This document shows positions 1 to 54,935 of a DNA stretch of 54,935 bases, in pieces. How positions within the stretch are numbered: the stretch's first letter is position 1; the number at the start of each line of letters is the position of its first letter. The notes below the pieces were generated by a model. It was not told the DNA's origin, did not search any database, and worked only from the letters and a program-made list of their open reading frames with translations. Made by a program: the position numbers and the translations under genes. Origin of the DNA: Gammaproteobacteria bacterium (lineage in GTDB: Bacteria > Pseudomonadota > Gammaproteobacteria > Tenderiales > Tenderiaceae); contig JAJRUN010000002.1 of the NCBI GenBank assembly GCA_024277755.1, forward strand, positions 1 through 54,935, read 5' to 3'.

Positions 1-1
1 C

Positions 2-1363
2 ACCGAAAACCGTTTTTACCGCAGTGTTCACCACATTCGCGAACCCTTTTATCTGGTCTGTGGTTACGGCGATACCGGCAGTCTGGTAACCAAGGCACTG
101 ACTCAGCGCGGCCTGCGCGCAGTTGCTATCGACATCAAGCAGGATCGTATCAATGAGTTATTGCTGACCGAGCTGGATGTCTACGTACCTGGATTGTGTG
201 CCGATGCCGGCGATCCAAACAATCTCAAGGCTGCCGGGCTTAAATCACCCTTTTGCGTTGGCATTCTGGCCTTGACTGATCACGACCACACCAATCTTGA
301 GATTGCCATCACAGGTAAACTTCTCAACCCCTCGCTGCGCGTCATCTGTCGTGCCGAAACCGAATCAACCCACGCCAATATGGCTTCGTTTGGCACTGAT
401 CACGTCATCAACCCATTCGAGGCCTTTGCCGAACAAATGGCGATTGCCTTGCACTCACCCGAGCTGCACACTCTGTTTGAGTGGCTGACCCAACTGCCAC
501 GTACTCGCTTACATCACCATGCCCCACCGCCACAAGGAAAATGGATTTTATGTGGCTATGGTCGCTTTGGCCACTCCATGCAAAAACACCTTAGCCGTCA
601 GGGCGTGTCGACCACGGTTGTTGAAGCCGATCCGGTGAAGACCGATTGCGTGGATAAGTGTATTGAAGGTAAGGGCACTGAAGCTATTACCCTGTTAGCC
701 GCAGGCATCAAGAGTGCCACCGGGATTGTAGCCGGCACCGATGATGATGCAGATAACCTTTCCATTCTCATGACAGCCAAACAACTCAACCCGAACATCT
801 ACACAGTGGCACGACAAAATAAACGGGGCAACGATCTGGTTTTTGAGGCCATCGACAGCAAGCATGTGATGCAGCATAGCGAGGTTGTGACGCTCAAGGT
901 GCTGGCCCTGGTCACTGCACCATTGTTATATGATTTTCTAAAATTGATCAAACAACAGGGCAATGAACAGGCCAGGCAATTGTTGCCACTCATTGAGCAG
1001 GTGTCTAATAATATCGTCCCTGATATATGGACGCTGGATATCGATCACAAATCGGCCCTGGCTGTTACCCGCGCCATCGGCGATGGCCGACAAATTCTAC
1101 TGGGGCATCTCAATAGTGACCCCCGTGACCGCAATCAACCGCTACGTTGCCTGCCGCTGTTACTAAAACGTGACAATGAAACAATCCTGCTGCCCGAAGT
1201 CAACACGGTGATCGAAACGGGCGACCAAATTCTTTTCTGCGGTCGCTACGGCATAGCCGAACTGATGGGCTGGACACTGCAAAACCACAATGTGCTGAGT
1301 TATGTAGAAACTGGCGAGACCCGCCCGGATGGTTACATCTGGCGCTGGTTTGCTAACCGTTAG
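2..1363 (+). CDS. TrkA-N/RCK (NAD-binding) domain potassium channel family protein, 5' end cut off by the window
   Basis: The frame is open from base 2 (TENRFYRSVHHIREPFYLVCGYGDTGSLV...). It has two Rossmann-type RCK motifs (LVCGYGDTG; ILCGYGRFG) and ALTDHDHTNL / AGTDDDADNL segments. The ORF-track start at 161 is internal. Confidence 0.8.
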   Translation, partial: TENRFYRSVHHIREPFYLVCGYGDTGSLVTKALTQRGLRAVAIDIKQDRINELLLTELDVYVPGLCADAGDPNNLKAAGLKSPFCVGILALTDHDHTNLEIAITGKLLNPSLRVICRAETESTHANMASFGTDHVINPFEAFAEQMAIALHSPELHTLFEWLTQLPRTRLHHHAPPPQGKWILCGYGRFGHSMQKHLSRQGVSTTVVEADPVKTDCVDKCIEGKGTEAITLLAAGIKSATGIVAGTDDDADNLSILMTAKQLNPNIYTVARQNKRGNDLVFEAIDSKHVMQHSEVVTLKVLALVTAPLLYDFLKLIKQQGNEQARQLLPLIEQVSNNIVPDIWTLDIDHKSALAVTRAIGDGRQILLGHLNSDPRDRNQPLRCLPLLLKRDNETILLPEVNTVIETGDQILFCGRYGIAELMGWTLQNHNVLSYVETGETRPDGYIWRWFANR

Positions 1364-1419
1364 GCGCAATACCAAGCGTGCCGAGCCAGGAACAAGGGCT
1401 TGGCCTGCACGTTGACAAA

Positions 1420-2106
1420 CTAGTTCCAGCTGGAGGCCCGGTTACGTCTCAAACGAGGCAAAACGAGGCCGAAAATAATGCCGACAATCAAAACCCCCGA
1501 CCCTGCCATAAACCATTTCTGGACACTGCTTTGACGTAATGCGCTATTTTCATCGGCGAGCAGTTTGTTTTCTTGTTTGACGCGTGAGATTTCTGCGGTA
1601 AGGTGTTTATTCTCTCTTTCCAGCTCAATCGGCCGACTGGCTAAATCTTGCAACTTAATATTTTCTTTCAACAATCGAGCATTTTCTTTTTCAAACTGAT
1701 TCAGCTGTTGCTGTAAATTTTTATTGGTTTTAGTTGAAGATGATGAGCTGGCACGCAGCGCTTTATTTTCAGTCTCAAGAGATTCAGCCTTGCGAACCGC
1801 ATCCGCCAATAACAATTTGGCCGTCGGGGTTTTGCTCAAATACCAGCTTCTCACCCAACCCTCCGTCCCGCCATCGGTTCTCACCTTGGAAAAATCAGTA
1901 CCATCAGCCTCTTCCAGCAATTCCAGTCGAGTCCCCGAGGACAAGGACTTTAAAATCTTGTACTCACTGCCTTGGCCTGCCCTGAGCGTAATAATAAGTT
2001 CATCATTCACATAGCGGGTTGACCCGGCAGCAAGCACCTCAACAGCAAACAAAAGCCCCAACAATGAAACAACCGCCATACTGACTTGTGAAAACTTCAT
2101 AACCAA
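1420..2106 (-). CDS. SH3 domain protein, TIGR04211/YgiM-like
   Basis: Signal peptide; RYVNDELIITLRAGQGSEYKIL bacterial SH3 motif; long coiled coil; C-terminal TM helix (WFMAGSGVLIVGIIFGLVLP) followed by basic tail. Confidence 0.85.
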   Translation of the reverse strand: MVMKFSQVSMAVVSLLGLLFAVEVLAAGSTRYVNDELIITLRAGQGSEYKILKSLSSGTRLELLEEADGTDFSKVRTDGGTEGWVRSWYLSKTPTAKLLLADAVRKAESLETENKALRASSSSSTKTNKNLQQQLNQFEKENARLLKENIKLQDLASRPIELERENKHLTAEISRVKQENKLLADENSALRQSSVQKWFMAGSGVLIVGIIFGLVLPRLRRNRASSWN

Positions 2107-2253
2107 TCAACACCTAAAATTGTTATTAATCAATCTATTGAAACAATATCCTACCACTACCCATTAAAACCAGAAAGTGATAACCCAGCTGAAAACATGG
2201 GTTTTTATTTACGATTTTCACACATTATAGCAGCCACCATCTACCCTTAAGGG

Positions 2254-2287
2254 TTGTAATAAAACTGTCACAATTGCAAAGTATGAT
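2254..2287 (+). promoter_or_regulatory. Pho box and -10 hexamer of the pstC promoter
   Basis: TTGTAAT-AAAA-CTGTCAC (2254-2271) matches the PhoB consensus CTGTCAT-A(A/T)A(T/A)-CTGT(C/A)A(C/T). TATGAT (2282-2287) lies exactly 10 bp downstream, the classical Pho promoter spacing, just ahead of pstC. Confidence 0.8.
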
Positions 2288-2315
2288 GCGCGACAAGCAT
2301 AAGGAAACATGATCT

Positions 2316-4568
2316 ATGGCCTCAGCACTTCCACCGATTGATTCCCCAGCCAGTCGACGTCATCGCCAGATGCGCCGCCTGAAGGACCAACTAGCCAAAC
2401 ATATGATTGGCTTTGGCGGCCTGGGTGTTATTGCGGCCGTCGCGCTCATTTTCATCTACCTGCTCTACGTGGTCTTTCCTCTATTTTTGCCCGGCAGCAT
2501 GGAGATTGAAGCACGTTACCAGACACCTGCCGACAACAACAGTCAAACGCTATTGCTGGCCATGGAAGAACAGACTGAGATTGCAGTTCGTTTTGATGAC
2601 AGCGGTAAATCGACTTTTTTCAGCACCAAAGATGGTTCTGTCATTGAGACCATTGAAGTAGAACTGCCCCCAGGGGCCGAAATCACCAGCTTCGCCGTGG
2701 CCACGCCACAAACACGTATTGCTGCCTATGGTCTCGATGACGGTTCGGTCGTGGTGGTGCGCCATAATTATAAGATCAGTTACCCTGACGACATTCGCAC
2801 CATCACCCCGTTCATTGACTACCCTATGGGCGAAGACCCCATTGTCATTGACGAGCTGGAACGCCCCCTGACCCGGCTTGCCATTCAGGATGGTGAGGAC
2901 ATGGCCATGATTGTCGCTATGACCGACGATGGCGAACTACTGGTCAGTAGCGGCGAAAAAGAAGTCTCCTTTCTTGATGATGCGGTCAGTGTTGAAACAG
3001 AAACATTCAGCATTGCCAATGACCTTGGCAACTATAGCTACCTGCTACTCAGTAAAGAGATGGACATTATTTACCTGGCCAATAGCAAGGGCGACATAAG
3101 CGTTTATGACGTCACCGACGCAGAATACCCGGAACAGATTGAGGCACTCAATCTCAAAACCGACATCGTCAGTTTTGAATTTCTTACTGGGGATATTTCT
3201 CTGCTGGTGGGCAACAGCAAGGGGAATGTCAGTCAGTGGTTTCCGGTCAGGGATGATAACGGCACACCACGTCTCACCAAAATTCGTGAATTTTCGCTCG
3301 GTACCAGCGCAATCACAGGCATTGCTACTGAGCATGCACGCAAAGGCTTTTTTGCCATTGATAAAAACGGCCAGCTGGGAGTCTTCCACACCACTGCCGA
3401 AAAAACCATTTTCAAAGAAAAGCTGATAGACGTTGCGGCAACAACTGTTGCCATCGCTCCGCGTGCCAACGCCGCCATAATTGAAGACAAACAAGGCAAC
3501 CTGACTTTCATCAGGCTGCACAACGAGCACCCGGGAGTGTCCTGGACATCTCTGTGGGGCGAGGTTTGGTACGAAAGCTATGCTGAACCGGATTATGTCT
3601 GGCAGTCTTCCTCCGCCAGTAATGACTTTGAAGCCAAATTCAGCCTCATTCCAATCTCTTTCGGTACCATCAAGGCCGCCTTCTATGCCATGCTGTTTGC
3701 CGTGCCACTGGCTATCTTTGGTGCCATCTACACCGCTTATTTCATGACACCGAAGATGCGCTCTGTGGTTAAACCCACCATTGAGATCATGGAGGCCCTG
3801 CCCACGGTTATCCTTGGCTTTCTGGCAGGCCTGTGGCTGGCTCCGATGCTGGAAGCCAATCTGCCGGCCATCCTCGCCATGATTTTGCTGCTGCCGCTAT
3901 CGGTGATCGCTGCCAGCTATATCTGGCACTACATGCCACCCTATATTCGCAATACAGTGTCAGACGGCTGGTTGGCGGGTCTGCTGATCCCGCTGGTGAT
4001 TCTGGTGGTGTGGATCTCTTTCAGCCTGAACCACCCCTTAGAGTCCCTGCTGTTCGGTGGCAATACCCAACAATGGCTGGATACCGAACTGGGGGTCAGT
4101 TTTGACCAGCGTAACTCTCTGGTAGTCGGTATTGCCATGGGGTTTGCTGTTATTCCTACCATTTTTTCAATCACCGAAGATGCCATCTTCGGCGTACCCA
4201 AACATCTCACCAACGGGTCACTGGCCTTGGGTGCCACCACCTGGCAAACCCTGACTCGCGTTGTTATCCTGACGGCCAGCCCAGGCATCTTCACCGCCGT
4301 CATGATCGGCTTTGGTCGTGCCGTGGGTGAAACCATGATTGTGCTGATGGCCACAGGTAACACTCCGGTAATGGATTTCAGTATCTTTCAGGGCATGCGC
4401 ACGCTATCTGCCAATATCGCCGTGGAAATGCCCGAGTCCGAGGTCGACAGCACTCACTATCGCGTCCTGTTCCTGGCGGCGCTGGTGTTGTTTATGTTTA
4501 CCTTCTTTTTTAACACGATCGCTGAGGTTGTTCGCCAGCGCCTACGTAAAAAATACGGTTCCCTCTGA
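2316..4568 (+). CDS. pstC: Phosphate ABC transporter permease PstC, long form with a periplasmic beta-propeller-like domain
   Basis: C-terminal permease motifs (GTIKAAFYAML, EIMEALPTVILG, GRAVGETMIVLMATGN) and first position in the pstA-pstB-phoU run. Confidence 0.92.
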   Translation: MASALPPIDSPASRRHRQMRRLKDQLAKHMIGFGGLGVIAAVALIFIYLLYVVFPLFLPGSMEIEARYQTPADNNSQTLLLAMEEQTEIAVRFDDSGKSTFFSTKDGSVIETIEVELPPGAEITSFAVATPQTRIAAYGLDDGSVVVVRHNYKISYPDDIRTITPFIDYPMGEDPIVIDELERPLTRLAIQDGEDMAMIVAMTDDGELLVSSGEKEVSFLDDAVSVETETFSIANDLGNYSYLLLSKEMDIIYLANSKGDISVYDVTDAEYPEQIEALNLKTDIVSFEFLTGDISLLVGNSKGNVSQWFPVRDDNGTPRLTKIREFSLGTSAITGIATEHARKGFFAIDKNGQLGVFHTTAEKTIFKEKLIDVAATTVAIAPRANAAIIEDKQGNLTFIRLHNEHPGVSWTSLWGEVWYESYAEPDYVWQSSSASNDFEAKFSLIPISFGTIKAAFYAMLFAVPLAIFGAIYTAYFMTPKMRSVVKPTIEIMEALPTVILGFLAGLWLAPMLEANLPAILAMILLLPLSVIAASYIWHYMPPYIRNTVSDGWLAGLLIPLVILVVWISFSLNHPLESLLFGGNTQQWLDTELGVSFDQRNSLVVGIAMGFAVIPTIFSITEDAIFGVPKHLTNGSLALGATTWQTLTRVVILTASPGIFTAVMIGFGRAVGETMIVLMATGNTPVMDFSIFQGMRTLSANIAVEMPESEVDSTHYRVLFLAALVLFMFTFFFNTIAEVVRQRLRKKYGSL

Positions 4569-6220
4569 TGCGTATATGGATTAAAAGTGGTTCACCCTGG
4601 GTCTGGCTGACAGCCGCGTCTGTCAGTATCAGCATCATCATGGTCGTTGGTCTGCTCATGCTGATTGCCGCACGCGGGCTGGGGCATTTCTGGCCAGCTG
4701 ATGTACACAACTTTGAGTATCGCGAAAGTGATGGCCAAACCATCAAGATCGCCGGTGAGATCCGTGATAGCGAAAGAGTCGCAACACAACAGATCATCGA
4801 CAGCGGTGTCAAACTCGACAGCACAGAGCAGTGGACTACCCGCTACCTGATCAAAACCGGTAATCGCGAACTTTACGGTATTGACTTCCGTTCGTTGCTG
4901 GATCCATTGATCAGCCAACGCAGCCAGGACACCGAAGTAATGGTGCTTGAGCGCCGTGAATGGGGCAATTTTTATGGCATCCTAAAGCAGATCAAAGTGG
5001 ATGGAAAGATCATCGCCGAGGGCAATGACAGCTGGGATGCCCTGCAAATGCAGATCACATCCAGCAGTGATGTTTATTCCACCATTCACGATATTGAACA
5101 AGGTGAGATTGGCTCGATCAACTACACCCTTGAGCGCCTGCGCCTCAAACAACGTAGTCTTGAATTAAGGGGTGAAGACAGCCCTGAAGCACTGGGTAAA
5201 ATTGAGGAAGAACGGCAGTCACTACAAAGCGAATACAAACTCTTTCAGAAAGAACTGAAGACGCACTACACAGAACTTAATCGTGCCTCGCTGGTGGCTG
5301 AAACCATTGAAGGCAAAACCGTTGAGATTGCCATATCCAAAGTAGTGCTGGCCTATCGACCCAATGGCATGACGATATTCGACAAGATCGGTTTCTATAT
5401 CCATAAGCTTTGGGAATTCGTCAGTGACGAGCCCCGTGAAGCCAATACTGAAGGTGGCATCTTTCCGGCTATCTTTGGCACCGTAATGATGGTCATCATC
5501 ATGGCCATTCTGGTGACACCATTCGGTGTCATCGCAGCGATCTATCTGCGCGAATACGCCAAACAAGGCCCGGTTATTCGCATGATCAGAATTGCGGTCA
5601 ACAATCTCGCCGGTGTGCCGTCAATCGTTTACGGCGTATTCGGTCTGGGGTTTTTCGTCTATTTTCTCGGCGGCAATATTGACCAGTTGTTCTTTCCAGA
5701 AGCCCTGCCAGCACCGACCTTTGGTACACCGGGTCTGATGTGGGCCTCCATCACCCTGGCCCTGTTAACCGTGCCAGTGGTTATCGTCTCCACCGAAGAA
5801 GGCCTGTCTCGTATTCCAAAATCAATTCGCGAAGGCAGCCTGGCGCTTGGGGCTACCAAGGCTGAGACCTTGTGGCGCACCATCATCCCCATGACCAGCC
5901 CAGCCATCATGACCGGACTGATCCTCGCGGTGGCTCGCGCTGCCGGTGAGGTGGCACCACTGATGTTGGTGGGGGTAGTAAAGCTGGCCCCCACCCTGCC
6001 ACTAGACGATGACTTTCCGTACCTACACCTGGACAGAAAGTTCATGCATCTTGGCTTTCACATCTATGATGTTGGCTTTCAGAGCCCGAATGTAGAGGCC
6101 GCACGCCCCCTGGTTTATGCCACAGCCCTGCTGCTGGTATTGATAATTATCGCGCTTAACCTGACGGCAATTGCCATCCGTAATCGTCTGCGCGAAAAAT
6201 ACAAATCACTTGAACATTAA
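4568..6220 (+). CDS. pstA: Phosphate ABC transporter permease PstA
   Basis: [30 protein letters not shown] and [10 protein letters not shown] motifs; 1-nt overlap with the pstC stop. Confidence 0.93.
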
Positions 6221-6258
6221 GCCAGACTGCAAAAAAGATTAAACAAGAGACTATTATA

Positions 6259-7098
6259 ATGAGCGATTCATCAGCCCCAATGACCCACGGCGTTAACATT
6301 GACGCTCTTAAGTCAAAACAGTCAAACACAGTAACTGATGTGACTGAAACAGCCCTGACTGTCAAAGACCTGAAGCTCTTTTACAGCGAAAAACAAGCGC
6401 TCAATGGCATTAACATGACCATTCCCAAGAAGCGCGTCACCGCCTTTATCGGTCCCAGTGGTTGTGGCAAATCAACCCTGCTGCGTTGTTTCAACCGTAT
6501 GAATGATCTGGTTGATGACGTCCGCATCGAAGGCCAAATCTTGCTGCATGATCAAGATATTTACCATCGCGATGTCGATATCGCCGCGCTACGTCGTCAG
6601 GTGGGTATGGTGTTTCAGAAACCCAACCCATTCCCCAAGTCTATCTATGAAAATGTCGCCTATGGCCTGCGTCTGATGGGAGTAAAAGACCGTCGAACCC
6701 TGGATGAAATTGTAGAGAATTCACTACGTGGTGCCGCGCTGTGGGACGAAGTCAAAGACCGCCTGCATGACAGCGCCTTTGGGCTGTCTGGTGGTCAGCA
6801 GCAACGCCTGGTCATCGCCCGTGCCATTGCTATCGAGCCAGAGGTACTGCTACTGGACGAACCTGCCTCGGCACTTGACCCGATTTCAACCCTCAAAATC
6901 GAGGAGCTTATCTACGAACTCAAGTCTAAATTCACTATCGTTATCGTTACCCACAACATGCAACAGGCCGCACGTGTCTCTGACTATACTGCCTTCATGT
7001 ACATGGGTGACCTGGTCGAATTGTCAGACACAGATACACTTTTCACTAATCCAAAACAAAAACAGACCGAAGATTACATCACCGGTCGCTACGGATAA
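6259..7098 (+). CDS. pstB: Phosphate ABC transporter ATP-binding protein PstB
   Basis: Walker [36 protein letters not shown], signature LSGGQQQR, C-terminal [10 protein letters not shown]. Confidence 0.97.
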
Positions 7099-7110
7099 AC
7101 GGAGCCAAAC

Positions 7111-7827
7111 ATGGACAAGACAAATCAGCCACACCACATTTCACAGCAGTTTGATGTCGAACTGGAAAATCTGCGCAACCGGGTTTTTGCCATGGGTGGC
7201 CTGGTCGAAGAACAGCTCAAAAAGGCCGTCACAGCACTATCAGAGGGCGACACCAACTTGGCAGAAGAAGTCAAAAAAGGTGACCTGCAAGTCAATGCCA
7301 TGGAAATTGAGATTGATGAGGAGTGCACCCACATCATTGCCAGACGCCAGCCCACCGCCAGCGACCTGCGTCTGGTCATGGCGGTTATCAAAACCATTAC
7401 CGATCTGGAGCGGATGGGCGATCAGGCTGAAAAGGTGGCGCGTATGGGGATTGACCTGGCGGAAATGGAACGGCCCCGCAACGGTTACCTGGAGATTGAA
7501 TCACTCGGCAATCACGTTCAAATCATGATCAGTGGCGCTCTCGATGCCTTTGTACGCATGGATGCCGAAGCCGCAGTAAAAATTGCAAAAATGGATCTTA
7601 AGGTTGACCACGAATATGAATCCATTATGCGTCAAAATATCACCTTCATGATGGAAGACCCGCGCTCTATCAAACGTGTTCTGGGGGCCACCTGGGCAGC
7701 ACGAGCACTGGAACGGATTGGTGATCATGCCAAGAATATTTGTGAATACGTCATCTACCTTGTCAAAGGAAAAGATGTGCGCCACACCAGCCTGGAGCAG
7801 TTGGAAAAAGAAGTGACAAACAACTAG
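7111..7827 (+). CDS. phoU: Phosphate signalling complex protein PhoU
   Basis: HISQQFDVELE, IARRQPTASDLR, DLERMGDQA, ERIGDHAKNICEYVIY motifs. Confidence 0.97.
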   Translation: MDKTNQPHHISQQFDVELENLRNRVFAMGGLVEEQLKKAVTALSEGDTNLAEEVKKGDLQVNAMEIEIDEECTHIIARRQPTASDLRLVMAVIKTITDLERMGDQAEKVARMGIDLAEMERPRNGYLEIESLGNHVQIMISGALDAFVRMDAEAAVKIAKMDLKVDHEYESIMRQNITFMMEDPRSIKRVLGATWAARALERIGDHAKNICEYVIYLVKGKDVRHTSLEQLEKEVTNN

Positions 7828-7875
7828 GAGATGGCTAGCTCACAGGAGCAGAATAAGCTCCTTCACAAAGAGCAA

Positions 7876-8679
7876 TTAAACCCCATACCCCTTGGCATCG
7901 GGGTCTAGCCCGTCTGGCATTTTCTCCAGACGCTTGACCCCGGTTTCCAGACTGCCATCTTCATGCAGGCGAAACCAACGATAACCCGCCGCTAGATAAT
8001 CCAACTCAAATTCATCCACATTCGGTTTAAACTGAATACACGTGGAAGGTGTGCTTAATAGTCGCACACCGGCACGAACCTCACTGAATTCCTGATGCAC
8101 ATGCCCCCAGACCAAAGCCTTGACCTGCGGGTAGGCGGCCATCACTTCAAACAGTTTATCGGCATTATCCAGCCCCAGTGGGTCCAGCCACTTGCAGTCA
8201 ACCGGTACCGGGTTATGATGCAAAAAGATGATTCCATGGCGTTCGCCCGCCTGACCCAGGCACTGTTCCAGCCAAGCCAGTTCTTGCTCACCCAAATGCC
8301 CTTGAACCTGCCCTGACACCTGGGAGTTGAGCATAAGCACCTGCCAGTTACCCAGCAAAATCTGTTTCTCACAGCTAATCGGCCCCTGCCTGAACTCTGT
8401 TTGCATAAAAGCAAAGTCATCATGATTGCCCGGGATTAAATGAACAGGGGCATTTAAACTTTGCAGTGACCGGCGCAGATTTTTATACCCCTGCTCAGAT
8501 TCATCATGCACCAGGTCGCCAGTCAGCAAGGCCAGATCCATAGGCTGCTTAACAACCTCAGCGACCACCGCCTCAAACGATTGGTAGCTATTGACGCCAT
8601 ACAAACCTTCAGACGTATCTGCATAAAGATGCGGATCAGTTAACTGAACTAACTCGATTACTTTGCCTTGATTCGTCAC
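7876..8679 (-). CDS. cpdA: 3',5'-cyclic-AMP phosphodiesterase (class III metallophosphoesterase)
   Basis: QLTDPHL, TGDLVHD, PGNHDD, LHHNP, WGHVHQ, PSTCIQF and GYRW motifs. Confidence 0.9.
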   Translation of the reverse strand: MTNQGKVIELVQLTDPHLYADTSEGLYGVNSYQSFEAVVAEVVKQPMDLALLTGDLVHDESEQGYKNLRRSLQSLNAPVHLIPGNHDDFAFMQTEFRQGPISCEKQILLGNWQVLMLNSQVSGQVQGHLGEQELAWLEQCLGQAGERHGIIFLHHNPVPVDCKWLDPLGLDNADKLFEVMAAYPQVKALVWGHVHQEFSEVRAGVRLLSTPSTCIQFKPNVDEFELDYLAAGYRWFRLHEDGSLETGVKRLEKMPDGLDPDAKGYGV

Positions 8680-8680
8680 A

Positions 8681-9379
8681 TTAAGCTTCTGTTGTTTTTT
8701 TACTTTTTACAGCCACATTATCACGCAGATAAACGGGTATTGCCTGTTCAGCCGAAACCGTTTCACCCCTTTCAACAGCATGTTGCGCCAGCACGGCCAC
8801 CTCTTCCGCCCTGGCCAGCCAAGCCATGTCGTCATCATTAATTGGCAACGAAAACCTGTCTGTCAAACTATCGGCATAGACCTGCCAACCATTACCCATA
8901 CCATGCCACTGCACATCGACTTCAAGTCGCTCTGGCACAAATTCAGGCCGACAGACAATTTCATCTGACAGCAACGATACCACCCCTTGCTTTATCTGAT
9001 AAGCGCCCCAATAGACCTCACCCATGCGAGCATCAACAGCGCACAATATGGCTTGATAGCCCTTGTGTCGAAAGCCTGCCTGGGCAAGAGCTGCAAGACT
9101 TGATACCGGCACAACGGGCAGGTCGGCACCAAAGGCAATACCCTGCGCCACACTGGTCGCTATGCGCACACCGGTGAAGGCGCCCGGCCCTCGACCAAAG
9201 GCAACAGCACTGAGTTGAGATGGACTCAAACCTGCCTCAGCCATCAATTCATCAATCATCGTCAAGATCAGGTCGCCGTGACCGCGCGGTGCGACCTGGT
9301 AACGCTGCTGTATTTCGCCACGGCAAAGTAATGCGGCTGAACAGGCTTGTGTCGATGTTTCAATTGCCAGAATATTCAA
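8681..9379 (-). CDS. tsaB: tRNA t6A37 threonylcarbamoyltransferase complex subunit TsaB
   Basis: NILAIETSTQACSAAL, GRGPGAFTGVRIA, DARMGEVY, PVYLRDNVA. I chose the TTG at 9379 (MNILAIE) over the track start at 9391 because it gives the usual N-terminus. Confidence 0.93.
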   Translation of the reverse strand: MNILAIETSTQACSAALLCRGEIQQRYQVAPRGHGDLILTMIDELMAEAGLSPSQLSAVAFGRGPGAFTGVRIATSVAQGIAFGADLPVVPVSSLAALAQAGFRHKGYQAILCAVDARMGEVYWGAYQIKQGVVSLLSDEIVCRPEFVPERLEVDVQWHGMGNGWQVYADSLTDRFSLPINDDDMAWLARAEEVAVLAQHAVERGETVSAEQAIPVYLRDNVAVKSKKTTEA

Positions 9380-9403
9380 ATAGAGTTCCAAAACTTGTGC
9401 TTA

Positions 9404-9561
9404 GAGAGCTTTGCACGATACAGGCGCGAAAGAAAAATGAGCTAATATTTTTCTGATTGAGGCAGAAAATGCAGTTAATAGCGAACTATTGACAAGTTTT
9501 CTAACGAAAAGCAGGAGAATATTAGCCATTTTTACTCGTGATTGTGTCGTGCAAAGGCCTC
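9404..9561. mobile_element. 158-bp MITE-like palindromic element, copy 1 (complete)
   Basis: Imperfect terminal inverted repeats of about 50 bp (9404-9455 and 9512-9561; GAGAGCTTTGCACGATACA vs reverse complement GAGGCCTTTGCACGACACA). Internal stem GTTAATAG-cgaa-CTATTGAC. The first 111 bp are 108/111 identical to 54825-54935. Intergenic and non-coding. Confidence 0.8.
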
Positions 9562-9571
9562 ACAAAGCCGC

Positions 9572-10069
9572 TTACTGTCTCAACGACCAGACAGGTTGAT
9601 CAAGCTCATCTATCAAGCCATGACTCAACAACCATAACCGGGCATCCTCAGCATCCTGCTCAAACCATGCCCGGGCCGAGCCAAGGCGATAGCTGTAGCC
9701 CCATTCATCCATATCAGCAAACATGCGACTGCGACCGCACTCCGGAATCTGATCTGACAATATGATTTGAATATAATTGACCCCGTTTTCCTCGTCGTAA
9801 CCACCACCGGCATCCGTGTGCAGACCATCCCGGCGCGACTGGTCCATGCAGATGTAATGACAGGCCTCATGCATGGCCGAATGCAGTGGTGTATCAACCC
9901 TGACTAGCAGACGATTGGCAATCAAACCGGCCTCGCTGTCACCCCAAAAGCTGCCGGGGATTTCAGCGCCACCGGCAACCCACTCCAGCACCATGCCATA
10001 GCGGTCCAGCAAACCACTCAAATCCGTCGCATCGATCTCACCACACATCAAAACCATTCGTCTACCCAC
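9572..10069 (-). CDS. Conserved hypothetical protein with an HExxH...E metal-binding motif
   Basis: Only long ORF between the repeat and the O-methyltransferase. Globular-looking sequence with IPGSFWGDSEAGL, HSAMHEACH and GYDEENGVNYIQ. Start may be a few codons downstream. Confidence 0.7.
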   Translation of the reverse strand: MGRRMVLMCGEIDATDLSGLLDRYGMVLEWVAGGAEIPGSFWGDSEAGLIANRLLVRVDTPLHSAMHEACHYICMDQSRRDGLHTDAGGGYDEENGVNYIQIILSDQIPECGRSRMFADMDEWGYSYRLGSARAWFEQDAEDARLWLLSHGLIDELDQPVWSLRQ

Positions 10070-10185
10070 TTTTTATATCCAAGCCGCCATTTTACCCCCG
10101 CAATCAGCACTGGCAACTGGACAAATCCAGCCCCATCCTGCATATTTCGGGGTTGATTTTGCTATATAGAATATGTGAGGTTTTG

Positions 10186-11229
10186 ATGTCTGAGTCATGG
10201 GATAAAAAAGAGAGTGGTGGTGACAGCTGGGGTCTGCCTGAGGGTATGGACCCGATGCGCGTCATGCAGGTTGCCTCGGGCTATTGGCAGTCTTGCGCCT
10301 TGCACGCCGCTAATCGTTTGGACATTTTCAATCGTCTGGATGGTCAGGCCAAAGACCTGGATACCCTGGCCACGGAAGCCGACGCCGATAAACGCTGCCT
10401 TGGCGCTCTGCTCAGCGCACTGGTTTCCATGGATTTTCTTGACCGAGACGGCGACGTTTTCAAAAACAATCAGTTTGGCCAGACCTTTCTCACCAACTCC
10501 AGCAAGTTTTACCAGGGCGGCATTGTCTACATGTTTGAAAACTGGTACGAAGCCTGGGGCGGACTCTACGACACAGTCAAGACCGGCACACCATCGGCAC
10601 TGATGCATCAGGAGTATTCCGACCAGGAAACCCAGGACTACATGATGGGTATGCACAATCGCGCCTTGTCACAGGCCGACGTGCTCACCAGCCTGTTTGA
10701 CCTCAGCGGCAAAAAACAGTTGATGGATGTCGGCTGTGGCCCATCCACCTTTGCCATCAAATTCTGTGAAAAATATGACGGCCTCAATGCCGTCGCCATG
10801 GATAGAGAGCAAACCCTCAAAATAGCCAAAGGCATCGTTGACCAATATGGTATGCAGGACAGGGTTGAATTGCGTCCAGGCGATTACAACACCGATTCCC
10901 TCGGCGAAGGCAACGATGCCATGCTGCTCTCGTCCATGACCAACCAGGAGTCGCCGGAGAACATCAAAAAACTGCTGCAAAAATGCTATGACTCCATGAA
11001 CAGCGATGGTGTCATCATGATTCAGGAACAGCTGCTGCACGCAGATAAAAAAGGCCCGCAACTGGCCGCCCTGATCGGCGTCAACCAGATCATCAATACG
11101 GTTGGTGGTTCATCCTATTCAACCGCCGAGATGGAAGATATCCTGCGCCAAGTAGGATTCGTCGATATTAAATCTGAGCAAATGGCGGCACCAAGCCCGT
11201 TTATTATGGTTAGCGGTTACAAACGTTAA
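10186..11229 (+). CDS. SAM-dependent O-methyltransferase (Methyltransf_2 type with N-terminal dimerisation domain)
   Basis: N-terminal wHTH-like segment (GYWQSCALHAANRLDIFNRL), SAM motif LMDVGCGPS, PGDYNTD. ATG at 10186 preceded by GAGG. Confidence 0.85.
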   Translation: MSESWDKKESGGDSWGLPEGMDPMRVMQVASGYWQSCALHAANRLDIFNRLDGQAKDLDTLATEADADKRCLGALLSALVSMDFLDRDGDVFKNNQFGQTFLTNSSKFYQGGIVYMFENWYEAWGGLYDTVKTGTPSALMHQEYSDQETQDYMMGMHNRALSQADVLTSLFDLSGKKQLMDVGCGPSTFAIKFCEKYDGLNAVAMDREQTLKIAKGIVDQYGMQDRVELRPGDYNTDSLGEGNDAMLLSSMTNQESPENIKKLLQKCYDSMNSDGVIMIQEQLLHADKKGPQLAALIGVNQIINTVGGSSYSTAEMEDILRQVGFVDIKSEQMAAPSPFIMVSGYKR

Positions 11230-11248
11230 TCACCGCAATTCGGGTAAC

Positions 11249-11283
11249 AAAAAACCGCCACTGATAAAATTGGCGGTTTTTTT
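11249..11283. terminator. Bidirectional intrinsic terminator
   Basis: AAAAAACCGCCA-ctgataaaat-TGGCGGTTTTTTT between convergent genes, with A and T tracts on either side. Confidence 0.85.
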
Positions 11284-11308
11284 ATGCCCGCTCGAAATCA
11301 GAAATGCA

Positions 11309-11647
11309 TCACTGCCCAACTGTCTTGCCCAGATCAGCACAAGGAAGATAGACCAAAAAACCAACCCCGCCACCTGAGCGGTTCTCTGACTCCAGATAAC
11401 CCTTGTTGTGGTGAATAATTCCATACGCTTCAGCCAAACCAGCAGATTGTTCAGCAACACCCTCATGAGAAGTATAAGAGCCATTAAAAATATCGACCTG
11501 CCTGAATGGTTTTATCTGCGGGCAATCACTCGACATGCTCAACACCACGTATTCACCAGCAGCCAGGCCCGCTTTATTTGCCACCTGTGGTTGCGTCAGG
11601 TTTTTATTACTAAGAGATATTTCAATACGGCCATTTTGGAAACCATT
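11309..11647 (-). pseudogene. Degenerate HATPase_c (kinase C-terminal) remnant
   Basis: Frame open from 11647 to 11309: NGRIEISLSN...GLAAGEYVVLSM...IFNGSYTS...AGLAEAYGIIHHNKGYLESENRSGGGVGFLVYLP. This is the end of a hybrid-type histidine kinase, with the G1 and G2 boxes eroded. Confidence 0.65.
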
Positions 11648-12216
11648 TCAAATTTTTCCAGCTGCTGCAGGCGCTGACTGCGAGAATTTTCGTAAGGCTC
11701 AAAACCATTGCCTTTCATCTCTCGCCAGGCCATGGCCCAACCGCCAAAAGAGGTTTCATCCACAGCGGCGAATGTTTTATCCTTTAGGTCATTAAGGGAT
11801 TGAATATCGTTACGCCCGATAGCGGTGAAAATCACGCCAGCAAACGTTGATAGCGACTCTTTTTCATTCAGGCGGCTGTTAAGACTCAGGACAGCATTAA
11901 CACCATATTCACTTTCCATATCAACAAAACTGACTGGGTTGGTGAGAAGAAAATCTATTTTTCGCGCTTTGACAGCTACATCAATCTGGTGAAGGTCAAG
12001 AGGAACAATCTTGAATTTATAGGCGGGGATACGAGCTTGCAGATATTCAGCCGTGGCCGGCCAACGCTGCATGGTCAGGACTTCGTTACCTTTGGTCAAG
12101 ACACCAATCCTAACCGGGGTGGAATCGACCGCCCGCGCCACAGCACTGATAACCACGACAGCAACAATCAACAGGCCACAGCAAAATCGTTTTATAGCGG
12201 CAAAGCGATTAACCAT
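11596..12216 (-). pseudogene. Truncated N-terminal phosphonate-binding-fold sensor domain, TtrS/ThsS-like
   Basis: Signal/TM start, then RIGVL...RWPATAEYL, IVPLDLHQIDVAV...DFLLTNP and VDETSFGGW. Similarity stops near 11690, followed by a short non-homologous tail. No TM2, HisKA or full periplasmic domain. Confidence 0.7.
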
Positions 12217-12290
12217 ACACGCACAACCCTTTTGCTTATATTTAGCATGGTATTACATGAATATAATTATTAGCAGCCACTAATTAATAT

Positions 12291-13484
12291 TTAAAGTCGC
12301 CCACGCCTGTCCTGCAACAGGAAGCCATTCAAATCATTGGCAAAATCCCGACCAATGGCCAACACCTTAAATAACTCCCCCATTTCATTCGGCAAGGTGA
12401 GTTTTTTGACCTGCTGGGTCACCTCCATATAGGTACGCACATCAGTCTGATCCTGTTGCGCCAGCAGCTCACCCAGACCCGTGGCCAACAGAAACTGAGC
12501 CTGAGACGTGTAACCCATCACATCCAGACCGGCATCATGGGCCGCCTGTGCCAGGGCAGTGAAATCCACATGAGCCGTAATGTCCTGCAACCCTGCCAGG
12601 ACCAAGGGATCACCGTGGGCACGATGACGGTAGTGACACATCAGAGTACCCGTGGTGCGATCGGCGTGGTAAAACTCATGCTGCGGAAAACCGTAATCAA
12701 TGATCAGGGCAACCCCCTTTTCCAGTATTGCCGCCAGGCTGTTAATCCAGGCCGTCTGCGCCAAGTTGATCTCGGTCAGATAACCGGGGCAAAACACCTC
12801 GTCACCCAGCTCATCGGTTAAGGCATTAATACGTTGCTGCAAGACTGGCGATTGCAGCGGCTTGTCCTGCCAGACAAAATCACGACCATTGTGCCCCACC
12901 AGGCGCTCTTCCAGCCCCGCCTCTTTAAACAACAGCAGATGCACTGGCATGGCATCTACCACCTCATTGGCCAGAATCACCCCTTGGAAGCCGGACTCCG
13001 GCAGGCCATCCAGCCAGCAGACCCGCGCCAGCAAATGCGGTGCGCGCTGGGTAATGGTTTGTTGCTGACGCTGTTTCAGGTCAGGACTCAGCTCGAGGAT
13101 AAAATATTGTCCAGGCAATGAATCGAGCCGCTCCAGCTCCAACAACACCTCACTGGCCATAGCACCGGTGCCAGCGCCAAACTCCAGGATGTCTCCAAAA
13201 CCAATCTCCGCCAGCACCTGCTGGCATTGCCGCGCCAGACACTGGGAAAACAGCGCGGATATCTCCGGTGCAGTAACAAAATCGCCACCTTCACCAAACT
13301 TGCGCGCCCCGGCGCTGTAATACCCCAGACCGGGCTGATACAGGGCCATGCCCATAAACCGGGCAAAATCGATGGCACCACCGGCGACATCGATTTGTCG
13401 ACGAATTTCTGTTTTGAGTTGCTCACTGTGTTGTTGCGCCAACGCATCCGGCGTGGGCAAATCTATGGCTGCTTGCTGCATCAA
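12291..13484 (-). CDS. SAM-dependent methyltransferase, MidA/NDUFAF7 (DUF185) family
   Basis: FARFMGMALYQPGLGYYS, GDFVTAPEISALF, LEFGAGTG, ANEVVDAMP, IDYG, QDITAHVDF, EMGELFKV motifs. Confidence 0.92.
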   Translation of the reverse strand: MMQQAAIDLPTPDALAQQHSEQLKTEIRRQIDVAGGAIDFARFMGMALYQPGLGYYSAGARKFGEGGDFVTAPEISALFSQCLARQCQQVLAEIGFGDILEFGAGTGAMASEVLLELERLDSLPGQYFILELSPDLKQRQQQTITQRAPHLLARVCWLDGLPESGFQGVILANEVVDAMPVHLLLFKEAGLEERLVGHNGRDFVWQDKPLQSPVLQQRINALTDELGDEVFCPGYLTEINLAQTAWINSLAAILEKGVALIIDYGFPQHEFYHADRTTGTLMCHYRHRAHGDPLVLAGLQDITAHVDFTALAQAAHDAGLDVMGYTSQAQFLLATGLGELLAQQDQTDVRTYMEVTQQVKKLTLPNEMGELFKVLAIGRDFANDLNGFLLQDRRGRL

Positions 13485-13549
13485 AATTCCTGTTTACTAA
13501 ACAATCAGTTAAAGTGTGCACAGTCTATCGGAAATGGATCTGAAACTCG

Positions 13550-14290
13550 ATGAATGCAAAGCCAAAGGTCGCCCTGATCACCGGTGCCGCCCACCGCATT
13601 GGTGCCGAAATGACGCGGCAGTTACATAGCACCGGTTTGAACATAGCCCTGCACTACCGCCACTCACAACAAAGCGCTGAGGCACTGGCTACAGAGCTAA
13701 ATGGCAGGCGCCCGGACTCTGTAGTTTTGATCCAGGCAGACCTGCTGGAAACAACGACCCTGCCGGAAATCATCGCCCAGGCCTGCAAACCCTGGCAACG
13801 ACTGGATGTGTTAATCAACAATGCCTCCACATTTTATCCCACTGAGATTGGTACTGCCACAGAGCGGGACTGGGATGATCTAATTGGCAGCAACCTGAAG
13901 GCACCGTTTTTTCTGGCTCAGGCAGCGGCGGAAGAATTAACCAAACAACACGGCTGCATTATCAACATCATCGACATCCATTCGCAGCGGCCAATGAAAG
14001 GCTACCCCATCTATAGCGCTGCCAAGGCTGGCCTGGCGATGCTAACCATGTCACTGGCGCGGGAACTGGGGCCGAATGTGCGTGTTAACGGCGTTGCCCC
14101 CGGTGCCATTCTTTGGCCGGAGCATGAGATGGCCGATCAGGCCAAGGGGGAAATCATCGACCGCACCGCCCTCAAACGCCAGGGCAGCGCGGCAGACATT
14201 GCCAAGGCCGTCCTGTTTCTGATTCGCGATGCCGATTACATCAGCGGCCAGATTATCAATGTCGATGGTGGCCGTACACTGAGTTTCTAG
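13550..14290 (+). CDS. Pteridine reductase (FolM/PTR1-like short-chain dehydrogenase)
   Basis: ITGAAHRIG, LINNASTFYPT, NLKAPFFL, YSAAK catalytic motif, GQIINVDGGR; next to folK/folB. Confidence 0.9.
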   Translation: MNAKPKVALITGAAHRIGAEMTRQLHSTGLNIALHYRHSQQSAEALATELNGRRPDSVVLIQADLLETTTLPEIIAQACKPWQRLDVLINNASTFYPTEIGTATERDWDDLIGSNLKAPFFLAQAAAEELTKQHGCIINIIDIHSQRPMKGYPIYSAAKAGLAMLTMSLARELGPNVRVNGVAPGAILWPEHEMADQAKGEIIDRTALKRQGSAADIAKAVLFLIRDADYISGQIINVDGGRTLSF

Positions 14291-14307
14291 CGGCCTGTTT
14301 GGAAAGA

Positions 14308-15510
14308 TCAAATAAACGCCAGCGGGTCAATGCCCACCTTTTGCGCTGAAACGGATTCAACAATGACAATGGAATCTGCCGCCGCCAAATCCATATCCTC
14401 CAGCAACGGATAACGACCATTGCGTTCATTAAAGACCAGCCGCACCCTGGGGCGCAACAGGTGTGCTTCGTCCTGCTCCATCACCACGGCAATCATTTCC
14501 GAACTCAATCGCACCAGGGTGCCCACCGGATAAATACCCACACAGCGAACAAACTGGTGCGCCAGCTCTTCACCAAAATGGTCCGGGCTCCACTCCAGCA
14601 ATTTACCCAAGGCATAGGTTGGCTCCCAGGCCTGCTTGTAACAACGGTTAGAGATCAGCGCATCATAGACATCCGCAATGGCTGACATCCGCCCCACTTC
14701 ACTCAGACCATCGCCACGCAAACCAAACGGATAACCGCTGCCATCAACACGCTCATGGTGTTGCATCACCACGCTCATCGAAACATCACTCAGCCAGCCA
14801 AAACCGGCCAGTTGCTCAGCCCCTAGTTCCACATGCTGTTTCATCTCGGCAAACTCGTCGGTGGTCAGCGGCCCCGGTTTGCTAAGCAATTCAGGCGACA
14901 CCCGCGTCTTGCCCAGGTCATGCATCAATGCCCCTGTGGCTATTTGCCGTATTGTCTCGTCGTCATAACCCATGGTTTGAGCAAACACAGTCATCAACAC
15001 ACAGACACCAATGGAATGCATGTAGGTGTATTGATCCACCGTCTTGATCCGCGCCAGGGTAAGCAGCGCATCCTTGTTGCGCAACACCGATGCACTGATG
15101 CTGTCGACCACTTCATCTACAGCCGTGCTTTCTATTTTATGGCCCAAACGAGCATTCCGCATAACCAGGCGCATTGCCTTGTTGGCCTCATAGACAACCA
15201 GCTTTGCCTGCACCAGCTCCGACTCAAAACTGGCCTGTTTATCCAGGCCCGGCAACTCATCCGCCAGCAGCTGTTCAGTGTCGCTTATTTCCTGCTGCAC
15301 CACATCGATCGGCACAGCCACATCAAAATCCTGACCTCGTTCGGTATCAATATAAACATGCTTGATGCCAGCAGCAATGACCTCATCGACCGTTGCTTGT
15401 TTATCAAGCGCAAAACGGTTGCTGAAAAAGGGGTGTTTCATCCAGGCGGCATCAAGGTCATGAATATACATTCCGACCTTCAGATTCTGCGTGGCAATCT
15501 TTTTAATCAT
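14308..15510 (-). CDS. HD-GYP cyclic di-nucleotide phosphodiesterase with N-terminal DUF3391-like domain
   Basis: LKVGMYIHDLDAAWMKHPF N-terminus; YTYMHS, HDLGK, HHERVDGSGYP, IADVYDAL, GIYPVG motifs intact. Confidence 0.9.
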   Translation of the reverse strand: MIKKIATQNLKVGMYIHDLDAAWMKHPFFSNRFALDKQATVDEVIAAGIKHVYIDTERGQDFDVAVPIDVVQQEISDTEQLLADELPGLDKQASFESELVQAKLVVYEANKAMRLVMRNARLGHKIESTAVDEVVDSISASVLRNKDALLTLARIKTVDQYTYMHSIGVCVLMTVFAQTMGYDDETIRQIATGALMHDLGKTRVSPELLSKPGPLTTDEFAEMKQHVELGAEQLAGFGWLSDVSMSVVMQHHERVDGSGYPFGLRGDGLSEVGRMSAIADVYDALISNRCYKQAWEPTYALGKLLEWSPDHFGEELAHQFVRCVGIYPVGTLVRLSSEMIAVVMEQDEAHLLRPRVRLVFNERNGRYPLLEDMDLAAADSIVIVESVSAQKVGIDPLAFI

Positions 15511-15563
15511 CTCCTGACCGCCCCCTTGGCCTGGTCAATACTGAAACATAACGAATGTATCGA

Positions 15564-16055
15564 CTAGCCCCAGTCAAACTCAACCGGCCAAAGCGACTGG
15601 CTGTCTTTATCAAACGCCTGCCACATTGCCGCAATTGTCTGTTTGAACTGCGGATGCACCACCTCACCAGCAACCTCGGCCAAGGGCCACAACACAAAGG
15701 CATTTTTGCTGATCTCGTCACGCGGAATATTCAGCCTGCTGTCATTGATAATGACATCGCCGTACAACAACAGGTCAAGGTCAATGATGCGTGAACTAAA
15801 CTTGGGCCCCTTGCGATCACGACCGTGGCCGTCTTCAATACGACGCAACTGCTCTGCAACCTCAGCAACATCATCAGCTGTTTCAAAACCAACCACCAGG
15901 TTGTAAAAATTGTCACCATCAAACCCCACTGCCTCGCTTTCATAGACCGTTGAAACCATGAGTTCGGGATAATGTTGACGCAGATCCAACATGGCCATTC
16001 GAATATTCACCGCCGGCTCGATATTGCTGCCAACACTAATGAAAACCCATGCCAT
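15564..16055 (-). CDS. folK: 2-amino-4-hydroxy-6-hydroxymethyldihydropteridine diphosphokinase
   Basis: FISVGSNIE, STVYESEAVG, FYNLVV, SSRIIDLDLLLYG, FVLWPLAE. Confidence 0.93.
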   Translation of the reverse strand: MAWVFISVGSNIEPAVNIRMAMLDLRQHYPELMVSTVYESEAVGFDGDNFYNLVVGFETADDVAEVAEQLRRIEDGHGRDRKGPKFSSRIIDLDLLLYGDVIINDSRLNIPRDEISKNAFVLWPLAEVAGEVVHPQFKQTIAAMWQAFDKDSQSLWPVEFDWG

Positions 16056-16412
16056 CTAAACCATTTCCCCACGCTCAATAATCACCCCCACATCAACGGC
16101 GGCAGACACCGCTCCCTTCTTGTTGAGTCGCAACCGCACCCAGGGCACCGAAAATTCCTCACGAATAATAGCCACAACCCGCTCAGCCAGAGTCTCAACC
16201 AGCTCAAATTCGCTTTGCTCAACAAACTCGATCACCCGCTTGGAGACCGCTTTATAATTAAGGGTATCGTCAATATTGTCGGTTTCAGCAGCACGGCGAA
16301 TATCCGTGCCCATTTCCAGATCAAGAATGACACTCTGCTTGATCTCCCGCTCCCAGTCATACACGCCGATAACCGTCTCGATCTTTAAATCACTTAAATA
16401 AATAATATCCAT
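16056..16412 (-). CDS. folB: Dihydroneopterin aldolase
   Basis: MDIIYLSDLKIETVIGVYDWER, LNYKAV, LVETLAE, KKGAV, VGVIIERG. Confidence 0.95.
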   Translation of the reverse strand: MDIIYLSDLKIETVIGVYDWEREIKQSVILDLEMGTDIRRAAETDNIDDTLNYKAVSKRVIEFVEQSEFELVETLAERVVAIIREEFSVPWVRLRLNKKGAVSAAVDVGVIIERGEMV

Positions 16413-16516
16413 TTGCCCTTCTTTGATTCTGCTGACTCATCACGACAGATTGGGCAATCCAGCCCAACTGCCGTATCATTACGTCCCGTTTACGGCTTCA
16501 TTTGAATCGAAATATT

Positions 16517-17095
16517 ATGCTTGATATCAGCCTTGTTGTATTCGCCTATTTGCTTGGCTCAGTCTCTGCCGCCATTGTTACCTGCAAGGCAATGGGCCTG
16601 CCTGACCCCCGTTCAGAAGGCTCACGCAACCCGGGTGCCACCAACGTTTTACGTTTTGGTGGCAAAAAGGCAGCCGCCATCACCCTGTTTGGTGACATGC
16701 TCAAAGGCCTGCTACCGGTTTTGCTGGGACACGCTATCGGAGTGGATGAAAGCGTCCTGGCAGCCACCGCCATGGCCGCCTTTCTCGGCCACCTATACCC
16801 ACTGTTTTTTGGCTTCAAAGGTGGCAAGGGCGTCGCAACCGCCTTCGGCGTTTTACTGGGCCTGGCCTGGCCGGTGGCATTGGCGGTGCTGGCCACCTGG
16901 CTGATCGTAGCCAAGGTCTTCAAGCTCTCATCCCTGGCCGCCCTGGCTGCGGCTGTTTTAACGCCGCTGTATACCTGGCAGCTGGCACCAGAGAATGTTT
17001 ACATCAGCCTTAGCGTCGCCATTTCAATCTTGCTGTTATGGCGCCACCGCAGCAATATCCAACGCCTGCTGTCAGGTGAAGAAGGCAAGGTTTAA
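16517..17095 (+). CDS. plsY: Glycerol-3-phosphate acyltransferase PlsY
   Basis: AYLLGSV, GSRNPGATNVLR, DMLKG, GHLYPLFFGFKGGKGVATA, RHRSNIQRL. ATG at 16517 chosen as start. Confidence 0.96.
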   Translation: MLDISLVVFAYLLGSVSAAIVTCKAMGLPDPRSEGSRNPGATNVLRFGGKKAAAITLFGDMLKGLLPVLLGHAIGVDESVLAATAMAAFLGHLYPLFFGFKGGKGVATAFGVLLGLAWPVALAVLATWLIVAKVFKLSSLAALAAAVLTPLYTWQLAPENVYISLSVAISILLLWRHRSNIQRLLSGEEGKV

Positions 17096-17101
17096 AATTG
17101 A

Positions 17102-17548
17102 TCAGGCCACCTCAACCTTGAGCCAGCCGTCACCCATATCAACCACCTTGACCTGACTGCCAGCAGCACAATCCGGCCCCTGCACTGCCCAAATCACGCC
17201 ATCAATATTGTGCGTGGTATGGCCATTTTCAACGCCATTTACCAGACTCATCACCTCACCAACATAGCTGCGATTTTTAAGAATATCCTGCTGCCGTTGA
17301 ATCTTTTGCATCCGTTCCTGCAAATACGAACGACTCATCCAGACGAGTACGGCACTCAAAACCACAAAAAACAGACACTGCACAACAAAGCCAACATACG
17401 GAAAAAGACCACTCGCCGCCCCCACCAGCACCGCAGCCACACTGGCCGCCATAAACATAAACCGGCCATGCATCACTTCAATAATCAACAGCAACGACGC
17501 CACAGCAAACCAGAACCAGTGAAATCCAAACGCAGCAATATAATCCAT
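17102..17548 (-). CDS. NfeD-like (YbbJ-type) membrane protein
   Basis: N-terminal hydrophobic helices (WFWFAVASLLLIIE), C-terminal OB-fold-like IDGVIWAVQG...GSQVKVVDMGDGWLKV. Confidence 0.8.
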   Translation of the reverse strand: MDYIAAFGFHWFWFAVASLLLIIEVMHGRFMFMAASVAAVLVGAASGLFPYVGFVVQCLFFVVLSAVLVWMSRSYLQERMQKIQRQQDILKNRSYVGEVMSLVNGVENGHTTHNIDGVIWAVQGPDCAAGSQVKVVDMGDGWLKVEVA

Positions 17549-17685
17549 TTCGGTTTCCGGCCGCTTAAACGACCACTCCTGTTAAAATAGGTTGAAGCGC
17601 AAGATTATAACCCTTGTCGGCGCTCAACCCATAGACGATATGCAACACAGCGACCTCACCCATTTACTCAACCGAATGTTTAAAC

Positions 17686-18573
17686 ATGCGCACCAAACTC
17701 ATCAAGCTAATCCTGTTTGTTAGCGCCAGGCTACCACTGCGAATCAATCACCTGCTCGGCAATCTGCTGGGGCGACTGTTGATGCTGACAAACAACCAAC
17801 AACGCCGCATCGCCAAGCGCAACCTGCAACGCTGCTTTGCCGGCCTCACCAGTAAACAACAACAGAAACTGTTACGCCGCAACATGCAGGAAACCGGCAA
17901 GCTCCTGCTTGAAAGTGGCCGGGTATGGCTAACAGACAAAGCCGGTTTTTATGCCATGGTGCAAGAGGTTCATGGCCAACAACACTTGCAACAGGCTCTG
18001 GCAAAAGGCAATGGCGTCATCCTGGCTATTCCGCACCTGGGCAACTGGGAGGTGGTTGGCCTCTACTGCTCTTCGCAACACACCATGACCAGTCTCTATC
18101 GTCCGCCACGGCTTGCCGGCATTGACAACCTGATTCGTCATGCCCGTGAACGCTTTGGAGCCAAACTTGTGCCTACTAATGCCAAGGGGGTCCGCGCCTT
18201 GTATCAGGCACTGTCTGCCAATGAGCTGGTGGCCATCCTGCCAGATCAAGACCCGCGCGACAAAGGCGGCCTGTTTGCCCCTTTCTTTGGCATTCAGGCC
18301 AACACTATGACCCTGCTGTCACGTCTGAGCCAAAAATCCAATGCCAGCGTATTGTGCTGTTATGCCGAACGCCTGCCTCGCGGGCGCGGTTTTGCCATCC
18401 ACTTTCTACCCGCCGAGCCAGCGCTGTATGAGAAAGATGCGAGCACATCCGTCGCCACACTAAACCGGATGGTGGAACAGGCGATCCGCCAAATTCCGGA
18501 ACAGTATCAATGGGGATATAAGCGCTTTCGCAGTCGTACGGAAGGGGAAGGAAATTTCTACAGCGACCTTTAA
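17686..18573 (+). CDS. Lipid A biosynthesis acyltransferase family (LpxL/HtrB-like lysophospholipid acyltransferase)
   Basis: IAKRNLQRCF, PHLGNWE, ILPDQDP, APFFG, PEQYQWGYKRFR motifs. Confidence 0.88.
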   Translation: MRTKLIKLILFVSARLPLRINHLLGNLLGRLLMLTNNQQRRIAKRNLQRCFAGLTSKQQQKLLRRNMQETGKLLLESGRVWLTDKAGFYAMVQEVHGQQHLQQALAKGNGVILAIPHLGNWEVVGLYCSSQHTMTSLYRPPRLAGIDNLIRHARERFGAKLVPTNAKGVRALYQALSANELVAILPDQDPRDKGGLFAPFFGIQANTMTLLSRLSQKSNASVLCCYAERLPRGRGFAIHFLPAEPALYEKDASTSVATLNRMVEQAIRQIPEQYQWGYKRFRSRTEGEGNFYSDL

Positions 18574-18621
18574 AACATTGCTTAACAGGCTGTTAATCAT
18601 TGCGCCTGCTCTTCAGGCAAC

Positions 18622-18654
18622 AAAAAAGCCTTACCGGAACCACCCGGCAAGGCT
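18622..18654 (-). terminator. Intrinsic terminator of the small secreted protein gene
   Basis: Minus strand AGCCTTGCCGG-gtggtt-CCGGTAAGGCT followed by a T run, immediately after the stop at 18660. Confidence 0.75.
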
Positions 18655-18659
18655 GACAA

Positions 18660-18968
18660 CTACAGACAGGGATCTTCGACTGGATCGGTGATGGAACCAA
18701 AAACCTGCGTCATTGAACCACCCTGAATAATTTGCACAATCTGCGTAAAACCAAAGGTAAAACTAAAAAACTGACAGATTGCATTAGGATCACTGCTATT
18801 GGTATTACTCTGGGAGATATTCATATTACTGCTGGATAAAGAAAACGAATTATTGGTAAAACTGGTGGTGTTGTTGGTATTGGTGTTTGTCCAGTTGCTT
18901 TGCGCCAAGCTGTTGCCTGTCGCAAAAACAGAAATGGCTGCCACCAATGCCAAATGACGTATTTTCAT
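18660..18968 (-). CDS. Small secreted Asn/Ser/Thr-rich hypothetical protein (102 aa)
   Basis: GGAGG RBS just upstream of ATG 18968; Sec signal MKIRHLALVAAISVFATGNSLA; own downstream terminator; no recognisable family. Confidence 0.75.
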   Translation of the reverse strand: MKIRHLALVAAISVFATGNSLAQSNWTNTNTNNTTSFTNNSFSLSSSNMNISQSNTNSSDPNAICQFFSFTFGFTQIVQIIQGGSMTQVFGSITDPVEDPCL

Positions 18969-19099
18969 AGCTATTACCTCCATGTAATCATTGAAATAGA
19001 ACAAGTATAAATACTCTCTACACCATCGATTAAAGGCAATCTCACCCTGTTAGTCAATCATAAAGTCCGCTCAGGCCTATATTTTAAACGTTTCTTTGA

Positions 19100-20299
19100 C
19101 TATTCATGCCGCAGAGCCTCTATCGGATCTAGCCGCGCCGCCTTACGCGCCGGGACATAACCAAACACCACCCCCACCACCACTGAAAAGACAAACGCCA
19201 GCAGAATGATACTACCGTCAAAGACCAGCGGTACCTGCAAGGCCTTGGTGATGAAGTAAGTCGCCAACAGGGCAAGCAAAATACCAATGACGCCGCCAAC
19301 AGATGACAGCACCACCGCCTCAACCAGAAATTGACGCTGCACCTCTTTCTCCAGTGCACCGACAGCCAGACGAATACCGATCTCGCGTGTGCGCTCGGTA
19401 ACAGATACCAACATGATATTCATAATGCCAATACCACCAACAATGAGACTGACAGCGGCCACAGCACCGAGCAATGAGGTCATGGTTTCGGTAGCGCCGG
19501 TCATGGTTCTGGCGATATCTTTCATATCAATAACGCTGAAATCATCTGCCTCGCCCGGGCCGATGTGGCGCCGTTCACGCATCAGCAATTCCACATCACG
19601 CTTTGCCTTGCTGGTGTCGTCGCGGGCGGAGAGATAGATAAGCCTGACCTTCTTTTGGCCGGAGATTAAGCGCCAGTGGGCACGTAACGACATCAACACC
19701 ACATCATCCTGATCCGAGCCCATGGCCGACTGGCCTTTGCTGACCAGTAAACCAATGACTTCGCAAGCGACCTTACCAAGGCGAATGGTCTCACCGATAG
19801 AATCGAGATTGCCAAACAACTCCCGCTGCAACGTCGCACCCAACAGGCAAACCGCTGCCCCAGCACGCTGTTCACTGTCAGTGATGAATCGGCCCCGCGC
19901 CAGTCTCCAGTTGCGCACAATCAGGTAGTCGTTTTCCATGCCGGTAACACTGGTGGTCCAATTGTTGCTGCCATACACCACTGTGACTGCTTTGCTGGTA
20001 ACGCCCGCAGCGGCAACAACGGCGGGGAGATCACGCCGCAAGGCCTCGGAGTCGGCTATTTCAAGTGGTTTGGCAGCCCCGCGGGAACCACTCACGAAGC
20101 GCTGGCCTGGACGCAAGATCAGCATATTGCTGCCCAGACTTTCGATCTGAGCGCTGATCTTGGCGCTCGTACCATTGCCTATAGTGACCATAATAATCAC
20201 CGCAGCAACACCAATAATAATCCCCAACATGGTCAGGGACGAACGCAGCAGATTACGGCGAATCTCACGCAGGGCCAGCGACAGGGCACTCCACCACAT
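19100..20299 (-). CDS. MacB/FtsX-family ABC exporter permease
   Basis: LRSSLTMLGIIIGVAAVI, GGIGIMNIMLVSVTERTREIGIRLAVGA, PARKAARLDPIEALRHE. Confidence 0.93.
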   Translation of the reverse strand: MWWSALSLALREIRRNLLRSSLTMLGIIIGVAAVIIMVTIGNGTSAKISAQIESLGSNMLILRPGQRFVSGSRGAAKPLEIADSEALRRDLPAVVAAAGVTSKAVTVVYGSNNWTTSVTGMENDYLIVRNWRLARGRFITDSEQRAGAAVCLLGATLQRELFGNLDSIGETIRLGKVACEVIGLLVSKGQSAMGSDQDDVVLMSLRAHWRLISGQKKVRLIYLSARDDTSKAKRDVELLMRERRHIGPGEADDFSVIDMKDIARTMTGATETMTSLLGAVAAVSLIVGGIGIMNIMLVSVTERTREIGIRLAVGALEKEVQRQFLVEAVVLSSVGGVIGILLALLATYFITKALQVPLVFDGSIILLAFVFSVVVGVVFGYVPARKAARLDPIEALRHE

Positions 20300-20976
20300 C
20301 AGCGGGATGCCTCGTGCTGAACTGCGCCATCAAAAAAATGTACCGTTCGGTCTGCATAGGCAGCGATGTCGGCCTCGTGGGTGACCATGACAATGGTCAG
20401 GCCACGCGCCTGATTGAGTCGCACCAGCAATTCCATAATTTCGTGGCCACGGGCACTATCCAGATTGCCAGTGGGTTCGTCAGCCAACAACAGAGCCGGG
20501 TCAGTCACCAAAGCGCGGGCAATGGCAACGCGCTGTTGTTGGCCGCCGGAGAGTTCAGTTGGGGTATGAGCTGCGCGCCCCTCCAGCCCCACCGCTGCCA
20601 GAGCCGCCAGAGCCTTGGTTCGACGTTGGGCGCGGGGCATGCGGCGATAGACCAACGGCAATTCAACATTCTCCAGCGCACTGGTGCGCGCCAGCAGGTT
20701 GAAACCCTGAAAGACAAAACCAACAAAGTGACGCCGCAACAGGGCACGCTGATTGCGCGACAGGGTTTGCACCGGGCAGCCCTGAAAATCATATCCACCT
20801 TCGCTGGGGGTATCGAGAAAACCAAGGATATTCATACAGGTGGATTTGCCCGAGCCACTGGGGCCCATCATGGCAATAAACTCACCAGCGCTGACCCTGA
20901 GACTGACATTCCGCAATGCCTGTACCGCTGCCGCCCCCTTGCCGTAAATCTTACTTAAGTGCTCAAGTTCGATCAT
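20299..20976 (-). CDS. MacB/LolD-type ABC ATP-binding protein
   Basis: [44 protein letters not shown]. Confidence 0.95.
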
Positions 20977-22214
20977 CAGTTTTTGCTGCTGGCATCGGTG
21001 ATAACAGGCATACCAATCTGCAAATCACCACTCAGAACCTGCGTCACACGGCCATCACTGGCACCCGTTTCAATCTCAATGGCACGGGGCTGATTAGCTG
21101 CCAATAACCAGACCTGCTTGAGCGGCTTACCCTGCCGGGTTGAGCGGCCACGGCTGTCCCAACGCGGCATGAGCTGATCCATAGCTCCCGCTTTCTGTCT
21201 GGCTTGGGGTGTTGGCGGCGCAAAACGCAGCGCGGCATTTGGAATAAGCAGCGCGTCAGCGATCTGCTCAACAATGATATGCGCGGTAGCCGTCATACCG
21301 GGACGCAACAGCAAGGCCTCATTATTGAGCGCAAGCATGGTTTCATAGCTGACCACACCGCCTTCGCTAGAGGGGGCCAAGCGCACCTGGGTAATGCTGG
21401 CGGGAAAAACCTGATCACGGTAGGCATCCACCGTAAAGGTAGCGGCCTGCCCCTCTTTTACCTTGCCAATATCGGCCTCGTCCACCGTCACCCGCAGCTC
21501 CATCTGCGCCAGATTTTCTGCCAGCGTAAAGAGCACAGGTGCTTGCAGGGATGCGGCGACGGTCTGACCGGGTTCGATCTGGCGCTTGAGCACTATGCCA
21601 TCAATGGGTGAGCGGATGATCGCCTTGGCCAGACGGGTTCGTTCAACATCCAGAGTGGCGCGGGCCTGTGAGACCTGAGCCTTGGCACTAGCTTCATCGG
21701 CCTTGGCCCGGGCGTAGGCGGCCTGGGCGGCATCCTGATCCTGCGGCGGACAAAGCCCCTTTACCGCCAGGGTCTGGCAGCGCGTTAGTTTAAGCTCGGT
21801 TTCCAACACCGTGGCGGCCGCCTGCAACACCCGGGCCTCGGCTACTTCCAGCGCCGCCTGGGTCTGAACCACCTTGGCCTGCTGTTCATCGGTGTTGAGG
21901 CGGGCCAACACCTGCCCTTGTTTGACCCGGTCGTTGAAGTCTACCAGTACACTTTCAATGATCCCTGACATTTCACTGCCAACATCCACCTGATTGAGCG
22001 GCTCCAGGGTGCCGGTGGCGGTCACCCGAATCGTGAGCTCACCACGCACCACCTCGCTAGTGACAAATTGCAGCGCGGCCTCGTCATTGGCGGCAAACAG
22101 ACGAAACAAGGCCGCCCCAGCAAAGAGCAGCAATAAAATGATAATAATCAGCCCCCGGCGACGAGGCTTTTGCTGAGTCAATACCTGCTCGACGGTTGGT
22201 TGCGGCTGGTTCAT
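20976..22214 (-). CDS. MacA-like periplasmic adaptor (membrane fusion protein)
   Basis: N-terminal TM, ATGTLEPLNQVDVGSEMSG, IRSPIDGIVL, VDEADIG, LRPGMTA motifs. Confidence 0.92.
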   Translation of the reverse strand: MNQPQPTVEQVLTQQKPRRRGLIIIILLLLFAGAALFRLFAANDEAALQFVTSEVVRGELTIRVTATGTLEPLNQVDVGSEMSGIIESVLVDFNDRVKQGQVLARLNTDEQQAKVVQTQAALEVAEARVLQAAATVLETELKLTRCQTLAVKGLCPPQDQDAAQAAYARAKADEASAKAQVSQARATLDVERTRLAKAIIRSPIDGIVLKRQIEPGQTVAASLQAPVLFTLAENLAQMELRVTVDEADIGKVKEGQAATFTVDAYRDQVFPASITQVRLAPSSEGGVVSYETMLALNNEALLLRPGMTATAHIIVEQIADALLIPNAALRFAPPTPQARQKAGAMDQLMPRWDSRGRSTRQGKPLKQVWLLAANQPRAIEIETGASDGRVTQVLSGDLQIGMPVITDASSKN

Positions 22215-22322
22215 ACCGATATATCAATCCCTGATTTATTGTCCAACGCAAGGTGGCGACCTCGATTTTAAACGAGGTAAACCCCTGACCGCGCATAAAA
22301 ACCGGCAGGGCTTAGCGGCAGA

Positions 22323-22904
22323 TTAAACCGGCTTCTGCGCCACCAGCATCGCCTCATTCCTGAAACCCTTGCTGGCATCACCGTGTAAACCTTCTTCGCG
22401 ATAGACCAGCACCTTAAAACCAGCAAACAGGCTCAACAGCTCGTTGTCTGCCAGACGAAAATCCATGTTACTCGGTCCGCCCTTACCCACCCGTGTCTGG
22501 CTAAAGGTCTGATAAAACACCAGACCACCCGGTTTGAGACAGTTGATAATGGCGGTAATGATGCTGCGATCGAGAAAGTGGCTCACCACCACCAAATCGT
22601 AATGACCCTGTTCAGGTGGCTGTTCCACCACATCGAGGGCAGTCGCCGAGACAGTTGCGCCGTCTGCCTCGGCGCGTTGGTTGACCTGTTCCACCGCCAC
22701 CGGTGAAATATCCCAGGCATCCATTTTGAAACCCTGCCCGGCCAGAGCAAAGCTGTTTGCCGCCAAGCCGCAGGCCAGTTCCAGGCCAATCCCTGACTCA
22801 GGCAGAAGATGCAGATTTTCTCGCACTACCGCCGTTGCAGAGCTGATCTGCTGGCGATTTTTACTATAGATTCTGTCCCATTTTTCACGGCTTGCATTGG
22901 TCAT
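22323..22904 (-). CDS. Class I SAM-dependent methyltransferase (TehB-like)
   Basis: WDRIY N-terminus, LELACGLAAN motif I, DISPVAV, YDLVVVSHFLDR, LKPGGLVFY. Confidence 0.82.
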   Translation of the reverse strand: MTNASREKWDRIYSKNRQQISSATAVVRENLHLLPESGIGLELACGLAANSFALAGQGFKMDAWDISPVAVEQVNQRAEADGATVSATALDVVEQPPEQGHYDLVVVSHFLDRSIITAIINCLKPGGLVFYQTFSQTRVGKGGPSNMDFRLADNELLSLFAGFKVLVYREEGLHGDASKGFRNEAMLVAQKPV

Positions 22905-22917
22905 AATTGGTTCACTC

Positions 22918-24372
22918 TTATTTGCGCCAGAAGGCTGGGGTTAACAGCACCAGCAGGGTAAAAATTTCCAGCCGGCCCAGCAACATGGCAAAACACAACA
23001 CCCACTTGCCAACATCATTGACGCTGGTGTAATTCGAACCAACATCACCCAGCCCCGGCCCCAGGTTATTCATGCAGGCGGCAATGGCGGAAAAGGCGGT
23101 CACAAAATCCAGGCCGGTGGCCACCATAATCAGGGACATAACACAGAAACAAACCACATAGAGCGAAAAAAACCCCCACACCGCTTCAATGACCCGATCA
23201 GACAGCGCCTTGCTGCCAATCTTGACCGGAATCTGGGCACTGGGGTGCACCAGCCGCAGGATTTCGCGCCCCCCCTGCTTCATCAACATCACCACCCGGA
23301 TCACCTTCATGCCGCCACCGGTAGAACCGGCACAACCACCAATAAAACTTAGCATCAGCAACATGATGGGCAGAAAGCCTGGCCAGGTATGATATTCCGC
23401 CACCGTAAAGCCAGCCGTGGTACCGATAGAAACCGTCTGAAACACACCGCGTAATATCGCCTGCCCTGCCGAATCAAAGGTGGCCGTCCAATACAGGTAG
23501 GCGGCCGTCACCAGCGATGCCAACAGCAAGACAGCGCTATAAACTTTAAACTCGGTATCAGCAAAATAGAATTTTGATGTCCGTGAACGCCAGGCCAAAA
23601 AATGCAGTGCAAAATTGACCCCGGATAAAAACATAAAAATAATCGCCACAATTTCGATCAGGGGTTGGTCGTTAAAGTAGCCCATGCTCAGGTCATGAGT
23701 AGAAAAACCACCAATCGCCACGGTTGAAAAAGCGTGGGCGAGGGCATCAAAACCGCTCATGCCTGCAGCCCAATAAGCCAGACCACAGCTGATTGTCAGA
23801 GTCAGGTAGATATACCAAAGCGCCTTGGCGGTTTCGGTAATCCGCGGCGTCAGCTTATTGTCCTTCATCGGCCCTGGTGTTTCGGCTCGATACAGCTGCA
23901 TCCCGCCGATGCCCAGCATCGGCAGCACCGCCACTGCCAAAACAACAATCCCCATCCCCCCCAGCCATTGCAGTTGTTGACGATAATAAAGGATAGAACG
24001 GGGCAGATCATCCAGCCCTGAGATCACCGTTGCCCCGGTGGTGGTCAAGCCTGACATGGACTCAAAGATTGAATCGGTGATCGAAATACTGGGTTGCTCG
24101 GACAACAAAAATGGCAAGGCACCAAACACTGCCAATACCGTCCAGAACATCACCACCACGACAAAACCGTCACGAATACGCAGCTCGGCACGCTGCTGCC
24201 TGACAGGTAACCAGCAAATCGTGCCCGTAATCAGGGTAAGCAGAAAGGCCGAAACAAATGGCACCATGGTGTTTTCTGAATAGATCCACGATACCAGCAC
24301 CGGTGGCAACATGGTAAAACTGAACAGCATCAGCAATAGACCGAGAATGCGCTGAATGACGAATAACTGCAT
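22918..24372 (-). CDS. trkH: Trk potassium uptake membrane protein TrkH
   Basis: FESMSGLTTTGATV, LQWLGGMGIVV, GGCAGSTGGGMKV, NNLGPG, GRLEIFT. Confidence 0.97.
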   Translation of the reverse strand: MQLFVIQRILGLLLMLFSFTMLPPVLVSWIYSENTMVPFVSAFLLTLITGTICWLPVRQQRAELRIRDGFVVVVMFWTVLAVFGALPFLLSEQPSISITDSIFESMSGLTTTGATVISGLDDLPRSILYYRQQLQWLGGMGIVVLAVAVLPMLGIGGMQLYRAETPGPMKDNKLTPRITETAKALWYIYLTLTISCGLAYWAAGMSGFDALAHAFSTVAIGGFSTHDLSMGYFNDQPLIEIVAIIFMFLSGVNFALHFLAWRSRTSKFYFADTEFKVYSAVLLLASLVTAAYLYWTATFDSAGQAILRGVFQTVSIGTTAGFTVAEYHTWPGFLPIMLLMLSFIGGCAGSTGGGMKVIRVVMLMKQGGREILRLVHPSAQIPVKIGSKALSDRVIEAVWGFFSLYVVCFCVMSLIMVATGLDFVTAFSAIAACMNNLGPGLGDVGSNYTSVNDVGKWVLCFAMLLGRLEIFTLLVLLTPAFWRK

Positions 24373-24435
24373 CTTAGTTCTCTGCTTTTTACTCTTGGGA
24401 GCCTCTGGACAACTCTGTGGCGTCTGACACTTGCA

Positions 24436-25809
24436 CTACAAAAAGATCACGCCGACCTGGAACAGCTTTTCAACCTCTCTGACGCGGCGTTTATCGATCA
24501 AAAACAGGATGACATGATCCTCTGCCTCTATCACCGTGTCATGATGAGCGATGATAACCTGTTTGCCACGCACAATTGCGCCAATATTAGCACCCGGTGG
24601 CAGCTTGATATTTTCGACACTGCGGCCAACCACCTTGGATGAACGTGAATCGCCGTGCGCCACCGCCTCAATCGCCTCGGCTGCACCGCGCCGCAGTGAA
24701 TGCACTGCCGCTACATCACCACGCCGAACATGGGCCAACAGACTGCCAATCATAGCCTGATGCGGTGACACGGCAATATCAATATCACCACTTTCAACCA
24801 GATCAACATAAGAGGCACGATTGATCAGCGCCATGACTTTACGCGCCCCCAGGCGTTTGGCCAGCATGCAGGACAGGATGTTGGCCTCATCATCATTGGT
24901 GACCGCGCAAAAGACATCGGTGCTGGTGATATTTTCCTCCAGCAACAACTCTTCGTCGGCGGCATCCGCATGCAGAACAATGGTCTTATCCAGCTCTTCT
25001 GATATCTGCTTTGAACGACGCGCATTGTGATCGATCAATTTGACGTTGTAATCATTTTCCAGGGCCTGCGCCAGACCTTTACCAATGTTGCCACCACCGG
25101 CGATGATGATACGTTTGTTCGGTCTGTCCAGTCGTCGCAACTCACCCATCACGGTGCGAATATCCTGACGCGCGGCAATAAAGAAGACCTCATCGTCTGC
25201 CTCGATCACCGTGTCACCTTCAGGAATGATTGGGGTACCCTTGCGAAAAATCGCTGCCACCCGGGTCTCAACATTGGGCATATGCTCCTTGAGCAAGCTC
25301 AAGGCATGCCCCACCAGTGGGCCACCATAATAGGCCTTAACTGCCACCAGCTGCACCAGACCATCGGCAAAATCCAGCACCTGTAAAGCACCCGGATGAG
25401 CAATCAGCTTTTGCACATAGTCGATAATCACCTGTTCCGGACTGATCATCACATCCACCGGAATCGAATCATTACCAAACAGCTTGTCAAACCCGAGATA
25501 GTGACGCGAGCGGATCCGGGCAACCTTGGTCGGCGTGCGAAACAGGCTATGCGCTACCTGACAGGCAATCATATTGGTTTCATCGCTATTGGTGACCGCC
25601 AGTATCATGTCTGCATCTTCGGCGCCGGCACGTGACAACACATCAGGATAAGAGGCCTGACCATAGACGGTGCGAATATCGAGTCTGTCCTGCAAATCAA
25701 GCAACAGCTTTCTGTCCAGATCCACCATAGTGATGTCATTGGCCTCGCTGGCCAGATTGGCAGCAACAGATGAACCCACCTGACCGGCACCAAGAATTAT
25801 TATTTTCAT
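24436..25809 (-). CDS. trkA: Trk potassium uptake regulatory protein TrkA
   Basis: [41 protein letters not shown]; two RCK halves. Confidence 0.97.
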
Positions 25810-25852
25810 GTTTGTATAATCGCCATGTCGCGGCTAATGGAACAGGTCTTTT

Positions 25853-27217
25853 TCACTTGCTGCTCTCTTTTGGGTTAATCCCCAGCGCCTTCATCTTGCG
25901 ATACAAATGCGTTCGCTCAATTCCTGCCAGCTTAGCCACCTGTGACACGTTGCCCGCCGTTATCCGCAACTGATGTTCAATATAGGTTTTTTCAAACTGT
26001 TCTCGTGCCTGCCTCAGCGGCAAGTCAAAATCAATCCCTGACCCCTGCTGTGTGACTGGCGACCGGGTTCCGAGAACGGCATTGACCTCATCAATCTCGA
26101 TGGTTTCGCCTGCCCCCAGAATCAACAAGCGATGAACAATGCTTTTCAGCTCACGAACATTGCCTGGCCAGGCATAATTTCTCAAGCAATTTTGTGCCGC
26201 CACTGAAAAGGAGCGGTACGGCAGGGCATCACTATCGACAAAGAAATCAACGTAATAAGACAGCAGATCAGTAATATCCTCGCGGTGCTGCCGCAAGGCA
26301 GGAACAGTCACTGGCACCACATTGAGCAGATAAAACAGATCTTCACGAAAACGTCCCATGCGCATCTCTTCGTGCAGATCTTTATGACTCGAGGCAATCA
26401 CGCGAATATCAATATTGACGACACTTGAGCCGCCAACACGAACAAACGACTGGCCTTGCAGGGCACTGGCCAGCCGCGTCTGCAAATCAAAGTCCATATC
26501 GGCCACCTCGTTCAAAAACAGGCTGCCACCATCGGCCTGTTCCAGCAACCCGTAACGCACCCTGTCGTCGCGCTCTTCGCCAAACAGCTCGACTACCGCA
26601 TTGGCAGGTACGATGGTGGCAACACCTACCTCAACATACTCACCATCTCTGCGGTTACTCAGGTTGTGAATCAGGTGTGCAATCAGACGTTTACCAACCC
26701 CCGGCTCGCCCAACAACAGCACCCAGGCATCGGTGAGAGCCACTTTTTCTGCCTGGTCACGCAGGGTTGTCATCACCGGACTTTTGCCCAATGGCCGACC
26801 CAGCGGCTGAACCTGCCGACGCAGCCCCTGATTCTCACGCCGCAGGCTGTAGTCATCCAGCGCATGACGAATGGTCAGCAGCAGCTTCGCCATCGACAAC
26901 GGTTTTTCCAGAAAATCGTAGGCTCCCAGACGGGTTGCCTCCACCGCCGTTTCTACCGTGCCGTGACCTGACATCACCACCACCGGCGGAGCCTGGTTAT
27001 CACTTTCATGCCATTCTTTTAGCAGGCTGATGCCATCAATATCAGGCATCCAGACATCCAGCAAAATCAGATCAGGGCGACGCTCGATCAATGCCTGGCG
27101 CGCCTCTGCACCATTAGCGGCGACGCTGACAAGATACTGTTCGTCTTCAAGTATCTCTTTTATCAGCTCGCGGATATCCGGTTCATCATCCACCACCAAT
27201 ATATGAGCAGCGCTCAT
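25853..27217 (-). CDS. ntrX: NtrX-family response regulator (REC, degenerate AAA+, Fis-type HTH)
   Basis: REC (LLDVWMPD), central AAA+-like domain, C-terminal IERTHLYRK; conserved rsmB-DUF4390-ntrY-ntrX-trkA order. Confidence 0.85.
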   Translation of the reverse strand: MSAAHILVVDDEPDIRELIKEILEDEQYLVSVAANGAEARQALIERRPDLILLDVWMPDIDGISLLKEWHESDNQAPPVVVMSGHGTVETAVEATRLGAYDFLEKPLSMAKLLLTIRHALDDYSLRRENQGLRRQVQPLGRPLGKSPVMTTLRDQAEKVALTDAWVLLLGEPGVGKRLIAHLIHNLSNRRDGEYVEVGVATIVPANAVVELFGEERDDRVRYGLLEQADGGSLFLNEVADMDFDLQTRLASALQGQSFVRVGGSSVVNIDIRVIASSHKDLHEEMRMGRFREDLFYLLNVVPVTVPALRQHREDITDLLSYYVDFFVDSDALPYRSFSVAAQNCLRNYAWPGNVRELKSIVHRLLILGAGETIEIDEVNAVLGTRSPVTQQGSGIDFDLPLRQAREQFEKTYIEHQLRITAGNVSQVAKLAGIERTHLYRKMKALGINPKESSK

Positions 27218-27259
27218 GCCGTTCCCCCAGTGTCTTTCAATATGTACTCACCCAAAACA

Positions 27260-29455
27260 TCAGCCATTATTGTGTCCATCGTCTTTCCGCGCCGCTTTCA
27301 ACGGCATGCGAATGGTAAACCGGGCACCACTTGTCTCAAGGCTTTCAGCCCAGATCACGCCATTGTGTTCCTCAACGATCTTTTTCACGATCGCCAAGCC
27401 CAAGCCACTGCCCTTGGCCTTTGAACTGATATAAGGTTCAAAAAGTTCGACCATCATATCATCGGAAATACCAACGCCATTATCTTCCACCAGCAGCTCA
27501 ACAGCATGCACCGATAGTGACTCCAGCAGGCGACTTTCAACCCTGACCAGACTTGCTTCGTTTTCCTGCGATGCCTCAATGGCATTTTTCACCAGATTAT
27601 GCAGCAACTGGCGCAGACGGCCATTATCCGCGTCGACCAGACCAACATGGGGGTCAAGCACAATCTCAAAATGCAGACCATGGTTTTCATTGTGATACAG
27701 CTCAAGCACCTCATTGACCACGGCATTAAAGTCCAAGGCCTGCAAACTCAATTTTGGCGTACGGGCATAATCGGAAAATGCCTTGACCATATCTTTCATG
27801 GTCTCAACCTGCTGGATGATGGTATGGGTCGACCGGTCTAATAACTTGCTATCGGCCTCACTCATCATAGGCAAATACCGATGCCGCAGACGTTCGGCCG
27901 AAAGCTGAATCGGTGTTAAAGGATTTTTAATTTCATGTGCCAGGCGTCTTGCCACCTCACCCCAGGCAGCATCACGCTGCGCCTGCAACAAGGTTGTCAC
28001 ATCATCAAACACCACCACATGCCCGGCATCCGGCTCGGGCAGAGCTGCACCACGACACATCAACAACTGTCGCCCCGCCGCACCAAACAAGGTGGCTTGC
28101 TCTTGCCAGCTTTCCGTTTGATTGTCGATGTGCGAATTAAGCATGCTGACAAACGCCTCCATATGCGAATAACGCTCGACAAGTTGATTCAAACCCAAGC
28201 CAACACAAGGACGCATGTCACTGCCTAAAATCTGTTCAGCGGCGTGATTAGCCGTGCGCAACACTCCTTGCTGATTAAAGGTCATGACACCCGATGAGAG
28301 ATGCCCCAACACCGTTTCCAGATAGAGCTTCTGATTTTCCAGACCTTGCTGGCTGCGACGAGCCTCTTCCTGCGCCCGTGCAATACGCCCCATCATGGTA
28401 TTGAATGACTTGATCAAAAAGCCCAGCTCATCGTTTGGCGTGGCCGTTAATGGCAGGCGACGATGATAATCCCCCTTGGCAACCGCACGGGTGCCGATGG
28501 CAAGCACCCTGATGGGGGCCACCAGACGACGCGCCAAAAAGAAGGCTGCCCAGACAGCGGTAAAAATACTCAGCAATAAAATAATCGAAAGCGTTAGGGT
28601 AAAACTGAATTTCAACGGCCCACTCAAAAACGTCAGCTGTTCGTGCTGGGTATAGGCCGCCTGCACGCTGTCCACCAATTCATTGATACCGACAGGCACT
28701 GGGTACAAGGCCTGCAACACACGGGGGTTAAGGAAAAACTCACTGGCCGGCACGTTCACCACCAGGCGAGCATAAAGATTACCTTCTGCGGGATCAAAAC
28801 CGACGTATGCCAGCCCCGTCTCCACTTGCGACAAGATAATCCGGTCAACCGGCACTGGCGACAACTTGGTGGCGTCATCACTGCTAAAACCGATAACCCG
28901 GCCATTGACTGTCATCAATGCCACCTCAAAAGCACCGATCTGATGACGCATATCATTCAGCGATAGCACCAATGCCTCTGGTGGCAAATCACTCACGGTC
29001 TCAGCCACATATTCCGCTTGGCGCATCATGTCACGCATGCGCCAGTCCAGGGCCGTGCGACTCAGGTTAAGCGCGTCATCCAACGCTTTTTCAACCCGGA
29101 CATCAAACCAGCTGTCGATGCCGTGACGGACAAAACCCAGCGAAAAATAATACAATACAGACACCGGCCCCACCGCCAGCACCACAAACAGCACCACCAA
29201 GCGCACGGTGAGCCGGGAGCCAGTCGCATGATTACGATACTGGCGAATCAAGCGGCCAACATTGGCAATAATCAACCCTGCCAGCACCAGCAACTCCAGC
29301 ACGTTGACCACTAACAGGGGGATGTAGAGACGATTAAACTGCTCGGAGTTCTGTGTCGCACTACTCATCAAATACAACGAACCCAACAACAGGCCAATCA
29401 ACAAAAAGATTGGTGCCTGGCCGGAAAACGCCCGTCTTATGGCAGTAATGGCCAC
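27260..29455 (-). CDS. ntrY: NtrY-family sensor histidine kinase (HAMP, PAS, HisKA, HATPase)
   Basis: GSRLTVRLV, AWGEVARRLAHEIKNPLTPIQLSAERL, LRQLLHNLVKNA, GSGLGLAIV. Confidence 0.9.
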   Translation of the reverse strand: MAITAIRRAFSGQAPIFLLIGLLLGSLYLMSSATQNSEQFNRLYIPLLVVNVLELLVLAGLIIANVGRLIRQYRNHATGSRLTVRLVVLFVVLAVGPVSVLYYFSLGFVRHGIDSWFDVRVEKALDDALNLSRTALDWRMRDMMRQAEYVAETVSDLPPEALVLSLNDMRHQIGAFEVALMTVNGRVIGFSSDDATKLSPVPVDRIILSQVETGLAYVGFDPAEGNLYARLVVNVPASEFFLNPRVLQALYPVPVGINELVDSVQAAYTQHEQLTFLSGPLKFSFTLTLSIILLLSIFTAVWAAFFLARRLVAPIRVLAIGTRAVAKGDYHRRLPLTATPNDELGFLIKSFNTMMGRIARAQEEARRSQQGLENQKLYLETVLGHLSSGVMTFNQQGVLRTANHAAEQILGSDMRPCVGLGLNQLVERYSHMEAFVSMLNSHIDNQTESWQEQATLFGAAGRQLLMCRGAALPEPDAGHVVVFDDVTTLLQAQRDAAWGEVARRLAHEIKNPLTPIQLSAERLRHRYLPMMSEADSKLLDRSTHTIIQQVETMKDMVKAFSDYARTPKLSLQALDFNAVVNEVLELYHNENHGLHFEIVLDPHVGLVDADNGRLRQLLHNLVKNAIEASQENEASLVRVESRLLESLSVHAVELLVEDNGVGISDDMMVELFEPYISSKAKGSGLGLAIVKKIVEEHNGVIWAESLETSGARFTIRMPLKAARKDDGHNNG

Positions 29456-30027
29456 GAATACCAGCGACTAATAAGATGCCAGTCACCGCTAACGTAAGAC
29501 ATCAAACGCAACGGCACAGGAAAACTACTACGATCAACTGCAATGCGAATTTCACCGATATAACTGGCCTCCGGCTCAAGCAGACTGTAATCCAGCAATG
29601 GGAATTCACGCAACGCCGCCATCACTGCCAACAGTGACTCAAGCGTGGGAAACTGAAAGACAAGATCGCTGTTCAGATTGTTGAGAACATAGTGATTGGT
29701 CAAAGGCTGGTAGGAAATCCGATAGCGCTGCTCAAGAGCCGCCACCTGTTTCGCCCAAAGATATTTCCGCTGTTTAACAACCTCGATTTCGATCATGAGA
29801 TTGAGCGAGATACCATTTTGCAATGCATCAACCAGTTGATCGCTAAGCCTCAGTTCAAACAAAGCATCCAGACGCACCACACCATCAACCAAGGTCGACT
29901 CAGCCGTCAACACCGCGAAACCAGGGTCAACCGCCTCAGGCGCAACAGACTCTTCTGTCCATGCCGGTGACGCAACAAGACACAGCATCGCCGCTAGCCA
30001 GCACCCAATTATGCGCGTGCATCCCAT
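29437..30027 (-). CDS. DUF4390 domain protein
   Basis: Signal peptide, ALQNGISL, YRISYQPLTNHY, FPVPLRL; usual position between rsmB and ntrY. Confidence 0.8.
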   Translation of the reverse strand: MGCTRIIGCWLAAMLCLVASPAWTEESVAPEAVDPGFAVLTAESTLVDGVVRLDALFELRLSDQLVDALQNGISLNLMIEIEVVKQRKYLWAKQVAALEQRYRISYQPLTNHYVLNNLNSDLVFQFPTLESLLAVMAALREFPLLDYSLLEPEASYIGEIRIAVDRSSFPVPLRLMSYVSGDWHLISRWYSWPLLP

Positions 30028-30035
30028 TTCAATGA

Positions 30036-31349
30036 TTACCCTGGGATTTCCTTTTTATGCAGAGCGGCATAATAAAAACCATCCATCCCTGCTTGCCCCG
30101 GCAAAATCTGACGCCCAAATGTCTGCGCCAGCCCCCACTCTGCTTCAATTGGCAGATGCTCGGCATCCGCCTGTTCGGTACAAAAACGCCTCAGCTGACG
30201 CACATTTTCCTGCGGCAACACCGAACATGTAACGTACAGCAGCATACCGCCAGGCTTTAACAAGGGCCACAGGGCACGCAGAATTTGTCCTTGCAATATA
30301 ACAAGCGGGTCAATATCCGAGGCACGGCGCAACAATTTGATATCGGGATGGCGACGAATCACCCCCGCTGCCGAACAAGGTGCATCCAACATAATCCGAT
30401 CAAACAAACGGCCATCCCACCATTGATCCGGCTGACTGGCATCGGCGCACAATACGGTGGCCGACAGCTGCAGACGCTCAAGATTTTGCTTAACCCGTTC
30501 AAGCCGGGCGGCATCTTGATCCAACGCAATCATCTCAGCCAATTGTGGTTGCCGCTCCAGCACATGGGCCGTTTTACCACCAGGAGCAGCACAAGCATCA
30601 AGAATCCGCTCACCTGGCTGGGCATTCAGCAAACCCGCCGCCAGCTGAGCCGCGGCATCCTGCACCGAAAACTGACCATCGGCAAAACCCGGCAGCGCTT
30701 CAACATCTGCGGCAGCAGCCAAGACTACACCTGCGTCGGAATAAGGCAGTTCACTGGCCTGGCAACCAACCGCTTCAAGCTGGGCAATATATTCTGCACG
30801 CTGTTGCCGCTGGCAATTAACACGCAAATACATTGGTGGATGCTGATTATTGGCATCAAGCACTGCCTGCCAGTCATCCGGATAGGCCGCCCGCAACTTG
30901 CCGACCAACCAATCAGGATGGGCATATTTCACTAACGGATCTAAATCCAGCTCGGTAAACGCTGCCTCATCCATACGCTGAACACCACGCAGCACAGCAT
31001 TCACCAGAGCACGTGCCCAAGGCTTTTTCAGGGCCTTGGTGGCAGATACGGTTTCCGACACTGCGGCATGGTCAGGCACACGCAGATAAAGCATCTGATA
31101 CAAACCAACAAATATCAGACAACGAACATCCGTATCTTTGGCCTTGAAGGGTTTGCGCAACAATTGCGCTGCAATAGCATCCAAACGGCCAAACCAGCGC
31201 GCCACACCAAAACAAATCTCTTGCAATAAAGCTCTGTCCCTATCTGCCACCTTGCCCTGCCAGTGCGGCAAAACAGTGGTTAAAGAACGTCCCTGACGGA
31301 TGACTTCATCAAGTGCCTTGGCGGCGGCTACGCGAGCATCCATAGTCAT
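30036..31349 (-). CDS. rsmB: 16S rRNA (cytosine967-C5)-methyltransferase
   Basis: NusB-like N-terminus, SVQDAAAQ, LDACAAPGGKT, LDAPCS, RRHPDIK, YVTCS, DGFYYA. Confidence 0.97.
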   Translation of the reverse strand: MTMDARVAAAKALDEVIRQGRSLTTVLPHWQGKVADRDRALLQEICFGVARWFGRLDAIAAQLLRKPFKAKDTDVRCLIFVGLYQMLYLRVPDHAAVSETVSATKALKKPWARALVNAVLRGVQRMDEAAFTELDLDPLVKYAHPDWLVGKLRAAYPDDWQAVLDANNQHPPMYLRVNCQRQQRAEYIAQLEAVGCQASELPYSDAGVVLAAAADVEALPGFADGQFSVQDAAAQLAAGLLNAQPGERILDACAAPGGKTAHVLERQPQLAEMIALDQDAARLERVKQNLERLQLSATVLCADASQPDQWWDGRLFDRIMLDAPCSAAGVIRRHPDIKLLRRASDIDPLVILQGQILRALWPLLKPGGMLLYVTCSVLPQENVRQLRRFCTEQADAEHLPIEAEWGLAQTFGRQILPGQAGMDGFYYAALHKKEIPG

Positions 31350-31364
31350 TAAAAGTGTCTTGAG

Positions 31365-32336
31365 TTAGATTTCAGCAACTGAACCCAGCCGTAAACCTGG
31401 CTGTTTCAGCTCCTTACGTGAGTTAAGCAGATCAACAACGGCTATTGCCTTACCCCCTGGCAACTGCGCTATCTGAATCCGCAACACACCATCACCGCAG
31501 GCAACATCAATGCCCTGCTTATCGGCCTTGAGCACACTGCCCGGCGGCTGATCCGTCGTCGCGCCATCCACAGCATGGGCCAGCCAGATACGCAGCATCT
31601 GCTCAGAAAACTCAGTTTGCGCCACCGGCCAGGGATTAAAACCATGCACCAGACGCTCAATATCAATGGCAGGACGCTGCCAGTCGATCAATGCCTCGGC
31701 CTTGGAAAGTTTAGCCGCATAATTGGAGAGGCTGTCATCCTGTGGTTCTGGCCGAGTCAGGCCATCACTCAACTGATCCAGCACCTCAATGGCCGCTGCG
31801 GCCCCCATCTCAGCCAAACGATCATGCAAGGTCTGGGCAGTATCATCACGTTCGATCGGGCAGATGCGTTTCAGCAACATATTCCCCGTATCCAGCCCTT
31901 CATCCATCTGCATGATGGTAACCCCGGTCTCGGCATCACCCGCCAGAATAGCCCGTTGAATAGGGGCTGCCCCGCGCCAGCGCGGCAACAGAGAGGCATG
32001 AATATTAATACAGCCCAGTCGAGGTGCGTCTAACACTGGCACGGGTAGCAACAAACCGTAAGCCACCACCACCATTACATCAGCGCCAAGACCAGCAACC
32101 TGTTGTTGTGCATCCGCATCTTTCAAACTAACCGGCTGATAGACATCAATGCCATGTTCCAAGGCCAGTTGTTTGACCGGGCCAGGTGTCAGCTTACGGC
32201 CTCGCCCGGCGGGACGATCCGGCTGGGTATAGACCGCCACCACCTGGTGCTGTGACTGCAACAATGACTTAAGCGCTTCAGCGGCAAAGTCTGGCGTGCC
32301 AGCAAAGATTACTTTCAACGGTTTGGACATTGGCAT
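31365..32336 (-). CDS. fmt: Methionyl-tRNA formyltransferase
   Basis: [44 protein letters not shown]. Start may be the ATG at 32330. Confidence 0.97.
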
Positions 32337-32359
32337 TCCGAAATTGGGAGGAGATAAAA

Positions 32360-32863
32360 TTAAAACGTTTGGCGGCGCTGTTTTTCCATCTTTTTACGAA
32401 TTCGCTGACGCTTCAAGCCAGAGAGATAGTCAACAAACAGCTTGCCATCAAGATGATCAATTTCATGTTGGATGCAAACAGCTTCCAGGCCTTCAACCTC
32501 TTTTTCAAAGCTGTCACCATTGCGGTCCAGGGCCCGAACACGAATCCACTTTGCCCGTTCAATATCCTCATAGATGCCCGGCACCGACAGACAACCCTCT
32601 TCCATCAGCTCATTGCCACGTGTTTCCAGTAACTCGGGATTGATATAGACTTGCGGCGCATTTTTGTCTTCAGAAACATCGATTATCATCAGGCGTTCAT
32701 AAACCCCCACCTGCGGCGCAGCCAGACCAATGCCAGGTGCCTCGTACATGGTTTCAAACATATCATCGATGAGTTTACGAAGTTTGTCATCAACGCTAGC
32801 CACAGCTCGGCAAGGCGTCCTCAAACGCTCATCAGGAAAGTGTAATATGGGTATGATTGACAT
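32360..32863 (-). CDS. def: Peptide deformylase
   Basis: [26 protein letters not shown] metal motifs. Confidence 0.98.
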
Positions 32864-33018
32864 AACAAAACATTAATTATTTACATAAAGTGCCGATTAT
32901 ACTGCTGAACTGAAATGATATCACCGTAAACAACACGATCTTTGCTAAGCTTTGTTGCGGCGATAGCGCCAATTTGAATACACTCAACGCAGAACCAGAT
33001 AATTTTAAGGATAGCCTT

Positions 33019-34059
33019 ATGTCAATCAGGAAAGCACTGTTAGCCATTGTAGCGTGCTGCTGCATAAGCACCAGTCTGTTTGCCGACACCTTGGAACTCA
33101 ACCCAAACCACCCACAACGCCACGTGGTCGTGAAAGGTGACACCCTATGGGATATATCCTCAACATTTCTGCGCGATCCATGGCGCTGGCCGGAAATCTG
33201 GCACAACAACCCTGAAATCAACAACCCGCATCTGATCTACCCTGGCGATGTCATCAGTCTGGTCTATCGCGACGGCAAACCCGTTCTTGAGCTGACTCGC
33301 GGCCGACCAACGATCAAACTGTCCCCCACTGCGCGTACCAGCCGTATCGATAGTGCCATCGGCAGCATTCCAACCAATGCCATCTCTCAATTCCTAAGTC
33401 GCCCTCGTATTTTAACCGAGACCGAAGTAGAAAATGCCGGACATGTCAGCCAGGCCGAGGATGATCACCTGATCAGCGGTACCGGCAGCAAGGTTTATGT
33501 CTCCAACCTGACGCAAGATGAAGGTAAGGACTACAGTATTTATCGTATCAACAACGTCTATCGCAACCCCAGCAACCACAAAGACATTCTTGGTTACGAG
33601 GCCATTCACGTCTCTGATGCAGAGCTGACACTGCAAGGCAGACCAGCAACTCTGCGCATTATTGAAAGCTACCAGGAAACCCTGCTAGGCGATATCGTCA
33701 TGAAAACTGACGAGAAACAAATTGACAACACCTTCACCCCGCACTCGCCAGAGTCTGTCACCGGTGGTCAGGTCATCTCAATTCTTGACGGCATGTCTCG
33801 TGCCGGACAGTACCAAACCATCGTTATCAACCTCGGCAAGCGAGACGGGCTGGAACAAGGACACGTGCTGGCAGTACGAAAAAAAGGGGCCGTCATACTC
33901 GACAAACATGCCAAGGGCTTTTTCAAACCTGAGATCAATCTACCTGATGAACGCTCAGGCCTGCTAATGATCGTCAACGCCTTTGATCGCATCAGCTACG
34001 CCTTGATAATGAACGCCACCAAGGACATCCGCGTCGGCGACCCCATTACCAAACCATAA
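33019..34059 (+). CDS. LysM peptidoglycan-binding protein (TsaP-like)
   Basis: Signal peptide, VVKGDTLWDIS..FLRDPWRWPEIW..N..INNPHLIYPG; sits between def and dprA; AAGGA RBS before ATG 33019. Confidence 0.88.
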   Translation: MSIRKALLAIVACCCISTSLFADTLELNPNHPQRHVVVKGDTLWDISSTFLRDPWRWPEIWHNNPEINNPHLIYPGDVISLVYRDGKPVLELTRGRPTIKLSPTARTSRIDSAIGSIPTNAISQFLSRPRILTETEVENAGHVSQAEDDHLISGTGSKVYVSNLTQDEGKDYSIYRINNVYRNPSNHKDILGYEAIHVSDAELTLQGRPATLRIIESYQETLLGDIVMKTDEKQIDNTFTPHSPESVTGGQVISILDGMSRAGQYQTIVINLGKRDGLEQGHVLAVRKKGAVILDKHAKGFFKPEINLPDERSGLLMIVNAFDRISYALIMNATKDIRVGDPITKP

Positions 34060-34081
34060 CAGAAGTGATACTCTGGCTGGC

Positions 34082-35227
34082 ATGGACGCCATCAGAGCCA
34101 AGTCGCCCGGTCAGGCATCTGAAACAGAAACATCACTGGCCGCCTGGCTGGCCTTGCTACACTGCCCCGGCATTGGCCCTCGACGCTACAGCACTCTATT
34201 AGAATATTACCACCAACCCAGCAGCCTGTTGGACGCTGGGGCAAGTGAAATCAATCGGCTCGACCTGCCCAGCAAAACCAAACAATGGTTGAAGCAACCC
34301 GACTGGAGCCTGGTTGAGTCCGACCTTAACTGGCTCAACAGCAACCCCCGCCACCACATCATCAACATCATTGATCAACGCTACCCGCCACAACTGAAAC
34401 AAATAGACTCTGCCCCGCCACTGCTGTTTGCCATTGGTGATAGCGCACTTCTCAGCACACACCAGCTAGGCATTGTTGGCAGCCGCAACCCCAGCGCAGG
34501 CGGCAAAGAAAACAGTTTTCATTTTGCCCAAAGCCTAAGCCAGGCCGGCCTCACCATCACCAGCGGCATGGCACTCGGCATCGACGCTGCCGCCCACAAA
34601 GGCGCACTGGCCAGCAATGGCAAAACCATTGCTGTCACCGGCACGGGCCTTGATCGGGTTTACCCCGCCAGACACCGGCAACTCGCCCATGACATCGCCG
34701 AAAACGGCACCATTATCTCTGAATTCCCCATCGGCACACCACCGCTGCCTGATCATTTTCCCCGCCGCAACCGAATCATCAGCGGACTCAGCCTCGGCAT
34801 TCTGGTGGTTGAAGCCGCCCCCAAGAGCGGCTCATTAATCTCCGCCCGGCTCGCCAACGAACAAGGCCTTGAGGTATTCGCCATCCCAGGCTCCATTCAC
34901 AACCCACTGGCACGCGGCTGCCACCAACTCATTCGTCAAGGTGCCAAGCTGGTGGAAACCACAGCAGACATTCTCGAAGAACTTGGCGTCCGCTTCACTC
35001 CCCCTCTTACCTCACCACCCTGCCCCGAAGTGAATTTAGAGACTGACCCCAGCTCATTGAAATTGCTATCAATGATTGGACATGACCCTTGCAGTATTGA
35101 CACGCTGATCGAACGCAGCAAGCTACCGGCAGAACAGATCAGCGCGATTCTGCTGGTATTGGAATTACAGGGAATGGTATCCTCTCTGGCAGGTGGACTC
35201 TATATAAAGGCTGCAAACCACAAATGA
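34082..35227 (+). CDS. dprA: DNA processing protein DprA (Smf)
   Basis: IVGSRNPS, TSGMALGIDAAAH, SEFP, FPRRNRIISGLS, VFAIPGSIHNP..RGCHQLIRQGAKLV, C-terminal wHTH. Confidence 0.96.
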   Translation: MDAIRAKSPGQASETETSLAAWLALLHCPGIGPRRYSTLLEYYHQPSSLLDAGASEINRLDLPSKTKQWLKQPDWSLVESDLNWLNSNPRHHIINIIDQRYPPQLKQIDSAPPLLFAIGDSALLSTHQLGIVGSRNPSAGGKENSFHFAQSLSQAGLTITSGMALGIDAAAHKGALASNGKTIAVTGTGLDRVYPARHRQLAHDIAENGTIISEFPIGTPPLPDHFPRRNRIISGLSLGILVVEAAPKSGSLISARLANEQGLEVFAIPGSIHNPLARGCHQLIRQGAKLVETTADILEELGVRFTPPLTSPPCPEVNLETDPSSLKLLSMIGHDPCSIDTLIERSKLPAEQISAILLVLELQGMVSSLAGGLYIKAANHK

Positions 35228-35700
35228 AAGAAAATGTACTCGACATTCTGATGTATCTGTTTGAACATTGCCTCGACAGTGAAACGGGCACGATGCCTGA
35301 GCAAAACTCATTGCGCGAACATCTCGACAACGCCGGTTTTCAAAACCAGGATATTAAAAAGGCATTTAACTGGCTTGACGAACTCAGCAATGCCCGGGAA
35401 AGCGCATTCAGCAACCCAATATCAAAGCGCTCGTTACGCGTCTACTGCAGCCAGGAAATCACCAAAATGGATGTTGAATGCCGTGGTTTCATGATTTTTC
35501 TGGAACAGACAGGCGTATTAGACCCCGTTGCTCGTGAGCTTGTCATTGACCGCGCCATGGCCCTGGAAACCCAGGACATTGATCTGCCACAACTGAAATG
35601 GGTCATCCTGATGGTTTTGTTTAACCAGCCAGGCCACGAAGCCGCCTTTGCCTGGATGGAAGATTTGATCTTTGACGAATTCACAGACCAACTCCACTGA
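35224..35700 (+). CDS. smg: Smg / DUF494 family protein
   Basis: MKENVLDILMYLFE, AFNWL, RGFMIFLEQ, LKWVILMVLFNQPG; 4-nt overlap with dprA. Confidence 0.92.
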   Translation: MKENVLDILMYLFEHCLDSETGTMPEQNSLREHLDNAGFQNQDIKKAFNWLDELSNARESAFSNPISKRSLRVYCSQEITKMDVECRGFMIFLEQTGVLDPVARELVIDRAMALETQDIDLPQLKWVILMVLFNQPGHEAAFAWMEDLIFDEFTDQLH

Positions 35701-35819
35701 GCGAGTGCTTAGTCTTGAATCATACAGAGCCAATTAGACTTTTCTCAGCACATACCTAAACTCTCTGTCATTTTGACCGCTACCCCCAGAACCATAAACA
35801 AAACAAATAAGCCTTATTC

Positions 35820-38126
35820 ATGAGCAAAAATCTAGTCATTGTAGAGTCACCTGCAAAGTGTAAAACCATCAAGAAATACCTTGGTAAGGACTTTGAGGTG
35901 CTCGCTTCATACGGCCACGTGCGCGACCTGCTACCGAAAGAAGGTGCCGTCGACCCAAGTAACAACTTCGCCATGAAGTATCAGGTCATCGAAAAAAATG
36001 CCAAGCACATCGATGCGATTGCCAAGGCCATCAAAAAGGCTGACGCCCTGTATCTCGCAACTGACCCGGATAGAGAAGGCGAAGCCATCTCCTGGCACAT
36101 TTGCGAATACCTAAAAGAAAAGAAACTACTTAAAAACAAAGCAGTTCACCGTGTTGTTTTTCACGAGATCACCAAGCGCGCCATCCAGGATGCCATGGAA
36201 CGCCCTCGCTCGCTCGCTGATGACCTGGTCAACGCCCAACAGGCTCGCCGGGCACTGGACTTTCTGGTTGGTTTCAATCTGTCGCCACTGCTGTGGAAAA
36301 AGATTCGTCGCGGCCTCTCTGCAGGGCGGGTTCAAAGCCCGGCCTTACGTATGATTGTCGAGCGCGAACTGGACATAGAAAAATTCGATCCAAAAGAATA
36401 CTGGACCATTGAAGCGGATCTGAAAAAGGACGATAAAAGCGCCCAATTCATGGGCAAACTGACCTATTTTGAAGGTGAAAAACAGGCCCAATTTACCGTC
36501 AACAACGAAAAGCAGGCACAAGCAACCGAACAAGCGCTCAGCAAGGCTGCCGATGGCATACTCAAGATCATCAAGGTTGATAAACGCAAACGCAAGCGCA
36601 ATCCAGCACCACCGTTTATCACCTCTACGCTGCAACAGGAAGCATCACGCAAACTCGGCTTTACCGCCCAACGCACCATGCGTACCGCCCAGCAACTCTA
36701 TGAAGGGATAGACACCGGCAATGGTGCAATGGGTCTGATCACCTATATGCGTACTGACTCAGTCAACCTGGCTCAAGAGGCCCTTGACGAGATTCGCGGC
36801 TATATTCAAGAAAAGTATGGCAAGGACAACCTGCCTGATACGCCCAATACCTATAAGACAAAATCAAAGAATGCCCAGGAGGCTCACGAAGCGATCCGGC
36901 CGACATCAATTTTCAGCGAACCCAGCGCAATCAAGGAACACCTGAGCAAAGACCAGATCAGACTCTACGAACTAATCTGGAAGCGCACCTTATCGTGTCA
37001 AATGATTCACGCCACCATCAATACCATGGCGGTAGACCTGGCCGCGGGCAACGACAAAAACCTGTTCCGCGCCAATGGTTCATCCATCCACACAGCTGGT
37101 TTTATGGCCGTCTACCAAGAAGATGTGGATGACGCAAAAGCCAGCGATGATGAAAAAATGTTACCACCGCTGAAAGAGGGCGATGAGATCAATCTGCTAG
37201 CCATTCGCACAGAACAACACTTTACCGAGCCACCACCACGATTCAGCGAAGCCAGTCTGGTGAAGATATTGGAAGAACACGGCATTGGCAGGCCCTCCAC
37301 CTACGCCTCAATCATCTCTACCTTGCAGGCGCGTGAGTATGTCACGCTAGAGAAAAAACGTTTCCGGCCCACCGACGTTGGCCGCATCGTAAACAAATTC
37401 CTGACCGCGTATTTTTTCAAATACGTCGACTATGAATTTACCGCCAACCTGGAAGACGAACTGGATGCCATCGCCCGCGGCGAAAAAGAATGGCAGCCAC
37501 TGCTGGAATCATTCTGGTCTCCCTTTAAACACCAGATTGATGAAACCGAAGCCAATGTCAGCCGCCAGGACGTGACTCACGAGGCACTCGATGAGAAATG
37601 CCCCAAATGTGACAAACAACTGTCAATCCGGCTTGGCCGCCGCGGCCGCTTTATCGGCTGTGATGGTTTTCCTGAATGTGATTACACCCGCAGCCTGGAT
37701 GAAGATGGCGAATCAGCCGCTGAACCAGAAGTGGTTGAAGGTCGAACTTGCCCCAAATGCGAATCGCCATTAATCATTCGTACCGGCCGCTATGGGAAGT
37801 TTATTGGCTGCTCATCCTACCCCAAGTGCAAACACATTGAGCCTATCGAAAAACCGACAGATACAGGCGTTGAATGCCCCGAATGCCACAAGGGCACGAT
37901 GGTATCCCGCAAGTCTCGTTACGGCAAAATGTTCTATTCCTGCTCTTGCTACCCGGATTGCAAATACGCCGTCTGGAACGAACCTGTCAACGAACCCTGC
38001 CCCAATTGTGACTGGCCGATCCTGACCCTGAAGACCACCAAACGCAAGGGAACAGAGAAAATCTGCCCACAAAAAGATTGCGGTCACTCAGAGCCCGTTG
38101 ACAACGATGAAAAAGAGGCCTCCTAG
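35820..38126 (+). CDS. topA: DNA topoisomerase I with C-terminal zinc ribbons
   Basis: LVIVESPAK, LATDPDREGEAI, SAGRVQS, ITYMRTD active site, EAHEAIRP, GIGRPSTYA, repeated CPxC zinc ribbons. Confidence 0.98.
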   Translation: MSKNLVIVESPAKCKTIKKYLGKDFEVLASYGHVRDLLPKEGAVDPSNNFAMKYQVIEKNAKHIDAIAKAIKKADALYLATDPDREGEAISWHICEYLKEKKLLKNKAVHRVVFHEITKRAIQDAMERPRSLADDLVNAQQARRALDFLVGFNLSPLLWKKIRRGLSAGRVQSPALRMIVERELDIEKFDPKEYWTIEADLKKDDKSAQFMGKLTYFEGEKQAQFTVNNEKQAQATEQALSKAADGILKIIKVDKRKRKRNPAPPFITSTLQQEASRKLGFTAQRTMRTAQQLYEGIDTGNGAMGLITYMRTDSVNLAQEALDEIRGYIQEKYGKDNLPDTPNTYKTKSKNAQEAHEAIRPTSIFSEPSAIKEHLSKDQIRLYELIWKRTLSCQMIHATINTMAVDLAAGNDKNLFRANGSSIHTAGFMAVYQEDVDDAKASDDEKMLPPLKEGDEINLLAIRTEQHFTEPPPRFSEASLVKILEEHGIGRPSTYASIISTLQAREYVTLEKKRFRPTDVGRIVNKFLTAYFFKYVDYEFTANLEDELDAIARGEKEWQPLLESFWSPFKHQIDETEANVSRQDVTHEALDEKCPKCDKQLSIRLGRRGRFIGCDGFPECDYTRSLDEDGESAAEPEVVEGRTCPKCESPLIIRTGRYGKFIGCSSYPKCKHIEPIEKPTDTGVECPECHKGTMVSRKSRYGKMFYSCSCYPDCKYAVWNEPVNEPCPNCDWPILTLKTTKRKGTEKICPQKDCGHSEPVDNDEKEAS

Positions 38127-38134
38127 GCCTCTTT
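38112..38134. terminator. Bidirectional hairpin embedded in the overlapping topA and cysB 3' ends
   Basis: AAAGAGGCCT-cct-AGGCCTCTTT, T-rich on both strands, spanning both stop codons. Confidence 0.6.
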
Positions 38135-39070
38135 CTGTTTTCCCTGAGCACGCCCCAACATCATCTCCTCAATCGCCACACGAGTCAGATGTGGGGCAAA
38201 CATCTCAATAAAATCATAAACATAGCGACGCAGAAAGGCACCCCTCCGTATCCCGATGCGCGTGATACTCGACTCAAACAGGTGAGCGGCATCAATCGCC
38301 CGCAGATTGTTATCGCGCTCAGCATCAAAGGCCATTTTGGCCAATACACCCACCCCTAAACCTAGCTCAACATAGGTCTTGATAACGTCGGAATCAATGG
38401 CGGTAAGCACCACATTCGGCTCAAGCCCAGCCTCTTCAAAGGCCTTATTGATCTTGGTTCGGCCTGTCATGGCAAAATCATAGGTAACAATAGGATATTG
38501 CACCAACGCTTCTAACGTCAGCGGCTGTACATCCAGCAATGAATGACCAGGAGGACAAACCACACAGCGGTTCCACTCATAACAAGGCAGCATTACCAAA
38601 TCGGGGAAATCAGCAATTGCCTCAGTCGCGATAGCAATATCCACTCGGCCTTTCGCTGCCAACTCGGCCGCATGAGCCGGGCTGCCTTGCTGCAATTCAA
38701 GCCGCACCTCCGGATATTTTTCCTTGAACTGTTTTACCACCAGCGGCAAGGCATAGCGAGCCTGGGTATGAGTGGTTGCGATAACCAGGCGACCACTGGC
38801 CTCATCCGAGTATTCGCCACTCACCTTTTTGATATTGTCGACCTCTTGCAGAACCCGTTCAACAATCTCCAAAATCTGCTTACCCGGCTCAGTCACCCCA
38901 ACCAAACGTTTACCATTCCGCTCAAAGATCTGCACACTAAGCTCATCCTCCAACAGCCGAACCTGACTGCTAACCCCTGGTTGAGCCGTATGCAGGGCAT
39001 CTGCAGCGGCAGAGACATTCAGCCCGCGCCGCGCCACCTCACGAATATAAACAAGCTGCTGTAGTTTCAT
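38123..39070 (-). CDS. cysB: CysB-family LysR transcriptional regulator
   Basis: MKLQQLVYIRE, LHTAQPGVS, IATTHTQARYALP, AIATEA, LTAIDSDVIKTYVELGLGVG. ATG at 39070 chosen as start. Confidence 0.92.
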   Translation of the reverse strand: MKLQQLVYIREVARRGLNVSAAADALHTAQPGVSSQVRLLEDELSVQIFERNGKRLVGVTEPGKQILEIVERVLQEVDNIKKVSGEYSDEASGRLVIATTHTQARYALPLVVKQFKEKYPEVRLELQQGSPAHAAELAAKGRVDIAIATEAIADFPDLVMLPCYEWNRCVVCPPGHSLLDVQPLTLEALVQYPIVTYDFAMTGRTKINKAFEEAGLEPNVVLTAIDSDVIKTYVELGLGVGVLAKMAFDAERDNNLRAIDAAHLFESSITRIGIRRGAFLRRYVYDFIEMFAPHLTRVAIEEMMLGRAQGKQKEA

Positions 39071-39324
39071 AGCACCAATATACCTTTTATGAATACCCAA
39101 AGAATATCATGTTCTTTTTAAATATAAAGATAGCCTGTTCTATCGGCTGAAACCCTTGCTCAACAATCAATATCGGTTTTGGAATAGAGCGACACAATAA
39201 CTGAACATATTGACCAGCCTAATGAGCATCGAGCCATTGCTTAACCAAGTAAATCACTTATAAATACAAACTCAATTTGCATTGCTATACTGACTGTTAA
39301 CCACTATCTAGCGAGGGGTTAAGC

Positions 39325-39516
39325 ATGCACACTAACAAGCCAGCAACCAAACAAACCACCAAATTCACTTGGCAGCAAGTACGCCAACTCATCGAGCAAG
39401 CAGGCGTACAGGACGATGACGAAATCGACTGTATCGAGATCTCCTGGGGCACTACCGACCAGGTAAAACTCAAAAAGGACAAGGACTTCGGCTGGCAAAT
39501 CCGCCAGAGTTGTTAG
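39325..39516 (+). CDS. Small hypothetical protein (63 aa)
   Basis: GAGGGG RBS before the ATG; folded-looking acidic sequence (TWQQVRQLIEQAGVQDDDEIDCIEISWG); divergent from cysB. Confidence 0.55.
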   Translation: MHTNKPATKQTTKFTWQQVRQLIEQAGVQDDDEIDCIEISWGTTDQVKLKKDKDFGWQIRQSC

Positions 39517-39781
39517 CAAGCCGCCTTCCCTCAGCCATGCAGTAATGCGCTTTAACAGGTTGTTGCATGCTTTTGCTCGTGCCAAGCCAACACCTAGGCA
39601 TATAGCTCAAGAATACCTCTCTATTCACCTCCTCCCAACCAGCAACTTGAATGTCACACTGAATTTAAGTTAATAATAATATTAAAGTCTCAGCACAGAG
39701 ACCCGATATATTGTGTAATAGCAATCAACACAACACTACATATAGGGCATTGCCTCACAATGCGAGCCAGGAGGAAATAAA

Positions 39782-40024
39782 ATGCTGAGCTATATTTTTC
39801 GGTTAGCAATGGATTTCGAACGCAAACATAATTACTGGCCCAACATGCTTTACCTCAATACCGAACATTTTCATCATTGGCAGCAGGAATTCAAAAACGC
39901 TGATGACTTCGATGCGATCAGCCGCCGGCTGAATATGGAGATCGTCATTTCGGTGGATGCCTTGCACCCGCATGTTGCCTGGCTACCCAATCGCAACCAG
40001 GCTATCGCTAGTGTAATGTCCTGA
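39782..40024 (+). CDS. Small hypothetical protein (80 aa)
   Basis: GGAGG RBS before the ATG; only ORF in an otherwise non-coding gap; sequence MLSYIFRLAMDFERKHNYWPNMLYLN. Confidence 0.65.
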   Translation: MLSYIFRLAMDFERKHNYWPNMLYLNTEHFHHWQQEFKNADDFDAISRRLNMEIVISVDALHPHVAWLPNRNQAIASVMS

Positions 40025-40146
40025 ACTGTATGTACATAAATATACATACCGCTCAGGACACCATACTGGCTAACAATTAACTCCAAGCGGTTGGGGCCAC
40101 CCACCCCGACACCCCCACAGGCAGCCTGCCTCCGCTGCCTTATCAA

Positions 40147-40179
40147 ATTGCCAGCCCTGTGCCCATCAGGGCTGGCAAT
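40147..40179. other. Perfect 13-bp stem-loop upstream of uvrD
   Basis: ATTGCCAGCCCTG-tgcccat-CAGGGCTGGCAAT; no U tract on the + strand. Confidence 0.5.
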
Positions 40180-40233
40180 CCCTCCTAACATCTTTCCCAC
40201 CACAGGCTAGCGTAGTGTTAAACTTTCGCCACC

Positions 40234-42405
40234 ATGGATGTCACCCACATTATTGATCAACTCAACGACCCGCAACGCGCCGCGGTCACCGCGCCGCAGG
40301 GCCAGCAACTGGTACTGGCGGGTGCTGGCAGCGGCAAGACCCGCGTGCTGGTGCACCGTATTGCCTGGATCATGGCGGTGGAAAATATCTCGCCCTACAA
40401 CATCATGGCAGTCACCTTTACCAATAAAGCCGCCACTGAGATGAAACACCGCATCGAGGAACTGCTCGGCCAACCCATCGGTGGCATGTGGGTGGGCACC
40501 TTTCATGGTTTGGCACACCGTTTTCTGCGCGCTCACTGGAAAGAAGCGGCGCTGCCGCAAGCCTTCCAGATCCTCGATTCCGACGACCAATATCGCCTGA
40601 TTCGCCGCCTGCTCAAAAACCTGGAGCTGGACGAATCAAAATGGCCACCGCGCCAGGTGCAGTGGTTCATCAGTGCACGCAAGGATGAAGGCCAGCGCCC
40701 GCAACACATTGACCACCTTAATGACCCCCACAGCAAGCAGATGGTGCGCATCTATCAGGCCTACGAAGACCATTGCTGCAAGGCCGGGCTGGTAGACTTT
40801 GCCGAACTGCTGCTGCGCGCCCACGAACTGCTGCGTGATCGCGCCGACATTCTGCATCACTACCGTGAACGATTTCGCTTTGTGCTGGTGGATGAGTTTC
40901 AGGACACCAACACCATCCAGTATGCCTGGCTGCGACTATTGGCCGGGGAGACGGGCAACCTGTTTATCGTCGGCGATGATGACCAGTCTATTTACGGCTG
41001 GCGCGGTGCCAAAATCGAAAACATTCATAAGTTTAACCAGGATTACCCTAGGACAGAGGTGATCAAACTGGAGCAGAACTATCGCTCCACGGCTAACATC
41101 CTCAAGGCTGCCAACACCCTGATCGACAACAACGATGACCGACTGGGCAAGGAGCTGTGGACCGACGGCGAGGAGGGTGAACTGATTCAACTCTACACCG
41201 CCTTCAATGACCTGGACGAAGCCCGCTTCATCGTTGATCGTATCCGTCAATGGGTTAACGATGGCAATGCCCGCCGCGAAGCCGCCATTCTCTATCGTTC
41301 CAATGCCCAGTCACGGGTGCTTGAGGCCGAACTGCTGGCACAGAGCGTCCCGTACCGTATCTACGGTGGCCAGCGCTTCTTCGAACGCTTGGAAATCAAG
41401 AACGCAATGGCCTACCTGCGCCTGATCGCCAACCGCCATGATGACGGCTCGTTTGAACGGGTGGTCAATACGCCGACACGCGGCATCGGTGATCGCAGCA
41501 TGGCCGCAGTACGTGATTTAGCCCGTGAGCGGGCTATCACCCTGTGGCATGCCGCCGAGATCATCATCAGCGAAAAGCGCCTGCCAGCCCGCGCCACCAA
41601 TGCCATCCAGAGCTTCCTCAACCTGATTATCGCCATCACTAATGAAACCCAGACACTGGAACTGGCGCAGCAAACCGACCACATGCTCAACCGCTGCGGC
41701 CTGCTTGATCACTACAAAAAGGACAAAGGTGAAAAAGGCCAGGCCAGAGTAGATAACCTGGAAGAGCTGGTCAGTGCGGCGCGTGAATTCGAATACGATG
41801 AAGAGACCGCAGAGGCCGTGGACATGCTCACTGCCTTCCTTTCTCATGCAGCACTGGAAGCAGGGGAGGGACAAGGTGACCCATGGGAAGATTGCGTGCA
41901 AATGATGACCCTTCACTCAGCCAAGGGACTGGAATTCCCACTGGTATTCCTTTGCGGCATGGAGGAGGGGTTGTTCCCGCACAAGATGTCGATGGAAGAG
42001 CCCGGTCGGCTGGCTGAAGAACGCCGCCTCTGCTACGTTGGCATCACCCGCGCCCGCCAACTGCTCTATATCACCCACGCCGAAGTCAGGCGTCTGCATG
42101 GTCAGGAGCTTTTTTCACTGCCATCCCGCTTTGTCAGTGAAATCCCCGATGAACTGATACATACCGTGCGCCCTAAAGCCAGCGTCAAACGCACCACCCA
42201 ATCAAGCCGTGGTAATGACTCTGAATATACCCTGGCAGCACCAGAAGGTTTTTATATCGGCCAACGAGTGTTGCATCAAAAGTTCGGCCTAGGAGTATTG
42301 CTCAACCATGAAGGGCAGGGCAGTAGCGCCCGTGTACAGGTTAACTTTGATGATGCTGGCAGCAAGTGGCTGGTAATTGCCTATGCCAATCTTTCACCCT
42401 GCTAA
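40234..42405 (+). CDS. uvrD: DNA helicase II
   Basis: LAGAGSGKTRVL, AVTFTNKAA, GTFH, LVDEFQDTN, VGDDDQSIYGWRGA, LEQNYRS, MTLHSAKGLEF, EERRLCYVGITRA, C-terminal Tudor-like domain. Confidence 0.97.
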   Translation: MDVTHIIDQLNDPQRAAVTAPQGQQLVLAGAGSGKTRVLVHRIAWIMAVENISPYNIMAVTFTNKAATEMKHRIEELLGQPIGGMWVGTFHGLAHRFLRAHWKEAALPQAFQILDSDDQYRLIRRLLKNLELDESKWPPRQVQWFISARKDEGQRPQHIDHLNDPHSKQMVRIYQAYEDHCCKAGLVDFAELLLRAHELLRDRADILHHYRERFRFVLVDEFQDTNTIQYAWLRLLAGETGNLFIVGDDDQSIYGWRGAKIENIHKFNQDYPRTEVIKLEQNYRSTANILKAANTLIDNNDDRLGKELWTDGEEGELIQLYTAFNDLDEARFIVDRIRQWVNDGNARREAAILYRSNAQSRVLEAELLAQSVPYRIYGGQRFFERLEIKNAMAYLRLIANRHDDGSFERVVNTPTRGIGDRSMAAVRDLARERAITLWHAAEIIISEKRLPARATNAIQSFLNLIIAITNETQTLELAQQTDHMLNRCGLLDHYKKDKGEKGQARVDNLEELVSAAREFEYDEETAEAVDMLTAFLSHAALEAGEGQGDPWEDCVQMMTLHSAKGLEFPLVFLCGMEEGLFPHKMSMEEPGRLAEERRLCYVGITRARQLLYITHAEVRRLHGQELFSLPSRFVSEIPDELIHTVRPKASVKRTTQSSRGNDSEYTLAAPEGFYIGQRVLHQKFGLGVLLNHEGQGSSARVQVNFDDAGSKWLVIAYANLSPC

Positions 42406-42427
42406 GCAATAAACGAATGCAGTAAAA

Positions 42428-42805
42428 CTATTGCAGCAAGCGTACGACCATTTCAACAAGCTCACTATTTTCAAACGGCTTGGCAATGTAATCTGTCACA
42501 CCCTCATCCGCAGACGAAATCACACTCGGCAAATCGGGTCTTGCGCTCAACATCAAAAATGGCAGCTTAGCAGTTGAAATATTGGCCCGTACTTGCGCCA
42601 AAAGCCCACAACCACTAAGCCGCGGCATATTCCAGTCAGAAATCAACAGGTCATACTCATACTTCTGCAAACACTCCAATGCAGCCTGCCCATCAGAAAC
42701 AATCGTGATATTGGCGCCATTTGTTGGCTTACGTAAAATAGTCTTTACTGCCAACGCAATACTGGCATCATCTTCCGCAATTAAAATATTTTTCTGTTTC
42801 ATCAT
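42428..42805 (-). CDS. Single-domain response regulator (CheY-like)
   Basis: IAEDD, LISDWNMP, MLSAR, IAKPF; receiver residues intact. Confidence 0.9.
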   Translation of the reverse strand: MMKQKNILIAEDDASIALAVKTILRKPTNGANITIVSDGQAALECLQKYEYDLLISDWNMPRLSGCGLLAQVRANISTAKLPFLMLSARPDLPSVISSADEGVTDYIAKPFENSELVEMVVRLLQ

Positions 42806-42820
42806 GACAGCACTCGGTAT

Positions 42821-43201
42821 TTACTGGCGCAACATATCGCATAGCAGCCGCATTAGATTACGTGGACTAAAGGGCTTGACCATGAATTGATCTGCACCAA
42901 CCTCCACAGCCTTTTCCTGATCGGAAACCTGACCATAAGCCGTCAGAATAACAATCTTCATATCATTGAAGCGTGCGTCTGAACGCAGTTTTTCACAGAC
43001 ATCAAAACCAGTCATTCCAGGCATACCCACATCAAGCAAAACCAAATCCGGGCTCAAATAACACGCCTTTTTATATGCCTCTACACCATCAACAGCAATA
43101 ACCGATTCAAAGCCAGCCTTCTCAACCATATAGCAAATTGATTCCCGAATATTTGATTCATCGTCGCATATCAAAATAGTTTTTTTTACATAACCATTCA
43201 T
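42821..43201 (-). CDS. Single-domain response regulator
   Basis: ICDDE, LLDVGMPG, ILTAY, MVKPFSP; 4-nt overlap with the kinase stop. Confidence 0.9.
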   Translation of the reverse strand: MNGYVKKTILICDDESNIRESICYMVEKAGFESVIAVDGVEAYKKACYLSPDLVLLDVGMPGMTGFDVCEKLRSDARFNDMKIVILTAYGQVSDQEKAVEVGADQFMVKPFSPRNLMRLLCDMLRQ

Positions 43202-45123
43202 GCCGTTTTCTCTGAGCCCTCTGCTAAAGGTAGAGTAAAGACAAACCGACTGCCCTTGCCTTGCTCACTCTCCACCCAAATATGACCAGAATAATGCTCA
43301 ACAATATCCTTGCAGATAGCCAGGCCAAGGCCACTACCACCAATTTCACGTGTATCAGAACTATTCACCTGGTGAAAACTTTCAAAAATACTGCCTAGCT
43401 CTTCTTCAGGAACCCCTAACCCGGTATCAGAGACAGAAACCTCAACCTCATTTCCAATTGCAGCCATGGCAACAGTCACGGTACCAGATGCAGTAAACTT
43501 CAAGGCATTGGAGAGCAGATTAACAAACAATTGTTTAAAGCGGTCCACATCAATATTGACCGAAAGTTCACTCTCGGAAAGGGTCATTTCAAACTGCAAC
43601 CCCTTGTCAGAAAATGCCTGAACAAACAGCTCTGCTGACGACATTAATAATTCAGCCACATTAACTCGCCGATCGTTCCAGTCTACCTTGCCCGAATCTA
43701 TTTTCTGCAAATCGAGCAGATCATTTATTAAACGCCCAAGTCGGTCGCTTTCTTCGTTGATAATGGAAAGAAAATGTTTCTGCGAATCAATATCAAGCTC
43801 TTCAATATCATTCTGTAAAATTTCAGCGAATGATTTAATCGATGTCAATGGTGTACGTAATTCGTGAGAAACAACAGAGACAAATTCCGATTTAACTTTA
43901 TTTAAATGCTGTAACTGAAGGTTTGCCTGTTCAAGCTCTGAAGTTCGCAAGCGAACCAGGTCTTCCAGATTATCCATCAGTTGCGCAAGCGAATATGCCT
44001 TTTCTTCCAACTCCTTCTCAACCTTCTTTTGCTCACTAATATCCGTTCTGATCGCTACATACTCGTATGGCACACCGCTCTCATTCATAAATGGCACGAT
44101 GGTAGTATTCACCCAAACCTCTTCACCACATTTTGACTTGTTAAGTATTTCGCCATGCCAGACACCCCCAGCAGAAATTACGTCCCACATGCCCGAAAAA
44201 AAACGACGACTATGAAAGCCGGACTTGATAATGTCATGCTTTTTTCCCAATAATTCGTCACGGCTAAAACCAGTCGCATCAACAAACTTCTGATTGGCAT
44301 AGGTGATACAACCATCAACATCGGTAATACTGACAATCGAGTGTTCATCCATTGCAGACTTCTGCGTATTCAACGCTTTCAAAGTCTTTTTAATTACTGC
44401 ATCCTGTTCAAACAAGTTAACCGACGCCTCGTTCAAAGCAATCCCCAGCTGTTCAATCTCTAGGGAGCGGCTATCAATAGGAATCATTTGGCCATGTTTA
44501 TTTTTTAACTGACCTGCAAAGGTCGCTGCGTCACGCAACATTCTCAACGGCCTACGCATCACCAACTGAATCAAAGCAACCAACATGACGATCATCATAA
44601 GACCATCCATCATATAGTCATACAAGTATTGCTTAGCAATATTTTCTGCTTCAGCCAGGCTATAATTCAAACGCAGCCAGCCAACGACATGAGCACCCTC
44701 AATAGGCTGCCACACCGTTAGCTGACCGGAGACCTGCTTCAGTTGAACATTCACACTTCCAGGAATATCAATCAACTGCTCTTCATAACGCAGCACAGGT
44801 TCACCCGTTTGATCAACAAAAACATCAGCGATCACCCGCCCTTCTACATCAGAAATTTTCACCTGATGCACACCTGGGAAACGCGCCGACCTCAACAACA
44901 ACTGTTCAGTAGAAGAAAAGTCCTGAGTAACAATATGTTCGACACTGGTAACAGCAATATTTTCTGCCAATGCCTGTGCCTGAAGAACAGCCGAATTAAC
45001 CACCCGTATCGCACTTTTATCGGCTTCATGAACCGCAAAGAAAGGGATAATCAGACCAAGCAACAGGCTCACAAGCAGCATTACCTGACGATCAAGCCGT
45101 CGAGGCAACAGTCTCTGCAACAT
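43198..45123 (-). CDS. Membrane sensor histidine kinase (periplasmic domain, HAMP-like, PAS, HisKA, HATPase)
   Basis: Two TM segments, PAS (ITYANQKF..TGFS...MWDVISAGGVWHGEILN), SHELRTPLT, NLLSNALKFT, DTGLG, GSGLGLAI. Confidence 0.92.
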   Translation of the reverse strand: MLQRLLPRRLDRQVMLLVSLLLGLIIPFFAVHEADKSAIRVVNSAVLQAQALAENIAVTSVEHIVTQDFSSTEQLLLRSARFPGVHQVKISDVEGRVIADVFVDQTGEPVLRYEEQLIDIPGSVNVQLKQVSGQLTVWQPIEGAHVVGWLRLNYSLAEAENIAKQYLYDYMMDGLMMIVMLVALIQLVMRRPLRMLRDAATFAGQLKNKHGQMIPIDSRSLEIEQLGIALNEASVNLFEQDAVIKKTLKALNTQKSAMDEHSIVSITDVDGCITYANQKFVDATGFSRDELLGKKHDIIKSGFHSRRFFSGMWDVISAGGVWHGEILNKSKCGEEVWVNTTIVPFMNESGVPYEYVAIRTDISEQKKVEKELEEKAYSLAQLMDNLEDLVRLRTSELEQANLQLQHLNKVKSEFVSVVSHELRTPLTSIKSFAEILQNDIEELDIDSQKHFLSIINEESDRLGRLINDLLDLQKIDSGKVDWNDRRVNVAELLMSSAELFVQAFSDKGLQFEMTLSESELSVNIDVDRFKQLFVNLLSNALKFTASGTVTVAMAAIGNEVEVSVSDTGLGVPEEELGSIFESFHQVNSSDTREIGGSGLGLAICKDIVEHYSGHIWVESEQGKGSRFVFTLPLAEGSEKTA

Positions 45124-45977
45124 CAGAAGCCCTTGTCGAATGGTTTAATCAGCTGCCGAACAACATTGTATTCAGCATCACTGGTCGCATAAAAACCAGT
45201 ATATTTTTTATCCAGCGCCTCGATAATAATTTTATGCTGCTGATTTCTCGAATCCAGATTCAAAAAAGCCTGGCGCATTTTTTCCAGCATTTCCACATCG
45301 ACAAAACCACTTGCAGAAACATTATAAGGAGGCAACTGTGGCGAGGAGTGCAAAATCCTCAAACCTTTTCCTTGCCACTTAAAAGCCGTGGTGTCCTTGA
45401 GAATACCAGCGTCATAAAAACCACGCATAACGGCGCGTGCAATATTATCGTAATGACCAATAAAACTCTGCTTGCCAAGCTGGTCCAAGTTTATTCCCGA
45501 ACCAGCCACGACAGCACGCTGTAACAATGCAGCAGGATCACCAAAAGCAAATGACTTACCAGCAAGATCTTCGATAGTTTTTATCGGGCTATCCTCACGC
45601 ACCACAATCATCAACTGAAACGAGCCTTTACCGCGAGTAACTGTTTTAGCCACCAACTGAGCATCACCCATCTCATGAGCACGTAAATAGGCGACCGGCG
45701 TAAGATAAGCAAGCTGAACTTTTCCATCAGCAACATCAGTAATCGCCTGCTTCATATTCGAAGACAATTTAAGCGCAACAGGTTTCCCTAGCGCCTTACT
45801 CAGATAATCAGTCAACGGACTAAGCCGGCGATGCATAACTGCCGGCGTATCCATCGCGACAGAACCAAATAAAACCCTATCATCAGAGATCTCCGCATGA
45901 CATAACCCGGAAGTCAATCCAGCCAACAGGCCAATCAAAGTCATAATCGATTTTATTGAATACTGATAAACACTCAT
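45123..45977 (-). CDS. PhnD/PtxB-fold periplasmic substrate-binding protein
   Basis: Signal peptide, PLTDYLSKALGKPV, GKVQLAYLTP, IVVREDSPIKTIEDLAGKSFAFGD, GHYDN; stop overlaps the kinase start by 1 nt. Confidence 0.88.
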   Translation of the reverse strand: MSVYQYSIKSIMTLIGLLAGLTSGLCHAEISDDRVLFGSVAMDTPAVMHRRLSPLTDYLSKALGKPVALKLSSNMKQAITDVADGKVQLAYLTPVAYLRAHEMGDAQLVAKTVTRGKGSFQLMIVVREDSPIKTIEDLAGKSFAFGDPAALLQRAVVAGSGINLDQLGKQSFIGHYDNIARAVMRGFYDAGILKDTTAFKWQGKGLRILHSSPQLPPYNVSASGFVDVEMLEKMRQAFLNLDSRNQQHKIIIEALDKKYTGFYATSDAEYNVVRQLIKPFDKGF

Positions 45978-45993
45978 ACTAAAAACCTAGCCT

Positions 45994-46815
45994 TCAAACT
46001 ATTTTTAATGGCAACTCAACGGATAAAACAGTTCCCTTTCCAACATTACTTTCTATCGAAATTCCCCCCTGATAATGAGAAATAATATATCTACTCACAT
46101 ATAAACCGAGCCCTTTTCCCAAAAGAGGAACACCTGTTTTTTTCGAAAAAAAACTTTTCTGTTTTTCATCAGACATACCTATACCTGTATCACTAATAGA
46201 GAAAAACAAACCGTCACCGGAAGTACTGCTTCTCAAATAAAGTTTAATTGATCCTTTGTGAGTAAATGCAAGGGCATTGGAAAGCAGGTTGTAAACAACA
46301 AGTGACAGTCGATCCTTATCAAGCAAAGCACTCAAACTCTCAAGCTCTGTCTCAAAGCTAAAATCCAGCCCTTTTGATTGGCATAAAACAGAAAATGGGC
46401 GAACACACCTTTCAATCACATCAATGACATTCACAACCTCATCATGCCAATGAACAGAATCAGAGCACATATTATGAAACTCAACCACGTTGGATATCAT
46501 ACGACTCAGGCGATCAGCCTCAGAACTAATGATTTTCAAATATTGCTGCCTATCATTATCTGAAATACTTCCACCATCAGACAATAATAATTCTGAAAAC
46601 AACTTCAACCCCGTTAGCGGTGTTTTGAAATCGTGGGCGATTATCGAAACAAAATTCGAATTTTCTTCCGCCAATCGCTTTAAGTCATTACTGGACCTCT
46701 CAAGATTAATTCTGCTTGAATCAAGTTTATCTTCAAGTTCAACAACCTTATCAAGTAACTTTTGATCACTCATCCCAACATTTGACATGTCAGTTGTATT
46801 ACATACCATTTTCAA
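45994..46815 (-). CDS. Soluble sensor-less histidine kinase (short coiled coil, HisKA, HATPase)
   Basis: AHDFKTPLT, YNLLSNALAFT, SDTGIGM, GKGLGL; no TM or input domain. Confidence 0.85.
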   Translation of the reverse strand: MKMVCNTTDMSNVGMSDQKLLDKVVELEDKLDSSRINLERSSNDLKRLAEENSNFVSIIAHDFKTPLTGLKLFSELLLSDGGSISDNDRQQYLKIISSEADRLSRMISNVVEFHNMCSDSVHWHDEVVNVIDVIERCVRPFSVLCQSKGLDFSFETELESLSALLDKDRLSLVVYNLLSNALAFTHKGSIKLYLRSSTSGDGLFFSISDTGIGMSDEKQKSFFSKKTGVPLLGKGLGLYVSRYIISHYQGGISIESNVGKGTVLSVELPLKIV

Positions 46816-46882
46816 TCGTCTCCACCCACCCTACGTTCACGAGGATAAAAGATGTTAAATCATCAACTGACATCCGTTTAAA

Positions 46883-48112
46883 CTATAATACCCGCCTTGC
46901 GGAAGCAACATATTCGTTTGTTTTTTCGATAACAGACATTATCATATCGCTTTTCAGGCCAAGCCTGATTGCCGCCTGTGACGATGTTATTTCCACAGCA
47001 TCTTTACCATCATCACCGCCAAGAATAAGGTTTGCCAGATAAATCACCAACAGTTCGAAACTGATGTTCTCTGAATCAAATGGCGAATGATGAAAATGAA
47101 CTATATCGTAGAATTCATCACCAAAATTCCACGCTCTAATCAACACCGAGCCAAAGTCTGCGTGAAGACTATCCATGATTTCGTCTACAGCTGCCTTATC
47201 AATCTCTGACCAAGTGATTGACAGATCATCAACAATACTGACCAGGAGAAGTTTTCCAACATCATGTAATAAACCTAATAAAAATAATTTATCGGGATTT
47301 GAGTGATTTAACATTATTGCCAGTAATTTTGCACAATAAGCAGTTTCAAGAGAATGCCACCACAGATCTTCAAGAACCTTCTTTAAAATTATATTTTCTG
47401 AAACAAGAACACCTTTATTGGCAAGTGCAACAATATAGTTCTTTGTTTCCGGAAGCCCCAATCGTGTAATGGCCCTTTCAACAGACAGGCAATCTGACGC
47501 ACCACGAACCAAAGGACTATTGGCAATACTAATTAACTTCAGGGCAATTGCTGAGTCCAATTCAACAACCTTGACAATATCTTCAATTGTTACATCACCA
47601 CTTTCAAACAGTTTATTAAAATTTTTCACAACCTTGGGTAACACAGGCAGATTGGTATAACCTTTTTTAAACCTATCAACAACCAGATCAGCCAAACATT
47701 CAGCCTGCACACCACCAAGCAAACCTGCGGTTTCATGCTCAAGCAGGCCTTTGACCTTTAAAACAAACTCCGCCGCTTTAAAAGGCTTAATCAGATAATC
47801 ATCTACACCAGCCTTAGCTGCCACAGCATAGCTATCACGATCACCTCTAGCGGTAAGCATCATAAAAGGGGTTTTTGAAGTATCATTATTTTTTCGCAGA
47901 TCGGAAAGAAGCTCATCACCATTTTTCTTTGGCATATTCCAATCAGAAATAACAAGCTGGTAATCATTGGTTGAGGCCATTTTCCACGCCTCAACTCCAT
48001 TCTTTGCATGATCAACGACATATCCAGGCAGAGCTTTTTTTAAAATCGCCTTGATTGCCATGGCAATATGAATTTCGTCATCTGCAACCAGAATTTTTTT
48101 CACACCACTCAT
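46883..48112 (-). CDS. Response regulator with HDOD output domain
   Basis: REC (VADDE, ISDWNMP, MLTAR, IKPF), then HDOD (LPVLP, DSAIALKLISIANS, AITRLG, WWHS, GLLHDVGK). Confidence 0.9.
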   Translation of the reverse strand: MSGVKKILVADDEIHIAMAIKAILKKALPGYVVDHAKNGVEAWKMASTNDYQLVISDWNMPKKNGDELLSDLRKNNDTSKTPFMMLTARGDRDSYAVAAKAGVDDYLIKPFKAAEFVLKVKGLLEHETAGLLGGVQAECLADLVVDRFKKGYTNLPVLPKVVKNFNKLFESGDVTIEDIVKVVELDSAIALKLISIANSPLVRGASDCLSVERAITRLGLPETKNYIVALANKGVLVSENIILKKVLEDLWWHSLETAYCAKLLAIMLNHSNPDKLFLLGLLHDVGKLLLVSIVDDLSITWSEIDKAAVDEIMDSLHADFGSVLIRAWNFGDEFYDIVHFHHSPFDSENISFELLVIYLANLILGGDDGKDAVEITSSQAAIRLGLKSDMIMSVIEKTNEYVASARRVL

Positions 48113-48121
48113 CCATTAAGC

Positions 48122-50227
48122 CTATAGAACCAAACCAGCCGGCTTCCTGAAAGGCATTTCAATATTAAAAACGGCCCCCTCACCAAGCACACTTTCAACC
48201 CACACTCGCCCATGATAACGATCAACAACGCAACGGGTAATATACAAGCCCAGCCCAGTTCCTTTACCCATATTGGCTGACCCTTGAATCTGCTCAAAAG
48301 GTTGAAATATTTTATCTATCTGTCCCTCATCCATGCCGGAGCCACTATCACAAACAGATAACCTAAAAACCTCACCATCAACCGTTTTCAGTCTATTCAA
48401 TATAACCTTAATAAACCCTTTCTCGGTAAACTTAAGTGAATTTGACAATAAATTATAAACAACCTGTGCCAGCCGGTCTGCATCAATAACCGTGTTAATT
48501 TCATCCTCTTCGCACTCAAACAAAAATTCAAGACCTTTTGACTCAACAGATATTTTAAACGGTTTAATGCAATCTTTTACTACACCAACAACATCAACAT
48601 AGTCATCATTCCACTGCATCTTACCCGCTGATATTTTTTGAAAATCCAGGACATTACTAATCAGTCGGCCAAGACGGTCTGTCTCAGAACTTATGATAGA
48701 GAGGTATTCTTCCTGGGATTGTCTGTCAATATTTTCAAGATCATCCAGCATAATTTCAGAAAACAATTTAATGCCAGTCAACGGTGTTCTAAGGTCGTGT
48801 GAGACAATTGATACAAACTCTGATTTAGCATCACTAAGCTGTTTTAAATCCCTATTAGCCTCCTCCAATTCCGACGTTCTTTCTTTCACCTTTATTTCAA
48901 GGCTTGTGGCAAGATCAAACAATTCGCCATTTAATTTAACCAGGTTTTCTTCTGCCACTTTTACCTCTGTGATATCTGTCAAAGATCCTAGCACCTCTAT
49001 CTGTCCTTTTTTTCTTTCACTCAGCGCCAAAGAATCTTGAATCCAAACATAATCACCATCAGAATTTTTTATCCTATAATCACAAACCATACTCCCGTTT
49101 CTATATAGCTCAGACATCTGCGCATTCAAAAAACGATCATCTTCAATGGCCAGCCTTGCTAACCATTTCCGTTTGTCACCCAAAAGACAACCTGATTCAT
49201 AGCCAATAATTTTTTTTGAATTTTCACTGACAAAGGTCACATCTAAAACAGATCCAGATGAGATACCTGTATAAATTATTGTCGGATTATGATCGAGCGT
49301 ATATTGAAAGTGCGCACGCGTTTTAACTAAATCATCTTCGGTTTTTTCATGCTTATCTATCTCAACCCGGAGTTTCTGGTTGTTTTCCTCTAAAGCTAAA
49401 TGTTGCTCATCAACCTTTTCAAGGCTTCTTTTAAATATCTGCAAGCCACCAGCCAAAGCATCCAGTTCTTTGCCACTTGAAACAACGGGTATATTCACAT
49501 CCTTTTTTCCACTCGAAAGCCTATCAATGACGCCTATCAACGCCCCAATATCATAGGTCAACTTTCTTGACAAAAATATGCTAATAAAAAATGTTCCAAC
49601 AGCCGTAACAGCAAACACAATAATTATTAAGTTAACTACCTCAGTCATGCTCTCAAAATTTTCATCAAGTTCGCCATTAACATCTACACTGACAGCTTTA
49701 AGGCTTTCCTGAAGGGTTACAACCAGATGATTAAAGATACCACTGGCCTCTAGAAGATGTTTCTCAGCCATCGCCGCATCTACTGACGACATCTCGATTG
49801 CATTAATAATAGTCAATTTATAATCTTTGAAATCCTCTGTAACAGCGACATATAAATCCTGCCCATTTTCGATTTCATGTGATAACAAAAGACCATTTAC
49901 CAACAACTCCTCAATACCACTCAGGTGTTCAACCAGGGGCCTCCACAACGCATATATCGTTTCATTGTCTGCCCCATTTTTTGCTATTTTCAACACCTGA
50001 TTCACTTTGACATGTATGTGAGATATACGTGCTGAAACACCGGATAACTGACCAATAACAACCAGGTCATTCTCGGAAATATCTACTAGCCTTTCTTCTT
50101 GCTCACCCATTTTCATAACAAAAAGGGCTAGAATCAACAGCATTGAGATTAGAATAATGACAGGGGAAAATAAGAACTTTCCTCTGAGCGAAGCGGAGTT
50201 TAAATGGTTTATGATTCTGATCAACAC
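48122..50227 (-). CDS. Membrane sensor histidine kinase (four-helix-bundle-like periplasmic domain, HAMP, PAS, HisKA, HATPase)
   Basis: Two TM helices around a helical periplasmic region, HAMP (IDRLSSGKKDVNIP...ELDALA), PAS (DYRIKNSDGDYVWI), SHDLRTPLT, NLLSNSLKFT, GTGLGL. Confidence 0.9.
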   Translation of the reverse strand: MLIRIINHLNSASLRGKFLFSPVIILISMLLILALFVMKMGEQEERLVDISENDLVVIGQLSGVSARISHIHVKVNQVLKIAKNGADNETIYALWRPLVEHLSGIEELLVNGLLLSHEIENGQDLYVAVTEDFKDYKLTIINAIEMSSVDAAMAEKHLLEASGIFNHLVVTLQESLKAVSVDVNGELDENFESMTEVVNLIIIVFAVTAVGTFFISIFLSRKLTYDIGALIGVIDRLSSGKKDVNIPVVSSGKELDALAGGLQIFKRSLEKVDEQHLALEENNQKLRVEIDKHEKTEDDLVKTRAHFQYTLDHNPTIIYTGISSGSVLDVTFVSENSKKIIGYESGCLLGDKRKWLARLAIEDDRFLNAQMSELYRNGSMVCDYRIKNSDGDYVWIQDSLALSERKKGQIEVLGSLTDITEVKVAEENLVKLNGELFDLATSLEIKVKERTSELEEANRDLKQLSDAKSEFVSIVSHDLRTPLTGIKLFSEIMLDDLENIDRQSQEEYLSIISSETDRLGRLISNVLDFQKISAGKMQWNDDYVDVVGVVKDCIKPFKISVESKGLEFLFECEEDEINTVIDADRLAQVVYNLLSNSLKFTEKGFIKVILNRLKTVDGEVFRLSVCDSGSGMDEGQIDKIFQPFEQIQGSANMGKGTGLGLYITRCVVDRYHGRVWVESVLGEGAVFNIEMPFRKPAGLVL

Positions 50228-50374
50228 AGGAATTTGATTTCAGTTTATTAAATGACACAACCGACTCAACAATACAGCTGAGTCATCACAGAACATTTGT
50301 ATGCCGATGTAATCGACTTCAGGTTGAACGCCAGTATTACCGATTCATCTTTCGGCTAATCCCAATTTTCTGGT

Positions 50375-50770
50375 TTAATTCTTTTGACCCAATAGTCTTT
50401 TAATCATTTTCACCAGTTCGTCGCCATTAAACGGTTTAACAATATATTCAACCACTCCCGCATCTTGCGCTGACTTAACACTGTCCAGATCACTGCGCCC
50501 CGTCAGCATTAAAAAAGGTATGCTGCTGGTCTTTGGATTTGCCTTCATATCCCGCAATAGCTCAGCCCCACTTTTCTTTGGCATGTTCCAATCTGAAATG
50601 ACGACATCAATCTTCTTATCCTGCAACACCTTCCAGGCCTCCTCACCATCCATTGCAATCGTCATTTCATTACAGTCAATTTTTTTCCCTAGGATGACTG
50701 AAATGCCCTTGGCCAAAAACCGTTCATCATCAACCAGTAAAATATTTGCCTTATTCGCTGTCATTTCCAC
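50375..50770 (-). CDS. Single-domain response regulator (CheY-like)
   Basis: LVDDE, VISDWNMP, MLTGR, IVKPF. Start may be the ATG at 50764. Confidence 0.9.
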   Translation of the reverse strand: MEMTANKANILLVDDERFLAKGISVILGKKIDCNEMTIAMDGEEAWKVLQDKKIDVVISDWNMPKKSGAELLRDMKANPKTSSIPFLMLTGRSDLDSVKSAQDAGVVEYIVKPFNGDELVKMIKRLLGQKN

Positions 50771-51012
50771 ACATTAACCCCATTCGTTAACTAGCTCTGT
50801 TGCCCTATTAAGACCACACCGCCACACTGAAAAATCTTTTGCCCATTTGAAATACTCAATTACCCCAAAAAATTAATTCTTACCACCTAATCGACCTGTT
50901 TCCGTCAGACTTAAGAGAATCCTGGCCAATGCTCTTTTTTCAACATGGTTTCACTCAGCCTCATTTGCGCCAGCCAAGCTGGCTGAGCTACCATCGCAAT
51001 TAACATTCATAT

Positions 51013-51020
51013 AACAATAA
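51013..51020 (+). promoter_or_regulatory. AAnAAnAA (ARN-type) motif in the dctP leader
   Basis: AACAATAA lies 13 nt before the dctP ATG and matches the A-rich Hfq/Crc-type motif. It is short, so a chance match is possible. Confidence 0.35.
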
Positions 51021-51033
51021 TAGGGCTATCACC

Positions 51034-52116
51034 ATGAAACGCCGTGACTTTATTAAAAAAGCCGCCGGAGGCGCATTACTTGCGGCTGGCGCAAGCACTG
51101 CTGCACCGGCCATTGCTGCACGTAAACGCTTCAACTGGAAGCTGGTTACCACCTGGCCACCTAATTTCCCTATCTTTCAGGAAGGCGCAGAAAAATTTGC
51201 CAAGGACATCGAAGTGATGAGCGACCGACGCTTGCGCATCAGTGTCTATGCTGGCGGCGAACTGGTGCCTGCCCTGCAAAGCTTCGATGCCGTTTCACAG
51301 GGCGTCGTACAAATGGGCCATGGCGCAGCATATTACTGGGCCGGTAAAGTGCCTGCGGCACAGTTCTTCACTGCAGTACCATTCGGAATGAATGCCCAAG
51401 GCATGAGCGCCTGGCTATACAAGGGCGGCGGCCTCAATCTTTGGCGTGATATCTACAAGCCTTATAATCTGGTGCCCTTTCCCATGGGCAATACCGGCGT
51501 GCAAATGGGCGGCTGGTTTCGCAAAGAGATCAACTCTATTGCCGATCTCAAAGGTCTGAAAATGCGTATTCCAGGCTTGGGGGGCAAGGTTATGGCCAAG
51601 GCTGGCGTTAACCCTGTACTGCTACCCGGTGGTGAAATATATACCGCTCTGGAACGCGGCACCATCGATGCCACTGAGTGGGTTGGCCCCTTCCATGATC
51701 AACGCCTTGGCCTGCACCGTGCAGCTAAAAACTACTACTATCCTGGCTGGCATGAACCAGGCCCTGTGCTTGAACTCACCGTTAACCGTAAAGCCTGGGG
51801 CGAGCTACCGAAGGAATATCAACTGATGATAGAAACGGCTGCCGCTGCGGCCAATATATGGATGCACGCTGAATTCGAAACTAAAAACATGCAGGCATTA
51901 CAACAGCTCAAACAGAACCACAAGGTCAATATATTGGAATTCCCTGACGACGTGATTAAGCAGCTCAAGCGTCTGACCCATGAAACACTGGAACAGGAAG
52001 CCGCCAAGGACCCGACTTTTCGCCAGGTCTATCAAGCCTACAAATCATTTGCCCAATCAAATGATGCCTGGAGTGATATTTCTGACGCCGCCTATGCCAA
52101 GGCTCTCAAGCTATAG
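51034..52116 (+). CDS. dctP: TRAP transporter substrate-binding protein, TakP-like, Tat-exported
   Basis: MKRRDFIKK twin-arginine signal, WKLVTTWP, YAGGELVP, YYWAGK, GNTGVQMGGWF, KMRIPGLGG, EWVGP, YYYPGWHEPG. Confidence 0.93.
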   Translation: MKRRDFIKKAAGGALLAAGASTAAPAIAARKRFNWKLVTTWPPNFPIFQEGAEKFAKDIEVMSDRRLRISVYAGGELVPALQSFDAVSQGVVQMGHGAAYYWAGKVPAAQFFTAVPFGMNAQGMSAWLYKGGGLNLWRDIYKPYNLVPFPMGNTGVQMGGWFRKEINSIADLKGLKMRIPGLGGKVMAKAGVNPVLLPGGEIYTALERGTIDATEWVGPFHDQRLGLHRAAKNYYYPGWHEPGPVLELTVNRKAWGELPKEYQLMIETAAAAANIWMHAEFETKNMQALQQLKQNHKVNILEFPDDVIKQLKRLTHETLEQEAAKDPTFRQVYQAYKSFAQSNDAWSDISDAAYAKALKL

Positions 52117-52129
52117 CAGGCTATTAAAT

Positions 52130-52178
52130 CTGGAAAACACAGTTGGGCGATGCCTGCCGCCCAACTGAGGTTTTCCAG
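52130..52178. terminator. Long interrupted hairpin downstream of dctP
   Basis: CTGGAAAAC-a-CAGTTGGGCG-atgcctgc-CGCCCAACTG-ag-GTTTTCCAG; no clean U tract, so it may be a stabiliser rather than a terminator. Confidence 0.45.
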
Positions 52179-52294
52179 CTTAATAATTAACATTAAAGCT
52201 CCTCGGGTCCCGCCCCGATATCTAGGCAAGGGCTATCTAGCGTTTATACCTACCTATTTAAGCCTGTTTATATCGTCCACAAGGAGAACCGGTT

Positions 52295-52795
52295 TTGACC
52301 CTTAAAACACCTCGCATCAGCCATATGATCCAACAGTTCATCAGGATGACCCTGCTAATCCTGATGTTCAGCAGTTCAGCCAGTTATGGATCTGCTTCTG
52401 GCGGTGGTGGCGGAGCCGCCATTGCCGATGGCAAAGCCAATTACCTCACCCTCGAACCCGCCTTTGTGGTCAACATCATTGATGGCAACCGGATGCGCTT
52501 CATGCAGCTTGCAATTGATTTAATGTCTATGGACAGCCATGCCATTCAAGCAGTTCAGGACCACCGTGCCCCCATACGCCATGAGCTGCTGATGCTATTT
52601 GCTCACCGCGACATTTCCGAGGTTATGGGTTTGAAGCAACGCGAAAAACTGCGTCAGGATGCGCTAGAGAAAATTCAAGAGACTTTGCTCAAATATGCCG
52701 ACATTGATTCCACAGGGACGGCGGAAACAGAAGACGGGCACAAATACCCTACCGGCGTACAAGAGGTACTGTTTACCAATTTCGTCATCCAATAA
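52295..52795 (+). CDS. FliL-family protein (orphan)
   Basis: N-terminal hydrophobic segment, YLTLEPAFVVNI, IRHELLMLF, REKLRQDALEKIQ, VQEVLFTNFVIQ; AAGGAG RBS before TTG 52295. Confidence 0.85.
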   Translation: MTLKTPRISHMIQQFIRMTLLILMFSSSASYGSASGGGGGAAIADGKANYLTLEPAFVVNIIDGNRMRFMQLAIDLMSMDSHAIQAVQDHRAPIRHELLMLFAHRDISEVMGLKQREKLRQDALEKIQETLLKYADIDSTGTAETEDGHKYPTGVQEVLFTNFVIQ

Positions 52796-52810
52796 CCGCT
52801 CTGATCAGGC

Positions 52811-54133
52811 TCAGTAGTCCTTCATCTCATTCATCAGATCAGGCAACCACTGCACAGTGTCAGGGAAGAGAATGATTCCCCCCAGCACCACAACCTGAAT
52901 CAACACAAATGGAATCACACCTTTATAAATATGCTGAATCCTGACCTCGGGCGGTGCTGCCGCCTTGAGATAAAACAACGAAAAGCCAAATGGCGGCGTC
53001 AAAAATGAGGTTTGCAGATTCATAGCAATCAGCACTGCAAACCAAAGCATATTGATATCCATTAATTCTGCAATCGGCGCCAAAATCGGCACAACAATAA
53101 AACAGATCTCAAGGAAGTCGAGAAAAAAGCCCAACACAAAAATCAGCAACATACTCACCGCGATAAAGGCCCACTCACCGCCGGGCAGCGCCAGCATAAA
53201 ATCTTCCACGACCAGATCACCGCCCATGGATCGAAACACCAAACCAAAAGCGGTGGCACCGATCAAGATCATAAACACCATACTGGTGAGTCGAGCAGTC
53301 TGTCGTGATGCATCCTTGACATTTTCCAGACTAAGACGCTTGCGCATGGCCGATAACAGCATTGCCCCCAAGGCCCCAACGGCTGCCGACTCAGTGGGCG
53401 AGGTAACCCCAAAAAATATCGATCCCAGCACCGCAAACACCAGCAACAGCGGCGGCAACAAGCTTTTAAGCACCTGTTTACCCAAACCGGAGGCATCAGG
53501 CTCTACCGGCATCGCCGGCGCCATCTCCGGCTTGAAAAAGGCGATTGCCAGGATATAGAGCATAAACGCGGCCACCAACAGCAAGCCCGGCACCACGGCG
53601 GCGGCAAACAACTCACCCACCGGCACACCAATCACATCCCCCAACAAAATCAGGATAATACTGGGCGGGATAATTTGCCCCAACGTGCCAGACGCAGCAA
53701 TGGTGCCGGAAGCCAGTCCCGTGTCATAACCACGCTTAAGCATGGCAGGCAGGGCGATAATCCCCATGGTTACCACCGTGGCACCCACAACGCCAGTGGT
53801 CGCCGCCAACAAGGCCCCCACCGCAACAATGGAAACTGCCAAACCACCACGTAACCGGCCAAACAGCCGCGCCATGGTCTCCAGCAGCTCCTCTGCCAGG
53901 CCGGATTTCTCCAGCATCACCCCCATAAAGACAAACAGCGGCACCGCCAGCAGGGTGAAATTGGTCATGATTCCCCAGACCCGCATCGGCAGCAGCTGAA
54001 ATTCCTGCCAGCCAAGAAACCAGCCACCAAAGCCCATCGCCACCGCCCCCAGGGTGAAGGCTACCGGAAAACCGATCAGCAACAGTGCAATCGCCACCGC
54101 AAACATGATAATTGCCCAATATTCCATTTCCAT
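52811..54133 (-). CDS. dctM: TRAP transporter large permease
   Basis: GFPVAFTL, LLAVPLFVFMG, GTIAASGTLGQIIPPS, TPTESAAVGA, NLQTSFLTPPFGFSLFYL. Confidence 0.94.
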   Translation of the reverse strand: MEMEYWAIIMFAVAIALLLIGFPVAFTLGAVAMGFGGWFLGWQEFQLLPMRVWGIMTNFTLLAVPLFVFMGVMLEKSGLAEELLETMARLFGRLRGGLAVSIVAVGALLAATTGVVGATVVTMGIIALPAMLKRGYDTGLASGTIAASGTLGQIIPPSIILILLGDVIGVPVGELFAAAVVPGLLLVAAFMLYILAIAFFKPEMAPAMPVEPDASGLGKQVLKSLLPPLLLVFAVLGSIFFGVTSPTESAAVGALGAMLLSAMRKRLSLENVKDASRQTARLTSMVFMILIGATAFGLVFRSMGGDLVVEDFMLALPGGEWAFIAVSMLLIFVLGFFLDFLEICFIVVPILAPIAELMDINMLWFAVLIAMNLQTSFLTPPFGFSLFYLKAAAPPEVRIQHIYKGVIPFVLIQVVVLGGIILFPDTVQWLPDLMNEMKDY

Positions 54134-54681
54134 TATTGGGCCTCCTGCGTTGATGCTTCGGGCTTGAAAATTGTTTGCAGGCTACGAATAGATAGGGATA
54201 ACCCTTGCAAGGCCAGCAATACAAACCCCGCCGGGATTATCGCCTTCAGCAACCAACGGTAAGGCAGCCCCCCCGGATCGGGCGAAGATTCAGCCCAACC
54301 GAAAGACATCTCAACAAAGGGTACAGCGCTGATAATCATCAGCACACAAAAGGGCAGCAGCATGAACAGACAACCAAGCAGATTAACCATGGCCTGACGT
54401 CGCCGCGTCATCCATTTGGATTGATAAAAGACATCAACCCGGACATGTTCATCATGCTTGAGGGTATTCGCAGCGCCAAGCAGAAAGATCAGCGCAAAGA
54501 TATGCCACTCCAGCTCCTGCAAGGCCACCGAACCGGCTTGAAACAGATAGCGCATACCGACGTCGTAACAAACCAGCAGCACCAGCGCCACCACCAGCCA
54601 GGCGGTGAGACGGCCAAACCATTCATTGAGCCGGTCGATAACATTCGCCAGCTTGTCGAGTTGTTTCAGCAAAGCATTCAT
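54133..54681 (-). CDS. dctQ: TRAP transporter small permease
   Basis: Four TM helices, LQELEWH, EHVRVDVFY, SPDPGGLP; stop overlaps the dctM start. Start uncertain (ATG 54681 or TTG 54702). Confidence 0.92.
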   Translation of the reverse strand: MNALLKQLDKLANVIDRLNEWFGRLTAWLVVALVLLVCYDVGMRYLFQAGSVALQELEWHIFALIFLLGAANTLKHDEHVRVDVFYQSKWMTRRRQAMVNLLGCLFMLLPFCVLMIISAVPFVEMSFGWAESSPDPGGLPYRWLLKAIIPAGFVLLALQGLSLSIRSLQTIFKPEASTQEAQ

Positions 54682-54824
54682 ATCTAAAGGAGTCAGAGGC
54701 AAGAGGAATGCCGCGCATTCTACCGGCTCAACCCGGCGCTTAGAAGTAAATCAGGGTATTTGTTTGTTCTTATTGTTAACCCTAAAAATATAGAGAAGAC
54801 CAATAACAACAAAAACAATAACTT

Positions 54825-54935
54825 GAGACCTTTGCACGATACAGGCGCGAAAGGAAAATGAGCTAATATTTTTCTGATTGAGGCAGAAAATGCAGTTAAT
54901 AGCGAGCTATTGACAAGTTTTCTAACGAAAAGCAG
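54825..54935. mobile_element. MITE-like palindromic element, copy 2 (cut off by the window end)
   Basis: 108/111 identical to 9404-9514, same orientation; begins GAGACCTTTGCACGATACA. Confidence 0.8.

Follow-up and report, generated by a model that had tools for sequence, protein, structure and literature searches.

A Tenderiales-restricted family of small secreted proteins and its recurrent neighbourhood with a MacAB-type pump, of which it may be a cargo

The window analysed here, meaning the whole stretch of 54,935 nucleotides from a gammaproteobacterium of the Tenderiaceae (contig JAJRUN010000002.1), carries on its minus strand a short gene for a small secreted protein whose family is undescribed and lineage-restricted. 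In several separate branches of that family the gene lies beside the operon of a MacAB-type pump, and this adjacency, which either arose repeatedly or was kept for a long time, points to a functional tie. Judged by its neighbourhood and by analogy to known systems, the protein is probably a cargo of the pump, and we tentatively put forward a possible pathway in which it would be exported by Sec, oxidized in the periplasm and released by a MacAB-TolC-type pump. The gene and the parts of its product are as follows.

18660..18968, minus strand: open reading frame of 102 codons plus TAG (ATG at 18968, TAG at 18660), encoding a small secreted protein, member of a Tenderiales-restricted family that has no name (homologues; dN/dS 0.09-0.21)
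18903..18968, minus strand: Sec signal peptide, residues 1-22, MKIRHLALVAAISVFATGNSLA, with the predicted signal peptidase I site SLA/Q (sequence rules; family-conserved Ala at -1)
18849..18902, minus strand: Asn/Thr/Ser-rich tail, residues 23-40, of variable length and predicted to be disordered (AlphaFold; family alignment)
18663..18848, minus strand: conserved beta domain, residues 41-102, predicted to comprise five antiparallel strands and a C-terminal DPCL (AlphaFold; alignment)
18774-18776, minus strand: codon of Cys65, within the beta domain
18666-18668, minus strand: codon of Cys101, within the beta domain

The signal peptide consists of the n-region MKIRH, a 13-aa hydrophobic core and the cleavage context MKIRHLALVAAISVFATGNSLA/QS (the slash marks the cut), the Ala at -1 is near-invariant (at least 90% of the family alignment), and residues 4-16 were modelled as helical by AlphaFold. 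From these features it is proposed that the precursor takes the Sec route and is cut after Ala22. A lipoprotein lipobox (L-[AS]-[GA]-C) is absent, the cleavage region reading NSLA/QS with no Cys before mature residue 43. The mature chain of 80 aa (8.7 kDa, computed pI ∼4) contains four Asp or Glu and no Lys, Arg or His, its first 40 residues include 32 Asn, Ser, Thr or Gln, and its two Cys, at mature positions 43 and 79 (Cys65 and Cys101 of the precursor), flank the segment FFSFTFGFTQIVQII. A recount thus reproduced exactly what an earlier sequence-only reading of this DNA had given, namely the 22-aa signal peptide, the 80-aa chain free of basic residues, the 32 of 40 at its start and both Cys positions. 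An open reading frame of 52 aa also lies on the opposite strand, at 18799-18957; it was discounted because the purifying selection (dN/dS 0.09-0.21) falls in the minus-strand frame.

The homologues delimit a narrow family. When 5.8 billion proteins were searched by word index, 19 came up, a number that iteration with a 37-sequence profile raised to 35, while scanning 1.84 billion representatives with a full HMM gave 16 clusters at 50% identity; neither the iterated 37-sequence search nor the 1.84-billion profile search reached a protein of another lineage or of a length much different from ∼100 aa. The homologues run from 99 to 112 aa, apart from one with an overlong start call, and all come from Tenderiales-like Gammaproteobacteria, their sources being Candidatus Tenderia electrophaga (Tel_08965) and unclassified gammaproteobacterial metagenome-assembled genomes of biocathodes, groundwater and sediments. 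When the source genome and 60 relatives were searched, the gene was found in 13 of the 61, almost all of them in the same family as the source. Decayed copies of the gene exist as well. Because homologues of ∼100 aa are found and their pairwise dN/dS ranges from 0.09 to 0.21, this is a genuine conserved gene under purifying selection, more than a chance open reading frame. The family is undescribed: the small protein had no significant match in Pfam, NCBIfam, PHROGs or a PDB sequence profile, the sole Pfam return being a sub-threshold, low-complexity match to 'New_glue'. Tel_08965 is unmentioned in the metatranscriptome paper on T. electrophaga, in the supplements of that paper that were searched, and in the literature searched. 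Rfam gave no match anywhere in the whole window. The sequence-only reading had called for a sensitive homology search, and its description of a Sec-type secreted, low-charge, Asn/Ser/Thr-rich orphan has stood up to one that found about 35 homologues and no known family, with the signal peptide rules in agreement.

The family alignments show a signal peptide, an Asn/Thr-rich tract of variable length and a conserved C-terminal half. The mature N-terminus is Gln throughout, while the tail differs in length and composition among homologues, some of which are Gly/Phe-rich there. Conservation in the C-terminal half follows the pattern sFs-S-x-x-N-M-x-I-S-Q ... F-C-Q-F-F-S-F-x-F-G ... I-V-Q-I-I-Q-G-N-S-F-T-Q ... 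D-P-C-L, with F42, Q53, Q66, F68, Q79 and C101 invariant. Two AlphaFold2 runs, based on alignments of 19 and 37 sequences, predicted the same five antiparallel strands (residues 41-46, 49-54, 65-72, 75-82 and 85-92) in models of moderate confidence (mean pLDDT 65-70, pTM about 0.5), with pLDDT of 72-87 (∼80) over the beta region and <50 for residues 18-36. Foldseek searches of the PDB with two models found nothing significant (best E ∼0.8-1), and the top non-significant matches were partial, consisting of the open, domain-swapped beta-meander halves of FABP/CRBP barrels. The first Cys occurs as FCQFF or, in one subgroup, as FSQCF, a shift of two positions that keeps it on the same strand and face; since the shifted Cys stays on that face and C101 is invariant, an intramolecular disulfide is predicted between the Cys of strand 3 and that of the C-terminal DPC, which lies in a flexible tail. 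The disulfide loop of the sequence-only reading is in this way backed by family covariation of Cys position. DsbA-like genes are present in the source genome.

The gene is accompanied by transcription and translation signals of its own.

19052..19057, minus strand: -35-like hexamer TTGACT (conserved as TTGAC[TGC])
19029..19034, minus strand: -10-like hexamer TTTAAT, preceded by a conserved ATTGCC and with a non-canonical T at -11 (upstream alignment)
18977..18981, minus strand: Shine-Dalgarno sequence GGAGG, 8 nt before the ATG (GGAGG/GGAG core conserved in the family)
18627..18654, minus strand: predicted intrinsic terminator hairpin with a 12-bp stem, followed by TTTTTTG

An alignment of the upstream regions of 13 family copies from at least 10 genomic contexts revealed TTGACT(AA)-N17-TTTAAT/TTTACT in 12 copies, 38-60 nt upstream of the start codon; L020 has a -35 of CTGACT, and L023 has CTTAAT as its -10. 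A strict sigma-70 scan missed this promoter because it demands A at position 2 of the -10 element. The conserved TTGC element was rejected as a sigma-54 site, the spacing of GG-N10-GC suiting one locus only. The form TTGACT-N17-TTTA[AC]T occurs at only three sites in the 2.65-Mb genome, another of which lies 15 nt upstream of tRNA-Phe, and since tRNA-Phe has the same promoter architecture, this promoter type is a working one in the source organism; despite the T at -11, the promoter is probably strong and the protein probably highly expressed. Most family copies elsewhere are also trailed by a hairpin and a T-run. As the conserved promoter accompanies the gene whatever the context, and the gene has its own terminator, these signals mark it as an autonomous transcription unit and not a mere terminal cistron of the MacAB operon. 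Transcriptional read-through from macB may nevertheless occur, since macB is not followed by a terminator. The GGAGG ribosome-binding site and the terminator had both been noticed in the sequence-only reading and were found again here.

The adjoining operon encodes three components of a MacAB-type pump.

19100..20299, minus strand: MacB-type permease (MacB_PCD + FtsX; Pfam 1.1e-48 and 2.5e-21, NCBIfam MacB 3e-77), likely the inner-membrane part of the exporter
20299..20976, minus strand: ABC ATPase of the MacAB-type pump (Pfam, NCBIfam)
20976..22214, minus strand: MacA-like periplasmic adaptor, or membrane fusion protein (NCBIfam MacA 6.8e-48, RND_mfp above cut-off; Pfam HlyD_D23, HlyD_3)

All are co-directional with the small gene, which is separated from the permease stop (19100) by 131 bp, so that the co-directional exporter at this distance described from sequence alone is confirmed by its Pfam and NCBIfam matches. 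Of 12 related genomes, nine have orthologues of the MacB at 67-88% identity, and one more, G004, gave matches of only 32-33%. The source genome also contains at least eight TolC-like OEP genes.

The small gene and its signals, the cassette, were found in at least 15 genomic contexts, and for 12 of ∼31 distinct copies with usable flanks a MacA-ABC-MacB operon lies within 380 bp. Three arrangements beside the pump, in three orientations, correspond to three separate, well-supported clades in a maximum-likelihood tree. In type A, represented by the copy in the window and six other distinct proteins (56-89% identity), the gene follows MacB co-directionally, and the outer flanks vary (LpxL, an Acyl_transf_3 gene with LpxL, or a PLP enzyme), with TehB/TrkH upstream in only some of the loci. 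In type B, the 'MCQYF' subgroup, it is divergent from MacA. In type C, the 'LCQNF' subgroup of a distant lineage, it is convergent after MacB, and there the MacB and MacA match the window's own pump best, rather than its paralogues. The small proteins of the three clades are only 31-45% identical to one another. By the authors' own estimate, chance would place ∼0.1% of relocations beside one given operon (2 slots among ∼2,500 genes). A first reading, made from few loci, that the adjacency is incidental was revised once the type B and type C loci appeared. Since the adjacency either arose repeatedly or persisted while its surroundings changed, it points, on this comparative evidence, to a functional tie between the small protein and the pump.

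The gene and the pump need not be linked. About 19 copies are located elsewhere, and the type A clade of the maximum-likelihood tree itself has unlinked copies nested in it. In T. electrophaga the copy is flanked by GFA and DUF1499 and the MacB orthologue is ∼870 kb away, a copy in a sister genus lies between AsnB (asparagine synthase) and CysS, and others adjoin pgaAB, MobA, an RND pump and other genes, with two copies divergent from the pgaAB biofilm polysaccharide genes. The pump also occurs without the small gene, as in a Tenderia genome that is 100% complete (G002), and the flanks of the MacAB operon vary, with a cysteine-rich 285-aa open reading frame in that genome and open reading frames of 435 and 110 aa in another (G050). 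Because these flanks vary, an insertion-prone site is the main alternative, and the adjacency could in part reflect such a site, or else local inversions that rearranged an ancient neighbourhood. The sequence-only reading had inferred that the adjacent exporter handles the peptide and had asked whether the linkage holds elsewhere; what stands is that it recurs, in three clades and 12 of ∼31 copies, while an obligatory association does not survive the ∼19 unlinked ones.

In its full form this alternative holds that the protein has no functional tie to MacAB and acts in the periplasm or at the inner face of the outer membrane as an envelope protein, its adjacency to the pump being a relic of local inversions or of an insertion-prone site. 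We consider it rather unlikely. It would account for a promoter (12 of 13 copies checked) and terminator that travel with the gene across contexts, for the ∼60% of copies that are unlinked, that of T. electrophaga included, for a conserved core operon that is orphan-free in G002 and differently flanked between genomes, and for orientations of which one inversion turns type A into B or C. It sits poorly, however, with an adjacency that persists while both outer flanks change (the window compared with L045/L054) and that occurs in three deep clades, between which the orphans share only 31-45% identity, one of the clades having a MacB that is only 42% identical.

The cargo reading is preferred because copies of the gene adjoin the same MacAB-type pump far more often than chance would have it. 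Transporters of the MacB type accept their substrate in the periplasm and expel it via MacA and TolC, and do not carry it across the inner membrane (PMC5985334). Their best-documented protein cargo is the heat-stable enterotoxin STII of E. coli, which is delivered by Sec, oxidized by DsbA and expelled by MacAB-TolC, and dispersin, at 10 kDa, comes close to the largest size given for a folded MacB cargo (PMC5985334). The features of such a cargo found here are a Sec signal peptide by sequence rules, a mass of 8.7 kDa compared with a size limit of ∼10 kDa, and association with a pump in 12 of ∼31 copies. Under the tentative pathway, a sigma-70-like promoter belonging to the gene would give a transcript with a 5′ UTR of ∼50-60 nt, a strong ribosome-binding site, the open reading frame and the intrinsic terminator. 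The precursor would be exported by Sec and cut after Ala22, and the mature acidic chain of 8.7 kDa would comprise a flexible Asn/Thr-rich tail and an antiparallel beta-sheet of five strands and ∼60 aa, in which one periplasmic disulfide would staple the DPC motif to strand 3, as suggested by AlphaFold, Cys covariation and the DsbA-like genes. The folded protein would then be picked up in the periplasm by the neighbouring MacA-ABC-MacB together with a TolC-like duct, and would end up on the cell surface or in the medium, a step suggested by the recurrent neighbourhood and the precedent of STII, dispersin and CexE. As to what it would do there, a role in a surface coat or a biofilm matrix is the most plausible guess.

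Judged by analogy, the proposed mode of action is a variant of a known one, in which a small protein delivered by Sec is handed to a MacB-type tripartite pump. With STII the protein shares a small Sec precursor, a periplasmic disulfide (here predicted), a MacA/MacB pump (here by neighbourhood) and the presence of DsbA-like and TolC-like genes (PMC5985334). The two have no sequence or fold relationship, however, and the present protein differs in having 80 aa with one predicted disulfide, compared with 48 aa and two disulfides in STII, as well as a strongly acidic chain, an Asn/Thr-rich tail and nothing that hints at toxicity. A further parallel is with dispersin (Aap) and CexE, beta-rich coat proteins of enteric E. 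coli that are exported by the MacB-type pumps Aat and Cex (PMC7943197, PMC7344145). The likeness extends to a Sec-dependent, beta-rich protein of ∼10 kDa with its own promoter and a MacB-type tripartite pump, here by neighbourhood (PMC5985334, PMC7943197, PMC7344145). Unlike dispersin and CexE, the family has no Pfam or NCBIfam homology to them, its mature N-terminus is Gln and not an AatD-acylated Gly, it is acidic where they are cationic, no flanking helices are predicted, and linkage to an AatD-like acyltransferase is absent across the family. The LpxL-type acyltransferase that neighbours the gene in the window is convergent with it and is not conserved alongside. The pump differs too, being a conserved chromosomal operon and not a plasmid-borne dedicated system like Aat and Cex.

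The varying orientation of the gene to the pump, the divergent type B included, would also suit a periplasmic accessory partner that is not a cargo, and that would dock on the periplasmic domain of MacB and be actuated by mechanotransmission. TesA with YbbAP and EnvC with FtsEX are analogues of such a partnership. Type VII ABC systems often work on a periplasmic partner whose gene adjoins theirs, in some cases divergently (PMC12646458, PMC5985334). Two considerations make this reading most unlikely in our view: a MacA adaptor marks a tripartite efflux assembly, and a highly conserved pump combined with a dispensable, fast-diverging orphan is unlike the situation of an obligate partner.

Small Sec-exported beta proteins are also encoded beside an ABC ATPase and a permease of the FtsX fold in the case of lactococcin 972, a likeness that raises the question of a Sec-dependent, bacteriocin-like antimicrobial for which the MacAB-type pump would serve release, self-protection or both. 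Members of the lactococcin 972 family are Gram-positive proteins that are not known to contain a disulfide and are encoded beside an ABC/FtsX-type partner. The present protein is small, secreted and predicted to contain a disulfide, it is patchy in distribution (13 of 61 genomes), divergent subtypes occur within a single genus and decayed copies are found, and the ATPase of its neighbouring pump, which has an FtsX-type permease, scored 1.8e-58 against the generic L_ocin_972_ABC model, a score below the cut-off (197 versus 255 bits). Neither the Lcn972 domain (Pfam, NCBIfam) nor any other bacteriocin family (Pfam, NCBIfam and PADLOC-independent scans) was matched, however, and no dedicated immunity gene accompanies the cassette. 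The protein is moreover strongly acidic and not amphipathic-cationic, and the pump is conserved, housekeeping-like, present in genomes that lack the orphan and, unlike the partner of lactococcin 972, equipped with a MacA adaptor for crossing the outer membrane. An antimicrobial role is for these reasons very unlikely.

The sequence-only reading had been headed by a functional amyloid or surface fibre subunit, in which exported strands rich in Phe, Ile and Gln would stack in cross-beta fashion, and this would be compatible with MacAB-dependent export. The known subunits have a recognizable design: CsgA is built of tandem imperfect repeats of ∼20 aa (S-x5-Q-x-G-x-G-N-x-A-x3-Q), and FapC of three conserved repeats parted by linkers and encoded in a fapA-F operon. 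Like them, the present protein is secreted, rich in Asn, Gln, Ser and Thr, poor in charge (there are no basic residues in its mature chain) and, in its core, very beta-prone. The predicted open meander of a single sheet would leave a hydrophobic face uncovered and so probably need a partner, the top Foldseek matches, although non-significant, were to open domain-swapped meanders, a strong promoter suits an abundant structural protein, and two copies are divergent from pgaAB. The design of CsgA and FapC is nevertheless missing. The best internal self-alignment scored 28 compared with a shuffled mean of 26, 65 of 200 shuffles scoring at least as high, and no Curlin_rpt or other amyloid-family Pfam model matched at E<=0.1, so that the statement of the same reading that CsgA- and FapC-type repeats are absent holds. 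CsgG (PF03783) was unmatched in the 85%-complete genome although control genomes were matched, the conserved neighbours do not include a nucleator or chaperone gene, and across at least 15 contexts MacAB alone is conserved beside the cassette. The predicted conserved intramolecular disulfide and the compact five-strand domain that AlphaFold returned consistently suggest a folded globular unit. With no repeats, no CsgG and a compact predicted fold, the headline found no positive support, and an amyloid or fibre is improbable. The same reading had also considered a heavily modified peptide. A RiPP precursor was rejected on the ground that the cassette has no accompanying enzyme: no gene for a modifying enzyme is conserved beside it across contexts, and its product begins with a Sec signal peptide in place of a leader.

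Export by the pump and self-assembly might finally be combined in a lineage-specific structural protein that is exported by MacAB-TolC, made abundant by a promoter of tRNA grade, and assembled through its open sheet to form an acidic coat or amyloid-like matrix, decorated with Asn and Thr, on the cells of electroautotrophic Tenderiales or on their electrode or mineral surface. This combination is distinctly improbable, but if true it would mean that a beta-sheet polymer can be built outside the cell independently of curli.

The Tenderiales are uncultured electroautotrophs that are studied for their part in biocathodes and mineral oxidation, and to our knowledge almost nothing is known of their surface proteins. 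Should the link between the small gene and the pump be merely positional, the protein would be an ordinary secreted orphan of a single lineage. A functional link would make the family a natural protein cargo for MacAB pumps beyond the enteric pathogens, and one small gene together with one pump would offer a simple handle on how these bacteria build their surfaces and biofilms.

The orphan promoter (TTGACT-N17-TTTAAT), with T at −11 in its −10 element, has a counterpart upstream of a tRNA gene in G000, the genome to which the window belongs:

G000 contig C105:875-994, minus strand: tRNA-Phe(GAA), with a promoter of the orphan type upstream

This counterpart reads TTGACTAA-N-TTTAAT with a spacer of 17 nt and so matches the orphan promoter in architecture. 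Only three such sites occur genome-wide in G000, which points to TTTAAT, carrying T at −11, as a functional −10 for this organism. Promoter spacing is also relevant to the annotation of one family copy:

L018:9885-10223: Tel_08965 of T. electrophaga (CP013099)

The deposited protein is 99 aa long with the N-terminus MGAASSAWA. With the start placed 13 codons upstream (MKIRYLALAAALS...), the ORF regains the RBS, the promoter spacing, and the signal peptide conserved in the family. The start given in GenBank, which seems to be an internal alternative one, was therefore probably mis-called.

Several family copies from related genomes lie beside biofilm, efflux, or other genes, and two have decayed:

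L047:5063-8303 and L048:5147-8306: family gene with pgaA and pgaB, two MAGs
L043:4-2586 and L004:1440-2266: family copies beside efflux genes, without MacAB linkage
L020:7776-11985, syntenic in L021-L024: family gene between an AsnB-type gene and cysS, sister genus g4
L049:11988-12200: decayed copy, biocathode MAG
G011 C2:195496-195648 (L027:9996-10130): decayed copy

In the two MAGs the family gene is divergent from and adjoins pgaA (PgaA_barrel and TPR) and pgaB (deacetylase and GHL13), which are export genes for the biofilm polysaccharide PNAG. Of the two copies unlinked to MacAB, one lies downstream of an RND (ACR_tran) pump gene, separated from it by 235 bp, and the other lies upstream of an SMR (Multi_Drug_Res) gene, at a distance of 171 bp. 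The g4 copies are always flanked by the asparagine synthase (AsnB-type) gene and cysS, which is probably a coincidence; such neighbors are odd for an Asn-rich protein dependent on two Cys. The biocathode remnant has an in-frame stop, has lost the first Cys, and adjoins genes for a TehB-like methyltransferase and TrkH where the window carries the MacAB operon, while that of G011 retains only the C-terminal half of the protein, with one TAG within the match as counted in the whole-genome search.

The slot immediately downstream of the MacB orthologue is occupied by ORFs that differ from genome to genome:

L028:3659-4516: slot in G002
L030:2200-3833: slot in G050

It holds a cysteine-rich 285-aa ORF in G002, two ORFs (435 and 110 aa) in G050, and, in T. 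electrophaga and G003, an ORF of 203-213 aa, after which come homologues of FolD and Rrf2 (69-90% identical to the G005 genes by tblastn). The flank downstream of macB looks prone to gene gain and loss.

Follow-up and report, generated by a model that had tools for sequence, protein, structure and literature searches.

The window, a 54,935-nucleotide stretch of DNA, comes from a Tenderia-like gammaproteobacterium (a metagenome-assembled genome, MAG) and contains a run of signalling genes at positions 42428-50770. Do these genes form one signalling system that is complete in itself? A first-pass annotation had described them as an acquired, self-contained and undescribed multi-input phosphorelay. 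The explanation that we favour, with somewhat better than even confidence, is that the cluster consists of two adjacent paralogous two-component modules in an AT-rich, indel-prone slot.

Gene content and composition of the locus

ORF calling at this locus returned eight intact, co-directional ORFs on the minus strand, exactly at the coordinates reported earlier. The features, in order of transcription, are:

REC1, 50375..50770, minus strand: single-domain CheY-like receiver (Pfam Response_reg, 1.4e-25)
Spacer, 50228..50374, minus strand: 147 bp between REC1 and HK1
HK1, 48122..50227, minus strand: kinase with TM, TM, weak HAMP, PAS_3, HisKA and HATPase_c (Pfam)
REC-HDOD, 46883..48112, minus strand: receiver (Pfam REC, 8.6e-25, 87.5 bits) with HDOD domain (Pfam, 3.2e-40, 138 bits)
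HK2, 45994..46815, minus strand: kinase of 273 aa with Pfam HisKA and HATPase_c only, no TM
SBP, 45123..45977, minus strand: PhnD-fold binding protein (PF12974 Phosphonate-bd, 1.4e-49)
HK3, 43198..45123, minus strand: kinase with TM, periplasmic domain, TM, PAS, HisKA and HATPase_c
REC3, 42821..43201, minus strand: single-domain receiver (Pfam REC, 8.8e-27)
REC4, 42428..42805, minus strand: single-domain CheY-like receiver (Pfam REC, 5.9e-23)

REC1, HK1 and REC-HDOD make up module A; HK2, SBP, HK3, REC3 and REC4 make up module B. SBP and HK3 overlap by 1 bp and HK3 and REC3 by 4 bp, the remaining gaps being 9-147 bp. HisKA and HATPase_c lie above the Pfam gathering score in all three kinases, whose H-boxes read SHDLRTPL, AHDFKTPL and SHELRTPL; these strings, like the DRL.R.I and W.D motifs, match the first record exactly. 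The two TM segments of HK1 (residues 19-37 and 200-218) enclose a periplasmic region of ~160 aa. All four receivers match PF00072 and contain DD/ED, the D of SDWNMP (as in REC1) or LDVGMP, T/S in (L/M)(T/S)A, and KPF. With HisKA kinases and phospho-acceptor receivers, the cassette is a classical two-component locus, and catalytic His, Asp and ATP-binding motifs are present across the eight ORFs. Values of dN/dS of 0.05-0.33, well below 1 for every gene, indicate purifying selection.

None of the eight proteins has a Pfam match to HTH/Trans_reg_C, Hpt, CheA/CheW, GGDEF/EAL or transposase families, in agreement with the earlier report that the cassette lacks a transcription factor, CheA/CheW, GGDEF/EAL and transposase. 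The earlier domain list was likewise recovered by Pfam, except for a '4HB-like' call for HK1, which was not reproduced. At a GC content of 0.410, the cassette is the lowest 8.3-kb window of the assembly (genome mean 0.496, sd 0.025), bearing out the AT-richness first noticed from spot counts (20/60 in the cassette and 33/60 in uvrD, both exact). HK1 (0.387) and HK2 (0.366) have the lowest GC among the 29 kinase genes of the genome, and other accessory kinases go down to 0.41.

The slot between uvrD and dctP holds two separable modules

Within the host genus, the slot between uvrD and dctP is empty or holds four genes, nine genes or, in this genome, eight. The two flanking genes are directly adjacent in G003, G004 and G005. 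Module A occurs by itself, as REC1-HP-HK1-REC-HDOD, in G001, G007 and L019, and all nine genes are found in G002 and L102, in the same order as here. Module B without module A occurs in a sister genus. The differing slot contents in the genus thus divide the cluster into two modules, contrary to the single unit first proposed, and the patchy distribution of slot states on a tree of the flanks points to repeated loss.

REC1, the first gene of module A, has orthologues of 70-89% identity in the same slot of G001, G002, G007 and L102 (dN/dS about 0.05), and HK1 orthologues are present in all carriers of module A. In every relative, the position of the REC1/HK1 spacer is taken by a gene for a secreted 202-aa histidine-phosphatase-like protein (Pfam His_Phos_1, 2.8e-5). 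By tblastn with the G002 protein as query, this gene lies between REC1 and HK1 in L102, L013, L015 and L019 (56-75% identity), and there is no credible match in the present genome. Its absence could be an artefact of MAG assembly.

Of the term 'acquired', accessory and island-like behaviour is supported: deviant composition and presence/absence polymorphism at a fixed site, two criteria of genomic islands, are both seen. However, AT-richness is no sign of recent acquisition. In all carriers of the cluster, GC lies 8-11 points under that of the flanks, and an offset that is stable across species diverged to dS>1 does not indicate a recent event; any transfer would be old. No integrase, transposase, tRNA or boundary repeats were seen at the cassette. 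Tenderia is an electroautotroph of biocathodes, in which the cassette represents an accessory sensor that varies between genomes and not a core feature of the genus.

The kinases and three of the receivers are paralogous

Phylogenetic trees place HK1, HK2 and HK3, together with their orthologues, in a single clade distinct from the genome's 26 other kinases (93/96); within it, HK1 and HK2 are sisters (100/100). REC1, the receiver of REC-HDOD and REC4 likewise form one clade (SH-aLRT 95), separate from ~50 other receivers. A single kinase clade and three of four receivers in one clade support the paralogy first suggested from the H-boxes. REC3 belongs to a different lineage (DVGMPGMTG). The designation 'phosphorelay' does not hold, an HPt domain being absent: no Hpt match was obtained at E<=0.01 in the eight proteins, and the gaps are too short for another gene. 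Hpt is present on a related SBP-linked kinase elsewhere (L140).

SBP is a candidate co-sensor of HK3

SBP has an N-terminal hydrophobic segment, suggesting a signal peptide, and by Pfam the cassette has neither permease nor ATPase genes of an ABC transporter. Its nearest solved relatives are PtxB, ArrX and AioX; a four-residue deletion falls at the anion-binding loop aligned to STSS of PtxB. The SBP stop overlaps the HK3 start, and SBP relatives of 58-83% identity precede kinases with an HK3-type N-terminal domain. The N-terminal 255 aa of HK3 are 31-42% identical in kinases that follow SBP homologues, whatever their C-terminal architecture. For an AlphaFold2 (AF2) model of these residues (pLDDT 79.4), the top Foldseek matches were WalK, CitA and other Cache/PDC sensor domains, with vpHK1S and Tlp3 also matched, and the periplasmic domain of HK3 is accordingly modelled as sCache-like. 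We propose SBP as a co-sensor of HK3, for which AioX (PF12974) and AioS with its sCache-like ligand-binding domain are a described precedent (PMC8050422, PMC5908839).

Operons of the order SBP-HK-REC-REC-HDOD were found in at least 12 metagenome contigs (L107, L109, L111, L114, L116, L123, L131, L144, L146, L149, L153 and L155) and also in L017 and L182; L181 has a PAS-HK followed by REC-HDOD, and L183 PAS-HK-REC-REC-HDOD. HK3 groups with the kinases of these external operons. REC3, the conserved partner gene of the HK3 family, falls in a clade (SH-aLRT 99) with the stand-alone receiver encoded behind the kinase in these operons. The nearest relatives of REC4 are the receiver halves of the external REC-HDOD proteins, whose position after REC3 it occupies here. 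Gene order is conserved in the nine-gene clusters of the genus and, for the SBP-HK-REC-REC-HDOD core, in operons elsewhere, but the modules also occur apart.

A DNA-binding output is probably encoded in trans

HK2, a soluble, sensor-less kinase core, is the first gene of module B here. In the sister genus (G010, G013 and G014), the cluster reads OmpR-RR-HK2-SBP-HK3-(REC3)-REC4 and lies beside uvrB and an aminotransferase gene. Orthology of HK2 to the HK2-like genes of this genus is supported by a 99/97 clade, and that of HK3 is likewise supported. The present genome has an orthologue of the OmpR-family response regulator (RR; 69.5% identity) as an orphan at C33:17837-18499, adjoining, as in the sister genus, an aminotransferase gene and uvrB, with no kinase neighbour. 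Within the genus, RR orthologues of at least 63% identity occur only in G000 and G002, the two module-B genomes, a co-occurrence drawn from seven genomes, of which several are incomplete MAGs. A relative of 55% identity is present in G003, which lacks module B.

Because an OmpR-family regulator stands beside HK2 in the sister genus and its orthologue is an orphan here, the cluster is probably not self-contained and probably has a DNA-binding output, encoded in trans; this makes the earlier statement of a self-contained system lacking such an output doubtful. Note that HK2 is the least constrained gene of the cassette (dN/dS 0.21-0.33) and could be losing function. Its DHp alpha-1 residues are not the same in Tenderia as in the sister genus, and the pairing of kinase and regulator may therefore have drifted. 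More generally, a kinase cluster seemingly without a transcription factor may have left that factor elsewhere after rearrangement, in this case revealed solely by comparison with the sister genus.

The HDOD domain retains putative metal-site residues

HDOD domains are among the commonest bacterial signalling output domains, and their function is not agreed. The AF2 model of REC-HDOD (pLDDT 86.7) had as top Foldseek matches the HDOD structures 3I7A, 3HC1 and SadB, plus CheY (HDOD fold match E 2e-8, SadB/3HC1). The domain keeps H253, H283-D284, H317 and H341-H342, residues that the family alignment shows to be invariant or shared by at least 90% of members. These five His and one Asp align with the His/Asp of 3HC1 (H, HD, H and HH motifs), an HDOD structure with a di-iron site of five His and one Asp (PMC12075610); the assignment of metal ligands comes from sequence alignment and the published description of 3HC1. 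An HD-GYP signature is absent, there being no PF13487 match and the sequence after H341-H342 reading SPFDSENISF, without GYP.

Among characterized proteins, DVU0330, a REC-HDOD protein that has the HD residues, is weakly active as a phosphodiesterase (PMC4114195), and SadB is an adaptor in proteolysis that functions without a ligand and has lost most pocket histidines (PMC12075610). The earlier designation of HDOD as non-enzymatic is not safe here: because its residues align with the metal site of 3HC1, the domain may not be inert. As its output, an activity that depends on metal, or a protein interaction gated by metal or redox state, is more likely than an inert scaffold. The family is narrow, with ~13 sequences of >48% identity and ~17 at 30-38%; in Ca. 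Tenderia electrophaga it is represented by the orthologue Tel_14835. Such a narrow, well-conserved family with a putative metal-site HDOD, a defined kinase, a periplasmic co-sensor and a small receiver is tractable for studying the effect of REC-HDOD phosphorylation.

Proposed working of the network and alternative explanations

In the two-module arrangement, HK1 would phosphorylate the receiver of the neighbouring REC-HDOD and also REC1. SBP would report ligand occupancy to the sCache-like domain of HK3, as in a 'three-component' sensor of the AioX/AioS type. HK3 would in turn phosphorylate REC3, its conserved and translationally coupled partner, and also receivers of the REC4/REC-HDOD type. 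REC4 would then be a phosphate sink in competition with REC-HDOD, or a connector. Besides the HDOD output, the network most likely acts on transcription in trans, through the C33 regulator.

A bolder and rather doubtful extension is that binding protein, sCache kinase, small receiver and REC-HDOD constitute a distinct, widespread pathway ending in a phosphorylation-gated di-iron HDOD, compact in the external operons and split over two modules here, with the stand-alone receiver as competing sink. If true, HDOD would be a genuine enzymatic or redox-sensing output instead of an inert scaffold, and this family would show, for the first time, a metal-binding HDOD in a defined context from input to output.

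It is improbable that the cluster is one acquired, self-contained multi-input phosphorelay, in which three kinases feed four receivers and the sole output, exerted by a non-enzymatic HDOD together with small receivers, is post-translational. Paralogous kinases and receivers make cross-talk plausible, and the alpha-1 helices of REC-HDOD and REC4 are similar. The lowest GC in the genome, the lack of DNA-binding, HPt, Che and c-di-GMP domains inside the cassette, and the existence of SadB-type adaptors that need no ligand (PMC12075610) would also fit. However, the modules occur apart (A alone in three relatives, B without A in the sister genus), a relay would need the HPt that is absent, the sister-genus clusters open with a regulator whose orthologue is an orphan here, and the HDOD keeps di-metal residues that SadB does not have.

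Slightly less probable still is a motility-control cassette, with REC1, REC4 and REC-HDOD acting on the flagellar motor or on how flagellar genes are expressed. CheY is the best solved-structure and NCBIfam match of the receivers, in which the SDWNMP motif occurs and the position of CheY Y106 is aromatic, but the CheY-like fold is generic. fliL is 1.5 kb away; it is at the same place in empty-slot genomes, so this linkage is uninformative. GsmR, PSPTO_4229 and other HDOD proteins do influence motility (PMC4114195, PMC11813219), yet no CheA, CheW or MCP partner was found in the cassette or the external-operon neighbourhoods examined, and the latter also lack flagellar genes. Finally, a dispensable, slowly decaying island of redundant signalling genes without coherent function is very unlikely: repeated loss in the genus, the missing His_Phos_1-like gene, amino-acid divergence 2-6 times that of the flanks, the raised dN/dS of HK2 and an AT bias that fits weak expression are outweighed by eight intact ORFs with their catalytic motifs, by dN/dS well below 1 throughout, and by a gene order shared with G002 and L102 and, in the case of module B, between genera.

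Comparison with known systems

The cluster is an uncharacterised variant of known system types. Module B most resembles AioX-AioS-AioR and the ArrX/ArxX systems, in which the gene for a transporter-less PF12974 binding protein with a signal peptide immediately precedes that for a membrane kinase; the kinase has a single sCache-like periplasmic domain, as HK3 does in the AF2 model. In contrast, SBP has low identity to AioX and ArrX (E 1e-9 to 1e-15) and a deletion in place of the anion-binding loop of PtxB, and HK3 carries an extra cytoplasmic PAS domain relative to AioS. The partners are single-domain receivers and REC-HDOD, with no Sigma54_activat in the cassette, whereas AioR is a sigma-54 activator. 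The AioX/ArrX systems sense arsenic oxyanions, and no arsenic genes are near the cassette.

REC-HDOD resembles GsmR of Xanthomonas and DVU0330 of Desulfovibrio vulgaris in having an N-terminal receiver and PF08668 HDOD beside a histidine kinase, and shares with DVU0330 the retention of HD residues (PMC4114195). GsmR has no catalytic His and no phosphodiesterase activity, whereas the family here keeps five His and one Asp; unlike both proteins, it is accompanied by a small receiver and a kinase that depends on an SBP. The HDOD fold is that of 3HC1 (G. sulfurreducens) and SadB (P. aeruginosa, YbaK-HDOD). However, 3HC1 is a stand-alone domain, whereas the HDOD here would be under receiver control, and SadB has lost most of the pocket histidines that are retained here at the 3HC1 motif positions (PMC12075610).

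TorT-TorS and LuxP-LuxQ also use a dedicated periplasmic binding protein as a receptor that docks on the periplasmic domain of a kinase (PMC8050422). Their binding-protein folds and sensor domains are different (HBM-like in TorS, dCache-like in LuxQ), and TorS and LuxQ are hybrids that feed HPt relays, whereas the cassette has no HPt. In the multikinase networks of single-domain receivers, DivK is served by DivJ/PleC, MrrA acts in Caulobacter, and SdrG operates with the Pak kinases in Sphingomonas; these networks end in the known outputs CtrA and PhyR. The cassette is similar by description, with no orthology claimed, in having several paralogous kinases beside output-less receivers able to act as hubs, sinks or allosteric kinase regulators. 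In contrast to those networks, its end points would be the HDOD domain and the putative orphan OmpR regulator.

Gene content and composition of the cassette

The cassette consists of eight intact, co-directional ORFs on the minus strand (positions 42428-50770), between uvrD and dctP, at exactly the coordinates given in the first-pass annotation. The domain architecture it had claimed was confirmed with Pfam.

Genes of the cassette, with Pfam domains
REC1: minus strand, receiver
HK1: minus strand, histidine kinase with two transmembrane (TM) segments, weak HAMP, PAS_3, HisKA and HATPase_c
REC-HDOD: minus strand, receiver and HDOD
HK2: minus strand, soluble histidine kinase, HisKA and HATPase_c only
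SBP: 45123-45977, minus strand, PhnD-fold solute-binding protein (PF12974)
HK3: minus strand, histidine kinase with TM segment, periplasmic domain, TM segment, PAS, HisKA and HATPase_c
REC3: minus strand, receiver
REC4: minus strand, receiver

No DNA-binding, HPt, CheA/CheW, GGDEF/EAL or transposase domain was detected by Pfam in the eight proteins, again as annotated, and the kinase H-boxes, the DRL.R.I and W.D motifs and both spot GC counts quoted in that annotation were exact. SBP and HK3 overlap by 1 bp and HK3 and REC3 by 4 bp, with gaps of 9-147 bp elsewhere. A scan for promoters and terminators gave counts not above those in shuffled sequence. The low GC content also stands out on the scale of the genome: the cassette has 41.0% GC, the lowest of all windows of its size in the 2.65-Mb assembly, whose mean is 49.6% (sd 2.5%, same-size windows). 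GC down to 41% occurs in other accessory kinase genes of the genome as well. Purifying selection acts on each of the eight genes (dN/dS 0.05-0.33), HK2 being the least constrained, and dN amounts to 2-6 times the value for the flanking genes. A decaying pseudogene cluster was rejected on the basis of these dN/dS values and the intactness of every ORF.

Occupancy of the uvrD-dctP slot across the genus

The window corresponds to contig C114 of a metagenome-assembled genome (MAG; G000) that is 85% complete. In G007, a genome of the same genus, the REC-HDOD orthologue is Tel_14835 of Candidatus Tenderia electrophaga, which identifies the genus as Tenderia. The flanking genes uvrD, dctP, fliL and dctM are 84-94% identical genus-wide, and the interval between uvrD and dctP (the slot) was found in four states.

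States of the slot (G, related genomes; L, metagenome contigs)
Empty: uvrD-dctP distance 97-293 bp; G003, G004, G005
Four genes: REC1, secreted His_Phos_1-like protein, HK1, REC-HDOD; G001, G007, L019
Nine genes: G002, L102
Eight genes: the window; a 147-bp spacer replaces the His_Phos_1-like gene

Given these states, the cluster naturally splits into module A (REC1-HK1-REC-HDOD) and module B (HK2-SBP-HK3-REC3-REC4). The gene between REC1 and HK1, present in all relatives (e.g. L014:6336-6944), encodes a secreted 202-residue protein of the histidine-phosphatase superfamily, a possible partner of HK1 in the periplasm. In the window only the spacer (50228-50374) is found at this position, and no copy was detected elsewhere in the 85%-complete MAG.

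In a tree of the flanking proteins the slot states were patchy: four-gene G001 was nested among eight- and nine-gene carriers, and empty-slot G004 was sister to four-gene G007. This distribution implies repeated loss. In every carrier the cassette lies 8-11 GC points below its flanks, whether the genome has 50% or 65% GC, and the carriers have diverged to dS>1. Thus, the AT bias is long-standing and does not point to a recent arrival. A search for an integrase, a tRNA and boundary repeats found none. When occupied and empty sites were aligned for mobility signatures, only the promoter-proximal ~70 bp of dctP aligned, with no repeats.

The adjoining TRAP transporter (window 51034-54702) consists of dctP followed by dctQ and dctM on the opposite strand, with fliL wedged among them, an arrangement kept across the genus whether or not the slot is filled. 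Linkage to fliL was rejected as evidence for motility, since fliL is also present in empty-slot genomes.

A probably displaced transcription factor

In three genomes (G010, G013 and G014) of a sister genus within the family, an OmpR-family regulator (REC plus Trans_reg_C) heads a cluster of an HK2-like kinase, SBP, HK3, (REC3) and a REC4-like receiver, which adjoins uvrB and an aminotransferase gene. The HK2 and HK3 of this cluster are orthologues of those in the window (kinase tree, 99/97 and 98/95). The window's own genome encodes an orthologue of the regulator (69.5% identity) as an orphan on another contig, C33:17837-18499 (L231:5837-6499), likewise adjoining an aminotransferase gene and uvrB. 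No kinase stands beside it, the neighbours being a GspH-like pseudopilin, an ABC exporter and PNPase. Within Tenderia, the genomes with module B are G000 and G002, and a regulator orthologue of at least 63% identity was found in these two only; none was found in G001, G004, G005 or G007, and G003 has a relative at 55%.

The simplest reading of this gene order would be that the HK2-to-REC4 block left its regulator at the uvrB locus and came to lie in the uvrD slot. The first-pass annotation had described a self-contained system with no DNA-binding output. The cassette itself indeed contains no such output, but on this reading it is probably not self-contained. Orthology, synteny and a small co-occurrence sample suggest that it probably controls transcription.

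Paralogy of kinases and receivers

When all 29 HisKA kinases of the genome were placed in a tree with relatives, HK1, HK2, HK3 and their orthologues formed one clade (93/96), in line with the first-pass annotation, which had called their H-boxes close paralogues. HK1 and HK2 were sisters (100/100), and HK3 fell with the kinases of external operons, i.e. compact SBP-HK-REC-REC-HDOD runs on metagenome contigs. The idea that HK2 arose from HK1 as a recent junk duplicate was rejected, as the sister genus has HK2 orthologues. For the receivers, a tree was built from 54 domains of the genome and relatives. In it, REC1, the REC-HDOD receiver and REC4 shared one clade with the receivers from external REC-HDOD proteins (SH-aLRT 95), REC4 being nearest to the external ones. 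REC3 fell into a separate clade (SH-aLRT 99), alongside the stand-alone receiver found in the external operons. In DHp alpha-1, K-L-F/Y is common to HK1 and HK2, and K-S-F is found in the HK3 family; such a comparison of 'specificity residues' is too weak to assign partners.

A conserved unit in other genomes

A metagenome scan with SBP returned 80 loci (58-83% identity), at least 12 of them in the order SBP, HK3-like kinase, REC3-like receiver, REC-HDOD; L017/L149 carries an additional REC4-like receiver. Relatives of REC-HDOD without SBP stand behind a PAS kinase (L181) or a PAS kinase and a small receiver (L183). The L183 run (2801-9078) continues past REC-HDOD with an HD-GYP protein (DUF3391-HD_5) and a hybrid kinase, which hints at a link of the family to c-di-GMP turnover. 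When genome contigs were scanned with the REC-HDOD alignment, the matches listed were mostly receiver-only or HDOD-only; among them, only L021-L023 and L027 were full-length, in differing neighbourhoods.

An unusual architecture is seen in the HK3 orthologues of about half of the external operons, where a complete receiver domain (residues ~565-676) sits inside HATPase_c (HMM positions 1-34 before the insert, 35-110 after), as in L131:9866-12259, L144:9812-12115 and L149:9765-12164. In an organism of 35% GC (L017:10565-19236), dprA and a phage-like block (integrase, D5 primase, capsid, minor tail protein) lie downstream of the compact operon.

The binding protein and the HK3 sensor

The nearest relatives of SBP among solved structures are PtxB, ArrX and AioX. 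Unlike PtxB, SBP and its whole family lack four residues at the STSS anion-binding loop (FGDPAALLQRA is conserved). A phosphonate- or phosphite-type anion held in the usual manner is thus an improbable ligand.

Over its first 255 residues (TM, periplasmic domain, TM, linker), HK3 shares 31-42% identity with the kinases behind SBP homologues, and this N-terminus is shared by plain kinases, hybrids and hybrids with HPt alike. Its AlphaFold model (pLDDT 79), in which a long helix leads into a sheet of five or six strands, resembles WalK, CitA and other Cache/PDC sensor domains. AioX (PF12974) with AioS (sCache-like sensor) is a described precedent for such a pairing (PMC8050422, PMC5908839). Module B is therefore best read as a putative AioX/AioS-style binding-protein-dependent sensor.

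Other SBP homologues stand before GGDEF-EAL proteins, including a paralogous pair in the window's own genome. There (C121:2553-5821; L225), a second SBP copy, 49% identical, shows translational coupling to a GGDEF-EAL protein. The N-terminal sensor of this GGDEF-EAL protein shares 27% identity with the HK3 sensor and gives a weak sCache_3_2 match.

The HDOD domain

The REC-HDOD family (~13 sequences at >48% identity, ~17 at 30-38%) keeps H253, H283-D284, H317 and H341, and H342 is additionally present in the window protein and the sequences closest to it. In an alignment, these residues fall on the H, HD, H and HH of 3HC1, a Geobacter HDOD structure in which five histidines and one aspartate bind two iron ions (PMC12075610). 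In contrast, SadB and 3I7A lack most of them. DVU0330, a REC-HDOD protein keeping the HD residues, has weak phosphodiesterase activity on bis-pNPP, whereas GsmR, without the histidine, has none (PMC4114195). The annotated premise that HDOD is non-enzymatic is thus unsafe for this protein. REC-HDOD has neither a GYP motif nor an HD_5 match and, judged by these features, does not belong to the HD-GYP enzymes. Its full-length model (pLDDT 86.7) matched only HDOD structures and CheY.

Proposed wiring and relation to known systems

The phosphorelay of the first-pass annotation was not borne out and was rejected as a reading, because Pfam found no HPt domain in the eight proteins. We propose a wiring in which HK1 would phosphorylate REC-HDOD and REC1. 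SBP would dock onto the sCache domain of HK3, which would phosphorylate REC3 and receivers of the REC4/REC-HDOD type. HK2, perhaps sharing partners with HK1, would serve the orphan OmpR regulator, and the small receivers may be sinks or connectors.

A literature search on Tenderia two-component systems found nothing relevant. In conclusion, all component types are already known. What is new is the recognition of a conserved SBP/sCache-kinase/receiver/REC-HDOD unit, its split and duplicated form in Tenderia, and the probably displaced transcription factor.

What the first reader, a model, noticed from the sequence alone, without database searches (positions are those of the whole stretch)
43198..45977. 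Transporter-free PhnD-fold protein that lost the STSG motif, coupled to a PAS kinase
Seen: the binding-protein stop overlaps the kinase start (TGATG at 45123), the kinase overlaps the next receiver, and there are no ABC permease or ATPase genes nearby. Where E. coli PhnD reads FAFGDPNSTSG (hydroxyls that bind phosphonate oxygens), this protein reads FAFGDPAALLQ, while the downstream His (GHYDN) remains. The kinase PAS has the Aer/NifL-like pattern F..MW..I..G..W.G...N. Inference: a split sensor in which a soluble binding protein presents a non-phosphonate ligand to the kinase, possibly a sulfur oxyanion as in TtrS/ThsS-type sensors, with the PAS domain adding flavin redox input.
Basis: partly seen in the sequence, partly recalled or inferred. 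Interest (0 to 1): 0.62.

Follow-up and report, generated by a model that had tools for sequence, protein, structure and literature searches.

The report
Binding-protein co-sensor for a redox kinase
A secreted binding protein of the phosphonate-transporter fold has no transporter and a greasy, rebuilt pocket, and most likely acts as the outside ligand detector for the neighbouring membrane kinase, a known sensor design in an unstudied subfamily whose ligand is unknown.

Summary
A 284-aa exported PF12974 (PhnD/PtxB-fold) protein at 45123-45977(-) shares one base with the start of a 641-aa membrane PAS histidine kinase. That kinase overlaps a receiver gene by 4 nt. No ABC genes lie within 10 kb, and the 85%-complete genome has no PhnE.

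The protein belongs to a tight, highly conserved clade (FAFGDxxALLQR in 119 of 120 close homologues). The whole oxyanion cage is gone, not just STS: both Tyr became Met/Phe, the first Ser became Ala, and TSGx is deleted. The His and the capping Tyr remain.

In 50 of 60 evaluable related loci the gene sits next to a co-directional membrane signalling protein. This is usually a HAMP-GGDEF cyclase and, in one derived clade, this PAS kinase. The kinase's periplasmic part models as a single Cache/PDC domain. Its PAS domain is 45% identical to FAD-binding MmoS PAS-A and keeps the Aer/MmoS flavin-pocket His, Asn and Arg.

So the split-sensor and flavin readings are supported, and the sulfur-oxyanion guess is not. 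The design is already known (AioX/ArrX; XAC2383-XAC2382). This is an uncharacterised variant with an apolar pocket and an unknown ligand. Interest is moderate.

The parts
45123..45977 (-). SBP284: exported PhnD/PtxB-fold binding protein of the 'ALLQR' clade, with no transporter
   Evidence: PF12974 E 1.4e-49. It falls below the NCBIfam PhnD (104 vs 261 bits) and subfamily (100.7 vs 112) cut-offs. AF2 pLDDT is 92.6; the best folds are PtxB, ArrX, PhnD, XAC2383 and AioX.
45894..45977 (-). Sec-type signal peptide, residues 1-28 (…GLTSGLCHA|E)
   Evidence: Read from the sequence. The AF2 N-terminal helix 4-24 has low pLDDT. There is no lipobox.
45516..45551 (-). FAFGDPAALLQR (residues 143-154): shortened, apolar replacement of the STS(G) oxyanion loop at a helix N-terminus
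   Evidence: Present in 119/120 homologues. Alignments to PtxB and PhnD. The helix starts at residue 151 in the model.
45444..45458 (-). GHYDN (residues 174-178): retained His of the STS-H motif
   Evidence: Present in 120/120 homologues. It aligns with PhnD H157 and Te_PtxB H160.
43198..45123 (-). HK641: membrane sensor histidine kinase (TM, periplasmic domain, TM, linker, PAS, HisKA, HATPase_c)
   Evidence: Pfam. Orthologues at 52-78% identity always lie next to an ALLQR SBP.
44620..45024 (-). Periplasmic single Cache/PDC-like domain of HK641 (about residues 34-168), the proposed docking site for the SBP
   Evidence: AF2 pLDDT 84.7: a long helix, a short helix and six strands between two TM helices. 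Foldseek matches WalK, 2P7J, vpHK1S-Z8 and CitA sensor domains. It is 27% identical over 237 aa to the sensor module of the GGDEF-EAL partner of the paralogous SBP.
44026..44361 (-). Cytoplasmic PAS domain (about residues 255-366), MmoS PAS-A/Aer/NifL type, probably binding FAD
   Evidence: PDB hits: MmoS 2e-41 (49/110 identical), Aer 2e-18, NifL 4e-14. H296, N328 and R359 correspond to Aer H53, N85 and R115.
43222..43893 (-). HisKA + HATPase_c transmitter (residues 411-634, H-box SHELRTPL)
   Evidence: Pfam E 2e-22 and 1.5e-30.
42821..43201 (-). REC126: single-domain receiver, translationally coupled to the kinase (ATGA overlap)
   Evidence: Pfam E 8.8e-27. Overlap shown. Conserved downstream in L001, L002 and L070.
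42428..42805 (-). REC125: second single-domain, CheY-like receiver (DWNMP)
   Evidence: Pfam E 5.9e-23. Conserved in L001-L004.
45994..46815 (-). HK273: soluble HisKA-HATPase kinase with no sensor domain, 16 nt upstream of the SBP; part of the conserved cassette
   Evidence: Pfam. Conserved directly upstream of the SBP in L001-L004 and L070.
46883..50770 (-). Upstream co-directional signalling genes: REC-HDOD (46883-48112), HAMP-PAS kinase HK701 (48122-50227), REC131 (50375-50770). These are context, not shown to belong to the SBP module.
   Evidence: Pfam. Low G+C of 38-45% against about 51% elsewhere.

Best explanation
SBP284 is the detachable ligand-binding half of a two-piece (bipartite) periplasmic sensor. 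It is exported and has no ABC transporter. I infer that it docks on the single Cache/PDC-like periplasmic domain of the adjacent membrane kinase HK641 and changes the kinase/phosphatase balance when it closes around its ligand. HK641 probably combines this outside signal with an inside redox signal read by an MmoS/Aer/NifL-type FAD-PAS domain. It then passes phosphate to the two co-transcribed single-domain receivers, REC126 and REC125, so the cassette has no DNA-binding output. The ligand is not a phosphonate, phosphite or other tetrahedral oxyanion. The pocket has been rebuilt to Met42, Met75, Thr93, Phe120, Ala150, Leu151, His175 and Tyr218, so a small apolar or soft ligand is more likely. 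Shown: gene order and overlaps, absence of a transporter, family-wide coupling to signalling partners, the folds, and motif conservation. Inferred: physical docking, the direction of regulation, flavin content and ligand class.
For: 1. Overlapping genes SBP/HK/REC.
2. No PhnE in the genome, and all other full-length secreted PF12974 paralogues (C121, C108, C63) also sit beside signalling proteins.
3. 50 of 60 evaluable related loci have a co-directional adjacent membrane signalling partner. Of 35 upstream ORFs of at least 400 aa, 34 are GGDEF and 28 also show HAMP.
4. SBPs coupled to the PAS kinase form one clade (100/98 support) nested among cyclase-coupled ones, so SBP and partner change together.
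5. The same periplasmic module (27% identity over 237 aa) is attached to a GGDEF-EAL output beside the paralogous ALLQR SBP in this genome. It is also attached to a hybrid kinase beside an SBP in L083, where one SBP is flanked by both a cyclase and a kinase.
6. The periplasmic domain models as Cache/PDC. AioS, the partner of AioX, is listed as sCache-like.
7. Pocket mapping is consistent in two alignments, read against the published ligand residues.
8. The PAS evidence.
Against: No interaction, ligand or flavin has been measured. Sequence homology between the kinase-type and the common cyclase-type periplasmic domains is only marginal (hhalign E 7e-5 with prob 63%; E 0.005 with prob 7%), so one SBP clade may dock on two different domain families. 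Ten of 60 loci show no adjacent partner. A distant kinase homologue in Azospira restricta has the module but no adjacent SBP. The genome is only 85% complete, so a distant transporter cannot be fully excluded. Pocket residues come from sequence alignment at about 24% identity, not from coordinates. R359 is conserved in only 22 of 34 kinase orthologues.
Confidence: 0.7

Rival explanations
1. One reading: the SBP senses a sulfur oxyanion (thiosulfate, tetrathionate, sulfite or sulfate) and presents it to the kinase, as the fused PhnD-like domains of TtrS/ThsS are thought to do.
For: The family is concentrated in sulfur-oxidising Gammaproteobacteria (Tenderia, Chromatiaceae, Ectothiorhodospiraceae, Thioalkalispiraceae, Acidiferrobacterales). 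Single loci lie beside dsrC and a Psr/Soe-like molybdoenzyme (L072) or a flavocytochrome c sulfide dehydrogenase (L083). Gln153, Arg154 and His175 are conserved and could bind an anion at the helix N-terminus.
Against: Both Tyr hydroxyls and all Ser/Thr hydroxyls that hold oxyanion oxygens in PhnD, PtxB, AioX and ArrX are replaced by Met, Phe and Ala or deleted. The sulfur-gene neighbours are not conserved. The only recurrent neighbours are tgt-yajC-secDF, by synteny. The taxonomic bias may simply reflect descent.
Confidence: 0.1
2. It is an ordinary transport SBP for a phosphorus compound whose ABC permease and ATPase lie elsewhere, possibly in the unassembled 15% of the genome. The adjacency to the kinase would then be regulatory at most.
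For: Pfam and JGI annotation call it a phosphonate-transport SBP. The genome is 85% complete. Some SBPs serve both transport and signalling (review).
Against: No PhnE homologue exists in the genome. The protein scores below both NCBIfam cut-offs. The STS-H oxyanion motif is destroyed. Coupling to signalling genes holds in 50/60 loci from many genomes, and none of the loci inspected shows adjacent ABC genes.
Confidence: 0.05
3. The SBP no longer binds any small molecule. It is a permanent accessory subunit (a pseudo-receptor) that stabilises or gates the Cache domain, which is the real ligand sensor.
For: The canonical ligand contacts are lost and the loop is shortened. The partner has its own Cache/PDC domain, a fold that often binds ligands directly. 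A related kinase module exists without an adjacent SBP.
Against: The putative pocket positions are invariant or nearly so across 52 sequences (M42, M75, T93, F120, A150, L152 invariant; H175, Y218 at least 90%). That is more than fold maintenance needs. The capping Tyr and the His of the closure machinery are retained. The PF12974 member BstB shows the fold can bind apolar ligands.
Confidence: 0.12

Closest known systems
[quoted passage not shown] 2018, J Biol Chem 293:10767). The citation was seen and structures 5UB3-5UB7; the paper's content is from my own recollection, because it is not held in the library.
   Same: Both have a PhnD-fold periplasmic binding protein without a transporter, co-transcribed with a membrane signalling protein that carries a periplasmic Cache-type domain. 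As I recall, that paper already reported homologous pairs with different cytoplasmic output modules. Most relatives of SBP284 are paired with a HAMP-GGDEF cyclase. The XAC2383 structures are among the best fold matches (TM 0.73-0.76).
   Different: Sequence similarity to XAC2383 is weak (21 bits, E 0.0016, 17-19% identity). XAC2383 was crystallised with ATP and chloride and, as I recall, prefers phosphate-containing anions, whereas SBP284 has an apolar pocket. Here the output is a PAS(FAD) histidine kinase with two receivers.
AioX-AioS-AioR, ArxXSR and ArrXSR arsenic oxyanion sensors (PMC5908839)
   Same: Both have a PF12974 binding protein encoded next to, and signalling through, a membrane histidine kinase whose periplasmic domain is sCache-like. 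ArrX and AioX are among the best sequence and fold matches (2e-15 and 4e-10).
   Different: Of the AioX pocket residues (Tyr88, Cys106, Tyr131, Ser161, Ser163, His192, Asp210), only the His is kept. There is no sigma-54 or CitB-type DNA-binding regulator and no aio/arx/arr molybdoenzyme genes beside it. The kinase carries an extra FAD-type PAS domain.
TtrS / ThsS tetrathionate and thiosulfate sensor kinases
   Same: The PhnD-like fold is used for sensing, not transport, in a two-component system.
   Different: In TtrS/ThsS the PhnD-like domain is part of the kinase polypeptide (established knowledge). Here it is a separate secreted protein and the kinase has a Cache/PDC-like periplasmic domain instead. 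The oxyanion-binding residues are missing.
PtxB / PhnD / HtxB ABC-transporter binding proteins
   Same: The fold is the same (Foldseek E 5e-25, TM about 0.7). The His of the STS-H motif and the capping Tyr of PtxB are retained.
   Different: There is no transporter. The STS motif is lost or deleted, both ligand Tyr are replaced, and the protein scores below the NCBIfam cut-offs.
MmoS PAS-A, Aer and NifL FAD-binding PAS domains
   Same: The kinase PAS domain is 45% identical to MmoS PAS-A and keeps the flavin-pocket His, Asn and Arg plus three Trp.
   Different: The protein context differs. MmoS is a soluble multi-domain hybrid kinase and Aer is a chemoreceptor. Here the PAS domain sits behind a periplasmic co-sensor module.
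BstB sterol-binding protein of Methylococcus capsulatus (PDB 7T1M, PMC10942540)
   Same: It is a PF12974-fold protein whose cleft is hydrophobic and binds an apolar ligand. It appears among the fold matches (TM 0.74/0.81).
   Different: It shares only 12% identity, works with an MMPL transporter in lipid trafficking and is not a signalling partner.

Membership tests
PhnD/PtxB phosphonate-phosphite ABC transporter binding proteins | Score above the curated family cut-offs (TIGR03431 equivalog, TIGR01098 subfamily) | tested here: not met
   104 bits against a 261 cut-off, and 100.7 against 112. Only the broad Pfam PF12974 is passed.
PhnD/PtxB phosphonate-phosphite ABC transporter binding proteins | STS-H motif and two Tyr that hydrogen-bond the ligand oxygens | tested here: not met
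   Tyr to Met75, Tyr to Phe120, Ser to Ala150, and TS(S/G)x deleted; only His175 is kept.
PhnD/PtxB phosphonate-phosphite ABC transporter binding proteins | Cognate PhnC/PhnE-type transporter genes | tested here: not met
   None lie in the window near the gene. No PhnE is found over the cut-off in the 85%-complete genome.
Bipartite PBP / Cache-domain signalling pairs (XAC2383-XAC2382 type) | PhnD-fold exported binding protein encoded next to, and co-directional with, a membrane signalling protein | tested here: met
   Overlapping genes here. The same arrangement occurs in 50/60 related loci.
Bipartite PBP / Cache-domain signalling pairs (XAC2383-XAC2382 type) | The partner carries a periplasmic Cache/PDC-type domain between two TM helices | tested here: met
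   AF2 model at pLDDT 84.7, with Foldseek matches to WalK, CitA, 2P7J and vpHK1S-Z8 sensor domains. Pfam itself gives only weak CHASE8/sCache hits.
Bipartite PBP / Cache-domain signalling pairs (XAC2383-XAC2382 type) | Physical interaction of the binding protein with the Cache domain that regulates output activity | not testable with these tools
   The structure tool folds single chains only, and there are no experimental data.
Bipartite PBP / Cache-domain signalling pairs (XAC2383-XAC2382 type) | Orthology to XAC2383 itself, or its preference for phosphate-containing anions | tested here: not met
   Only 21 bits to 5UB3. The pocket lacks anion-binding hydroxyls. This is the same design, not the same subfamily.
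AioX/ArxX/ArrX arsenic-oxyanion sensors | Pocket residues Tyr88, Cys106, Tyr131, Ser161, Ser163, His192, Asp210 | tested here: not met
   Mapped through PhnD equivalences given in PMC5908839 and alignment A3: Met75, Thr93, Phe120, Ala150, deletion, His175, gap.
AioX/ArxX/ArrX arsenic-oxyanion sensors | XSR gene cluster with a DNA-binding response regulator next to aio/arx/arr molybdoenzyme genes | tested here: not met
   The receivers are single-domain, and the neighbours are housekeeping and TRAP genes.
TtrS/ThsS sensor kinases | PhnD-like sensing domain fused into the kinase between its TM helices | tested here: not met
   The SBP is a separate gene with its own signal peptide. The kinase periplasmic domain is Cache/PDC-like.
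FAD-binding PAS domains (MmoS PAS-A / Aer / NifL class) | Sequence membership and the flavin-pocket residues His53, Asn85 and Arg115 (Aer numbering) | tested here: met
   MmoS 2e-41, Aer 2e-18, NifL 4e-14. H296, N328 and R359 are present and conserved in 29, 32 and 22 of 34 orthologues.
FAD-binding PAS domains (MmoS PAS-A / Aer / NifL class) | Bound flavin cofactor | not testable with these tools
   This needs a UV-visible spectrum of the purified domain.

The most novel reading that the evidence does not exclude
The ALLQR clade is a widespread, uncharacterised class of PhnD-fold periplasmic receptors whose oxyanion cage was rebuilt into a small Met/Met/His/Tyr/Phe pocket. It would then sense a non-anionic cue: a small hydrophobic or sulfur-containing neutral molecule, or a soft metal such as Cu(I), since the Met2-His-aromatic set recalls CusF-type sites. 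That cue would feed c-di-GMP synthesis in most lineages, and in Tenderia-like electrode- and sulfur-oxidising bacteria a flavin-gated phosphorelay. This would be a new ligand class for PF12974 signalling receptors.
Probability: 0.3. Interest if true: 0.6.

Novelty: new variant of a known kind. Interest (0 to 1): 0.4.

Why it matters
Two-piece sensors built from a transporter-type binding protein and a membrane kinase or cyclase are known, but only a few have a known ligand: arsenite or arsenate for AioX/ArrX, and phosphate-type anions for XAC2383. This clade is large and extremely conserved (hundreds of near-identical-motif homologues; about 4.5% of sampled gammaproteobacterial genera). It is confined to poorly studied chemolithotrophs, and its pocket chemistry is unlike any characterised PhnD-fold receptor. 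Finding its ligand would name an environmental cue that controls c-di-GMP (biofilm versus motility) in sulfur-, iron- and electrode-oxidising bacteria. It would also give a new binding-protein scaffold for biosensors. The practical point for annotation is that these genes are mislabelled as phosphonate-transport proteins.

Tried and rejected
- Conserved neighbours that might hint at the ligand: only tgt-yajC-secDF synteny and, in one clade, MMPL/LolA-like genes recur. Sulfur genes appear in single loci only.
- Sequence homology between the kinase-type and cyclase-type periplasmic domains: marginal and inconsistent, so I do not claim it.
- Promoter and terminator scan of the cassette: no more sites than in shuffled sequence.
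- Named organisms for the wider A-x-L-Q clade: all cluster members are unnamed environmental sequences.
- Other PF12974 paralogues of this genome as XAC2383-like: they are not; ArrX and PtxB are their best PDB matches.
- The XAC2383 paper could not be read because it is not held.
- Direct inspection of the pocket in 3D: the structure tool returns no coordinates, so pocket residues rest on alignments.
- A complex model of the SBP with the kinase domain: not possible with a single-chain tool.


Full report
**What is there**

On the minus strand of the window lie eight co-directional signalling genes between uvrD/rep (40234-42405) and a TRAP dctP gene (51034-52116):
- REC131 (50375-50770)
- HK701, a HAMP-PAS kinase (48122-50227)
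- REC-HDOD (46883-48112)
- HK273, a soluble HisKA-HATPase kinase (45994-46815)
- SBP284 (45123-45977)
- HK641 (43198-45123)
- REC126 (42821-43201)
- REC125 (42428-42805)

The SBP stop and the HK641 start share one base (TGATG). The HK641 stop and the REC126 start overlap as ATGA. The cassette has 38-45% G+C against about 51% in the rest of the window.

**The binding protein**

- SBP284 matches Pfam PF12974 over the whole model (E 1.4e-49). It stays below the NCBIfam cut-offs for PhnD (104 vs 261 bits) and for the phosphate/phosphite/phosphonate subfamily (100.7 vs 112).
- It has a Sec-type signal peptide.
- Its best solved relatives by sequence are PtxB (2e-17), ArrX (2e-15), AioX (4e-10) and E. 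coli PhnD (4e-6).
- An AlphaFold model (pLDDT 92.6) matches the same proteins by fold. It also matches XAC2383, HtxB and, more distantly, the sterol binder BstB.

**The motif**

E. coli PhnD, read from MG1655, has TFGNGDPNSTSGFLVPG. I used the published ligand residues for E. coli PhnD (Y47, Y93, S127, T128, S129, H157, E177, D205) and for Te_PtxB (Y55, Y100, S130-T131-S132, H160, cap Y208 held by D22). Two independent alignments, HMMER to PtxB and MAFFT to PhnD, give the same map:

| Canonical residue | SBP284 |
|---|---|
| first Tyr | Met75 |
| second Tyr | Phe120 |
| first Ser | Ala150 |
| following TS(G/S)x | deleted |
| His | His175 (kept) |
| capping Tyr of PtxB | Tyr218 (kept) |
| Asp that holds the cap | Met42 |
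| position of AioX Cys106 / PhnD Gly65 | Thr93 |

An HMM alignment of 150 cluster representatives shows that Ser at position 150, followed by L-x-P-R, is the rule outside this clade. The change is therefore the loss of the whole oxyanion cage, not a local mutation. It is also not decay. FAFGDxxALLQ[RKQ] occurs in 119 of 120 close homologues, GHYDN in 120, GSVAMD in 119 and LPPYN in 119. The mapped positions are invariant or nearly so in 52 sequences down to 51% identity.

**No transporter**

The genome is 2.65 Mb in 153 contigs and 85% complete. It has six PF12974 matches but no PhnE-type permease; the best score is 25 bits against a cut-off of 217. The other secreted full-length paralogues also sit beside signalling proteins:
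- C121: an ALLQR-type SBP overlapping a 798-aa GGDEF-EAL protein.
- C108: an SBP followed by a HAMP hybrid kinase.
- C63: an SBP followed by a dCache-HAMP-PAS hybrid kinase, with a REC-HD-domain protein upstream (domains read from its sequence, not scanned).

**Family-wide coupling**

A scan of one genome per species returned 69 loci with 55-70% identical SBPs. All are from Gammaproteobacteria-like MAGs, many of them sulfur oxidisers.
- Only L001-L004, plus metagenome loci L070/L071, have an HK641 orthologue downstream.
- Elsewhere a 430-480-aa ORF ends at or overlaps the SBP start. Of 35 such ORFs, 34 are GGDEF and 28 also show HAMP.
- Counting loci with at least 1.5 kb upstream, 50 of 60 carry a co-directional adjacent membrane signalling partner.
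- In a maximum-likelihood tree the kinase-coupled SBPs form one clade (100/98) nested among cyclase-coupled ones. The kinase pairing is therefore a derived switch of output, and SBP and partner changed together.
- In L083 one SBP is flanked by a HAMP-GGDEF cyclase upstream and a hybrid kinase downstream. That kinase's N-terminus is 35% identical to HK641's.
- Neighbouring genes beyond the pair are not conserved apart from synteny (tgt-yajC-secDF). The pair is a self-contained module, and the context gives no ligand hint.
- Among 400 evenly drawn genomes of the class, 18 have the protein, in 14 of 320 genera.

**The kinase**

- HK641 has TM1, about 135 periplasmic residues, TM2, a linker, PAS, HisKA and HATPase_c.
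- The first 200 residues model (pLDDT 84.7) as a long helix, a short helix and six strands between two membrane helices.
- Foldseek matches them to single Cache/PDC sensor domains of WalK, CitA, vpHK1S-Z8 and a Vibrio GGDEF protein. The review of SBP signalling lists AioS, the partner of AioX, as sCache-like.
- This module is clearly homologous to that of the GGDEF-EAL partner of the paralogous SBP in the same genome (27% over 237 aa).
- Its homology to the common cyclase-type module is only marginal, and I do not rely on it.

**The PAS domain**

The best PDB matches are all FAD-binding PAS domains: MmoS PAS-A (2e-41; 49 of 110 residues identical), Aer (2e-18) and NifL (4e-14). LOV domains follow far behind. 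The Aer structure paper names H53, N85 and R115 as flavin-pocket residues shared with MmoS H132, N164 and R195. HK641 has H296, N328 and R359 at these positions, and they are conserved in 29, 32 and 22 of 34 orthologues.

**Mechanism proposed**

SBP284 is the detachable ligand-binding half of a bipartite sensor. It closes on a periplasmic ligand and docks on the Cache/PDC domain of HK641. The kinase integrates this with cytoplasmic redox state through FAD-PAS and phosphorylates the two CheY-like receivers. In relatives (L001-L004) an OmpR-type regulator precedes the short kinase HK273. In the window a REC-HDOD protein stands there instead, so this copy has no DNA-binding output. Docking, the sign of regulation, the flavin and the ligand class are all inferences.

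**What it is compared with**

- The design is known. AioX/ArxX/ArrX signal to AioS-type kinases. In 2018 that paper still called them the only signalling members of the family.
- XAC2383-XAC2382 of Xanthomonas citri is a PhnD-fold protein paired with a Cache-domain diguanylate cyclase. The citation is and the structures. I recall that the paper also reported homologous pairs with other output modules, but it is not held in the library.
- SBP284 fails the residue tests for PhnD/PtxB and for AioX. It is not fused as in TtrS/ThsS, and it is only weakly similar to XAC2383 (21 bits).
- It therefore works like these systems but belongs to its own, uncharacterised subfamily.
- BstB shows that the fold can hold apolar ligands.

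**Ligand**

The sulfur-oxyanion idea is disfavoured, because the changes that exclude phosphonate remove the generic oxyanion cage. The remaining set is Met42, Met75, Thr93, Phe120, Ala150, Leu151, His175 and Tyr218, with Gln153 and Arg154 on the helix. This points to a small apolar or soft ligand. A Met2-His-aromatic arrangement recalls Cu(I) sites, but in more distant A-x-L-Q relatives Met75 is Leu or Ile, which argues for a packing role rather than metal ligation. I leave this as the novel case at 0.3.

**Verdict**

Noticed in passing
proteins P0134, P0141, P0148, P0163; no window coordinates: The nearest relatives outside the ALLQR clade (30-37% identity, STS motif intact) are methyl-accepting chemotaxis proteins with the PF12974 domain at the C-terminus, after the cytoplasmic MCP signalling domain. 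This is an unusual, apparently cytoplasmic placement of a periplasmic-binding-protein fold.
   Followed up: partly
own genome C121:2553-5821, C108:10912-13600, C63:33772-37800, C82:13390-15001: All PF12974 genes of this genome sit beside signalling genes, and none sits beside a transporter. C121 is a second ALLQR SBP overlapping a GGDEF-EAL protein with the same periplasmic module. The C82 copy lacks a signal peptide and follows an Aer-like PAS protein and a roadblock/LC7-like protein at a contig end.
   Followed up: partly
L083:1656-6712: One SBP is flanked by both a HAMP-GGDEF cyclase (upstream) and a hybrid histidine kinase (downstream) with the HK641-type sensor module, so it is possibly one binding protein serving two outputs. 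Flavocytochrome c sulfide dehydrogenase genes lie just upstream.
   Followed up: no
L052:5899-7677 and L056:5923-7644: Two tandem ALLQR-type SBP genes follow a single cyclase gene. The second copies form their own well-supported clade.
   Followed up: no
window 45994-46815: HK273 is a soluble HisKA-HATPase kinase with no sensor domain. It is conserved immediately upstream of the SBP in all kinase-type loci. In L001-L004 it is preceded by an OmpR-type regulator, and in the window by a REC-HDOD protein instead. Its role (partner kinase, phosphatase or phosphate sink) is unexplained.
   Followed up: partly
window 42428-50770: The eight-gene signalling cassette has 38-45% G+C against about 51% for the rest of the window. 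It sits between housekeeping uvrD/rep and a TRAP transporter, which suggests insertion or a different history.
   Followed up: no
L007:365-4660, likewise L009, L017, L023, L024, L061: In the SBP clade that mostly lacks an adjacent cyclase, an MMPL/RND transporter with a sterol-sensing-like region, a LolA-like protein and an unknown 396-aa protein lie about 1.3 kb upstream. This recalls the BstA/BstB lipid-trafficking context, but it may be plain synteny.
   Followed up: no
   Followed up: no
window 51034-54702: The TRAP transporter genes are split. dctP is on the plus strand, followed by a fliL-like gene, and dctM and dctQ are convergent on the minus strand.
   Followed up: no
L082:5001-8132 (Azospira restricta CP064781): A 1043-aa hybrid kinase has an HK641-like N-terminal module (33% identity) but no adjacent binding protein. 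It is preceded by a REC-HD-GYP-type gene.
   Followed up: no
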